From Mobula birostris (taxonomy: Eukaryota): a DNA stretch of 64,000 nt. The position numbers and the translations under genes were made by a program. Position 1 is the stretch's first letter. Each line of letters starts with the position of its first letter. The notes beneath the pieces were generated by a model that saw only the letters and a list, made by a program, of their open reading frames with translations, did no database searches and was not told the DNA's origin. The DNA lies in contig NC_092379.1 of the NCBI RefSeq assembly GCF_030028105.1, forward strand, positions 25,909,821 to 25,973,820. The letters are read 5' to 3'. Below, piece after piece: positions 1 through 64,000 of this stretch.

Positions 1-2630
1 TCGTTCTATCCTTTAATTGTAAAAGAGTGAGGGCATCCTCGATTGTTGTAAAATCCTGCAAAGCCTTCCTGACAAATACCACAAGTTGAGATCATTGCAT
101 TACATCCAGGGATTCATCGAACGGCATTGAAAAATATTCACACAGTGAAAAGTCCTTTAACACTTTTCGATCCACGTCTTCTGACAGTAGACTCTATCCT
201 CCTTATCACTGTTGCAGGGCCAAGCGGTATATTATACATTGCGGTTGTGATGTCGTTTGTCTTTTTAAAGTAATTAAAACAGTCTCTGCGGTAATGACCA
301 TTGCTTCCTTGAATAAATCGCCATCTGTAAAAGGCATCTTGTGTTTCGCCAAAGAGTGGCTTAGACGAAATGATGCGCCCGTATCAGCCTTATTTTGAGC
401 AGCCTGTTTTGTGAAAAAGGACTGCTGGGCCTTCGACCCCGATTTCAGTTCCTCAACATTCTTCGCATGAAATGCGTTCTTTACGGTGTAGGTGTCAATA
501 AATTTCTGGTGGTTGGTGTTGTGGTGCCGCTCAGGATTCCCCCTTTTATTCAGTGCTTGGGTCTGGTGGCACAACATATATACAGACCTGTCTTTCACAA
601 AGTTAAATATAAATTCCTCTTCCTATTCTGGATGGAATTTGCAAACACAAAATAATCTGCAGATGCTGTGATCAATGCAACACTTTCAGTACGCTGGATG
701 AACTCAGCAGGCCGGGCAGCATCAGTTAGAAACGATGAGTGGACGTTTCGGGCCGGAACGCCTCGTCAGGACTGAAGAATGAAAGACTGGGAAAGATTTG
801 AAGAATGCTTGTAGCTTCAGTTGAAAGACCAGTAATTTGAAAGACAAAGGGGCGGGTAAACATTGACGTCATAGTCCTGAAAACAATGGGCAGTGGAAGA
901 AGGAGGCGGAACCATGTGGGAGCTGGGGGAGGGGTAGAGAGAAATAGGGATAGAGGAAGTGAGGGGGAGGGAATTACCGGGAGTTAGAGAATTCTATGTT
1001 CACATCAAGTGGCTGGAAGCTACCTAGACGGTATTTGAGGTGTTGCTCCTCCCACCTGAGTTTAGCCTCATCATGGCAGTAGAGGAGGGCATGTATGAAC
1101 AGACCTGAATGGGAATGGGAAGCAGAGTTGAAGTGGCTGGCTACTGGTAGATCCTATCTGTTGTGGCAGGCGGACTGGAGGTGCTCGACGAAGCGGTCCC
1201 GCAATCCGCGTCGGATTTCACCGATGTACAGGAGCCCACACCCGGAATACCCCATGCAATGGATGACCCCAACAGACCCCGCCACATGCAGAAATACTCA
1301 ACTATACCTCTTCCCACCCCATCACATGCAAAAATAACATTCCCTATCCCCAGTTCCTCCGTCTCTGCGGCATCTGCTCCGAGGATGAGGATTTTCCGTT
1401 CCAAGACATCTCAGATGTCCTCTTTCTCTAAGGATCGTAGTTTCCCTTCTACCCTCATCAATGATGCCCTCACCCGCATCTCCTCCATTTCCCGCACTTC
1501 GGCCCTCACCCCATCGTCCCGCAACCACAACAGGGACAGGGTTCCCCTTGTCCTTACCTACAACAACACCAGCCTCCAGATCCAGCACATTACCCTCCGC
1601 AACTTCAGCCACCTTCAACAGGACCCCGCCACTTTCCCCCTCCACCCCTCTCCACTTTCCGCAGGAATCGTTCCCTCCGCGACTCCCTTATCCGCACGTC
1701 CATCCCCACTGATCTCCCACCCGGCACTTATCTCTGTAAACGTAAGTGCTACACCTGTCCCGACACCTCATCTCTTGCAATCATTCAGGGCCCCAAACAG
1801 TCATCCCAGATGAGACAACACTTCACTTGTGAGTCTTTTGGGGTCATCTATTGCATCTGGTGCTCTCGGTACGGCCTCCTTTACATCGGTGAAACCTGAT
1901 GCAGATTGGGGGATCGCTTCGTCGAGCTCCTCCTTTCAGTCCGCCACAACAGACAGGATCTCCCGGTAGCCAACCACTTTACCACTATTTCGAATTCCCA
2001 TTCAGATATGTCCATACATGGCCTTCTCTACTGCCATGATGAGGCTAAGCTCAGGTTGGTGGAGCATCACCTCATATACTGTCTAGGTAGTCTCCAGTCC
2101 CTTGGTATGAACATAGAATTCTCCAACTTCCGGTAATTCCCTCCCCCTCCCTTCCTCTATCCCTATTTCACTCTACCCCTCCCCAGCTCCCTCATGGTTC
2201 CGCCTCCTTCTTCTACTACCCATTGTTTTCAGGGTTATGACGTCAATGCTTCCCCTCCCCCACCCCTTTGTCTTTTAAATTACTGGTCTTTCAACCGAAG
2301 CTACAAGCATTCTTCAAATTCTTCGCCATCTATCAATCTTCATTCCTGCCGAAGGGTTCCGGCCGAAACGTCGACTTATCGTTTCTAACTGATGCTGCCC
2401 GACCGGCTGAGTTCATCCAGCGTACTGAAAGTGTTGCCTGGGAGGAATTTTTACGTGCTCGCTTTCTTTCGTGGAGCCTCCGCCTTGTTATGAGGATATC
2501 ACGAGAGAGTGCGGTACATTGAAGTTTGCGACAATCTTTGCTTTTATCTAATCTGATTGGTCACTTTGATGCAGCACAAGCTACCCTGAAAACGAGGTGC
2601 ATGGCGGGCTAGCTACACATATGGGCACTG
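1..2630 (-). mobile_element. hAT-superfamily (Charlie/Buster/SPIN-like) DNA transposon remnant, interrupted by a Penelope-like insertion at 641-2437
   Basis: ORF 206..598(-) contains HSLAKHKMPFTDGDLFKEAMV, resembling the GTF2IRD2/SPIN-type transposase motif AKxxKPFTDGEFxKE. A CAGTG-type terminus on the minus strand lies at 2626-2630. The outer boundary is tentative. Confidence 0.6.
641..2437 (+). mobile_element. Penelope-like retroelement with inverted terminal arms (RT C-terminus plus GIY-YIG endonuclease, degenerate)
   Basis: 1810-2136 encodes RQHFTCES.GVIYCI.CS...LYIGET...GDRF.E, a GIY-YIG domain of PLE type. 677-1270 is the reverse complement of 1840-2437. Near-identical flanks CTGGATGGAATTT (628-640) and CTGGGAGGAATTT (2438-2450) look like a TSD. 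Confidence 0.85.
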
Positions 2631-5600
2631 GGCAGAGAGGACGGAACTAAAACCCTGCAACCCGGAAACAATCGTTCTTTAGCAACAGCTTTCAATAGCG
2701 AAAGTATTGCTATATTACTATGACCCTAATTAGTATTACTTATTTTTATAATGTTCACATTACAACAGTATTGGTGTATTTATTTTTGATATTTTCGCAG
2801 AATCTTCTTGGAAAGACTGAAAGATCGACTGGTCGTTCGCGACCTTGTAAGAAATAAACTCAATTAAATTTAATTGAATTCAATATTTTGTAAAAGCTTT
2901 TTTTCGCAGGCACTTTGCAAATTCAACAATGTGCATGTCAAAGATTTTATTGAGTCTGTATTGCTTGCTCCCGCATTCATATTGATTCCTTAATTTGCGC
3001 GACCCTGTTCGACCAGATAGTAAAAATATGATCATTGTCTGTTTGTCGGTAATTCTGTGTTAGGTTTGGTGAGATTTTCTGCGTTGAATTTATTCTGAAT
3101 ATCATGGATGAAACATTTTCATTGTTCCTGAACTGCGAGTTCTCTTTAGTTTTTATTTGTTTGTTTTTTTTTCAGACTGACGTATTCATCAGTTTATCTA
3201 GTCTGGATCTGAATGCATAGAGCGTTAATTTCATTCTATTTACATGTTCTACATCGTTTTTGTTAAGTGGATTGAGTATTTCATAGGTCTTATATTATTA
3301 TTAGCTTCATAATTTCTCAGCTCATACTGTTAAAAGCTGATGTACAAGCACCGCCATGCCCACTCATTCTTCAAGTAATATGAACTTTTGGACTCTTATA
3401 TTAGTGTTTCGTACAGTGGCGTTCCGCAGATTTATACACAATACTGCAGTGTAGGCCTGATAGTTTAATGATATCTGCTAATTTGTCTTGTCTTTGGGAT
3501 GATACCAGTTTGAAATTACTGACTGGAAGGAGTTTTGCGGGCCATGTGAGGAGGATATTTTCCTAAGATATGTTCTGCATCTGCCCAATAATTGTGCATG
3601 TTACTAGACATACAGAACATATCTGAAGGGACGGGCAAGTCCTTTCAACAACGGAGTACGCCCCCGTTTAACGCATTTCATAACTGTCTTTCTTTCTATA
3701 CAGTACTTCGTTCTTACATTCCAAGTAGAAAAAGTGACAAAGCAATCAAAGCTAAAAATCGTTATGTATACACAGAGCAAGGAAGAAAATAAAGTAGTCT
3801 GAGTAAATGTTTTCCGCAGTCATGTTATTCACTGAACTCGCCGAACCACTTATCGGAAAAATTTACGTCAGATCACTGGAGCGGAGAACCGATCCCACCA
3901 GTACAAAGACAAACACAGCAGACAACCCAACTAAAAAGTGATAGATTTTTGTGCATAAAGTACCCAATCGATTCACCATATGATCAGTCGTCCTGATGTA
4001 TATTTGCAACATTTGCGCAGTGGAACCGACAAAAAAAAAAAAACACTTCCTCCTGTAGATCGCAAACACAGTGGAATGAAAAACTGAGGCAAACTCAGAA
4101 AATAATGTTGAAATATTCTTTTCTGCAAGTTTATGGTCAACTGGTTAGCACACAGTCATGGTCCACCACCTGGCCTGGGAGGTGTAAGTTGACGTGAAGT
4201 GGACAGGCACCATCTCTACCAGTGCCTTCCAGGTGAAGTCGTGCGTACTGTGCTATGAATGTCCTCTTTGATTACGCATCCGTTGGCTCATCTGCTGGAA
4301 TACTAGTTTCATCCGCCAGCCCACCAGACATGTTATTTTCTCCTGTGATACGATTCGAACTCGGGTGACCTACTGCATAATGTGATGCCATGTCTTAATA
4401 AAGCATTAAGCCAGATTTAGGAGGCATGGGGCACCCTTTAGGAGTTCGTCTTCTGCGACTGAAAACTTATTTTGCCAAATTTAGAACACAGGTAATAGAA
4501 AAACACATTCTTTAGCGTAAAGTCTACCACTTTTTAATAGAAAACTACTTTGTACAATATCGCACTCTGCTGGACCTTTAATGTCATCCTTACGAAAATA
4601 TGGCCATGGTAAGCACTGACATAGGGGATATCTGTAACTAAATCTTCATTGAAGGACTGGAATATCCATGGATCCAAAATTACTCCACATTGCAGTGGCT
4701 TGAAAGGTCACAGGTTTTGGTACTTGTTCAGTTTCGTAACCTGCATGGACCCTTCGCTCAGAATCAGAAGAATATTGGCGTGTTCCATGTCTCGTGTGGA
4801 GAACTGATGATCTCCGGAGACGTCAGCATGCAAAGCCTCGATCCGTGGTATTAGATATGCAGTAAACTTTCTTGCGCGGTTTACTGTCGATTTCTAGCGC
4901 TGCAGATACAGAGTGACTCCGTAGACCTGAAAATAGTGATGAGCAGAAAGTCCCACTCTTCGTGCTCTATGGACTCTCCGTCACCCGCTCTCTGTTGTCG
5001 ATGCATTTCTTCTACTTTTAAGCCCAATGTGTATGGGCGTCCTTTGAAAATCCTACCTTGACCTTTTCTTCTAAGGTTTAAATTACACGTTGAACCATAG
5101 TCTGCACCAGAGGAATCAGCTTCAAAACGATGACCACAGTAAAAACGTATTTCTCTGAAGATACCAAGCACGCCCAAGTTAAGCCCAGTGACGATGAGAA
5201 ACACAGAGTCCAGAGAAATTCCGTAAACTGCCGGAAGGATAATTCCCAGAGCAAGGTGACGCTTTCCAACACCACTCTATCCATGATTATGCCAACTGTT
5301 CTTATTTCAGGCACAATTTTTAATGACTTTGCACTGTGGTTAATCAGCTATCGCCAATGGCTGATGCGAAGCAATTCCTATTACAGTAGACCTCATCTTG
5401 TTACACAAACCTTTGGGTGTGATTGCAGTAAACCAAAAGTTTAAATTCGAGAATTCTATATAAACAGTCAACACAGCAAAATAATCACATAAACTGAGGT
5501 CAAAATTAATCCTAATTACTCACGTGTCACAACGTTGTTGAATTATTAAATGAGAATTATTATATTTAGATATCAGCTCATCATAAGACAGCAGTCCATA

Positions 5601-7049
5601 TGCAGTACCGACAACGGCTAGTTCCAGAAGCATACTGCCTAGATATATCAGCCACTTCACTTCCGTGTCAATGTCTGGAAGTTTTTGGCTATGAAATCGA
5701 AAGAAACAGCGGCTGTGCCTCAGAAACTTGCTGCAGATTTTGTACGAGGATATAATCCGTTCCCACCACTCTGAAATACCGCGCATAATGCCATGCCGTA
5801 TCATATAGCCGGAGTGCCGGGCTTGACAAAACATACTCCAGTTGTCTCTCGTGTACTACATCAGCAACCGGCCTTTAGCAAAATCTGCCTGAGTGTTGTT
5901 ATCACCACGTGTGCTTCGCCCGGCCGCGAACTCGACATGTCTGCCTGAGTTATCGAGATACCAAAATAAGCAATAAGCATCACTGTTATAGCTGCATTAA
6001 AGGCAATGCGTTCGCACTCAGAACCTGTGAATACGGACTCTCTCTGAATCACGAATTCTGCACTGTTCAGATCTGAAATATAGGGAGAAATAAGATTCTT
6101 AATATTATTATTGAAAACTATTTGGTTTCACCTCGCACGTTTTTGTTTTACACCAAATATTATAAACGCCTCAGATAATTGTCTGGTATCTCTGTGCCCA
6201 TCAACATTTCTCAACACTTCGTCCTTCATGTAATCAAGCGTCTATCCCTCAGGTCCTTGCTTTCCTTAAATCCTTCTAACTCTCCTCCATTATTACAGAT
6301 CATGCCCACTATGCATTCCGATCAACGTTAGATAACAAAATGTCAACAGATTCTAAAATCGAAATGCAATGACCCTAGATCTGATGCTTCTGTTCATTTG
6401 ATATTAGCTAGAGAGATGTAGATGCAATCTCTCGATGCCCACCCTTTTCTAATCTAAAACGAAAATGTCCTCTCCGCCTATCCTCATCTGAAGGAGAATA
6501 CAATCCATGCAGACGGTTTTAATTTATGGATGCTTTCCCTAAATCTCATTTGTGACACTAAAAGTGGGAGTTTGGTATGTTCTCTGTATCTCAAAACATT
6601 AATACCCATTAAAAACGGGTGACCTTCTTACCAATAACCAATGCCACCCACAGTGCAGCAAATGAGAGGTATCGCATTTTCCACTGTAAAGAGGCAGATA
6701 CTTCAGATGTTTCGGGGCTTATTTGTTATGAATGAAAATGGAGAGGGAAGCGTCGACTGAGTGCTAAATCGTTATTTCCTGAAGATCTCAGAGGTGCCTT
6801 TATTCTTCGGAATTTGCTGGGGTTCGGGTGCTACGCAACAATGCAGCGGGTTAAAGTTTCACGGGATTTAGAAGATATATTAATGTTTTAAAGTGCAAAA
6901 TCTGAAAAGAAAGCACCGAATGTATGTTTCAAATACATGATAAATTAGAGTGTCAGAATTGTTTCGATTTTCCTGGCTTTTTATTGATACTTCGAAGTTT
7001 ATTCGTTATTTTAATTTAGCATCTCATTCTTAAATAATAATAATACCAC

Positions 7050-7055
7050 TGCTAA

Positions 7056-7091
<36 letters not shown>

Positions 7092-7107
7092 CATTATTGT
7101 TATTATT
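7050..7107. repeat. (TTA)n microsatellite
   Basis: Direct reading of the sequence. Confidence 0.95.
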
Positions 7108-7289
7108 AAAAGGAAAGAAACAAACCAGCACATTACATGATCCGGCAGCAATGTCAATCAATCTGACTAAATGCATAGGCACTATCAAATGGCAAATATC
7201 ATTGACCAATATCTTACTTTAGAGCAGAAACTCATAAAATAAAACAGATCTTTCAATAAATGCAAGTCTGATTCAATTTTACCTCAAAT

Positions 7290-7640
7290 TATATTTTGAC
7301 CTATCCAGAATATTGAGTGGACTGGATAAGGAAAATTTGGAGAGGATGGTTCCCTGTGGGGCTGTATCCAGATATAGAGGGAAGAGTCTCAAAATTTAGA
7401 ACCGAGGTAAGGAGGATGTTTTTTGCTTTTTCTTCTGGACAGACTGTTGTGAAACAATGGAATGCTCTGCTACATTCTGCGGTCGAAATACAGTCCGGGG
7501 GTATAATTAAAGCGGAATTTGATAGCTTCCTGATTGGTGAAGCCATCAAATAATATGGCTGTAAGGCAGGTGTTAGGGTTGAGTGGGATCCGGGATAAGC
7601 CGTTATCCTGTGCATCTGACTCGATGGTTTGAATATCTAA
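7290..7640 (+). mobile_element. CR1 LINE 3' fragment
   Basis: Peptide IEGRVSKFRTEVRRMFF...VVKQWNAL...FDSFL is typical of the CR1 ORF2 C-terminus, followed by 3'UTR-like sequence. Confidence 0.75.
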
Positions 7641-7854
7641 GTTTGCTCTCGTGCCTTATGGTCCAAGGGCAATCAATAATAAAATACAGGGGATAGAAGA
7701 ATACAGGGTAAACAAGTTGGAAATAGTTATAATAAATTTAATCATTCCAAACGCATATAACATATAGAAATCAATAAGTGAAAACTGCACAAATATGCTG
7801 AATTAAATGAGACAATAATAAACAAAAAAAAAGCAAAACTCTGGAATGAACAGG

Positions 7855-10800
7855 GTATAAGACCGTAATACCATAAGACAAAGGAGCAGAAGTCGGCCAT
7901 TCGGCCCATCGAGTCTTCTCCGCCATTTTATCATGAGCTGATCCATTTTCAGTTTTAGTCCCACTCCCCCGCCTTCTCACCATAACCTTTGATGCTCTGG
8001 CTACTCAGATACTTATCAATCTCTGCCTTAAATACACCCACCCAGTGAATTGGCCTCCACTGCTGCCCGTGGCAACAAATTCCATAGATTCACCATCCTC
8101 TGACTAAAAAAAAAAACTTCTTCAATCTGTTCTGAATGGGTGCCCTCCAATCCTTAAGTCATGCCCTCTCGTACTAGACTCACCCATCATGGGAAACAAC
8201 GTTGCCACATCCACTCTTTCCATGCCTTTCAACATTCGAAATGTTTCTATGCGGTCTCCCCTCATTCATCTAAACTCCAAGGACCACAGTCCAAGAGCGG
8301 ACAAACCTTCCTCACATGTTAACCCGCTCATTCCCGGAATCATTCTAGTGAATCTTCTCTGTACTCTCTCCTACGTCAGCACATCCTTCCTTAAATAAAA
8401 AGACCAAAACTGCTCACAGTACTCCAAGTGAGGTCCCACCAGCGCCTTATAGAGCCTCAACATCACATCCTTGGTCCTATACTCTATTCCTCTAGAAATT
8501 CTTCACTACCGACTCAACCTGGAGGTTAACCTTAAGGGTATCCTGTCCGAGTTGTCCCAATTCCCGTTGCATCACAAAGCTTTGAATTCTTTCCCCATTT
8601 AAATCATAGTCTGCCCGTTTATTTCTTCTGCCAAGTGCATCACCATACATTTTCCAACACTGTATTTCATTTGCCACTTCTTTACCCATTCTTCCCATCT
8701 ATCCAAGTCTCTCTGCAGAATCTCCGTTTCCCCAGTACTACCGGCCCCTCCACCTATCTTCATATCGTCAGCAAACTTAGTCACAATGGCATCTATTCCA
8801 TAACGCAAAACGTTGATGTACAATGTTATAAGGAGCGGACCCAACACGGACCCCTGCGCAGTACCACTGGTAAGCGGCAGCCAACCAGAATAAGATCCCC
8901 TTATTCCCACTCTCTGTTTCCTGCCAATCTGCCAACGCTCTATCCACGTATGTAACTTTCCCGTAATTCCATGAGCTCTTATCTTGTTAAGTAGTCTCAT
9001 GTGTGGCACCTTGCCAAAGGGCTTCTGAAAATCCAAATATACAACATCCACTGCATTTCCATTGTCTAGCCTACCGGTAATTTCCTTAAAAAGTTGTAAT
9101 AGGTTTGTCAGGCAGGATTTTCCTTTAAGGAATCCATGCTGAGTTCTGCCTATCTTGTCATATGCCTCCAGGTACTCTGTAACCTCATCCTTGACAATCG
9201 ACTCTGACAACTTCCCAACCACCGATGTCAAGCTAACAGGTCTATAATTTCTTTTTTTGCTTCCTTGCCTCCTTCTTAAATTACGGAGTGACATTTGCAA
9301 TCTTCCAGTCCTTCGGAACCATGCCATAATCTATCGACTTTTGAAAGATCATCGCTAATGCCTCCACAATCTCCACAGCGACTTCCTTCAGAGCACGCGG
9401 GTGCACTCCAACTGGTCCGGGAGATTTATCTATCTTTAGACTATTCAGCTTCCCAAGTACTTTCTCTGTAGTAATTGTGACTGTGCACACTTCTCTTCCT
9501 TGCCACCCTTGAGTGTCCAGTATACTGCTGATGTGTTCCTCAGTGAAGATTGTTGCAAAATACTCGTTCTGTTCCTACGCCATCTCCTTATCTCCCTTTA
9601 CAATTTATCCAGCATCATTTTCTATCGTTCCATCTACTCTCACCTGTCTTTTATTCTTTATATACTTGAAAACGCTTTTTGTATCCTCTTTGATATTATT
9701 TGCTAGCTTCCTTTCAAATTTAATCTTTTCCCTCTTAATGACCTTCTTAGTTTCCTTTTGTAAGGTTTTAAAAACTTCCCAACCCTCTGTCTTCCCACTA
9801 ATTTTTGCTTCCTTGTATGCCTTCTCCTTTGCTTTAACCTTGGCTTGACTTCTCTTGTCAACCACGGTTGCATTTTTTTTCATTCGAAAATTTCTTCTTT
9901 TTTTTTGGAATATACCTGTCTTGCACCTTTCTCACTTCTCCCATAAACTCCAGCCACTGCTGCTCTGCCGTCTTTCCCGCCAGTGTCCCTTTCTAGTCAA
10001 CTTTGGCTAGTTCTCTCATGCCACTGTAATTTCGGCATGAGAGAATCAGGTTTCGGCTTCTCTTTTTTCTCAAATTTCACAGTGAACTCAATCATGATAT
10101 GATCACTGCCTCCTAAGAGTTCCTTCACCTGAATCTCTCTAATCACCATCGGTTCAATACACAATACCCAATCCAATACTGTCGATCCGCTAGTGGGCTC
10201 AAGAACAAGCTGTTCTCGAAAGCCATCTCGCAGACATTCTACAAATTCTCTCTCTTGAGATACAGTGCGGATCTGATTTTCCCAATCCACTCGCATGTTA
10301 AAATCCCCCACAATTATCATCACACTGCCCTTCTGACAACCCTTTTTTAATTTCCTGTTGTAAATTGTAGTCCACATCACTGCAGCTGTTTGGAGGCCTA
10401 TAAATAACTGCTATCAGCGTCCTTTTACCCCTGCGATTTCTTAGCTCAATCCATAAAGATTCTGCACCTTCCGATCCTATATCACCTCTTTCTAATGATT
10501 TAATATCTCTTACCAATTAAGCCACGCTTCCTGCTCTGCCTACCTTCCTATCCTTCCGATACATCGTGTATCCTTGGACGTTCAACTCCCAGAGACATGC
10601 ATCCTTTAGCCACATCTCAGTAATGACAGCAATAACATACCTGCCAATCTCTATCTGTACGACAAGATCATCCACCTTATTCGTTATGCTGCGTGCATTT
10701 AAGTATAACACCTTAAGACCAGTATTTTGTAATTTTCGCTTTGATTTCACTGCAACTTTATTGCACTGCAACTCATCCCAATGGCTACAAATTTGCCCCA

Positions 10801-12125
10801 TCACATGCCTGTCTTTCCTGACATCTTTACTGCTCACTATCTTAGACTTATTTCTGTTTTCCCCTTTCTCTGCTCAGCCATTCCGGTTTCCATCCCCCTG
10901 CCAAATTAGTTTAATCCCTCCCTAACAGCTCTATTAAACTTTCCCGACAGGATATTGGACCCTTCGGATTCAGGTGTAACATGTGCTTATTGAACAGGTT
11001 ATACTTCCCATAGAAGAGATCCCAATTGTCGAGCATTCTGAAGCCCTGCCCCCTGCACCTGTCTCTCAGCCACGCATTCATCTGCCTGATCCTACTATTC
11101 TTGCCCTCGCTAGCACGTGGCACAGGTAGTAGTCCCGAGATTACTACGCTGGAGGTCCTGCTTCTCAGTTTCCATCCTAACTCCTCGAAATCTCTTTTCA
11201 GGACCTCCTCCTTTGTCCTATGTATGTTATTGGTACCAACATTTACCAAGACAACTGGCTGCTCACCCTTCCCCTTCAGAATATTCAGGACCCGATCCGA
11301 GACATCCCGTACCCTGGCACCAGGGAGGCAACACACAATGCGGGTATCTCTGTCAGGCTCACAGAATCTCCTGTCCGTTTCCCTCACTATTGAATCCTCT
11401 ATGACTACCGCATTCCTCTTCTCCCTCCTTTTCCCCTGCACAACTCCGCCAGGCTCAGTGCCAGAGACCCGGTCACCGTGGGCGTCCCCCGTCAGGTCAC
11501 CCCCATCAACAGCATCCAGAACAAGATATCTCTTGCTAAGGGGGACAGCCACAGGTGTGTTCTTCACTATCCGGGCATTTTCCTTCCCTCACTTGACAGT
11601 GATCCAGTTTTCTGACCCCTGTAGCGTGGGGATGACTACCTCCCTGTAGACCCTGTCTTTTACCTCTTCACTCTCCATGATAAGCAGTAGGCGCAGATGA
11701 GGCTGGAGGTCTCCCAGGATTCCCACATCTGACACCCTGAACAAAGCATTAGCCCGGCAGGCATGCTATCCAATTCGACAGAAATGAAATAGGAAAAATA
11801 AGTCTATTCACCCACTTACCTCGCCAAACAGGTGAACTTCTTTTGAAACTGTTAGCTCGTACCGCTAGCTGTGAGAACGCTACTGTTCCTGTCTGTGGGG
11901 GCCGATTCGCAAAAGGGGGGCGGGGGGGGGGGAAGAAAACAAGAGTTGGTGCTTCGCTCTCGCCTCTTCCCGTTTTCCGCCGAAACGCATTGAAGCTAAA
12001 GCCCTACATTCTGCTACCGCTCACTCCGCTGCCCGCTTTGTAGCGTGGCCTCCTTTTTAAACTCTCCGCGCTGTCCTGTTGACGTCGCGTGCCTGCGCAT
12101 GCTCGTCCTTCTTGCACTCGAAGTT
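7855..12125 (-). mobile_element. Near full-length, frameshifted CR1 LINE (ORF1 esterase, ORF2 endonuclease and RT)
   Basis: ORF1 10911-11567: VVIEDSIVR...CLPGARVRDV...VGTNNI (SGNH esterase). Endonuclease 10837-9997: LYLNARSI, ITEMWL, IVGDFN. RT 9490-8600: NYRPVSLTSVVGK, VYLDFQK, QGSVLGP, KFADD. Short tandem 3' tail (CCATAAGA-like) near 7860-7880. Confidence 0.93.
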
Positions 12126-14200
12126 TTTTTAAAAAACTGCAATCCTTCAGAATTCAGCTTCTACAGCGCTCTGTAGTCCCGATCCAAAAGATTGTAGATT
12201 GTTCCCATAGTAATATCAAAACCTGGTATAACCCCAAGAAGAATAGACCACACCATTAAACATTTGGGCAAGCAATGTCTGTGCAAATCATCAGAGAAAC
12301 ACGATACGAAATACCACACGAATAATCCTAACGTTCCTAGAAATTATAAAATGAGCGTCCTTGACAATACCTGTGCCTACTGTTTTAACAGCTTTAGCTG
12401 AGGAAAAATAGATTGTGACATAATTAATACACTACATTTTATAAAACAGTAATTTAAAAATCATCAATAGCCATTCATTTTGTGATCAGTGTCCATCTTT
12501 TTTGCTATATAATAATACTGTTTATTTTTACTTTTTGAGTGACTGGTCATATTGTTCTTTTACATATTCTAACAATCGACGTCGTGTGAGAATCCAATGA
12601 AAGTATGATTAGCTCTCATTCCCACTGTGCACATGCTGCCTAATATTCTGAGTACATCTTGCATTTCTGTCCTATCTGACATTTCTAATAGTGTTGGTGT
12701 TTTCCCTGTATATCGCGGGTTATATAAAAGTATTCGCCAATGCAACAGTCACTGTTTTCGTGCAAACTATGTATACTGTCCAGCGGATTGACCTGCACAG
12801 TTTACTCCATACCCATTTACTGATCATTCTATGACGTCAGGAATGAAAAAAATATAGAGATACAGATTTAATTCATATGAAAGTTGGACCAAATTTGTTT
12901 CAAATAACTACGGGACCAGTTGCTTTACAGGCAGTTACTATTCAGACATTTCCGATATTCGATTCTACAACAGGCAGGAAATAAAACAGTTCAAAGCAAT
13001 CTTTCCAATGTGTTGCTTCTGAAGAACTCACAATCACTTCCAGAAGAGTTCCAAATTGAAATTATTTACGCTCGCAGAAAATGGAAGCATCTGCAAGATA
13101 TGTCGAAGTTGATTTTGAAACGGTGAGTCAATGAGTAGCTATCAATGTTAAAAAGACGTCAGAAAATGTTAGGTTTACAGCGTAATTTCCCCCCAGAAGA
13201 CATTCTTCACAACACAATGCCTCGCGACACAAGGAACATGAATTATTTCAATAAAGAAGAGGATTTCTGCAGCTTCTGTGCATCAAATCGAATTGCCTGG
13301 ACAGTCCTATAAACAAGATCGGTATTTCAGAAGCGGCAGAGGCTTGATAAGCTACAGCACTTGAGGCGTCGCCTACGTCTACTGATGGGTCTTGATGTTT
13401 TTGACTTGACAGAGAGTGGTCGTAAAGATCACTCTGTCCTGGGGTATGTGATCGTAAACTGTTTTCTAGATGACTGTTACATGACTTGGCTTAAAAATGA
13501 CGAAAGATGATATTTCCATATATGTTCGATGTTTATCCTTGAACGTGTCATATCTACTATTTAAGTAAACTGTAATAAATATGATAGTGCAAGAGCTAGT
13601 GGCGAAGATGTAGCAACCTGTATCAGTTTTTTGTCCTTCCGTATGGTGTTGTGTTTTGCGATTTATTATCGGATAGGATCATTTATTATGTGGGATTGGG
13701 CGTGGTAGAACGAAATTTGTATGGCCACATTTTCAGATTGTGTGCCGTTGTTTTATCTGAGGTTTGGATTTTTTTTTTTTTTTGCTTTTTTTTTTGACTA
13801 CTGATTTGATTTTTGCACTTATTTTGCTTTTTTATATCGTTTTTACGTGGACTTCCTTAATATCGATAATTTTAATCAGTCGTCTTGCTGGTTTCGTAAT
13901 AAATTGTCGAGCGTGTGTTTGTCGACTTGATGCTCCGTTATTTTGAAGCGCGTAATACAGTGATGAATATCTCATCGATTCTCTTCTTTCTGTTATTTTG
14001 TTTTGTCAACTAGCCGCAACCAGTAACGACCAGGTATTTTTAAAACGAACCCGAGGCAACTGCCTAACTATTGATGTGCAGCGTTGTTTCGTCTGTTTCG
14101 TTATTCAAAAGGACAACGAGACCTTCCAGTGAAGGGAACAAATAATAACACTATAACGCAGCACATGATTCCTGGTAAGAGGCGAGGAGGGGGAGGGAGA

Positions 14201-14226
14201 GACTGAGAGGGAAAGGAGAGAGAGAC

Positions 14227-14272
<46 letters not shown>

Positions 14273-14287
14273 CAGACAGACAGACAG
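14201..14287. repeat. (GA)n purine-rich microsatellite
   Basis: Direct reading of the sequence. Confidence 0.95.
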
Positions 14288-15249
14288 AATTTGCAGTGAT
14301 AAATAAAACAAATAAAACAACCCCCGGGTTGACAAACAGTGAGTAACCTTTAATAATAATAAAAAGTAAGCAGAACGTGACAGCTGGTTCATGATATTTG
14401 TGATGCACTGAGAGATCCTTTAATTTTTGTGTGTGTGGATTTTACAACAGAACTTTTCAAAAACACATGCTGCTAACGGAAATATTACTTACATTAAAAA
14501 AAAATGACAGATAAAGTGCCTGCATCGATGAAAACCGCAGAAAGAGACGCGACGACTTGCGGTCAAGAATGAATTTGAGCGTGGAAGAATTGTAACGTCC
14601 TAACAGACACGTGTCTGCCAAATGAAAATGTGTTTCCTTTTTGATTGGGGCACAAAAACATCAGAACAATTGAATTTTAAAGGTAAACCTTGCAAAAAAT
14701 GTAATATGGTAGAACATGTCGGGCAGACAAAACTTCATTGACTGCATGTGGAAAACAATGAGATGAAAAGTCAGGCTTGAGTTTCCAGAAGAGCACCAAT
14801 ACGCCTGCTTTGATAAAATAATCTGATAAAGATGAGAGTGTCAACGGAATGCATATACTTGAGATTCACAGCCTGTAGATTAACAAGAAACAAACAAAAA
14901 GGCTTAAAACAGAGTTCAACGGAAATTTAATTGAAATCAGGTTGGACACTGTGTTGGCTGCTGCAACCAGTCTATTAAATGAAACCTGCAGATATTTAAC
15001 AAACCACCTGGGTCTTGTATGTTGTTTAAAAAAAAACAACAACAACAAACAAATAATAAAAATCAGAAGACCAGCATTGTGGCGTCGGTATTGAGACAAC
15101 TACAACCCGATTGGAGATAAGTTCATCATTTGCGTACCATATCCCCTGCAATGGTTTCAACTGACAGCGAAATAAGAAATATGTGTGAATAATAGCCCAA
15201 CAGTATTCAAAATAGCATTGGAAATCTCAAGCATATCAAGCGTAAAATA

Positions 15250-16550
15250 ACATCAGTTGAAAACTTCACACACAAGATCCACAAAGCAAATTCTTCCTTG
15301 CATCATCCCTAATAATGTAAGATCTCATGGCGGCGAGGGAACTCCTTTTAAGTTTCAATCGAGCACATGAAGCATGAAATGAGTCATCAGGTAGTCGGGA
15401 ACGACGATGGATCTGCCAGGATCTATGGTAAATTTAATGTCGTCACCAATCCAGTACTGATCGTAAATCAACCTCTTTGCCCAGAATATAAGATATCCCT
15501 GCAAACATTTCTCCAGTGAAACACTTCATCAAACTGGAATTAGCTGAAACCTGACTACAGTCGGAATTCGAAGAACAACCCAAAAGTAATCCACAGAAGA
15601 AACTCTCACAACGGTCTTAGTTGCTATAATAGACTTCTGTTTGGAGCGGTATCCAAAAAAAGCACTCCAGCAAAAGCTGTCGACCAAGTGCTGCAAAGGC
15701 ACTGTTTTGTATGTGGATGATATTATTGCAAAAGATGAAGATGAATAGGAACGTCTCCAAAATCTCAAGACACGGTTAAAATGATTAGAAGACAACGCTC
15801 ACCAAGTGTGAAAACCTGAAGTCAATCGTCTCTGCCTGTGATCATAACATCAACGCATTCAGATTAAACTCGTATGTTGACAAAAGGTAAAGCATTGGCG
15901 AATGTCACAAGAACAAATCAAGTAGCACAGTGCTTGTACTTTTTAAATCTTTTATCAATTGTTACAGCATGTTCCTTTTAATGTTGCTCCACGCATTCAA
16001 ATGATTGCTACAACACTGGAAATAATGGACAATGCAGGATGTTGCAGCTTACCAAAAGACATGGAAAAGGACACTGAACTCACGCAGTGATGAACAACGT
16101 CCATCAGCCGGTCCCGTCCCCTCAAGTGGGATACGAGGGCTATCTGGGCTCCGTAGTTAGAATACAGAGATGGATGGGCCTGAACGGTAAGAGGCACTTG
16201 GATAGGAGTTTGCAGCATCGGATTGCGGATCCGCCCAAGCCTGAACTCTGAGGTTGGAGGTTGCCTGGCGTGGAATTGCTGTTTCGAGACGCACATTTGT
16301 TTGGCATTTGCGAGCAGATGGTCAATGCTTTCCTCCTAATTTGCAATCCTCTGTTCCTGAAGACCATATTCTCTTGGGCCAATCACTGTTTCACCCACCG
16401 TATAAGAAATATAGAGCATGCTTCATCGAAAACCAGAGCAGAGGATACTATGTATCCGTAAACGATATTGTACAGATAATCTCTAAACTAACAACCCACC
16501 TGGCGCCATAAATCGAGAAGGAAGAGGTACTTAACACGATAAGGCATCAA
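15250..16550 (+). mobile_element. Highly degenerate Ty3/Gypsy pol fragment
   Basis: Broken motifs DGSARI, HFIKLELAE, KAVDQVLQ, YVDDII (RT) and an integrase zinc-finger-like stretch near 16260-16330. Confidence 0.7.
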
Positions 16551-16559
16551 GGTAAATAG

Positions 16560-17614
16560 GAATAGGGTTCCCCTGGTCCTCACCTACCACCCCACCAGCC
16601 TCCGGGTCCAACATATTATTCTCCGTATCTTCCGCCACCTCCAATGGGATCCCACCACTAAGCACATCTTTCCCTCCCCCCCTCTCTCTGTATTCCGCAG
16701 GGATCGCTCCCTACGCAACTCCCTGGTCCATTCGTCCCCCCCATCCCTCCCTACTGCTCTCCCTCCTGGCACTTATCCGTGTAAGCGGAACAAGTGCTAC
16801 ACATGCCCTTACACTTCCTCCCTTACCACCATTCAGGGCCCCAAATAGTCCTTCCAGGTGAGGCAACACTTCACCTGTGAGTCGACTGGGGTGATATACT
16901 GCGTCCGGTGCTCCCGATGTGACCTTTTATACATTGGCGAGACCCGACGCAGACTGGGAGAGTGCTTTGCTGAACATCTACCCTCTGTCCGCCAGAGAAA
17001 GCAGGATCTCCCACTGGCCACACATTTTAATTCCACATCCCATTCCAATTCTGACATGTCTATCCACGGCCGCCTCTACTGTAACGATGAAGCCACACTC
17101 AGGTTGGAGGAACAACACCTTATATTCCGTCTGGGTAGCCTCCAACCTGATGGCATGAACATCGACTTCTCTAACTTCCGCTAATACCCCACCTACCCCT
17201 CGTACCCCATCTGTTACTTATTTTTATACACACATTCTTTCTCTCACTCTCCTTTTTATCCCTCTGTCCCTCTGAATATACCCCTTGCCCATCCTCTGGG
17301 CACCCCCCCCCCCCGTCTTTCTTCCTGGACCTCCTGTCCCATGATCTTCTCGTATCCCTTTTGCCTATCACCTGTCCAGCTCTTGGCTCCATCCCTCCCC
17401 CTCCTGTCTCCTCCTATCATTTTGGATCTCCCCCTCCCCCTCCAACTTTCAAATACCTTACTCACTCTTCCTTCAATTAGTCCTGACGAAGGGTCTCGGC
17501 CTGAAACGTCGACTGCACCTCTTCCCAGAGATGCTACCTGGCCTGCTGCGTTCACCAGCAACTTTTGCGTGTGTTGCTTGAATTTCCAGCATCTGCAGAA
17601 TTCCTGTTGTTGAT
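16560..17614 (+). mobile_element. 5'-truncated Penelope-like element with intact GIY-YIG ORF and 10-bp TSD
   Basis: ORF 16858..17184 MRQHFTCESTGVIYCVRCSRCDLLYIGETRRRLGECFAEH...LEEQHLIFRLG. AGGTAAATAG is duplicated at 16550-16559 and 17615-17624. Confidence 0.9.
17479..17514 (+). ncRNA. Minimal type I hammerhead ribozyme motif in the Penelope-like 3' region
   Basis: AGTC-CTGACGA-AGGgtctcggCCT-GAAACGT-C-GACT. Stem I is AGTC/GACT, core CUGANGA and GAAA are intact, stem II is AGG/CCT, and a palindromic ACGU replaces stem III before a GUC cleavage triplet. Self-cleavage is untested. Confidence 0.7.
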
Positions 17615-17789
17615 AGGTAAATAGAAACCTGGAGAAAATGGTTAAGGTCCCTGCTTCGATGGGTGAATAAAAAACTGTGAATGAAACCTGTGTTTACATG
17701 CACTGTACGTGCTAATTGGCAAATGAGTGGCATGAGATTATTCTTCTCTCCATGGAGACTGGAATGTCCATGCATGCGCTAGCCTGACA

Positions 17790-18830
17790 AGAAAGACTGG
17801 AGGATCTTTCTTCAGAACGAAGGTCGATTTAAATTCCACATAAGGACTTTGAGGAGAGGACCCAGAGCGCATCACCCTTACTCAACTAAACCCTCTTAAG
17901 ATATTTCGATTACCGTTCGTCGTAAAGATACATGGACTCTAGGCTCTGAAATAGTTCCACGCCAATCTGAACAGCATACATCCAAATATTCAGTTTACGA
18001 TGGAGATGGAGAAGTATGATTGCCTCCCGTTCATGGACATTATAATACGACTGAAACCGGGCCGTAGCCTAGGCATGGCGTCTATCGGATGCCAGCTCAG
18101 TTATGCCTCAACATAGCAGTCACTGTCATGCCTCGCAAAGTAGAGCGATGCTTTTAACAGGACAGTCTCCACCAGGAAATACTGCAGTCAAACACAATGT
18201 TCCTACAGAAAGGTTACCATGTGAAGGGTAGACGAAAAAAGAAAAAAAATCAGTACACCTATAAACGAGTAAGAAATCCGCGCTACGGTCTGTTTTCCCA
18301 ATTTCACAATGGCATGGGCAAAGATTGTCAGTATCCTGAAAAATCCCACTCACAGAGACGAATGGAGGCTCACGTTCCAGCTTATTTGGGTCAAAAATGG
18401 CCCAGGTCCCAATGCGGCACGCCTTTTTTTTTCTGGATTCCCTGTGCATACAGTGCAGTGAAAATCGCCCAGATGGGGCGTGCGATCGATTCCCTATAAG
18501 AGGATATATGAGCTGTATTCGGTTGCATTCGTCGGAGAAGATCGGCGGTAGCAGAACATGACCTATGCAATGATCACAGGATTTAATTCGACGGCACAAA
18601 GCTGCTGCACTGTTGCAATTGCGTTTCGAACCGTCTGATAAAGGAAGCATTGAACTTAGACAAGCGAATAAGGAGTTCAACATGGCTGATGATCTCTCTT
18701 TAGAAGATAGTAATGGAACGCAATTTTAACCAAGGGAGGACAGCTTTAACCTGTCTGGTTGAGGACTAACCAATCAGGAGGGACGGCACGTGCCACAGGA
18801 CTAAACATGCCTAGCATCATCGCTGATAAA
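17790..18830 (+). mobile_element. Second, distinct Penelope-like element (degenerate RT C-terminus and GIY-YIG)
   Basis: LNSIHPNIQFTMEMEKYDCLPFMDI at about 17970-18045; a GIY-YIG-like WIPCAYSAVKIAQMGR at about 18430-18480. Confidence 0.75.
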
Positions 18831-19399
18831 AGATGGTGTTGTTTTTCTTTTTTTTAGATTAGATTATGACGACATTCTGTCCTCGTTTTTTTTTGATATT
18901 TAGAAATGAATGCATGCAATAAGAATTGATACATGTTCCTCCAGAGTGATATCACAAAAAAAAAAACAGGACAAATCAAAGACTAGCACTGACAAGACCA
19001 TATACTTATAACATATAGTTACAGCAGTGCAAGCCGATGCTATACTTTGATAAAGAACAGACCAAGGGAAAGGTAAAAAGTCTCTAAGTTACGATCGACT
19101 CCCGATAGTCCACGATAGCAGGCGGCAGAAGGGAGATATGTCCTCCAGGCAACGACAACTGTCGATGCATTAGAAGCACCCGGCCCCAGCCGACTCTGAG
19201 TCCGTGTGAAAACTTCGAGCCTCCGACCATCCCTGCGACACCGAGCACCGAGCACCATCTCTGTCGAGCGCTTTGACCCCGTCCCGGCCGCCAAGCAACA
19301 AGCAACACCACAGATTCGGGGCCTTCCCTTCCGGAGGATCAGGATCACACAGTAACATCGAACGTTCATTAAAATTCACACCTGAACTCAATTGGTAAC

Positions 19400-19705
19400 T
19401 GAGGAGTGTTTATTCGACATCAAGTGTCGCACAGTCTCTCATTTGGACCTTCTACTTCTGCGGACAGTTTAAAGAAAAATTCCTGAGCACATTTGACAAA
19501 CTCTATAACATCTAATCCTTTCAACACATTGGAGTCCTGGTCAATATGTGGGAAGTTAAAGTCACCGACTACAACAAATTCAGGTTTCTTGCAAAAGGTG
19601 TGATCTCTTGACATTTTTTTTCCTTTGAATCCCAGGCAATTGGGTTGTCTGTAACAGAGTCCCATTAATGTGGTCATAAATTTATTAATTCTCAGTCTAG
19701 CCATA
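19400..19705 (-). mobile_element. CR1 endonuclease fragment
   Basis: VVVGDFNFPHID...GLDVIEFVKCAQE in ORF 19420..19704. Confidence 0.7.
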
Positions 19706-20279
19706 ACGTCTCAGCAGAGAAGTTATTCAGTCTGCTCTGTGAGCATTCCAGCGACGTTTCCCTGCTAGTGCCAGCGCTTCCACTTTAATCTCTCTCGTTG
19801 TATCGCGCCTAAAGCATTGGAACTGCAGAACACTGATCTGCTTCTCCTGCCATTTCTGCAACTAAGTCTCACTAATGGCTAGAATATTATAATTCCTGAT
19901 GTCTACCCATGCCCTGAGTTCAGATGACTTTCTTGCAATACCGCTAGCATAGAAATATACGCACCTCGGAAAATTCGTTACAACGTCTTAATTGTTTTGA
20001 TTGCTGACTTTGTCTAAGTCCTTTATAACACCTGCCGTTCTACTGACTGGTCTGGCACGCTACCGTGCAGAACTGACAAATATCCCGAATAGGATATTAG
20101 TCCCTTTCCAGCTTAGATTCAAACCGTCTGTTCCTTACAAGAAGAAAAAAAAAAAAAAACAAAATGATCTAAATATCTGACGCCATTTCTCATAGACCAA
20201 CTCGGTAGCCACATATTACACTGCATCATTCTTCGACTACTAGACTCACCGGTACATGTGACGAGAAACGATACTGAGA

Positions 20280-20700
20280 TCACATCTCTGGATATCCTGA
20301 ACGTCAGCTTAGCACCTAATTCATTTAAATATCTGCAGAACTTGGTGAGTCTTTCCAGCATTTTCATTGGTACCTACATGGGCAACGACCTGTGGCTCTT
20401 CAAACACCCGTCTAATATTCAGAAAACTCGATCTCGTTTTCCCAGACATTGGCACTCGAGAATCAGCATGCCATCCATCAATGTCGCTGACATCCACAGC
20501 CCTATCAACAAAACTAGCTAATTCTCTCCACATCCCTTCCTCCTCGCTGAACCAGCTTCTGTGCCAGAGAGCTGAACGTTGCAACTTTTCTCCGCTACTT
20601 CATACCCCCAAAGTATTCAAAGCAGTATATCTGCTTGCGAGGAAGATGCCCACAGCGCACATTGTACTGGCTGTCATAATCAGTTTTCGTTTTGGACACG
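20280..20700 (-). mobile_element. CR1 ORF1 esterase fragment
   Basis: EEPQVVAHVGTNE in ORF 20321..20584 matches the ORF1 motif of the CR1 at 10.9-11.6 kb. Confidence 0.65.
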
Positions 20701-20785
20701 CAATTTCCTGTGTACTGTAACTTGAGGACAGCTACTTCTCTTTGTGCCCAATCTGTCACCCTTTCAGGTGGCGGGGGGGGGATAG

Positions 20786-20876
20786 GCAAATAAATAAATA
20801 AACAAACAAAAAAACAAACAAATAAATAAATACACAAATAAATAAATAAATAGATAAAGAAATGAATAATAATAAA
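20786..20876. repeat. (AAAT/AAAC)n microsatellite
   Basis: Direct reading of the sequence. Confidence 0.9.
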
Positions 20877-22279
20877 AAAGACAGCGTTCTTCCGATTCCA
20901 GTTCCAGCTTTTTAAAACTTACTGTTAGAAGCTGTAATTGGATGCATTTCACCCATGAGAAATAGTGAGAAGTAAATATGCCAGTCCTCCCACATCCCGC
21001 AGGGAGTGCTCTCGAAAATTAAGATCCTGGTGAATATCCTCAACCAGAAGAGTCAATTGCTGACTCTTTCCATGCAGGTTGTATGGCCTGCTGAGTTACT
21101 ACTGCGTTTTGTTTGTATTGCGTTCAAATATTAGGCCAGGCACACTTCCAGTTATTCTGAACAAATATATAGAAGGAAAATCAATACATAAACTCTGGGA
21201 AAAAATATTTCCCTATACCCTTTCTCGTACTGAAGCCTATGCTTGTTGAAGCATTGAAGAGCCAATGCCTCAGGTTCGCTCTCTTACACTGATGACGCGA
21301 CCGAGGGCAGCTGCGCTCATCCCTACTTTATTGTAATTGCTTCTTAAAATCAATCCCCATCACTGATTGACCGTTTTTCATAAACCGAAATGATGGCTTA
21401 TGCATTCATTCGGGGAGCTCTGTGAGCTTTGTAATTCTGGTTAAAACACCAAACTGCCGCCATTTTGTGTCATGTGTACTCAACAGGCAAACTTAAGGGA
21501 GCTGCACCTTATCAGGTTTGGCATCGCCGAGTGGCCACAGTTTAAATGCAAATTTTATGACTTTTTATTTCCAACATTTCGCGTGTGCGACTTCACCATT
21601 CCGAAACCCATTTTTTCCCTTTTATAAGATTTTATTTCAGTATAGCAGGTGGCACAATACCCAACAATATATATATATATATATATATACACATAATCTG
21701 CTGCAGTGGTAGTACAAGGAAAATAATTTTTTGCGGAATAATTTCTGTAAGATCTCACCAGGTCCCAATAAGGGAATCATAGTCCAATCCAAACACAATT
21801 AAAAAAAAAACAACAACAACTGCACGAGCATTTGTATTCCCAATCGACTGTGGCACTTCTGCATTTCCACTTCGACAACTTTGTCCAGCCTCACAAGAGT
21901 TAATAAGTTTTATGTAGTATTACTTTCGTTTTGCAGAGCACTGCTTCAAATGCTATATGATCTGTTCTGAATTTGCCACTGTCTTGTGCATAAGTTGTGT
22001 TTTTTCTGTGTTTCCTTGCGGCCTCTTTAAATCCAGGAAATCTGGGTTGAACTGGAAACATGGGACAGTACACATTGAGCCTGTGGAATACGTTGCGGCA
22101 CAGACCAATACAAGCACCTCATGATTAACCTAATGCTTGACATACCCTGGTGATGCCTCTGTACTCAACTTTTCCTTTTTCCATATGTGAACGGTTCTGG
22201 TGGTGTTGTGTATCGCTAACATTTGCTGCGGCGTGCAGATGAGAATTTTTGAAGAATATTAATATTATTTTCCAAGAAT

Positions 22280-22422
22280 GCTACTAATACTACTACAACG
22301 ACTACTACTAGCACCTCTATTACTACTGTTACCTCTACTACTAATAACAATAATAATAATAATAATAATAGGTATTATTATTATTATTATTATTATGATT
22401 ATTATTACAAAATAATAATAAA
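22280..22422. repeat. Compound trinucleotide repeat (ACT)n-(AAT)n-GGT-(ATT)n with inverted symmetry
   Basis: An AAT run is followed after a 3-nt spacer by an ATT run. Confidence 0.9.
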
Positions 22423-22553
22423 TATAACACATGACACCTCACTAAAAGTTTCCTCCACCCAACTTACTGTCAGCCATCTTTCTCGGGCGTTGACTTTTGC
22501 CACAATGGGTATCAGCTTTATTTTTATGCTAATGACACTTTTCCATTCTCCAG

Positions 22554-22637
22554 CCCCAACTCCACCAGCAGCCCCCAGTAACAGCTCCCTGGACACCAAC
22601 GATACGATTCATATATACTGTGAAAAGAGCGGGACAG
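22554..22637 (+). other. Candidate 84-nt phase 1-1 exon encoding a Pro-rich, glycosylated, Cys-containing hinge-like peptide
   Basis: Branch-like CTAATGAC plus pyrimidine tract plus CAG acceptor (22553); donor G|GTACGG (22638). Translation (A)PTPPAAPSNSSLDTNDTIHIYCEKSGT. No partner exons were confirmed. Confidence 0.35.
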
Positions 22638-23196
22638 GTACGGTTGCTTGTGATAGACCTTTTGTCAAACACACACAGATTGAACCTGTTTGGCGACAGT
22701 TTTATTCTCATTCCACCTTCTGGGAAAAGAATTCGTGACTGAATGGTGCATCCAAAAGGACCAAAATGCCATCACACTCCTCTTAGTCTGAGGGAAGGCT
22801 TATTAACTCATCCCGCGTACCTGCCATCATGATTAGGGAAGAGACTGTGTTCCGTCACGAATGGTCTAAGAAGTAAGACTTTCTGTGCCGGCTTAGAGCA
22901 CACGTGTCAACATCGAGAAATACAAAATAAACACCTACTATTTTCGAAATATCGTCCACTTCATGGCGAAGGCGACAGATGCATCCGCTTATAGGACATT
23001 TTCCTTACAGATATTGAACGTTAGGCGGCCATAGGGGGGATTTCATCACCCGGTAGAAAAAGAATTAAAACCACCTGTTGTCCCTCAGAAGTCTGTCCTT
23101 TAGAGTTCACTGTCCAACTCTGAAGTAAATTCAACCATAAATTTGAAGGTTGTGAGCTCCATTTCCTCGTTACTTAAGAAATCTTCCCCGCTGACG

Positions 23197-23248
23197 ATGG
23201 GCCTCTTTATGTTTTTCACTCTAGGGCTCTGCATATTAGTTTCTTTAC
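23197..23248 (+). pseudogene. Leader (signal peptide) exon of the NAR-TCR-type V
   Basis: ATG at 23197 gives MGLFMFFTLGLCILVSL, then a phase-1 donor C|GTGATT and an about 80-nt intron with a poly-T tract before the V. Confidence 0.8.
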
Positions 23249-23328
23249 GTGATTCGCCTCTGACCCAATCTCAATTCCACCCCGCCGTCCCACTTTTTTT
23301 TTTTTAATTCCTGTGTTATTTGAGTTAG

Positions 23329-23588
23329 ATAGTGACTCAGAGTCCATCGACTGCAAACTTGAAGCAGTGTCATTCCGTTACTATCGCCTGCAATTTCCAA
23401 CCACCATCTTCTGGTGAGTACAACTTTGTGAATGGAAAATTCTTCAAACAGACCTGGTCAGCGGCCGAAGGGAAGGAGAACACCACCGAGGGGTGAATTG
23501 TTACTAGGATTAAGAAAATTGACACGCAGTTTTCGGTGAAAATTCGGGATCTCGGAGTGGAAGACAGCGGCATTTATTACTGGTGAAG
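23329..23588 (+). pseudogene. NAR-TCR V: IgNAR-like V segment (NAR-TCR V), pseudogene
   Basis: IVTQSPSTANLKQCHSVTIACNFQPPSSGEYNFVNGKFFKQTWSAAEGKENTTEG*IVTRIKKIDTQFSVKIRDLGVEDSGIYYW*. The 48 residues from FFKQ to YYW align without gaps to a recalled IgNAR V pattern (WYRK...GGRYVETVN...FSLRI.DL.VEDSGTY.C), i.e. CDR2 is absent. Lesions: TGA at 23494, an extra G in the Cys codon (TAC TG[G]T GAA), and a disrupted acceptor/frame at the start. Confidence 0.88.
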
Positions 23589-23626
23589 CACAATGGTGGT
23601 CGTCAGCTTCCCGTTGTACAAAAAAA
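23589..23626 (+). other. V recombination signal sequence, 22-bp spacer
   Basis: CACAATG (23589-23595), 22-nt spacer, ACAAAAAAA (23618-23626). Confidence 0.88.
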
Positions 23627-23954
23627 AAAAAAAAAAAACTTTTGCCGTAGATTATTCCTGAAGCAGAGAGAGCAGAATGGATCTGCTGGTAAAGTAGACA
23701 GCCACGCCTCGCTCCATCCGTCCTACAGTCTAGATTATAGTCAGTTTCTTGTGGTTTACTTACAGTCTATATATTCCCACCCGGATTCTGCTGCGTTCCC
23801 AGAGGTTTGTGTCAATGAATGTCCACAGGGAATTAACAAAAAAAACACATTCCCGTCGCGAAATACATATGGATTCGATTCTCGGCACTTTGTTCCAGAA
23901 AAGACCATCGTTGGGAATGTGCTTCACTGTCGCCTCATTCATCGCTTCCAAGCG

Positions 23955-24027
23955 GGGCTTTGAAGTTGCCCTGAGGCACTGTGTATACTTTGGGACACAC
24001 TCAGTGGAAGGGATCTGAACAAAAATA
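23955..24027 (+). other. D segment TATACTTTGGGACACA (23984-23999) with 5' and 3' 12-type RSSs
   Basis: 5' RSS: degenerate nonamer GGGCTTTGA/GGCTTTGAA, 12-13 nt, perfect CACTGTG (23977-23983). 3' RSS: CTCAGTG (24000-24006), 12 nt, ACAAAAATA (24019-24027). All three D frames are open (YTLGH, ILWDT, YFGT). Confidence 0.75.
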
Positions 24028-24358
24028 ATAATATTCAAATAAATAACTTAGTTAACTATGTATTCTCGATGTCCTAAACAAAATTTACGAACTTGGCGAT
24101 GGTCGCTCAGTTATCTGATTAGATAAGTTTTATTTTCTATATTTCAGATATATTTTAACGGACACCGTTGCTGATTTGTTTCCGTTCTGAGTCGGTCTGT
24201 GCCGCGTGTACAGGCTTCAATTTAATGAGGCCCTGCTTTTTCAGATCATATCGACCCGTCCGTAAATTAGGAACACTGCATGCTATCTGTTGAATTAGCG
24301 TTAGAGGAAACATTGGGAATCCTATTCTGACGTTTGTTATGCAGATTCACGTGACTGT

Positions 24359-24455
24359 AGATGTTGTATTCGGGAGATTGAAAACAGGGTCAGTGCGTAT
24401 ATGTGGAAGAATGATAAACTTGTTGGAGCAGGGACGAAGGTCACGGTGAGTCCCG
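24359..24455 (+). pseudogene. J segment with degenerate 23-RSS and mutated splice donor
   Basis: Coding 24398-24455 gives YMWKNDKLVGAGTKVTVSP (x-G-A-G-T-x-V-T-V). RSS: AGATGTTGT (24359-24367), 23 nt, CAGTGCG (24391-24397). The phase-1 donor reads G|ATATGT instead of G|GTATGT. Confidence 0.78.
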
Positions 24456-24639
24456 ATATGTATCCACAAACATCGCCGTTTATTCCAATTTCTCCCCATA
24501 TAGAATTTCATGTAATAAATGATCGAATAATCAAAAAATCTTTATTTTTTAAAAGTCCAATATAAAATCTCGTTTCTGCAAATTGTGTCAGAGGCGTCGG
24601 TAGCACAAGGTGTCTTAGACAATATTCAATAGACAATAG

Positions 24640-26030
24640 ACAATTGACAATAGGTGCAAGAGGAGGCCATTCGGCCTTTAGAGCCAGCACCGGCATTCAC
24701 TGTGATCATGGCTGATCATCCACAATCAGCACCCCTTTCCTGCCTTCTCCCCATATCCCTTGACTCCGCTATCATTAAGAGCTCTATCTAACACTTTCTT
24801 GAACGCATCCAGAGAATTGGCCTCCACTGCCTTCTGAGGCAGAGCATTCCACAGACCCATAACTCTCTGGTGTAGAAGTTTTTTTTTTTTTTTCCCGAAC
24901 TCCGTTCTAAAAAGCCTACCCCTTATTCTCAAATTGTGGCCTCTGGTTCTGGACTCCCCCAACATCGGGAACATGTTTCCTGCCTCCAGCGTGTCCAATC
25001 CCTTAATAATCATATATATTTCAATCAGATCTCCTCTCATCCTTCTAAATTCCAGTGTATACAAGCCCAGTCGCCCCAATCTTTCAACGTATGACAGTCA
25101 CGTCAACCCCGGAATTATCCTATTGAACGTCCGCTGCACTCAAGTATGTCCTTCCTCTAATTTGGATTCCAAAACTGTACACAATGCTCCAGGTGTGGTC
25201 TCACCAGGGTCCTGTACAACTGCAGAAGGACTTCTTTGCACCTATACTCAATTCCCCTTGTTATGCAGACCAACAGGCCATTAGATTTTTTTTCATTTCC
25301 TGCTGTACCTGCATGCCTACTTTAAGTGACTAATGAACAGGGACATCGAGATCTCGTTGTACTTCCCCTGTTCCTAATTTGACATAATTCAAATAGTAAT
25401 CTGCCTTCCTGTTCTTGCCACCAAAATGGATAACCTCACATTTATTCACAATAAACTGCATCTGTCATGCATCTGCCCACTTACCCAACCTGCCCAAGTC
25501 ATCATTCATTATCTCAACATCCTCCGCACATTTCACACTGCCGCCCAGCTTTCTGTCATCTGCAAATTTGCTAATGTTACCTTTTATCCCTTCATCTAAA
25601 TCATTAATCTATATATATTGTAAATAGCTGCTGTCCCAGCACGGAGCCCTGAAGTACCTCATTAGTCACCGCCTGCCATTCTGAAAATGACTCGTTAATC
25701 CCTACTCTTTGTTTCCTCTCTGCCAACCAATTTACGATCCATGTCAGTACCCTACCCCCAATACCACGTGCTCTAATTTTGCCGACTAATCTCCTATGTG
25801 GGACCTTATCAAAGGTTTCTAAAAATACTGGTACACTAGATCTACAGAGCCTCCCTTGTCCATTTTCATAGTTACATCCTCAAAAAATTCCAGAAGATTA
25901 GTCAAGCATGATTTCCTCTTCGTAAATCCATGCTGACTGGGACCGAGCCTGTTACTGCTAACCAAATGTGCCGCTATTTCATCCTTTATAATTGACTTCA
26001 GCATCATCCCCACCACTGATGCCAGGCTAA
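24640..26030 (-). mobile_element. CR1 LINE 3' half (RT and 3'UTR)
   Basis: QHGFTKRKSCLTNLLEFFEDVT; RLGLYTLEFRRMRGDLIE...RGHNLRIRG. Confidence 0.9.
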
Positions 26031-26034
26031 CTGG

Positions 26035-26175
26035 AGTCAGTCAAACACAATCTGGCTTGTCATCCTGTTGAAGGGTCTCGGCCTGAAATATTGACTGTGT
26101 TCTTTTCCATAGATGTTGCCTGGCCTGCTGAATTCCTGTGTGCGTTGCGTAGATTTCCAGCATCTGCAGGTTATC
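26035..26175 (+). repeat. Penelope-like 3' tail fragment with degenerate hammerhead
   Basis: CCTGTTGAAGGGTCTCGGCCTGAAATATTGACTG...GATGTTGCCTGGCCTGCTG matches 17480-17600. Confidence 0.75.
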
Positions 26176-26589
26176 TCTGGTTTATGGCTTGTCATCTGTT
26201 GAGTGGACACAGGGGCACAGAAATAGCTCCAGTTTGGACGCTCTGCCACATGGCCCCTGACACTCGGGTGGATTGCACCAACTCTGACGCTTCTCTCTTG
26301 AGCAGTTGTAAACAGGCAACACCATGATTTGAGGCTTTATCCTCCTACAACTGAGGTCATGCAGCTTCCCTACCATATGCCAATAAATCACTGAATCGGA
26401 CTTTCAGCATTCAACTCTAATAATATTCAACAGGATCTTCCAATAATTATTATTTAATTATCATGATTGCTTATAAGATCAGCCACACAAAACAAATTCA
26501 AATACTTGCAATAAAAAAAACAAAATAAATTGATACTGTATTTTGCTCATCAAGTTCCCTATTCCATCTTTCTTCTCATACTTATTCAA

Positions 26590-27135
26590 ACATAATCATC
26601 ATCATCATCATCATCATCATCAGGTGCCATGCCCAGATTGAGCTTTGGCTGCAATGGCCAGACACTCCTGTTTTGCGTCAAGTGGATTAATTCATTGGTA
26701 TTCATTTCCGGTTCTCTGGCAGCTGTCTCCATCATCATGTCCCTGTCTTCCTCTTGCTTTCTTCCTTTCAATCTTTCCCATAATCACCGTGCACTCTAAC
26801 TGGACTTTCCTAATCACATGTTGAATGAAGTTACCTTGCCTTTTCATGATTTCATACATTATTTCTATTTTTGTGTTTACCGTGCTCATGACATGCTCGT
26901 TAGATATTCGTTTCATCCATGAGATTATTTGCATCATCATCAAAGACCGCGGCTCTGCTGCTACAATTCGTTTCCTCATATTACTAGATATTGCCCAACT
27001 TTCTGAACGATACAACATAACTGGATAAACGTAACATTTCAGTACTCTGAGGCGTGTTTTAATGCCTAGTTTAGTCTTCAAGCATAATAGCCCATCAAAA
27101 AACACTTCTCCTGAAGTCCATCTCTCAAGTTTGAA
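26590..27135 (-). mobile_element. RTE-clade LINE 3' fragment with (GAT)n tail
   Basis: RLRVLKCYVYPVMLYRSESWAI...GKIERKKARGRQ, with a (GAT)n tail on the minus strand at 26595-26620. Confidence 0.75.
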
Positions 27136-27939
27136 AAGCTTTACCGTCTACAACAGGTATCCTTTTTCCGTAATGTCCAGCAGCAAGTGATCTCCATTTA
27201 ATAGTTCTTCGATATTATTGAAAGTCACGTAATATAAGGGAGTAGACTGAAAACTGGACAGATAGTCTAGTAAACTAACTAGACCACTGAATATATACTG
27301 TGAAGTTTGCTGTTTTGCAACAGTTGTAGAATGCAATACAATAATATTATAAAATACTGTAGGAAATTATATAAATTAAATTAGCACAAAAGAGAGCAAA
27401 ATAGTGTTTTAATTTTGATGGGTTAACTCTCCAAGCAGAAATCTGATGGTGCAGCGGAAGAAGCTGTCTTAAACATTGAGTTAGAAGCAACGCTATGAAG
27501 AAAATTGCAGGGATCTTGAGAAAGAAGGACCAGGAGGGGCAAGGTTCAAAACTTAAGATTAAGAACGAGGCAAAAGTAACTTTGCTGTTAGTTTGTTCTT
27601 TATAGGTCATGGACAATCCATAGGAAGGAGCACTCTGGGAGCTTAGAGAAAGAAAATAATTGATAATTTACGCAACTTTCCAATCAAACTCAATCTTGAT
27701 AGAAGCAGACTAGATGGCAAGGTGGCACCAGTGAACCACTGCAACATTCTGCAGGTTACATACAATACGTCGAAATATACTTTTAGAATTGCTCTCACTG
27801 TAACCTGCATTTAATATTCCTTTGTTTAAGCAAGGCAATTTTAAATTGATTTAATGGACTACAGATTTCACTGTCTTATGAAGGATTTGGCAAGCTGAAC
27901 TCTCAAGCAAGCAGCCACAGCACATTTAAGTGGACGAAA

Positions 27940-29640
27940 GCTCATTGCCATGGCCAGAAGTCGAGGCGGGGACAGGATTCCACCGTCAAAGACTCCAGTT
28001 CCATACCCACAACATCACTGGCCTCACGAATGAGTTTGTTGATCTTGTTGATGCCTGATATCCTCAGCCTGCTGCCCCAGCGCACAACAGCAAACATGAT
28101 AGCACTGGCCACCATAGACTCGTAGAACATCCTCAGCATCGTCCGGCAGATGTTAAAGGACCTCGGTCTCCTCAAGAAATAAAGACTGCTCTGACCCTTC
28201 TTGTAGACAGCTTCACTGTTCTTTGACCAGCCCAGTTTATTATCAATTCCTAACCCCAGGTACTTGTAATCCTCCACCATGCCCACACTGACACCCTGGA
28301 TGGAAACAGGTGTCACTGATGCCTTAGCCCTCCTCAGGTCCACCACCAGCTCCTTATAATTTTTCACATTAAGCTGCAGATAAATCTGCTCACACCATGT
28401 GACAAACTTCCCCATCGTAGCCCTGTACTCAGCCTCATCTCCCTTCCTGATGCATACAACTTTAGCAGAGTTATCAGAAAACTTCTGAAGCTGGCAAGAC
28501 TCTGCGTAGTAGTTGAAGTCCGAGGTGTAGATGGTGAAGAGAAAGGGAGACAAGACGGTCCCCCCGTGGCGACCCAGTGCTGCTAACCACTCTGTCTGAC
28601 ATTTGGTGTTGCAAGCACACGTAATGTGGTCTGTCAGTCAGATAATCAATAATCCATGACACCAGGAAAGCACCTGCATATCTACCAGCTTCTCCCACAA
28701 CAGAACAGGGCGGATAGTGTTGAACGCACTGGAGAAGTCAAAAAAACATGACCCTCACAGTGCACGCTGGCTTGTCCAGGTGAGCGTAAACAAGTTTCAG
28801 CAGGTAGATGATGGCATTCTCAACTCCTAGTCGGGGCTTGTAGGCGAACTGGAGAGGATCTAACTGTTGCCTAAACATTGGCCGGAGCTGCTCCAGAACA
28901 AGTCTCTCCAGCGTCTTCATGATGTGGGAGGTAAATGCCACCGGTCTGTACTCATTGAAATCCCTGGGGCGCAGCCACTTCGGCACACGGACGAGGCAGG
29001 GCATCTTCCACAGCACAGTAACCCTCTGGAGACTCAGTCTCAGGTTGAAGACATGGTGAAGTACTCCATGTAGCTGGGGGGCATAGGCTTTGAACACCCT
29101 GGTGCTGACACCATCTGGGCCTGCAGACTTGCTTGGGTGGACGCGTTTCAACTGCCTTCTCACCTGTTCAGCTATGATGCCCACCGTGGTGGTTACATGT
29201 GGTGGAGGGATGTAGTCATGAGTGCAGGGAGGGAGGCTGTGAGGAGGGGTAGGAGGGGAGAGTGAAGTATGTGTTGGTTGGAGGCCGACATCTTATGAAT
29301 CGTGTGGGGGATGGGCAGGGGTCACAATGTCAAATCTGTTAAAGAACAGGTTAAGTTCGTTGGCCCTGTCCACACTACCTACAGCTCCTCTGTTGCTAGC
29401 TTGCCGGAACCCAGTGATGGTCCTCATCCCGCTCTAGACCTCTCTCATGTTGTCCTGCTGAAGTGTCCACTCAAAATTCCTCCTATACCTATCTTTAGCC
29501 TCCCTGATCCTGGCTTTCATGTCCCTCTGTATTGTCATCAGCTCCTCCCTATTTCCATCTCTAAACTTCAGTGACTGGAAAGTCGCATCACATTTGTCAT
29601 CCCATCTCTATCCGAAGGGCTCTGCCGGGTTGAGATATTC
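27940..29640 (-). mobile_element. Rex1/Babar-type non-LTR retrotransposon RT fragment
   Basis: PSKSAGPDGV, EYRPVAFTSHIMKTLERL, LDPLQFAY, SPFLFTIYTSD, QKFSDNSA, LYFLRR.RSFNIC. Confidence 0.85.
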
Positions 29641-29644
29641 TCCC

Positions 29645-31290
29645 ACATCCCGTCATTTCCTCCCTTTTCCCCTCTGTCTCAGGGGAGGGTAGTCAAGCAG
29701 AAGCTTGTTCAAGGGATGACTCATCTTGACGTAGCCCATCACGAATCTCCGATAGTACCAACAGAACCGTAGAAATGAGCGCAGAGCACTCACGGTCTGG
29801 GGCCTCGTCCAGGTGGTCACAGCTTCAATCTTATCCGGGTCAGTCACTACACCATATCGCGAGACGATGTGTTCAACATAGCTAACAAACGTCTGGAAGA
29901 ACTGGCACTTGTCCAGGGAAAGCTGCAACCCATCCTGCTTCAGCCGGTTGAACACCTTCATTAGTCTCGCTTCGTGTTCTTCCAAGGCGGATCCAAATAC
30001 TATGAGGTTTTGCAAATATATCAGCATTTCGATCAGGTTCATATCCACCACCGTCTTCTCCATGACCCTCTGGAAGATGGCAGGAGACCCCGATATGCCC
30101 TGGACTATTCTTTCGAACTTGTAAACGCCCAAAGCGCAAATGAAGGCCGTTTTCTCCTTATCGGCCTCACTCATCCGGATCTGGTAATACCCATTCCTCA
30201 AATCCAGCGCGCTAAACCACTTCGCCCCATTCAGACAGGCTAGCGCATCTTCCACCCGGGAGACCGTGTCCTGAACTGGTTCCAGTGCGCCTGTTCAGTG
30301 TTCCATAGTCCACACACGTACGGACCTTCCCATTCTTCCTCTGGGCCACTACGGTACAAGACGCATAAGGGCTTCGGGACTCCGTGATGATCCCAGCCTC
30401 CTTCAACTTGCCCAAAATGCTGCCGCACATCTTCCACATCTGCAGGGGACAGTCGCCATGATGGTTCTGTAAACAGAATATTCTCAGTCATCCGTATAGT
30501 GTGGCGACTGTTCTTGGAACAAACCACATCTAACTCGTCGAGGAAAAAAAAAAAAAACATCTCTTATCCTTAACATCTTCTCCACCAGCTTCCGCTTCCA
30601 ACCCTCCGGCACAGGTGATGACTCAAATTTAAAAGCTTCAGCAGTCAATTTAGGCCTTTTTCCCGACAGCTCTCCCCCAACTGGCCTCACGGGGGCGCCA
30701 TGCATCACCGTCACCGGGAACAAACGCACCAGAGGCATTCCTCGCTTAAAGATAAACTCCTGTTCAGCAGTGTTCCTGACGCTCACTGCCAGCCTGCCTG
30801 CGTGTACCACCGATGACTTCTGCAACCCACTCTCACCAGCACCCCAGCAGGGAATCTCGACTCCCCCTCGAGATCTTCCGGGTTGTCCACTAAAAGGGCT
30901 TCCCCCTCAGACACCCTTGGGAACCTATGGATCCCCGTCACACTCGCTATTTCACCCGGGCGCACCACCTTGGGCTTCGCCTAGCACACCACAGAGTGCC
31001 TCGTTCATACGCCGCGTCCAGCCCAGGACGACCCCACGCTTCCTCAAAAGCAGCTCGGAACACTGGGTGCTCTGACAGGGGCTCTAAAAAGTCTTCACCC
31101 CGCTGATTCCCGTTGCCTAGGGTGAATAGCCGTCGATACCGCCAAACAGTGCAAATGCTTTTGTGCGGATAAGGTGTGAGTGGCCCTATGATCAGCCACA
31201 ACAAGAATATGAAAAAAAAATATACAAAGTACGAGTAAAAAATTGTACTTTATAGCAAAATTTGGTGATAGATTAGCAGCAACAAATAAT
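29645..31290 (-). mobile_element. Ty3/Gypsy pol fragment (RT with YLDD altered to YLQN)
   Basis: GIITESRSPYAS, GKVRTCVDY, GAKWFSALDLRNGYYQI, KEKTAFIC, LSLDKCQF, LRSFLRFCWYYRRFV. Confidence 0.88.
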
Positions 31291-32173
31291 GGAAAAGGCG
31301 CCACATAAGTAACTTATCTGTCTTGTGCACATATTATTTTAATACGTTGGATCTCACGCCACCGATTCCACCCTCAATGTCCTTCCGAGACTCCTGCCAT
31401 TCTCCGAACCCCCAAGGTCCGGTATCCGCCGCCCTGGAACAGCCGTTCGTTCCTCACAAGTCCGTCTTCTCTGCTCGCCTCCCGAAAAAGCCCGCACTCC
31501 TCAACTCAGCACACATATACGAGATTAGAGAACATGACTTCCATTGGCTAACAAAGGAATAAAGTTTCCATTATCACACTGTATATCACACAGATATCGC
31601 TGTTACAGAGAACACCATGCTTAGCAGTTAACAGTACGATAAACCATTGGTAATAAGTTATTAGAAGTTATCAGTCCATCTAGTATTAATCAGAGCCCGA
31701 CACTAAGTACTCTTATTTAGCATTTGCATAGATTGTTGCCTTCTGCATTCTGGTTGAATGCCCAACTTGGACTCCTTTTATTGATTTTGAAAACATTTTA
31801 TTCTGTAAACGTGAGAAATCTGTGTGGAGGAATTTTCAAGCATCAAAGGGTTCAAATGGACTAAATGGAATAAAAACCTGAAGCCTGTGAAAGGCGAGAG
31901 GTTGGCGGCACCGAATGCACCAGTCTGTCCCTATTTTTGTAATTTTTAACCACCGATCAACTTATTTCTGCTACAGCGACTTCCTTACCGTGATTAAAGG
32001 GCAACAGAATGTACTGAGTCTCCGCACAAAGGTCATGAATAAGAACTGAATGTGTGTGTTTGTCCTCCTCTTTTGATTTCAACCTCAAGGCCTGCAACCC
32101 ACTGCCTCATCAATGGAATGTGCTGTGATCATGAGTGCGTGAACAGCTGATTAACTAACAGATATCCCCGGCT

Positions 32174-33700
32174 TGTCGAGCTTACTGATATGTACTCAAC
32201 TGTATAAACGAAGCTGTACTTGAAGCTGTTTTCGGAACTCTGACACCCCGCTCTCAGGGAAGAGTTTCCCATGGTATAACGAATAAAGATTGGTTGAAGC
32301 GATCCGTGTCTGAGTGCGGTTCCTTAGTATTTCTCCGACAGTTAATGGCGACGAGGATGGGATCCCTATAGAGTCCGCTTGAGCAAAATCAAGATAGCGG
32401 CTCTTACGCTTGAGCAGAGGCAACATAGTGGAGAGTACGCTTGAGTGGAAGCATGGCAGCGGCTCTTACGCCATACTAGGAAGATAATCCAGGAGAAGCA
32501 ACTGGGCCTGCGCTCAGCTGAAAGGGAGGACAGGGAGATTGACGCTGTGCTGCGGGTTAGGGAGTGCAGCGGGCGAGCTCTTAGCTGAAAGGGAGGGCTT
32601 CGCCCGATTAAGGGGTGCTACGGATTAATAGCAGCACGGAATGACGTTACAGCACCTAGTCTTGTGAAACTCACCGGTCAGTGTGTGCGTGCGCTTGTGT
32701 GGTTGTGTGAAAGTGTAGTGTAGTTAACTCTCATTACAGAATAATAGGAACTACCAGTAGAAGTGGGGCCGCTAGATTGTCTCTTGCTGGGGAATCTAAG
32801 ACTCCAGGAACCCTAAAAGTCGGCAAGGTAGCAACGCCAAGAATGAAGAGGTTAAAGAAAGCTCGACAGATGACAGCAGACCCGCTGGTACCTCCGGGAT
32901 GAGCAGCAGACACTGTCATTAAGGAAACGGGAGATGGCCGATATGCAGTAACTTTTAGCAGTGACTTGAATGAGTGGTCACATGGCGATTGGCTGCTTGA
33001 GGGAAGTTTTAATTTGAGAGCAATCCTCTAGAGAGGTCGCTCCCTAAATGGGGTCGGCGACCCAAATTGGGATGCTGATTACATGTTAGGACGTTGTCAA
33101 CTAAAGAAGAAGGTGGTTAAAAGTCACTAACCTCCAAAGAAAAGGATATTAAGCAGCCTGAAACAGAGAAAGCTGGGACTGAAACGAAACCTGGCATGGA
33201 AATTTAGCCCCAACTCCCTGTACAGGCCAGTAACCCATTGGCACCCAGTAGTGAAATAAACGAGTTAATAATGAATACTAATGCCTTGGGACGACCCGCA
33301 CCCACCCCTTACAACCCCCCATGCCAGAGGTTCAGGCACCTGATACCCTCAGCGGAGCAAATATCTCTGTTACGAGAGAAGGTTCTCAGGAACGAGGAAA
33401 TGAAGCTAAGGGAGCTGAAGGAAGTGTTCGTAATACTCCAGATGAGAGGGAAAAAGACGCCTAAAAAAAAAAAAAAAAAAAGAAGAGGCAGGAAGAGAGA
33501 AAAAGAGAATGGAGGAAAAGCTTTTAACAGACAATTTCATTATATCTAGAACAGCCCCGCTTACCCTGCTGGGTCCACAGACCCTTTATCAATTAAGGGC
33601 AACAGTGCTCTGTACAGCAGAATGTATATAAACAGATTTTCCTCAGATTAGAGTTCCTCAAATGCAAAAAAAAAAAAAAAAAGGGCGAGAAAAGGGCTGT
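32174..33700 (+). mobile_element. LTR, PBS and gag-like remnant of a retrovirus-like element
   Basis: TGTCG...AATAAA...CGACA LTR-like unit (32174-32340). PBS TGGCGACGAGGATGGGAT (32346-32363). Gag-like motifs DWLLEGSFNL (32987-33016) and PAPTPYNPP (about 33295-33320). Confidence 0.65.
32346..32363 (+). promoter_or_regulatory. Primer-binding site complementary to the 3' 18 nt of tRNA-Ser(GCU)
   Basis: Reverse complement ATCCCATCCTCGTCGCCA equals the 3' end of vertebrate tRNA-Ser(GCU) plus CCA as recalled. It lies 5 nt after the LTR end. Confidence 0.8.
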
Positions 33701-33789
33701 TCAGAACCCTTATCATCTGTTGATAGCTGGATGTAATCTGTATGCTGGACAATGTCTCAGAGACTGTATGATATATTGATAAGACGAGC

Positions 33790-35325
33790 CAACCTCCACA
33801 CGCAATATCTGCAATACTTGGTTAATAGCAGCCGGGAAAAGACGCAGCTCCTTCGCACGGTATATTGCAGCTCCATTGCAAATATCACTCCGCTACTTAA
33901 GAATGGGGCAAAGAAGCAAAAAGGAAATTATAGACCTGTTAGCTTGACATCGGTGGTTGGGAGGCTGTTGGAGACGATTGTCAAGGATGAGGCTACGGAG
34001 TACATGGAGGCATATGACAGGACAGGCAGAACTCAGCAGGTTTCCTTAAAGGAAAATCCTGCCTGACAAACCTATTACATTTTTTCCCCCTCAGGAAATT
34101 AAAAGTAAGCTAGGCAAGGGAGATGCAGTGGAGGTTGTATATTTGAATTTTCAGAGGTGCCAAACAGGAAGCTACTTAACAAGATAAGAGCCCATGGAAT
34201 TACGGGAAAGTTACCTACGTCGATAGGGCGTTGGCTGATTGGCAGGAAACAGAGAGTGGGAATAAAGGGATCCTATTATAGTTGGCTGCCGGTTACCAGT
34301 GGTGTTCCACAGGCGTCCGTGTTGGAGCTGCTTCATTTTACGTTGTACATCAACGATTTGATTTATGGAATAGATGGCTTTGTGGCTAAATTTGCTGATG
34401 ATACGAAATAGGTGGAGGGAACGGTACTGCTGAGGAAACAGAGACTCGGCAAAGAGACTTGGATAGATTGGAAGAATGACCAAAGAATTGGCAAATTAAA
34501 TGCAATGTTGGAATGTGTATGGTTATGCACTTTGACAGAACAAATAAACGGCAGACTAATATTTAAATGGGGTGAAAATTCAAACGTCTGAGATGCCACG
34601 GGACTTGGGAGTCCTCGTGCAGAATACCCTTAACGTTAACATCCAGGTTGAGTCGGTGGTGAAGAAGGCGAATGCAATGTTGGCATTCATTTCTGGAGGA
34701 ATCGAGTGTAGGAGCAGGGATGTGAGGTTGAGGATCTAAAGGCGCTGGTACGACCTCACATAGAGTATTGTGCGCAGTTTTGGTCTCCTTATTTAGGAAA
34801 GGATGTGCTGACGTTGGAGTGGGTACCGACAAGATTCAGTAGAATGATTCCGAGAATAAGAGTGTTAACATTAATGGAACGTTTGCCCGCCCTTGGACTG
34901 TATTCCTTGGAGTTTAGAAGAATGGGAGGGGACCTCATAGAAACATTTCGAATGTTGAAAGGCATGGACAGAGTGGATATGGCAAAGTTGCTTCCCACGT
35001 TGGAGGAGTCTTGTACGAAAGGGCATGAATTAAGGATTGAAGGGACCCCAGCTGATCAGAATGCGAAAAAAAAAAAAAATAGCTAGAGGGTACTGAATCT
35101 ATGGAATTTATTGCAAAGGGCGGCAGTGGACGTCAAGTCATTGGCTGTATTTAAGACAGAGATTGATAGGTATCGGTGTAGTCAAGGCATCAAAGTTTAT
35201 GTTGAGAAAGCGGGGGAGTGGGACTAAATGTGTGAATGGATCAGCTCATGTTGAAATGGCGGAGCAGACTCGATGGCCCGAATGGCCGACTTCTGCTCCT
35301 TTGGCTTATCGTCCTATGGTCTATT
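33790..35325 (+). mobile_element. CR1 LINE 3' half inserted in the LTR-element region
   Basis: NYRPVSLTSVVGRLLE, VAKFADDTK, LGLYSLEFRRMGGDLIE, CR1 3'UTR. Confidence 0.9.
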
Positions 35326-35899
35326 ACACATTACAAACTGACCTGCATTATGACCAGGCTGTAAACCCTTATCTAAACGGTAAAGCTGAAGGCAACACCG
35401 TATGTGTATTTTTGTCCCGAGGGATTAGAGCTCTTGGTAGATTTAGTGGAATATCAGAAAATAAGATTCCGACTAGGGAACTCCTCAATGCCTCATTTGG
35501 CAGTGGTCATGAACCCACCAGAGAAGCCTAAAGATATCGGGACGATGGTAGAACGATTGCCGAAAGAAGCCAAGGCTGTTTATGCTATACCTCTCCCGTT
35601 ACTGGGACCGGAAGCCCGAATAGAATTCTTTAATGAAAAGGATGAGACAATTATGTTAAAGTCTGAGAACTACGAAACATCCTTTGAAAAGCAACAGCCA
35701 CCACCAGAAGACCCTCTACATCCTCCTAAAGCCTTAGTACCGGTACTAGGGAACCTATGCAACATAGCAATATTGTGGGAATGGCCCAAACAGCTCCCGA
35801 GCATAAAGTTACTCTAAAAAAAATGTGCCACTGTTTTGTTTTAAACAGTACCGTATAGTTGTTGATGCTGAAGATGGTGTCGCTCCAGTAATTGCCACA

Positions 35900-35995
35900 T
35901 AATTGCTGTAAGACTTCCCCGTGGTATCACGATTAATGATTGGTTGAAGTGATCTCCTCCGTGTCTGAGTGTAGTTCCTTAGCATTTCTCCGACA
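35900..35995 (+). repeat. Second copy of the LTR 3' end
   Basis: GATTGGTTGAAG...CCGTGTCTGAGTG..GTTCCTTAG.ATTTCTCCGACA matches 32287-32340; no PBS follows. Confidence 0.7.
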
Positions 35996-36928
35996 CTATA
36001 CCACTAGAAATTGAAACATGATTTTGCTTATGGTAACCTTTATGCACTTTGATAAAGAACTTATTTTGAAATTTAACATTTGATACAGAAAAAAAAAGAT
36101 GAATAGAGAATGAATGGCGAGGGGGACAAATGTTTTCCTCGTAAGCTAGGACAGTATGCAGTTGAGTTTAGTAGATGGACCATCAAGTGTGAAAAGCTAT
36201 GTCATAAAACCCGGTTTAGGTAGACATTTTTTACTAAGAATTTAATAATGCTTAGGGGGTGCAAACAACCGTCAGAAAGAACCAATATTAGCACAACAAT
36301 TGTAGGGGTAAAAGTCTGCTTGCCTTCATTTCTTTAAAACTTTTCTTCAATAGTATTGTGGCGATCGCGTACGGATCATTGACTGAATAACTAATACATC
36401 GTGTCCTATTTTTATACATCAGATGTAACTGCACACCTATGCAAGAGGTAAAGCAACGAAATTTCACCTGGAAAGTGGGAGAATGTTTTACTTCCAAGTT
36501 CAGAAAATGACAGATGTCCCATTCAATGGTTAAAGTATGTTACAAATTTTAATAGATTGTTGCATGGGTGATTAATACTCATGCCACCGGGAGTGCTTAA
36601 TAGAATTGCGCTCAGAATGTTCTGTTTAAATCCTGTTAAATTCACCAAGAACGGAATGTATTCGTTATTTGCACGTATGTACTATATCCCTGATGGATTT
36701 GAACGGGCAGTGAACATTTGACATATCATGAAATGTCTGCATCATCCACGTATAAGAAAGGTGATATATGTTCCATTTTCATTGAGTTGTTGTTTCTTTT
36801 CTCGTATTATATAGATGACAGAACGTCAGTGAGGGACTCCGCCCAAACCTCATGTCAGTAATGCTGGGAATAAAATTGATCACATTGTATCCTGTTTTAT
36901 CGGAATGGTAAATGAGCGAACTGATACA

Positions 36929-36968
36929 ATGTCTCTACTGATACTTCTATTGATTTCCATTGCAATTG
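36929..36968 (+). CDS. Leader exon of the TCR V gene
   Basis: MSLLILLLISIAI followed by a consensus phase-1 donor G|GTAAGT; 319-nt intron to the V exon. Confidence 0.88.
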
Positions 36969-37287
36969 GTAAGTCTTGATACATAGTTCTGATGACTGAT
37001 ATGGATTATTATCAGGACTCTTTCTGAACCAATACAATTGTTTCGAAGTCTCGTGTGGTCCCCAGAGTTTAACTAAATAATATGCCCATTGAAGTATAAT
37101 TGGAAATAATCAGTCCTGATCGGAATTACGGTGAAATACACTGTGACAGATTGAGTTTGACATATAAACATCAGGCTTTCGTTTAGACAGCTAAATCTGT
37201 TCAATGCAGAACACTCTTTGTAATGGCTTCTGAAGTTTTGCTGGTTGAAAATAAAATATGTTTGACGAATTATAATGCTTATCGCAG

Positions 37288-37591
37288 ATACAATTCAATG
37301 TCCATCTGTAACACAGTATCAGCGTGAAGTGAAGGTTACTAAAGGAAAGGATACAGAGGTGAGTTGTATTTTCAACAGCAGTTCCAATAATCCGGATATT
37401 TATTGGTACCGCTTGTATCCGAGCAAAGCACCGCAATTTATACTGTACCGGGACAACACAAGGAAAATTGACGCCGATTTTACAGTGGGGAGGTTCGATG
37501 CTCGACTATTTAAAAATTACCATGCGATTCCTTTGACAATATCTGCAACGAAGATTGAAGACAGCGCAATCTACTTTTGTGCATTAGGTAC
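37288..37591 (+). CDS. TCR alpha/delta-type V exon, apparently functional
   Basis: Acceptor CGCAG|AT in phase with the leader. DTIQCPSVTQYQREVKVTKGKDTEVSCIFNSSSNNPDIYWYRLYPSKAPQFILYRDN...GRF...LTISATKIEDSAIYFCALG has the canonical Cys, Trp and D-S-A-x-Y-F-C, with no stops. Confidence 0.93.
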
Positions 37592-37629
37592 CACGGTGTG
37601 TGAAAGCTGCCTCAGTTCGTACAAAAACC
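37592..37629 (+). other. V recombination signal sequence, 22-bp spacer
   Basis: CACGGTG (37592-37598), 22 nt, perfect ACAAAAACC (37621-37629). Confidence 0.93.
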
Positions 37630-39449
37630 CTAAGAAACCAGAGATTAACTGATATATATCAGTTCTAACTCCCTGTCGTACGCGGCCTGATGGGAAGCAT
37701 ATGTTTTCAGGTACCTCAGCGGATGTGGTCGTCATTTTTTTCAGCCAGCAGATCAGTATACGGAATTGGAACGTTTTATTTTTGAACGGAGAGTGTTAGG
37801 GCAACAGAGCATGGGAGTTAGTTAATATCCACAAGCAGTGTTCATGCACAATATTGCAGCGAGGAGAGCATATTCCCAGAGAGATCAGCCTTTTAGTGAA
37901 TGTGTCTTGGGAATTCACTGTGTACCTTAATGCAGGAAGTTACGCTCATCTAAAGTGAGGTAGAACGTTTCGATCATCAACACGGGATACTGATAAATGT
38001 GGAAAATACAAATGCAAAACTGTTCAAGCAAATTATACGATGTCAAGTTCCCCAAATCGCTCTCATCTACTATGCTGCATGCAACTACTTTTAGTTAGCA
38101 TTAAGTTAGCATAAAGGAAGCACAACCAGTCATGTAACAAATACACAATTCGCATGTTCGGGTTGGAAACGTATCAACAGAACATCCACTGAACTTGACA
38201 CCCATGATTTTATTGCATTTGGTTGCAGTCATTCAATTTCTCAAGAAAATTCGGTTCCATTAACTATCATTTTCTCTTCTGGTTATTTATGTCCTCATAT
38301 TTGTGCTACATAAGCTTAGCTTTTTATTTGAACATCCGAAGAACATGTGTCGATGAGAACATTTATTTGAAGAATACAAGGACCGACTTCTGCGTCGAAT
38401 TACCAATCGGCTAACGTTAATTTTATTTCAGGAAAGGAAACACTGTGTTGATAAGGTGTACATCTGGAAAAGAGACATGTTTTTTTCCACATTCCATTCA
38501 CCTCCTGTTCGTAATATGACTAAAGTTTCTGTCAACTTGTATGTTAATTAACTTTATTGAAACTGGATCCATTTCGGATTTGCGTAACCCGGGGCGGGGG
38601 TGGGGGGGGGCGGAGGATATTTTATAGAACCTGCCCACAAAGCATGGAACGTACTTGACGAATTTCAAGTTACATTCAAGATTACTTATCATTCATGTGT
38701 GCAGCAATATTGCCAAATGAAACAGCTTTCCTCAGGGGACAAGGAGCAAACAATAAGAGAGCAGTACACGCCAATCTAATTATCGCCCATGGCACAAATT
38801 GGAAATATGGTCACAATATCAGTAAAATTCTAGAGTCATAGGGGTGTTAATATAGCCCACGTCCCTGGATGGTATGACTGTGCATTTGATGGTAAACTTT
38901 CGTGTTCCAGATCGTGCTTTCGCCAAGCGAACACTACAGAGCAGCACAGAACGAACGCGGGATGGTACTGCCATGCAAACACTGAAGTGCAGCATCGCTG
39001 GGATTGGCTGCCCCAGCCCCTATGCGGATTCCAGCAACGCCCCAGAGAGCTTCTCCAAAACCGCTTTGAAACCTCCTATTCTGATCGCGCAAAACAGGGA
39101 AGTCCATGTTTGGAGCCTCTTCTTTGCCACAATCGAGGCAATGCGGTTCTTTGGAGGTCAGTCTCAGCAATGAAGCGGTGAAACAGACTTACAGTATCGT
39201 GTGTTTCCAATCTCCAAAATCTGTTTGCTATCACAATAAAGTGTCCAGTTCAATAATTCGCAATACACACCGACCAATGGTTTACGGCAATCCCATACGA
39301 AAATAGAATAATAATATGTAAAAGTGCAGATTCAACACTATGAAGCAACGCCATGCAAGGATTGTCCTGCAGTACCTGATGATTTTGGTATTCAGCAGTG
39401 ACTTTTGATCGAATGTTCTTAATATAAGTACTAAGATTGCTCACAACTG

Positions 39450-42400
39450 GATTTTCTCTTCACTGCACGTCTGTTAATGCTCAGCTGCAGTGTTTTCACT
39501 GTGCTTGAGTTTTGGGAACTCTTGGAGACGTTCATTCTCCAGGATACGGTCTTTTGCGACAGGTGCGCAGAACTGCAGATACTTTGAGAACCCATTAACG
39601 AAATGGATCTGACACTCGATAACCTTCAGCTCATGAGGGAGAATGCTGAGGTGACATATAGAAGCTACATGAAAGCAGTCGCCCCTTGGGTGCAGGAGAC
39701 ATGTAACGGGGTGACGGTTAGGGGAATGTAGGGATATATACAGTTAACACAAACTCACCGTTGCACTGTTCCTCTCAATAATAAATATATAACTTCAGAT
39801 ACTGTTGTGGATAACGAGCCACCGGGGGGATTTGCAGTGAATTTGGCTACGGTACTAAATCTGATGCTGTAGCTGAGGTGAAGGGAAGAGGACCGCAGTT
39901 GTAATAGGAGATTTCACAGTTATCAGAACAAAGCCGATAATCTGCGTGTGCGAAGTACACAACCATATGCTGCCTGCTAGATATCAGGGTCTCAGATGAG
40001 ACGGCTCAGGTACAGATATTTTAAAGTTGGAGGGTGCGCAGACTGGTCTTGATTCAGCTTGTCACCGATGACGAAGTTATAAAACGTAAGGAGGGCCAGA
40101 AAATATTTTTTTAGGAAATATGGTACAAAACTTTTAAAAGGCACCTGCAGAGTAGTAATCTTTGTATTGTTGCTCGTGCCAACGCCAGTGAGGGTAAGAA
40201 TAGAACTATTGTGATGTGGAATTCGTAGATAAGGGACATTTACAAGGTCAGGGATTCAGTTTTATGGATAACTGAAGAGTATTCAAGGGCGTCTGTGAAC
40301 TCTGCAAAACGGACAGAATACAGCTGAACGCGTGAGCATCCAATATACTTGCAAAATTCTCAGGGGAGGGGAGCGTGACAAACATGTTTGCCAGTGGGAT
40401 GGGAACCCGAGTGATAATGCTGACGATGATAACGCTGTTAACAGGGTGAGTTGCAATGTAATAAGGCGGACAAAATCTAAAACGGTGAAGACTGGTTTAT
40501 ATCTAAATATGCGCAGCATGTGTAATAAGGAAGAAGAATTTGTAGCACAGATACAATTGGAATATACCTGTAGCTCATAGAGGATTATAGCTGTGAGTTC
40601 AACGTCCAAGCCTGAACAATGTATCGAAATGATATGCAGGTCTACAGAAGGGTTGGCGTGACTTTATTTTTCAAAACGAAAGCAAATCTTTTGAAACTGG
40701 TGGCATAGGGTCAGCATGTGCTGAATTGTTTTGGGTAGAGCTTACATATGCAGTTAAAAAGAGCATGATCTGAGTTATATACAGACACAATACAGTAGCA
40801 GCGATGTTGCCTACACAGTACAACGTGAGTTAGAAAATGCATACTACAACCTCAATGTTATGATACTCATGGTGGTTTCAATCAGCAGATTGATTGGTGA
40901 AATTCAGTTAGTGCCGGATCCCAAGTAGGGTATTTCCAGAATGCATTCCTGATATCCTTTTAGAACAGGTCGTGATTGTGAAACTTAGCGATCATTTATT
41001 CCGGATTAGGTGCTGTGCTATGAACTGGAACTGGAGTTTTAGGTAAAGAAACCCTAAGGGAAAGCTGATCAAAATGTGATAGAATTCCTCCTGAAATTTG
41101 AGAAGCTGATGCTGGAGCCAGAAGTGTTATTATTACAGTGGCGGAAAGAGAAATACAGAGGCATGAGAGCAGAGCTGGTCAACATTGTGTGGCCATAATT
41201 ACTGGCAGGGATGACGGCAGAACAAGTATGTCTGCAACCATTGAAAGCCATAGAAGACAACGTACTGGATACTTGGTCGTGTGGAGGAGCAGAGGGATCT
41301 GGGAGCACATGTCCACAGATCCCTGAAAGTTGTCTCACAGGTGGATAGGGTAGTTAAGAAAGCATATGGGGTGTTAGCCTTCATAAGTCGATGGACAGAG
41401 TTTAAGAGTAATGATGCAACGATGCGGCTCTATGAAACTCTGGTTAGGCCACATTTGGAGTAGTGTGTCCAGTTCTAGTCGCCTCACTATTGGAAGGATG
41501 TGGAAGCATTGGAAAGGGTACAGAAGAGATTTACCAGGATGCTGCCTGGTTTCGAAAGTATGGATTATGATCAGAAATTAAGGGAGCTAGAGCTTTACTC
41601 TTTGGCGAGAAGGAGGATGAGCGGAGGCATGATAGAGGTGTACAAGATAATAAGAGGAATAGATAGAGTGGATAGCCAGCGCCTCTTCCCCAGGGCACCG
41701 CTACTCAATGCAAGAGGACATGGCTTTAAGGTAATGGGTGGGAAGTTCAAGAGGGATATCAGAGGTAGTTATTTTTTTACTCAGAGTGTGGTTGGTGCGT
41801 GGAGTGCACTGCCTGTGTCAGTGGTGGAGGCAGATACACTAGTTAAGTTTAAGAGACTACTGGACAGGTATATAGAGGATCTTAAGTTGGGGGCTTATAT
41901 GGGAGGCAGGGCTTGAGGGTCGGCACAATATTGTGGGCCTAATGGTCTGTATTGTACTGTACTATTCTATGTTCTATGTATTCCAAATGCAGGATCTAAC
42001 AAGAGAATTGAAAAACAACATAAGCGCCATAGACAGCATGTAATAATGCAAAAGATAAATAGATGTTGAAGGATTGGAAAGCATTAAAATACAGCAGACG
42101 GTAACTCAAAAATATGAAAGAAAATATGACATACAAAGGGATCTAGACATAATATTGAAAACGACAACAAATGTTTTCCTTCAGACACGTAAAGAGCAAA
42201 GGAGATGTAAGAGTGGATATACAGGAGAGGCGGGAGGTGGATATTGGACCGCCGGAAAATAATGCTGGAGATGAAATAATTAGGAGTGAGTGTGGGGATC
42301 GTACGTAAAGAGATAGCGGAGGAACGGAAACCACATTCTTCACTGTGAACGATACTAAAAGTATGCCAGAAGTCTGAGCTGAATTTTGTGAAGCTGTAGT

Positions 42401-43720
42401 TACTGGAGATGTTTCTTCTGAAATTGAAACCACTGAAGATAGATTGGTCACCTGGACCAGTTAGTATACAGAGCAATGTTCTGTAAGAACTGGATGAAGA
42501 AGTACTTGCGTGAATTATTATGATCTTTCCAGAATCAATTTAATTATGGCATGGTTCTGCAAGACAGGGCAAACTCGGAATTCCCACCCCTATTCAAAGA
42601 GGGAGAGAGTCAGAAGAGAGGATACTAAAGCTCAGTTATTCTCAGCAAAGAGTGGATGGGAATTTATTGGAGTCGACCTTTAAGCATGGACAATGAGCTA
42701 ATTGGCATGATAAAAATATTGAGAATTCTGGGAGGCTTGTCTCGTTGGCTGCAGGTGACCTCTGGTTTTCCACAGGGGTCTGTTCTTGGAAAACCTACTT
42801 GTAACTTCTGTGCCAATAACTTCGAAGACGCATTTGATGGTACTGTGACACATTTGACGACGATGAAATTATAGTTCGCAGGTCAGGTAGTTTTGAACAA
42901 TTAGAGGAGCTACATAATAACTTTGAGAGGGTAGGAGAATGAGCAGCGATGTGCCAGATGGAATTCAGTTTCAGGAAGTGTCTGGTGTGTCTGGTTATGA
43001 ACTTTGTTTGGAGAAATAAAATAGTACACCGTTTATTAAGTGGATATTAAAATAAGAAATTAGAAGTGGAAGAGGTATTTTTTTTTTCCTTCAAGTTTCC
43101 CTTATGTCTGTGGTGAGGAAGGAAAATGCGATGATACCATTCATTTCAAAGCGACATAGATTATAAAAAACAAAGCTATAAATTTGAGCATATAAAAGGT
43201 AGTGATGAGCCTCACTTGGAGTATTGTGAGCAGCGTTGGGCCCCTTATCAAAGAAATAATGTATTGACATTAAAGAAGACTAAAAAGAGGTTTACAAATA
43301 TGTTCTCGGGATTGAAAGAATCGTCATATGGATAACGTTAGAGGAATGAGGGGTGTCCTCAGTGGAACTAAACGAATTTTGAAAGCACTTGATAGAGAGG
43401 ATGTAGAGATGAATTTGCCTAAGATGGGGCCATCAAAGGCCAGAGGGCACAGCCACCGAATAGAAGAGCTACCGTCTAGAACGGAAGTAAAGTGATTTTT
43501 AGCCAGAATGCGGTGAATATATCGGTTTATTTGCCACTTGTGGCCGTGGAAGCCATGTCATTTGGTGTACTTAAGGTAGATTCTGATGTCCGGTTCATTG
43601 AGCAAGGTGTGAATGGATTGAAGGGGAAGGGATGAGATTAGAGCATTGCGGTAAAATGGATCAGTCATTATGTAATTTTGGAAACAAGTGGCCCAATTCT
43701 TATGCAATAACTTATGGTCC
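39450..43720 (+). mobile_element. Old degenerate CR1 with a younger CR1 3' fragment nested at about 41260-41980
   Basis: ORF1-like start at 39.5 kb; YLNMRSMCNK (endonuclease); PQGSVLG (RT). The nested piece has clean EALERVQKRFTRMLPG...RGHGFKV and a TTCTATG tail. Confidence 0.75.
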
Positions 43721-45849
43721 TCTTTTTTAACTGCACTCTTTCACCTTAAGTTTACCGTGTTTTTTTGTTTGTTTGTTTGTTTGTTTTTTTTTTTTTTTTT
43801 GATGAGCTCTCCTGCTCTGTAAGAGAGCCGTAGAGTATTGGGTTCTGAGCTATCTGGAATACCTGAATTGACGAATTGCTGTTTAGCGAGAGTCGTTAAT
43901 CCCTTGTTTTTTTTTTGTTTGTTTTTGTTTTTGTTTTTATTTATTTCATCTTGCTAAGTTTAATTAGATTGACTCAGGAATTCTGCATTTTGGTATTATA
44001 TAAGCGGACACCCGATTTACACTCGTCTCTGCGCCCCAGTATTGAGAATGTTTCGTCTCGTTGTGCCACTTTTGCAGGAGCCATCGACATTTTGATGGAA
44101 CTCTGATTAATAAACCCAGGTCTTTGTTTCTACTTGGAATCTGTTTTTCCTCCGTCTTTGGTTTCATTCATTACCAGTGATACGCAGGACAGAAGTTCTT
44201 AGCGATGTAGTGGACCCTGCGAAATTTGAATGGCGGCTCAGAATTTGGTCAGCCGACAAAGCAGATGTCACCTATTGTATAGTCCAGTTCTGCGTCTACG
44301 TTCCGACTGACACGAGTCTTCCTTCTGAGTTTCTGAGTTCACCTTCCGTGTTTACCTTCCGACCTTCTTCAGTCTAGATTCAAGGCATTTTTCAAATATC
44401 TCTAGATCCACAATGTTCAAGAGGATTCCAACGGCCTTCCATGTTTCCAAATTTCATTCAATGCTCTAGACTTGTGTTCAATGATTCCGGGTTTTATTCA
44501 ATGTTTCCGTTGTCTATTCTAGGAGTTCTCCATGTCTGTCTCGATTTTATAAGTTCTGTCTCGAGTTTACCAAAACAATCCTCAGGTTGCCAGGTTTTTT
44601 TCGAGTTTATTGAGTTTGACTCTATTCTACCAGCCCTAAGTCCAAGAAACTTGCCCTGTGCCGATGTTACTATTCTTGTCCTGAGTTATCTAGATTCCTC
44701 TGCAGTCGATAAGGTCTATCCTGAGTGTAGCATACTTGTGTCGAGTTTACGAACTTACCAAATCGTTCTCGAGTTTATCACCCATTTTCCAAATTAGCCA
44801 GTTCCGTTTCCAGTAGTCCCTGGATCTCGAGTTTCCGAGGTCTTCCTGGGCCTTGATCCCAGCCATAGCGAGCAGACTGCTGTGTTACACTGCAGTGGTC
44901 TGCACGTAGAGCTGCAGGGTATAGGGTATAAAGCACCAAGAACACCTTAATAAGTTAATTGTTGTTTATGGAGTGTCGTCAATTCCTGCTGTTTCTGCTC
45001 GTTTCCTTGAATTTATTTTGACCGATGCGGTGTTTCGAAGTCTTTGTATTATTCAAGTGGAAAACCAATAAGCGCTTATGGCGCGGTTTTACCTTTGAGG
45101 ATGATTCGTTTTGTTGTGCCGTTCGGCCGAGCCATCGAAATTTTGTGGGAATTCTGATTAACAAACTCTGATTGCAGCATCTCTATATAGGAGTATGTCA
45201 TTCCTCCGTTCTCGGGCACAGCCTTTGGCAACTTACACCGAGCCATCCTCTAGTTTATAATTAATTAGCAAATGCAGGCGTCTGCCGATGCACTTTCTAT
45301 CTAATGAGTCACAATAAGATCGCCTTGATTTCTCTGCGTTCCAAAGTCTAAATCAATAATCTGCATTTGGGTATTTCATGTCCTGGAAACGCGAGTGTAA
45401 TTTTTTTTCCGGTTTTGTCTAGATTAATAATGTATTCCATCTATCAAAACTTGCAGATATAAGCTTACTTGTCCAAATGTGGACTCACCAATGCCTTATA
45501 CAATTAGGGCTTAGCGTTCCGACTTGCTATAATGGAACTTTGCGGAAATCGGACGTATGAGAGGATAATTCACTGAGTTCCACGGCCCAGGCAGAGAAAA
45601 AAAAAAAAAAAAGTGTCCAACATGTAGCTGCGGTGTATTAGACTTCCAGGCATCGACCAATCCCCGATAACATTCATGAACTCTTGCAACTTGATGGAAG
45701 ACAAGCAAACTGATCGTCTTCGCAGGGGACGTAACTGAGTGCACAAAGTCTAAGTGGCGATGTTGAGGCTTTAGTTCTTTAAGGCTACAACGATGAATGG
45801 CTTAGTCAGAGAAAATAAAGATAGGAACAGGCCTAGGTCATTTTTCTTC

Positions 45850-46900
45850 GGTTGCATCTTTGAATCTGGTAAGTTGGATCAGTAGAGATGCCAGACAGTA
45901 TAGTGGAATACACCTATTGCGGGATGTATGAAAGTTGGGAGATGTTTAGTGTTCCTGAAGACTAGAGATTGGAAAGGTGTATCGAGACGCATTTTGGAAC
46001 AGCTGGCGTTAAGTATTTGGAGCTGCAATAAGAGGAACTCCGGATCACACGGGATGCTGAAGGACATAGTTCAGAAATATAGAGAGGTGGTTGCACCCAT
46101 TGTGCAGGACAGCACCTGGGTGCAAGAGGGGAGATTTTTAAGGAGTCAGCTCAAAGTCCTGCTGTGGACATCCACATCAACAACAGGTATTTCAATGTTG
46201 ATATATTTGGAGAATTGACCTTATAATGGGATGTCTCTTTGTCTGGGACACTGGCAAAGAGTCTGGCCCTGTTAATCAACAGGAAAGATGGTGTGTGTGG
46301 GGGGCAGGGGGTGGGGTTGGGAGGAAGAGGCTCGCTGTGGTGATATAGGATTGGTTAGTTAGGGGAACGGATAATAAACTCTGTGGTCGAGAATGAGATT
46401 TCAATTTGTCATGTTGCATTCCGTAAGTCCTGGGAATATCGGAATCAATTCTCAACTTTCTGAAATGGGAGTCTGAAAGACCAGATGTCGAGGTTCATGT
46501 AGGTACCAAGGACATGGATAGGGCCAGAGATAAGGTTCCAGGGAGCGCAGTGTGTTAGGTTCCAGCTTAAAAGACAAAACTTCCGAGGTTGTGACCTCCG
46601 CATGGCGACACGTGCCACGTACAAGTGAGAAATAAGCTAGGACGATTCTAAAACTTAATGGATTGGTGAGGAGTTGGTGTAAGAGGGATTGCATACGATT
46701 TTCAGATCATTGAGTTCTCCTTCAACGAAGGTGATAACTGTACCGAATGGACCAGGAAGACCTGTACAGAAGTTCTTGCACTGTACGGATTGTACTTGAA
46801 CTGTAGAGGTACAATATCCTATAGGGAAGGACTGTTAATGCTGCACGGTGTGTATAAAATATAGTTGCAAGAGAAGGGCACTCGAGTGCCAGAACTCTGG
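45850..46900 (+). mobile_element. Degenerate CR1 ORF1 region
   Basis: Esterase-like GDIGLVRGTD...VHVGTKD remnants and an ORF1 N-terminal-like stretch. Confidence 0.6.
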
Positions 46901-46939
46901 AGTCGTGGTTTAATCAGATGCTGCAAGACTTCAGACAAA

Positions 46940-47954
46940 GTCAGGAATTACAGGTTGACCACAGTGCAAGCTGTGTCATGAGGACGATCGTAGGACTGGC
47001 CGATGAACTCCTATATTTGTGATGTTGTGGCATTGTGTGAATTGTGTAGCTGTAGACATTGATAACACTTAGAATTATGAAACTGTAGCCGTGTGATGTC
47101 ATGGTCTGCTCTGTTAAGTCCGCATTCCAGTTCACGGTCCGGTAAGTCGATTCCTTATTCCGGGTTTTCCTGTTTTCATTTGTTCCATTGGGTGCTTTAA
47201 TTGAGGCACCTGAGTCTGGTTTTGGACTGGCACATACATACCTCTCCAACCAAGAATTCCCTCCTGGACTGTTCCCTTCACCTCCCTTCTGAATCTACGC
47301 CTGCAACCTCGCCTGCTACCTTCGTCTGCCACTTCGTCTGAATCTTCGTCGCACTTGCCCGTCAAGTTCACCTGCCGGAGAGAGAATATAGCCTTGTCGC
47401 GTCAAGATAAAGAAAAATCTATTGTTGACTTTGGAGATGTCTTTCTGTGCCCCCTTGTTTAGTGTTTCGTGTACAGAAGAGTCCCGGCCCTATGCCCTGT
47501 TACCAAGGAGCGGAGGTGACTCTGTGTAGAGCCCCGGCCCTAGGTCCTGTACCCAAGAATGGATCCTGGCTCAGTGCTCCGTGTACGAGTCCTGGCCCTA
47601 TGTCCTGTTCCCAAGGACGGGTCCCGGCTCTGTGTTCTGTGTTCCTGTGTTCCAAGTTCCAGGCGCCATGTTCCAGTCATATCCAAGTCAAGGCTTCGTG
47701 TTCTCGTACTCTGCTGGATCGTGCCCATCCGAATCCCCGAAAATTACTTCGGCAGTTTAACTCGGCATTCCTCTCGCCACGTATCCTCAGCAGTCATCCT
47801 GGCCCTGCGTCCAGGAAGAGGATCCAGCCCTGCGAAAGAAACCCGGCCCTGTGTCCAAACAAGGGTCCCGGCCCTGTGTCCAAACAAGGGTCCCGGCCCT
47901 GCGCTCCAAGGAGGCGTCCCGGCTCCGTACCCAAGACCCTAACCAAGCCCTAAC
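46940..47954 (+). repeat. LTR-like repeat with an internal degenerate 25-bp tandem array
   Basis: Unit CCCGGCCCTGTGTCCAAACAAGGGT occurs twice perfectly near 47842-47891, with degenerate copies from about 47480. The element ends CCCTAACA. Confidence 0.45.
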
Positions 47955-48099
47955 AAGTCCATTGTGGTGGCAAAAAAGAATGTGAGCAAAACGGGTACAT
48001 ATATTCGTTGAAAGTGGCATCAGTTCTAGATGGTCTCAAAATTATGACATATTGGTCTTCGTAAATTATTTTTTTACAATGCAGAAGATGCGATCATAT

Positions 48100-48600
48100 C
48101 TCGAAGTTTTGCAAGGCGTTTTTGAGGCCGAATATCGAGTTCTGTATCGCTACAGTAAGATGCAATCAAGGTTGAACCGGCGCAGAGCAAATGAACAAGG
48201 ATCTTGCCCTGTCGGCAGGACATGGGGTTGAAGGAAAGACTGAATAGGTTAGGAATCTATTCTTTATAACAATGCAGAAAGACAGGAGATTTAATAGACG
48301 ATTAGGAAATTATGAAGGGTATAGAGAGTATAAATGCAAGCAGACTTTATCCATTGATGTTGTTTAGGACTACATTAAGAGGTCATAGGTGAAAGGTGAA
48401 AAGAATAAGGAGAGAGTGAGGGAAATATATCTTCACTCAGAGGATTCTAGGGGTGTTGAATGAGCTGATGGTAGAAGATACCTCTGAGCTTGATTCCAAA
48501 GATTTTGAGAAATTTGGATTGGCACATGGAGAGCAAGAAAATGCACGAACATGATCCGGACGCACGTCTTTGGGACTAGGTAGTTTAACATTTTAAGCTT
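48100..48600 (+). mobile_element. Degenerate CR1 3' fragment
   Basis: RLNRLGIYS...RGHR-like remnants and a CR1-type 3' region. Confidence 0.6.
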
Positions 48601-49959
48601 GGACTATGTGCACAGAAATCACAGCTTCTACGTTATCCTTCTGCATGACTCGATTAAACAAGTGCCTGCTCAAATGACACCCACGTTGAAAGATTAAATA
48701 CAAACAAAGAGTATCTATAAGCGACAGCACTTTCACGGAATCTTGACCTCTAGCACTCAGTCGCGTCCTTAAACAATAAAACCTATGATTTTAAACATGA
48801 ATATCTTCCCAAAGTTCCACTCGTAATACTCAGCCAACGTAATTTAACTTCCCATATGCCGAGGCACTTACCTCGCTAACGATGTAAATACAGAAAATGA
48901 TGCTCATTGTTTATAAATCCATGGATTTGAGCGTTATCTTCAAACTCACTCAAAATGTTTCGTGACTTTTCATAGAAAATATGTTTTAGGGTGTGCAAAT
49001 AATTTTTCCAGGAGCAAGACGATGCTGACCAGAACAGTAGGACGTCGTTTTAGAAAACTGATGAGACAGATATGTTTTGATCCAGATACTGCTGACTCCG
49101 TGGAGGGAATTGCTGCCGTCGCAGGGTATATTTCAAAGGGATGTTGACAGTTACTTAATTAGTGAGGAAAATATAAGTTATTGGGACACAGCAAGAGTCT
49201 TTGTGAGGGTAAATTCATGCACTATGATCAAACGGTGGAGCAAGATCAATTATTGGCTTAGTTTTTATTTCAGTTTGTTATAGAATTTTGTTCAACGTCG
49301 TTTATTCTAAGCTCGTCAGCTTCATCGCAAAGTCTCATTGATTGATTGCTCGGAGTTTTCTGCACTCACAACTGCCGTTCTGTTTTTTCTTAATCAGAAT
49401 TACAAATCTTCCTTGTCTTTTTCCTCTTCCTGGCGGCTGAGAAGAGCACTTAGCCGTCAAAACGTATCTGAAACAGTGAACCCTGCCCCATATACATCGT
49501 TAAGTGCCATACCCTTAACAAATGCACATATTTAATGCCTGTCATTGAAACATTGTCAATTTAATCCAACAGACCTTTTCTGTTCTTTGTCATTCCACTG
49601 CCCGTCTTGTACTACGAAATTGATGTCTTTGATTTTGTTTCAACTACTAATTTCCCATCAGGTTCACCACTGGTTTCAATCACCTATCCGCCCCTATGCC
49701 ACCACCGCCGTTAACACATTTAAGCAGTCCGTAAGCGTTCTGAAATATGTATCGACGTTCGTAATGCAGAACGCCCTCATTAACACGTCATAATTGCCGC
49801 TGAAGAGTTCCCACTGACGCAAGATTTTTAATAGCTCTCCGCTGCACCGTTTCTACTGTAACGCATTATCTGCACCATTCTCCTTGTGATTAATTTTCAA
49901 TTTATCGTTACCATTTTGAGCTTCAGAAGGGTTATCAACAGGTGCCACAAATAAGAACA

Positions 49960-50600
49960 TAACACGATAAGAAATAGGAACACATATATGGCATTTGGCC
50001 ATTTGTTTCGCAATATTATACATATGTAATCCAATTTCCCCATGCTATTGTCATGTCTCTCTTAATATCAATATGTGCTTCTATATGCTTCAAAACGATG
50101 CATATATGTTTATAAGTGCATCGTTTTCTCAGTTGACTTTTGCAACTTATTTCACAAACACACCATTATAATGCTCAAGATATTGCTCCTCGTTCCAGTT
50201 TTAAAAAGGAAGCCCGTGTATTCTGAAGTTCTGTCCTGCCGTCTTAAACTCGCCTACTATAGGAAACATCATCTCCATATCCATCCTATCAAGCTTATTT
50301 TTTTCCATTTGTTAGGTTTCAATGAGATCACACAGAATTCTCCTAAATTTAACTGAATTATGGCGCAGACACATCCAACGTTCCTCATATAGCAAGCCAT
50401 TCAATTCTGGGAATCAATCCGGATTTTTTTTTTTTAATCCACTCCAGATTCGCATATACTTTATAAGACAAGCGGCCCAAACCTGGTCACAAAACTCGGA
50501 GAGGCATCACAAATGCTTTATAATGTTTCAAGATGACAACGTTGCTCTTATATTCAAGTCCTTGAAATGAATGCTAAGAGTACATTTATCCTCCTCAGCA
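49960..50600 (-). mobile_element. Degenerate CR1 3' fragments
   Basis: AT-shifted remnants similar to the CR1 3' end at 7.9-8.4 kb. Confidence 0.5.
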
Positions 50601-51629
50601 TAATCTCAAATTGCAATTTAATCTTTAGTGCATTCTGCATCAGCCGTTCTGGGTTAAAAGAGTATTGTGTGAACCATGCACTTTGACTTCATTTGGCAAT
50701 ACATAATATTTTAAAACTGCAGTTATTGGGGTCAAATCTGTTCAACTCAGGCTTTCCATTTAAATTGTTAATTGGCAATAAATAACTGGCTTTTCCATTA
50801 ACGTTAAAGGTGCAGATTTTCCTTGATCATTATCATTTTCCCTCTTACTTTGCAAACATGCCAGAACCAAACATCACCTCACTTGGTTTTCCTTTTTAAT
50901 TTGAATTTACTTTCATGTTTTCTGCTCTTTTGTAAAATGTCCGAACATATCTTCGTTATCATACGTTTACTTCACATCCTCCAGAACAGGAGTTTTCGTG
51001 ACCTACTTTGTTGGCAGGAAGAAAAGGGAAATCGGAAAAAAAAAAAAAATCAGTCGATTCGATGTTTTAAAAACTCACTTCCTGACGAACATTTTCAACT
51101 GTTTCTAACGTGTATTGCGATTCATAACCGTGAGCATCGGCTTCGCATATGCATTTAATTTAAGTGCAATTGATCAACATTGATCTTTATTTCAGCAGTT
51201 ACAAGGATCTTTCTGCAAAGAACTTTATTTCTGGATGTGGGTGTGGTGAAAATGTCCTGAGGTTAGGACTGCAATCATTCTCCTGAAATATATAGAAGAC
51301 GAAAATATTGAATACGAATAGTAGTTTAAATGTCAATGCAGAAAACAATGTCTTTACCCCCTTTGTCAACCGACTGGTGTTTATTTTTAAGGTTTGATAA
51401 AACGGCATCTTTTCCACTCATGGGGACATACTTAGACCAGTTACATTTGCTAGAAGCGAATTAAATAAAGGGCTTACACGCAGCCTCTTCTTTATAGTTC
51501 AGAATCAAAGAACGAAGCGTCGTTGGTTGATTATGAGAGGGGTGAAGTTAAATAGGGGGGAAAAATGTTGGACCAATTGATGCCAGAATATTTAATGAAC
51601 TACTATAACAAGTGGTTCAGTCAGCTAAA

Positions 51630-53930
51630 TACAACATAGAACATAGAATTGTACAGCACAGAACAGGCTCTTCGGCCCACAATGTTGTGCAGACCTCCAA
51701 ACCGTGCCTCCCATATAAGGCCCCACCTTAAATCCCTCCATATACCTGCCTTGTAGTCTCTTAAACTTCACTAGTGTATCTGCCTCCACCACTGAGTCAG
51801 GCAGTACATTGCATGTACCAACTATGCTCTGAGTAAAAAAAAAACGGTACTAACCCCCTTGAACTTAGCACCCCTTACCTTAAGGCCATAACCTCTTGTA
51901 TTGAGCAGTGGTGCCCTGGGGAAGAGGTGCGGGCGATCCACTCTATCTATTCATCTTATTATCGTTTACACCTCTATCATGTCTCCTCTCATCCTCCTTC
52001 TCTCCAAAGAATAAAGCCCTCGCTCCCTTAAATTGTGATCATAATCCATACTCTCTAATCCAGGCGGCATCCTATTAAATCTCCTCTGTACCCTTTCCAG
52101 TGCTTCCACATCCTTCCTATAGTGAGGCGACCAGAACTGGACACAGTTCTCCAAGTGTGGTCTAAACAGAGTTTTATAGAGCTGCATCATTACATCGCGA
52201 CTCTTAAACTCTATCCCTCGACTTATGAAAGCTAACGCCCCATAAACTTTCTGAACTACCCTATCGACCTGTGAGACAACTTTCAGGGATCTGTGGACAT
52301 GCACCCCCAGATCCCTCTGCTCCTGCACACTACGAAGTATCCTGCCATTTATTTTGTACTGTGCCTTGGAGTTTGTCCTTCGAAAGTGTACCACCTCACA
52401 CTTCTCCAGGTTGAACTCCATCTGCCACTTCTCAGCCTACTTCTGCATCCTATCAATGACTCTCTGTAATCTTTGACAATCCTCTCGACTATCTACAACA
52501 CCACCAACATATGTGTCGTCTGCAAAGTTGCCAACCCAGCCTTCTACCCCCCATATCCAGGTCGTTAATAAAAATCACGAAAAGTAGAGGTCCCAGAACA
52601 GACCCTTGTGGGACACCACTAGTCACAATCCGCCAGTCTGAATGTACTCCCTCCACCACGACTCTCTGTCTTCTGCAGGCCAGCTAATTTTGAATCCACC
52701 TGGCCAAACCTCCCTGGATCCCATGCCTTCTGACTTTCTGAATAAGCCTACCGTGTGGAACCTTGTCAAATGTCTTACTAAAATCCATATCGATCACATC
52801 CACTGCACTACCCTGATCTATATGCGTGGTCAACTCCTCAATGAATGCGATACAGTCTTGTTAGACACGTTCTGCCCTTCACAAAGCCATGCTGCCTGTT
52901 ACTGATCAGACCCTGATTCTCTAAATGCCCAGAGATCCTATCTCTATGAATCTTTCCCAACACCTTTCCCACGTAAGGCTCACTGGTCTATCATTACCCA
53001 GACTATCTCTATTACCTTCGTGGAACAAGGGGGCAAAATTTGCCTACCTCCAATCGTCCGGTACCATTCCTGTGGACGACGAGGACATAAAGATCCTAGC
53101 CAGAGGCTCAGCAATCTCTTACCTTGCCTCGTGGAGCAGCCTGCGGGTTATTCCGTCAGGCCCCGGCGACTTATCCGTCCTAATGTATTTTAACAACTCC
53201 AACACCTCTTCTCCCTTAATATCAACATGATCCAGAACATCAACCTGACTTATATTGTCCTCACCATCATCAAGATCCCTCTCACTGGTGAATACCGAAG
53301 GTAAGTATTCATTGAGGGCCTAGCTCACTGCACAACCTCCAGGCGCATCTTACCACCTTTATCTGTAATCGGTCCTACCTTCACTCCTGTCATCCTTTAA
53401 ATCGTCACATAATTGAAGAATGCCTTGGGGTTTTCCATTGCCCTACTCGCCAAGGCCCTCCCATACCCCCTTCTTGCTTTTCTCAGCTCCTTCTTAAGCT
53501 CCTTTCTTGCTTCCCTATATTCCTCAATAGACCCATCTAATCCTTGCTTCCTAAACCTCATGTATGCTGCCTTCTTCTGCCTGACTATACTTTTCACCTT
53601 ACATGTCACCCATGGTTCCTTCACCCTACCATTCTTTATATTCCTCACCGGCACAAATCATCATCCTGCAAGAGATCTCTAAACATCGACCACATGTCCC
53701 TAGTGCATTTCCCAGCAAAAATATCATCCCAATTCACACCCGCAAGTTCTAGCCTTGTAGCCGCACAATTTGCTCTTCCCCAATTAAAAATGTTCCTGTC
53801 CTCTCTGATTCTATCCTTTTCCATGATATTGTTAAAGGCCAGGGAGCGGTGGTCACTCCCTCCCAGATGCTCACCCACTGAGAGATTTGTGACCTGACAC
53901 GGTTCATTACCTAGTACTAGATCTAGTATT
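51630..53930 (-). mobile_element. CR1 LINE (ORF2 3' two-thirds)
   Basis: MEFNLEKCEVVHF...QFWSPHYRKDVEALERVQRRF; GEHLGGSDH; ACATAGA tail at about 51635-51650. Confidence 0.9.
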
Positions 53931-54899
53931 GCATTAACAACACATAAATCTTATTTCGACACATACGTCAATAGGAAAGGCTTACATGATTATATGAACA
54001 GAATTTATCCATTGTGATTACGTCATAAAACAGAGCGTCCTTTGACACACACTCCCCACTATCCTGCTGCGGATTGTGCAATCAATGTAAAATCAAATTG
54101 AAGATGTCTGACCAAGATTGCAGTACCAGGGGAATATACGATACTGCGGTGTAATTTGTTTCTAGGAAACATTGCTCTGTCAGTTACTTCAAATAAAGCA
54201 CTGCATCTTGACAATTTTACCAGTCTCCGCGTAGGCAGGAGAGCCAACATTTTTCAGATGAACGACATAGAATATGCTTCACCATTAACCTGTCATGACG
54301 TACGGGCGTGGCGGCTCTGTCTCAATCCTCCTCCTAAATTGTAATTTCGAGTAATCCATGTTCGATCATTTTAACTACCAAGGTAGTATTCCACCAATAT
54401 TGTTGTAGCAGTGTACATTCCACCTTATTAAACTACACGATGGTACAGCAGGTTCTGAGAACTGCGATGAGCAGTGAAAAATCAGCACACCCCGATTTTG
54501 TCACTATAATTCCGGAAGATTTCGAGCAGACCATCGAGAAGAAGGCTCCGAAGATTTACCAGCAATATACAGTATCACACGTAGACGTAGAGAGACGCAT
54601 AGTTGTGACACCATCAAGAACAATAATATTTCAAACCTCACTTACAAATGCCGAGAGGCCCTGACGTATACAGAAATTCTAATGACCGCACTGCCAGTTC
54701 TCAGGATGACAAATAGTATTTGCTTATTGAGGTGGACCAGCGTATATTTGACTGCTGTGAGTCTACGTATTGGACCATTTTCAGAGAGTAACCTTCCAAT
54801 TTAGTCGCATTCGCTATGGATGATTTTGAGTGCATCAGGGCATGTTCAGATGCCTGTGTGACTGTTTGCATGCCAAAGCTTCCTACGTAGCGCTAGCTA

Positions 54900-55600
54900 A
54901 CATCATGAAGATCAGATTCACTAAGAATGAGCTCAGTGCCTTTTACACACGCTATGAAATGTAGAATTAAAGCTCCAAAATGAGCGCCTTTATCTGCCTG
55001 TACAATGGATACGTCCGTACATTAACGGAAGAACGCAGGCGAACTCTATGGGAAATAATTCCTTCGTCTCACTGATAATCAACACTGCCGCACAACATAT
55101 GCATACAATTATAAAGAATGCCCAAAAGTGGTTCTATATCATTTGGCGTTTGAGTTTACTTGCGTTGTCAGCGAAGACACTCGCAAATTTCAAGAATTTT
55201 ACCGTGGAGAACATTATAACTAGTTGTCTCGCCGTCTGACATGGAGTGGCCACTGAACAGGATCGGAAATGTGTGCAGAAGTTTATCAATACAGCCAGCT
55301 GTATCATGGGCCGCAGCCACCGCAGCATCCAGCACACCTTAAAAGATAACTCACAAAAAGGCAACGTCCGTCACAAAGGACACCCTTCACGCAGAACATG
55401 CCAATTGCACATTCCTATCATCAAGTTACGAGGTAGATGACCTTCATGGCACGCACTCAGCATTTGTTGAACAGCCAGTGTCCTTCACATCCGCCATCTG
55501 ACTCTGCATGGACAATACACTCTTGAGCACTCCTTCATTTATTTTGTTCACATTTTGCTCAAAATACCTCATTTTGTCCCCTTATTCTGCACATCCACTT
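54900..55600 (+). mobile_element. Rex1/Babar-like 3' fragment
   Basis: FTVENIITSCLAV...DRKCVQKFINTASCIMG resembles the Rex1 ORF C-terminus. Confidence 0.55.
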
Positions 55601-55699
55601 ATAATTGGATTTTGTTCTCACTGTTAGTCCGCAATGAAATACAGGCATGCCGCAAAACATCTTAATTCCTTACTTTTGCCAGCAATATTGAATTTGTGT

Positions 55700-56140
55700 A
55701 TGATTCTTGTTCTTTTCTTCGGAATGCTCTTCAGTTTCAGCTCAGTCTAACAAATTCGTTGATGATCCCATATTTAACCGCCCAAAGCATTGCTGAACTA
55801 TTTGCTTCAGTCAAATGCAATGGCGATCGGCGAAAAGCATTCAATGCCTAGGGCAAATAGAAATAGGAATGGAGAGGCAGGCCGACACATCCTGGAGTAT
55901 TTATTCCGCTGATTGGCAGAGTTAGCGTGATTATTTGAAGCTGTAGCTCTTCGAACGTTCGGCACGGAGAGGTAATATTTGTTTTCCCCAGCATATTTAT
56001 TGTTATATAAAGCAGTCACATCCAAGGTGCAGCATACAAGAGACCTGGTGATAGTCAGTAAGGGGAACATAATTAAACAGCCAGTGTTGTGTACCCCCGC
56101 TGTTGTCAGCTCAACAACTGGTATATTCATTTGGATATTT
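55700..56140 (+). pseudogene. Candidate degenerate 5' half of a TCR V gene
   Basis: Leader-like MILVLFFGMLFSFSS (55700-55744) with no good donor. Acceptor TTTTCCCCAG (55991). Phase-1 frame gives SKVQHTRDLVIVSKG...LC (56090)...IW (56132), a Cys-Trp spacing of 14. No recognisable second Cys or RSS. Confidence 0.3.
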
Positions 56141-56534
56141 TTTTGGGGGGGGGGCAGGGCTAATGACCCTAGAGAGCATCATCGCAACTGTCGGGTTTCT
56201 GGCGTGAGTCTGACTGTATAATCCAGAACAGAAGGCGGAACAGAGTCAAGCAGTGCATTATTTAATTAGGTGAACGAAAAAGTGGCTACGTGGATGCGAA
56301 CGAATTTCCAGGATAGCACAAAGCCTCCAATGTATCAATGTGCGGGACACCTTGGATAGAGTATTCAAGCTACTTAAGTGGCAGCGTGAGCAACTAGAGG
56401 ACGTAGTCTGATTGGTACTAATGACATAGACAGGAAGAAATACAAGGATATGCAAAGTTGCTTCAGAGAGTTAAGTGCTAAGTTAAAGGACAGTGCCTGC
56501 AGGTTTGTCAACTCTGTTTTTTTTCCAGTGTTAT

Positions 56535-59500
56535 TGTATAACCATATAACAATTACACGACGGAAACAGGCTATCTAGGCCCTTCTAGTCCGTGCCGAAC
56601 GGTTACTCTCACTTAGTCCAACCAACCTGCACTCAGCGCATAACCCTCCATTCCTTTCCTGTCCATATAGCTCTCCAATTTAACTTCAAATGGCAACATC
56701 GAACCTGCCTCAACCACATCGGCTGGAAGCTCGTTCCACACAGCTACAACTCTCTGAGTAAAGAAGGTCCCCCTCATGTTACACTTAAGATTTTGCCATT
56801 TAATTCTCGACGATTTTTTGAATCTCCCCTACTCTCAATGGAAAAAGCCTATCCACGTCAGCTCTATCTATCCCCCTCGTAATTTCAAATACCTTTGTGA
56901 AGACCCCCCCCCCCCACCTCAGCCTTCTACGCTCGAAAGAATGAAGACCCAACTTGCTTAACCTTTCTCTGCTGAAACCCAGGTAACATTCTAATAAACA
57001 TGAGGAAATCTGCAGATACTGCAAGTTCAAGCAACACCCACACACAGATTTCTGGTGAACGCAGCAAGCCAGGCAACATCTATAGGAAGAGGTAAAGTGG
57101 ACGTTTCGGGCCGAGAACGTTCGTCAGGACTAACTGAAAGAAGAGATAGTATGAGATTTGAAAGAGGGAGTGGGAGACGGAGATCCGAAATGATAGGAAA
57201 AGACAGGAAGGGGAGGGATGCAGCTAAGAGCTGGAAGGTTGATTGGCAAAAGGGTTATGAGGGGATCATGGGAATGGAGGCCTATGGAGAAAGAAAGGGG
57301 GAGGGGTGATGGTCAAGCAGTATAGTGAGAGTGACAGAGGAAGAAAAAGTAGAGGGAGAAAATATTCAGCTTTCCAGCTCCTATCATTTCGGATCTCCCC
57401 CTCACCCTCTCACTTTCAAATCTATTACTATTTCTTCTTTCAGTTAGACCTGATGAAGTGTCTCGGCCAGAATCGTCGACTGTTCCTCTTCCTATAGATG
57501 TTACCTGGCCTGCTGCGCTCACTAGCAATTTTTTGTTTGTGTTGCTTAACATTCTAGTAAATCTTCTCTGTACTCTCACAATTTTGTTGACACCTTTCCT
57601 CCATTTTCGGTGACTAGAAATAGACGCAATACTCCAAATTTGGCCTTACCAATGCCATGTACAATTTCAACATTACATCCCAACTACTATACTCAATGCT
57701 CTGATTTATAGAGGCCAGCATACCAAAAGCTTTCTTCATCACCCTATCCACATGTGGTTCCACCTTCAAGGAACTATGCATCATTTTACCCAGATCTCTC
57801 TGTTCTACTGCATTCTTCAATGTCCTACCACTTACCATGCATCCTCTATTTTGATCAGTCCCAGCAAAATCTAGAACGTACCATTTATCAGCATTAAACT
57901 CCATCTGCCATCTTTCAGCCCACTCTTCTAACTGGCCTAAATCTCTCCGTAAGATTTGAACACCTATTTCATTATCCACAACTCTAACTATCTTAGTATC
58001 ATCTGCATACTTACTAATCCAGTTTACCACCCCATCATCCAGATCATTAATGTATATGACAAAGAACACTGGACCCAGTACAGATCCTTAAAACACACAA
58101 CTAGTCACCGGCCTATATTTTGAGAAACAGTTATCCGCCACTATACTGTGGCTCTCTCATCCAGCCACTGCTCAATCCATTTTACTACTTCAATATTAAT
58201 ACCTAAGAATTGAACCTTCCTAACTAACCTTCTGTGTCGAACCTTGTCAAAGGCTTTACTGAAGTCCACAGAGATAACGTCCACCGCTTTACCCTCCTCA
58301 ACTTCCCTGGGAACATCTTCAAAAAATTCAATAAGATTTGTCAAACATGAACTTCCACGCACAAATCCATGTTGACAATTCCTAATCAGGCCCTGTCTGT
58401 CCAGGTAGTTACATATAGGATCTCTAAGAATACCTTCCGTCAATTTACCCTCCACTGATGTCAAATTCACAGGCCGATAATTGCTAGGTTTACTCTTACA
58501 ACTCTTTTTTAAACAATGGAACAACATGAGCAATACGTCAATCCTCCGGCACCATCACCGTTTCTAATGACATTTGAAATATTTCTGTCAGAGCCCCTGC
58601 TATTTCCACGCTAACTTCCCTCAAGGTCCTAGGCAATATCTTATCAAGACCCAGAAACTTATCCACTTGTATACTCTTTAAAAGCGCCAGTGGTTCCTCT
58701 TCTTTAATCATCATAGTTTCCATTACCTTACACAATTCAATATCCTTCTCCTCAGTGAATACCGAAGAAAAGTAATTGTTCAGAATCCCCCATATCTCTT
58801 TTGGCTCCACACATAGCTTTCCACTCTGATTCTCTAAGGGACCAATGTTATCCCTCACTATATTTTTGCTATTAATAAAGCTATACAAAACCCTTTGGAT
58901 ATATTTTCACCTTACTTCCAAAAGCAACCCCATGTCTTCTTCTAGCTCCTCTTATTTATTTATTTTAAGATTCTATTACATTCTTTATATTCCTCCAGTA
59001 CCTCATTTACTCCATGCTGCCTATATCCATTGTTGATATCTTTCTTTTTCCAAGCCAAGTTTCCAATATCACTTGAAAAACAACTCTCTCTCTCAAAATT
59101 TCAACCTTTCCTTTCAATCTAACAGGGACATAAAGATTCTGTACCCTCAAAATTTCACCTTCAAATGGCCTCCATTTTCTCCATTACATCTTTGCCATAA
59201 AACAAGTTGTCCCGGTAGACTTCCTTCTAAATCCTTCCGTATCTCCTTAAAGTTAGACTTTCTGCAATCAAAAATCTCAACACTGGGTCCAGACCTATCC
59301 TTCTCCAAAATTATATTTAAATTAATTGCATTGTGATCTCTGGACCCGCAGTGCTGCCCAACACAAACCTCAGTCACCTGACCTCTGTCATTCCCAAACA
59401 GGAGATCCAACACTGCCCATTCTCTACCTGATACCTCTAACTATTGCTGCAAAAAACTATCCCGCACACATTTTACAAACTCCAAACAATCCAGCCCTAT

Positions 59501-60090
59501 TTACAGTATTGGTTTCCCACTCTCTGTGTGGAAAATTAAAATCTTTCACAATCACAACCTTGTACTTACTACAAATATCTGCTATGTCCTTACAGATTTG
59601 CTCCTACAATTCTCGCTCCCCATTTGGTGGTCTATAATACACTCCTGTAACTGTTACTACAGCTTTCTCATTCCTCAATTCCAACAAAATATCCTTCCTA
59701 GACGAGCCCTCTAATCTATCCTGCCAGAGCACCTCTGAAATATTTTCTCTGACAGGCAATGTCAATATTCCCCGCCACCACCCCCGTCTCACCGATTTCA
59801 TCACACCTGAAGCAATGAAATCTAGCAATATTTAGTTGCCAATCACATCCCTCATGTAACCATTATTCACTAATATCTACCACATCATACTTCCGGATAT
59901 CAATCCATGCTTTAAGCACATTCACCTTCCTTATAATGTTCTTAGCATTAAAATAAAAGCATTTAAGAAATGTCTCAACTCTTAAACTCTGTTAAGCACA
60001 AACTGTGCAAGCAACTTTTCTGCTTTATTTTTCTTCTTTCTACCCTACATTTGTTCCTACACTCTGGTTCCCCTCCCCCCTGGTATCTAG
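56535..60090 (-). mobile_element. CR1 LINE interrupted by a Penelope-derived insertion at 56999-57546
   Basis: NYRPVNLTSVEGKLTE, DFSKAFDKV, ISKYADDTK, SRDHNAINLNI. Confidence 0.9.
56999..57546. mobile_element. Non-autonomous element made of two inverted Penelope-like tails, with a 15-bp TSD
   Basis: TAACATTCTAATAAA (56984-56998) and TAACATTCTAGTAAA (57547-57561) flank a minus-strand tail copy and a plus-strand tail copy, each with a hammerhead-like core. Confidence 0.8.
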
Positions 60091-60249
60091 AATAAATATA
60101 GTAATATCGTCCAGTTTAACTCGTGGCTAAGGACGTGGTATAGCAGGATGTACGTCATATTTATATTATTCTTTATTTTTTCAGGGAAAGTCACATCTGC
60201 ACAGAAGATCTCACCAAAATGGAGGAATCCTAATTCCGAGTAGGTAAGT

Positions 60250-62950
60250 TCGCTGATGTTGCACGGCATAGTGCGGCGGGCTGGTGGTTAAGCTAGAGTT
60301 GCAGAGGCATGAGAACTAGACTGCAAAAACTGGTAATGGAAATGTTGTGGTGACAGATGCAGTTAAGACGTCAGGAAAAATCAAGAATCAAATGGTTGGG
60401 TATACTGAGTCCACTGTTCCGAGTTGCGTATATTTCAACAACTGAGGTATTATAAGGAAGACAGATGAGCCGATGCAATCGATCGAAGTATGGAAGGGAA
60501 TATACTGTCGCCCTTAGTGAATCTTTGTTTCAGGGGATGTGTTTCAATAACCTGGAATTCCATTGCTTCAGATACAAAAGAGCAGGAGAGATTAAATGGG
60601 TAACTGCACCACTACACATTAGTGCAAATGCCAAGGGAGGGCTCATTCTTGTCAAAATAAAGAGCTTGCTTAGTGTTTTTCTTTTTTTTTTTGGTGGGAA
60701 GGACATAGAGGAATAAAAATGTTAAGGCCACATTAAATTGGCTGTATTATAGAACACCAATCAGCGCGCTGGATTGACAGGGAATTTCCAAAGGAGTCGG
60801 CTGCAGTTACAAGAAACATGCGGTTGTTATGGTAGGCCATATCACGCTTCTACATATTGACAGAACTCCCATACTCCATATTCTAGTTGGACTAGTTCAG
60901 AGAGAATGTGACAAATGTATTGAAGAAACATCCACTTTCAGTACACAGAAATCCCAACGAGAGAGTGTTGGATATTTGGCCTGCTGATTGGGAATGAGTC
61001 AAGGCAGGTTTGTGTAGTGAAATACTTTGCGTCCGGTGCCATAATTTCTGTAGTTTCAAAGTTGTTAAAAATGATACATCAGTCTGTGCGTTGAGATGCT
61101 AATTTTGAGTAAGACCAATTTTGAAAGTCTCTAAACGGATCTGGAAAGTGTGGTATGGGGCAGCTGTTTTCTACAAGGGTATACTTGGAAACAGAGGTGC
61201 CAGCAAATGTAACATTTTCGGTGTACTGGCTTGTGTGTGGCTCTCAGAATGAAAAGCAAATAACAGGTACAGAGAATTAAGTTTTCATGTGCGATTGCAT
61301 ACCCTGTTTACAATATTAAAGATACGAATCGCAGGTTGATCACGATGATCAAATGAGCTAACTGTGCAATATATGCAATGCAAGAACAACAATAAGATAT
61401 ATCGCACGAGAGCTTAAAAAAAGGCGAGAACATGTCTTAGCATACAGATGACTGAAAATCGTAAGGGAAGAAACATATACTGTATATGTGAAACAAAAGT
61501 TTTGCAGTGGACACAATGGACATCCGGAAGGTCAGAATGATATCCTATATATCGAGCCAAAAGCGATCAGGTAATTTTAAATGAATAACTTGCAACTGTG
61601 TTTACTCGGGGGATGGGCATAAAATTATATTAAAAAGCAGTAATGACGGCTTGGAGCATATACAGGTCAGAGAAGCGATGTTTCCTGTATCGAAGCAGAT
61701 AAATGCGGATATATCCTCAGGTTCACAAGGTGCTGCCACAGATCCTACTTGTAGGGGACCGAGCAGAGATTGTGTAAATCATCCGTAGCCAGATGTCAGT
61801 GACTGGAGGACTGGAGGATAGGTAGTGTTTTTTTTTTTTTTTTTCTTTTTTCTTCTTCTGCTGTTTAAGAGAATCTCGAAACCTACATCATAAAATTACT
61901 TGAAGTGGGCCTCACACCAGTAGTTGGAAATATATTGGAAATTATTTTAATGGACCGGATGTATGATTATTTGCATTAACAGGGGAAGATGGAGATAATC
62001 AAAATGTGGCGTTGTACGTAGTTCCTGACCAAAATCATAGTGATTTTCCAGAAGTTTACGAGGAGAGTTGGTATAGACAAGACTTACAGTGTTGCTGCCT
62101 TTACAAAATGCAAAGAAAAAAAAAACGCGGTTTACGGAGATGTCTAAGTGTTACTTATGTTTTGTTTTCCAACGACCGTCTGGTCATAAATCAGCATCGA
62201 CTTGCCCACTAACGAATAGGACAAGGGTAGTACGGTTACCTAATCTGAGATGATACTTGCCGTCCTAACTTTGATCAGAAAGAAAGCAAAACTGTATATA
62301 AAGTTCAGAAACTTAAAACAGGCATCGGGGTAATGAGTATTTTTTTTTTGAAGTAGAATTTACTACTCAAACACGCGATCTGTAAGACAGAAAGCAGCCT
62401 CTGAATGACTATGCAAATTATGATCAAGGAGAATCCTGCGACATTTTATATTTGTATTCGGAGCGGTATTTTTTTTCTCTACGATAATGAGGTACAATTG
62501 CGATTATAGTCAGATGAAGGTTCATTTAAGACTACTTTTGTCGGAATTAACTGTGGAGGAATACGTGTTTTTTTTTCAAGACAGTGAAGGCCGGATATGC
62601 AATGGTAACATAATATATTATTGAAGATTCGGTCGGCATATACACTGAATACTGAAAGAACAAAGCGAATAGATTGCAGAACTTTATCAAATACCGTCGT
62701 GCTTCAGTAGGAAAAGTGGGAGCCCCAAATGACTGCAGCACATTGAATGTTGTGTCTCGGTAATGAAAGGAAATAGGGATAATCCAGGTACGTATAGGCA
62801 AGGGAACTTTACACCATCAGTAGAAACGAGAAAACCGTTTGATGAGTGCTAAGCAATGGAACATATAAACACGAACTACAGTAATGCGCTTGATAATCTT
62901 AAGGTTCTTCGTGAGGTTTGATTCATAAGCTAAAAGTGTATGGGATACTT
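60250..62950 (+). mobile_element. Very old CR1 remnants
   Basis: Scattered endonuclease/RT remnants (HCFR..., IKENP.TFYICIRS, GDNPG.YR); boundaries uncertain. Confidence 0.5.
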
Positions 62951-64000
62951 TGCTGGGATTCAGCAATGCAGAACGTAGAAGCAGTAAGAATGGAATTTTG
63001 TCACTCTGTCAAAAGCTTCGTTCTTGCATATATACTGCTCGCAACTTATATCAACGTCATTTATGAAAACGTACACAGCAGGTTGAGCAGGTTAGGTGGC
63101 GACAAGCTCTTCTGCAGATATGGACAATTTAGTAGCTATCAACGAACTGAAGAAGATATAATTCAGTTGTTGAGATGAAATGTGAAGAGGCAGAATGAGG
63201 TAAATCAGGCAGATGTGGCTGGTTGCAAAATTAAATTGATGTAAAGGGTACACAGATAATGTTACCCCTTAAAAGATATAGCTTGCTTTCTCCACTAGCA
63301 TTGGGTTTGCAGGTAGCTCAGTTTCTCTCGGTGTATAGCTTAATTGGGAAATATAAAGTATTACAGAAGATCAAAAGGATTTTGCACGTGAATCATTAGT
63401 ATTCTTCAAAGATGACGCTTCTTTCCTTTTGCATGCTGTAAATGTTATTTTAAGCTTTTAATTCCCCTCGCCATATTTCTGCTCGCTCCTTCATATGCAT
63501 CGTTTCTGCTCTCCCACTCTCCATGGCGATGCAGCCTCCATTTATGAGTATCGTTTTCATTGCAGAATCGCGAGGTCAAAGGTTTACACTTTGCCTATAT
63601 TTTATTTCATGGAGATTATTGAGCACTACCAGTGAAGTTTCTACATTTCTCTCATGTTCGCCGCGAAATAAATACCCACAGCCTTCCACCAGTTATTTCC
63701 TAGTATCTGTCTTCGAAACTTTTGTTTTCAGTTCGTAAAAAAAGTGAAATGTATTGAGACAAATAATTATTTTCTGCATTGTCAATCATCAAAAATGCAC
63801 TGTACGTTATTTAATCCACCGATATTTACCAGTATCTCATTGTTTTATGTTTTCTTACCCTAAATGTGATAACTTGACATTGAATATCATGGTCAAGCGG
63901 TAGCCGATAGTATTCATCGGACTGATGTTTTAAAACCACTAGTCGCTATCCGTCTCCTAGAAACAATATTAGGCTTTCCATATTAGCAGCGTTGACCCTG

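What the first reader, a model, noticed from the sequence alone, without database searches (positions are those of the whole stretch)
23197..24461. Complete NAR-TCR-type leader-V-D-J mini-cluster
Seen: within 1.3 kb a leader, a V lacking CDR2 that aligns without gaps to the IgNAR FR2-FR3 pattern, a 22-RSS, a D between two RSSs, and a J with an xGAGT motif like IgNAR J. None of this is in the ORF track because it is broken. Established: NAR-TCR is the cartilaginous-fish TCR delta isoform with two V domains, whose distal V is assembled from an IgNAR-related V-D-J cluster and spliced onto a rearranged supporting V-delta. Inference: this is such a cassette. The system is known, but this copy and its architecture may be unannotated.
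Basis: partly seen in the sequence, partly recalled or inferred. Interest (0 to 1): 0.85.

Follow-up and report, generated by a model that had tools for sequence, protein, structure and literature searches.

The report
Decayed orphan NAR-TCR V-D-J pseudogene cassette
This 1.3 kb stretch is a real copy of the antibody-like leader-V-D-J unit that cartilaginous fish stack on a T-cell receptor delta chain. It is a dead copy, with stop codons, a lost cysteine, damaged cutting signals and no partner V-delta, so it is an ordinary pseudogene of a known system.

Summary
It carries the NAR-TcR marks (Cys in the a-b loop, FFKQ instead of WYRK). In a tree it sits inside the batoid NAR-TcR V clade. A conventional TCR V-alpha/delta gene lies 13 kb downstream.

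The cassette is neither complete nor working.
- The V has an in-frame TGA at the conserved Arg and an in-frame TAG near its start.
- A 16-19 nt deletion turns Cys104 into TGG-TGA.
- The D 3' heptamer and the J RSS are degraded.
- The homologous J splice donor reads AT.
- No leaderless supporting V-delta exists anywhere in the 64 kb window.

A related species' orthologous contig shares the TGA and the deletion, so the decay is old and not an assembly error. No listed RNA run holds this copy; paralogous transcripts read AGA (Arg) at that codon.

The scan has already reported at least eight NAR-TCR cassettes elsewhere on this genome piece, and two were followed up as intact. Verdict: a pseudogene member of a known system, of low interest.

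The parts
23197..23248 (+). Leader exon of the NAR-type V: ATG at 23197, 17 codons plus 1 nt, possible phase-1 donor GTGATT at 23249-23254.
   Evidence: Homology to NAR-TcR leaders. The donor assignment is ambiguous because about 90 nt of the intron are missing relative to Pristis and Amblyraja.
23249..23328 (+). Shortened leader intron. The homologous acceptor (CCAG in intact copies) reads CTGT here.
   Evidence: Four-way DNA alignment. The stretch from TTTAAT to GTGAC is 29 nt in ours and in Pristis (my own count on the rows), so it aligns without gaps.
23312..23588 (+). NAR-TcR-type V exon, now a pseudogene. Lesions: TAG at 23326-23328 (CAG in intact copies); TGA at 23494-23496 (Arg of GGRF); Cys104 codon reads TGG at 23581-23583, followed by TGA at 23584-23586, after a 16-19 nt deletion.
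   Evidence: Paralog contigs read AGA at 23494-23496 and continue TGTCAAGCT after 23582.
23589..23626 (+). V RSS: heptamer CACAATG, 22-nt spacer, nonamer ACAAAAAAA. The nonamer runs on into an A-tract ending at 23639.
   Evidence: 0.01 expected by chance.
23956..23983 (+). 5' D RSS: nonamer GGCTTTGAA, 12-nt spacer, heptamer CACTGTG.
   Evidence: The non-consensus nonamer ending TTTGAA is conserved in Pristis and Amblyraja.
23984..23999 (+). D segment, 16 nt, with the conserved TTTGGG core.
   Evidence: Aligned to the 15-nt D of Pristis L001 and L003.
24000..24027 (+). 3' D RSS: heptamer CTCAGTG (CACAGTG or CACAGCG in intact copies), 12-nt spacer, nonamer ACAAAAATA.
24360..24397 (+). Degraded J RSS: nonamer GATGTTGTA, 22-nt spacer, heptamer CAGTGCG. 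Intact copies have GGTTTTCTC or GGTTCTTGT, a 23-nt spacer, and CACTGTG.
24398..24455 (+). J segment (YMWKNDKLVGAGTKVTVSP). The homologous phase-1 donor position 24456-24457 reads AT. A consensus-like GTGAGT at 24446-24451 lies inside the J codons, in phase 0.

Best explanation
This is a pseudogene relic of a NAR-TcR distal cassette (leader, NAR-type V, one D, one J) in the V region of a ray's TCR alpha/delta locus.

How intact cassettes work (established knowledge): RAG joins V-D-J of the distal unit using V-22/23, 12-D-12 and 23-J signals. The J is then spliced onto a leaderless, separately rearranged supporting V-delta, giving a TCR delta chain with two V domains.

This copy most likely arose by duplication of such a cassette and then decayed (inferred). 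Shown here:
- It has two or three in-frame stops.
- It has lost Cys104 through a short deletion.
- Its D 3' heptamer and J RSS have mutated.
- Its homologous V acceptor and J donor are lost.
- It has no supporting V-delta.

It therefore cannot contribute a functional chain. At most its still-good V RSS could be cut by RAG to give non-productive joins (inferred).
For: Homology
- A search of 1.84 billion proteins with the V piece found Pristis XP_051882926.1, a two-V NAR-TcR model.
- 28 further models from 8 elasmobranch genera and a chimaera share the layout.
- Our V is 42-48% identical, ungapped, to the batoid distal Vs.

Diagnostic residues named in PMC1845163
- Cys in the a-b loop: ours reads KQC.
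- No Trp of WYRK: ours reads FFKQ.
- vNARs in the PDB read tGES and WYR at these positions.

Tree
- Our V lies inside a 97/90-supported batoid NAR-TcR V clade. Its terminal branch is 0.99 against a median of 0.11.

Lesions
- All were read off alignments with three intact cassettes.

No supporting V
- tblastn of 28 models and blastn of three J-downstream regions find nothing in the window.
- The positive control, Pristis against Amblyraja, gives 74-75% identity over about 400 nt.

Age and reality of the lesions
- The orthologous contig of organism C spans the stretch with 99 substitutions. It keeps T at 23494 and shows no difference at 23581-23586.

Expression
- No contig was laid for RNA runs X13 and X15.
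- X14 gave two short contigs under 90% alike, which read AGA at the stop codon. They are paralog transcripts.

Context
- An intact leader-bearing V at 36930-37629 has TCR V-delta3, V-delta1 and V-alpha among its best PDB matches.
Against: - The V RSS, the 5' D RSS and the reading frame of the J are still good.
- A phase-1 donor-like GTGATT survives after the leader.
- No IgNAR V sequences could be fetched into the tree, so exclusion of IgNAR rests on diagnostic residues, D number and context.
- The RNA data are three small runs kept as contigs, of unknown tissue. 'None was listed' is not absence.
- Intact cassettes of this same genome could not be read here, so lesions were called against other species.
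Confidence: 0.88

Rival explanations
1. A functional, complete NAR-TcR cassette whose apparent breaks are sequencing or assembly errors.
For: All elements are in the right order and spacing, and the V RSS is near consensus.
Against: Source-sample contigs are identical to the window. A contig from a different species shares the TGA and the Cys104 deletion. There are too many independent lesions: TAG, TGA, the deletion, two heptamers, a nonamer, an acceptor and a donor. No supporting V is present.
Confidence: 0.02
2. A relic of an IgNAR (antibody) cluster rather than of NAR-TcR. IgNAR loci lie near TCR alpha/delta in elasmobranchs.
For: The NAR-TcR V profile's best single-domain PDB matches are vNARs, E about 1e-25. 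The RSS geometry is IgH-like. [quoted passage not shown]
Against: Ours has the a-b loop Cys, FFKQ instead of WYRK, VTQ, and the NAR-TcR CDR1 length. It has one D. The J is homologous to NAR-TcR J, ending VTV(T/S)(A/P). No Ig C-domain ORF lies downstream. The tree places it inside batoid NAR-TcR V.
Confidence: 0.03
3. A cassette whose supporting V-delta was moved far away by transposon insertions, or which uses the conventional V at 37.3 kb.
For: Repeat and reverse-transcriptase fragments start about 150 nt after the J and fill much of the 12.5 kb up to the next V.
Against: The V at 37.3 kb has its own leader and intron and is only 31-36% identical to supporting Vs, which are conserved at about 75% nt between Pristis and Amblyraja. 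Even with a partner, the distal V is dead.
Confidence: 0.05
4. A non-rearranging IgSF V domain, or a chance V-like ORF.
For: None beyond the general V-set similarity.
Against: RSSs sit at V, D and J in homologous positions to intact rearranging cassettes.
Confidence: 0.01

Closest known systems
NAR-TcR (NARTCR) distal V-D-J cassettes of cartilaginous fish (Criscitiello et al. 2006, as summarised in PMC1845163 and PMC12227049). Genomic examples read here: Pristis pectinata CM019866.1 (L001, L003) and Amblyraja radiata CM021380.1 (L002).
   Same: Split leader; CDR2-less V with a-b loop Cys and no Trp41; V-22 RSS; a single D with 12/12 RSSs and a TTTGGG core; J of the GxGTxVTV type; location among TCR V-alpha/delta genes.
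   Different: In-frame TAG and TGA; Cys104 deleted; D 3' heptamer CTCAGTG; J heptamer CAGTGCG with a poor nonamer and a 22-nt spacer; homologous J donor reads AT; no leaderless supporting V-delta. The supporting V lies 1.4-3.9 kb after J in the three intact loci.
IgNAR V (vNAR) of sharks, PDB entries such as 7spp, 8hgi, 2ywy
   Same: The same short V fold without CDR2. FR3 motifs such as FS(L/V)xIxDLxVEDSG.
   Different: vNARs have WYR and no a-b loop Cys in the PDB alignments. From my own knowledge, not tested here, IgNAR clusters have three D segments, a J ending VTVN, and C exons downstream. None of these was seen here.
V pseudogenes of TCR and Ig loci in general
   Same: Retains a recognisable leader, V and RSS but carries stops and lacks a canonical Cys. 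It persists across species.
   Different: Here a whole V-D-J mini-cluster decayed together, and its obligate partner exon is missing.

Membership tests
NAR-TcR distal cassette | NAR-type V domain without CDR2 (short C'-C'' region) | tested here: met
   Ungapped 83-aa alignments to batoid NAR-TcR V. The NAR-TcR profile aligns end to end with vNARs.
NAR-TcR distal cassette | Typical split leader on the distal V | tested here: met
   MGLFMFFTLGLCI is homologous to MGILLVFTLCVCL. The intron is shortened and the homologous acceptor is lost.
NAR-TcR distal cassette | Cysteine in the a-b loop (interdomain bond) | tested here: met
   Ours reads KQCHS where the family reads KECQS. The feature is named in PMC1845163.
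NAR-TcR distal cassette | Lacks the canonical Trp of WYRK | tested here: met
   Ours reads KFFKQ. F38 is invariant in 24 models. vNARs read WYR.
NAR-TcR distal cassette | Own D and J with RSSs allowing a separate V-D-J rearrangement | tested here: inconclusive
   The elements are present and homologous, with V-22 and 12-D-12 geometry. However the D 3' heptamer is CTCAGTG and the J RSS is CAGTGCG with a poor nonamer, so it is probably not recombinable.
NAR-TcR distal cassette | J ends in a phase-1 splice donor that joins it to the supporting V | tested here: not met
   The homologous position 24456-24457 reads AT. It is GT in L001, L002 and L003. The GTGAGT at 24446 is in phase 0.
NAR-TcR distal cassette | Leaderless supporting TcR-delta V with a CDR1 Cys a few kb downstream | tested here: not met
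   No match in the 64 kb by tblastn or blastn, with a working positive control.
NAR-TcR distal cassette | Open V reading frame with the Cys23-Cys104 pair | tested here: not met
   TGA at 23494; TGG-TGA at 23581-23586. Cys23 is kept.
NAR-TcR distal cassette | Lies in the TCR alpha/delta locus | tested here: inconclusive
   A V-delta/alpha-type V lies at 37.3 kb, and earlier notes place other cassettes on the same piece. No D-delta, J-delta or C-delta lies in the window.
NAR-TcR distal cassette | Expressed in rearranged TCR delta transcripts | tested here: inconclusive
   No listed RNA run holds it; only paralog contigs were laid. The data are small and kept as contigs.
IgNAR cluster | V with Trp41 (WYR) and no a-b loop Cys | tested here: not met
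   Ours has FFKQ and a Cys.
IgNAR cluster | Three D segments, with C-domain exons downstream of J | tested here: not met
   One D by homology. No C-domain motif or Pfam Ig hit in downstream ORFs. That scan is crude.

The most novel reading that the evidence does not exclude
The cassette is an 'orphan' duplicate made without its supporting V-delta. That would show that the L-V-D-J unit can be copied independently of its partner, which is the kind of step proposed for the transfer of a NAR V unit between the TCR delta and IgW/IgNAR loci. Alternatively, the dead V has persisted across species because it serves as a sequence donor for neighbouring NAR-TcR Vs.
Probability: 0.08. Interest if true: 0.4.

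Novelty: new member of a known kind. Interest (0 to 1): 0.12.

Why it matters
It matters little on its own. It adds one pseudogene to the NAR-TcR repertoire of a ray and should be labelled as such in an annotation of the TCR alpha/delta locus, so that it is not counted as a usable cassette.

Two by-products are more useful.
- Germline cassettes in sawfish show V-22 / 12-D-12 / 23-J signal geometry. That is the IgH-like pattern, not the TCR-delta pattern.
- RefSeq names for NAR-TcR models in several elasmobranch genomes are misleading.

Tried and rejected
- Pfam and PDB searches with the two V pieces alone were too weak to classify the V. Pfam gave V-set E 0.0027 for the second piece only. The PDB gave vNAR E 0.012 for the second piece and nothing useful for the first.
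- I tried twice to fetch IgNAR V sequences for the tree with the search for homologous proteins, once with a short NAR V query and once with a 24-sequence alignment. Only NAR-TcR-type Vs and mouse VH came back. IgNAR was therefore compared only through the PDB alignments.
- The top hit of the representative search, P0001, is an 854-aa tandem-repeat protein that matches a 21-residue stretch. It is a chance match and was set aside.
- The original NAR-TcR paper (PMC1458790) and Ott et al. 2021 (PMC7909615) are not held. Whether the RSS geometry is already published could not be checked.
- A weak tblastn hit at 4121-4171 (E 0.07) has stops on both sides and no V features. It was rejected as a supporting-V remnant.
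- The first MAFFT alignment suggested that the leader donor is deleted. By eye, GTGATT at 23249 may be the retained donor after an internal intron deletion, so I leave this lesion as ambiguous.
- The genomic DNA for a shark cassette (Cetorhinus) could not be fetched.

Full report
**What is there**

The plus strand at 23197-24461 reads as follows.
- An ATG-initiated hydrophobic leader, MGLFMFFTLGLCI.
- A short intron.
- A V-like frame, IVTQSPSTANLKQCHSVTIACNF...GKFFKQT...EG*IVTRIKKIDTQFSVKIRDLGVEDSGIYYW*.
- CACAATG, 22 nt, then ACAAAAAAA.

About 390 nt further on lies CACTGTG, a 16-nt segment, then CTCAGTG-12-ACAAAAATA. About 370 nt after that lies a J-like YMWKNDKLVGAGTKVTVSP.

A six-frame motif scan finds only this V end, one other V end at 37.5 kb, and only this J in the 64 kb. 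The pattern CACRRTG-N22-ACAAAAA occurs twice, each time directly after a V exon, against 0.01 expected from shuffles.

**What it is related to**

A search of 1.84 billion representative proteins with the first V piece found a 304-aa Pristis pectinata protein, XP_051882926.1, named 'immunoglobulin kappa light chain-like'. Its sequence has three parts: a NAR-type V, a J, and a second V with a Cys in CDR1. That is a NAR-TcR gene model.

Searching with it returned 28 two-V models from Pristis, Amblyraja, Leucoraja, Scyliorhinus, Heterodontus, Cetorhinus and Mustelus. Single-V fragments came from Chiloscyllium and Callorhinchus.

All share SVTQSP..KECQS..TITC, FF(K/R)Q in place of WYR, GGRFVV, YYC(Q/K)A, and a J reading G(S/T)GT.VTVTA. 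A leaderless V beginning ADS, with SGFC in CDR1, follows.

These are the marks listed for NAR-TcRV and its supporting TcR-delta V in PMC1845163: a leader, a Cys in the a-b loop, and no Trp of WYRK; and for the supporting V, no leader and a Cys in CDR1.

Our V carries KQCHS and KFFKQ. It aligns ungapped at 42-48% identity to batoid distal Vs and at 33-41% to shark ones. The NAR-TcR V profile hits vNARs best among single domains in the PDB. Those vNARs read tGES and WYR at the two diagnostic places.

A maximum-likelihood tree places our V inside a 97/90-supported clade of Pristis NAR-TcR Vs within the batoid group. The outgroups were supporting Vs, the neighbouring conventional V and a mouse VH. 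Our terminal branch is nine times the median. IgNAR V sequences could not be fetched for the tree, and that is a limit of this test.

**Anatomy against intact cassettes**

I fetched the genomic loci of two Pristis models and one Amblyraja model (L001, L003, L002) and aligned them with the window. The two Pristis cassettes have:
- a leader with donor GTGAGTACC;
- a V exon ending TATTACTGTCAAGCTGAGTACA..TGG..;
- a V RSS of CACAG(T/C)G-22-ACAAAAAC;
- a 5' D RSS with a conserved odd nonamer ending TGAA and a spacer of 11-12 nt;
- a 15-nt D with a TTGGG core;
- a 3' D RSS with a 12-nt spacer;
- a J RSS, GGTT(T/C)T..-23-CACTGTG;
- a J ending ..VT(V/F)TA plus one nt, then donor GTAAxx.

A leaderless supporting V follows 1.4-3.9 kb after J in all three loci.

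The geometry V-22 / 12-D-12 / 23-J is the one the scan's sister note on this stretch proposed. It holds in the two Pristis cassettes.

**Lesions in the window's copy**

1. The acceptor that is CCAG, GTAG or ACAG in intact copies reads CTGT.
2. The CAG of SQSVTQ reads TAG (23326-23328).
3. The Arg codon of GGRF reads TGA (23494-23496).
4. A 16-19 nt deletion after TATTACTG turns the Cys104 codon into TGG, followed directly by TGA (23581-23586).
5. The D 3' heptamer is CTCAGTG.
6. The J heptamer is CAGTGCG, the nonamer is GATGTTGTA, and the spacer is 22 nt.
7. The homologous J donor position reads AT (24456-24457). The GTGAGT that the eye picks out at 24446 is simply the codons Val-Ser, and it sits in phase 0.

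The leader donor is ambiguous. About 90 nt of intron are missing, but GTGATT at 23249, in phase 1, may be the retained donor.

**The missing partner**

tblastn of all 28 models finds the distal V at 23.3 kb and the conventional V at 37.3 kb. It finds nothing like a supporting V. blastn of the three J-downstream regions finds only transposon matches. The same search finds the supporting V exon at 74-75% identity over about 400 nt between Pristis and Amblyraja.

Repeat sequence begins about 150 nt after the J. The V at 36930-37629 has its own leader, a phase-1 intron and a perfect-nonamer RSS. TCR V-delta3, V-delta1 and V-alpha are among its best PDB matches, so it is a conventional V, not a supporting V. 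No C-domain exon was seen downstream.

**Is the damage real and old?**

Contigs of the probable source sample match the window exactly. That is not independent evidence.

A 1590-nt contig from a different species (organism C, run X9) is collinear with the whole stretch, including the non-coding spacers, with 99 substitutions. At 23494, a high-depth paralog contig reads A while the low-depth orthologous contig keeps T. No difference is listed at 23581-23586.

Paralog contigs in both species continue TGTCAAGCTGTGTACA after 23582, which is the intact Cys and V end. The stop and the deletion therefore predate the split of the two species.

**Expression**

None of the three RNA runs of this species was listed as holding the stretch. 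When they were laid on it, two runs gave nothing. One gave two short contigs under 90% alike that read AGA at the stop codon, so they are transcripts of intact paralogs. This is weak negative evidence only.

**Conclusion**

The word 'complete' and the high interest are not. This is a decayed, partnerless pseudogene copy of a known system.

Earlier notes of this scan list at least eight other NAR-TCR cassettes on the same genome piece, from 1.24 Mb before the window to 4.4 Mb beyond it. Two were followed up as intact.

Noticed in passing
window 36930-37629 (+): An intact conventional TCR V-alpha/delta-type gene. The leader exon is 36930-36969 with donor GTAAGT; the V exon runs from 37287; the RSS is CACGGTG-22-ACAAAAACC at 37592-37629. 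TCR V-delta3, V-delta1 and V-alpha are among its best PDB matches.
   Followed up: partly
L002:4852-4961 (Amblyraja radiata CM021380.1): In this skate cassette the 5' D RSS (GGATTTGAA-12-CAACGTG) is followed by one continuous 76-nt coding stretch that runs through the J to the donor GTAAGT. There is no 3' D RSS and no J RSS. It looks like a germline-joined D-J.
   Followed up: partly
P0003, P0006-P0032 (RefSeq models from Pristis, Amblyraja, Leucoraja, Heterodontus, Cetorhinus, Mustelus, Scyliorhinus): NAR-TcR cassettes are annotated under unrelated names: 'immunoglobulin kappa light chain-like', 'lachesin-like', 'T cell receptor alpha chain MC.7.G5-like', 'Ig heavy chain Mem5-like', 'uncharacterized'. 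The models join unrearranged germline V to J.
   Followed up: partly
L001 and L003 (Pristis pectinata CM019866.1): Intact germline NAR-TcR cassettes use V-22 / 12-D-12 / 23-J spacers. This is IgH-like geometry rather than the TCR-delta pattern. The 5' D nonamer is a conserved non-consensus motif ending TGAA.
   Followed up: yes
window 23618-23639: The V RSS nonamer runs into a tract of 20 A. Intact cassettes have ACAAAAACC here, so this is a homopolymer expansion.
   Followed up: no
window 22734-22940 vs L003:3228-3434: A 209-nt block upstream of the leader is 67% identical (E 6e-10) to a block upstream of a Pristis cassette. It is either part of the duplicated unit or a shared repeat.
   Followed up: no
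window 24600-36900 and most of the rest: The window carries a heavy load of reverse-transcriptase and LINE-like fragments on both strands, for example 8602-9330 (-), 24726-25079 (-), 34109-35083 (+), 51969-52436 (-) and 57617-58554 (-). A simple repeat lies at about 22253-22500.
   Followed up: no
runs X5, X6 (organism B): Low-coverage DNA runs labelled as another organism hold the D-J part at about 98-99% identity. They share two differences with organism C (24103 T>C, 24418 A>T), so the window's alleles there are derived.
   Followed up: no
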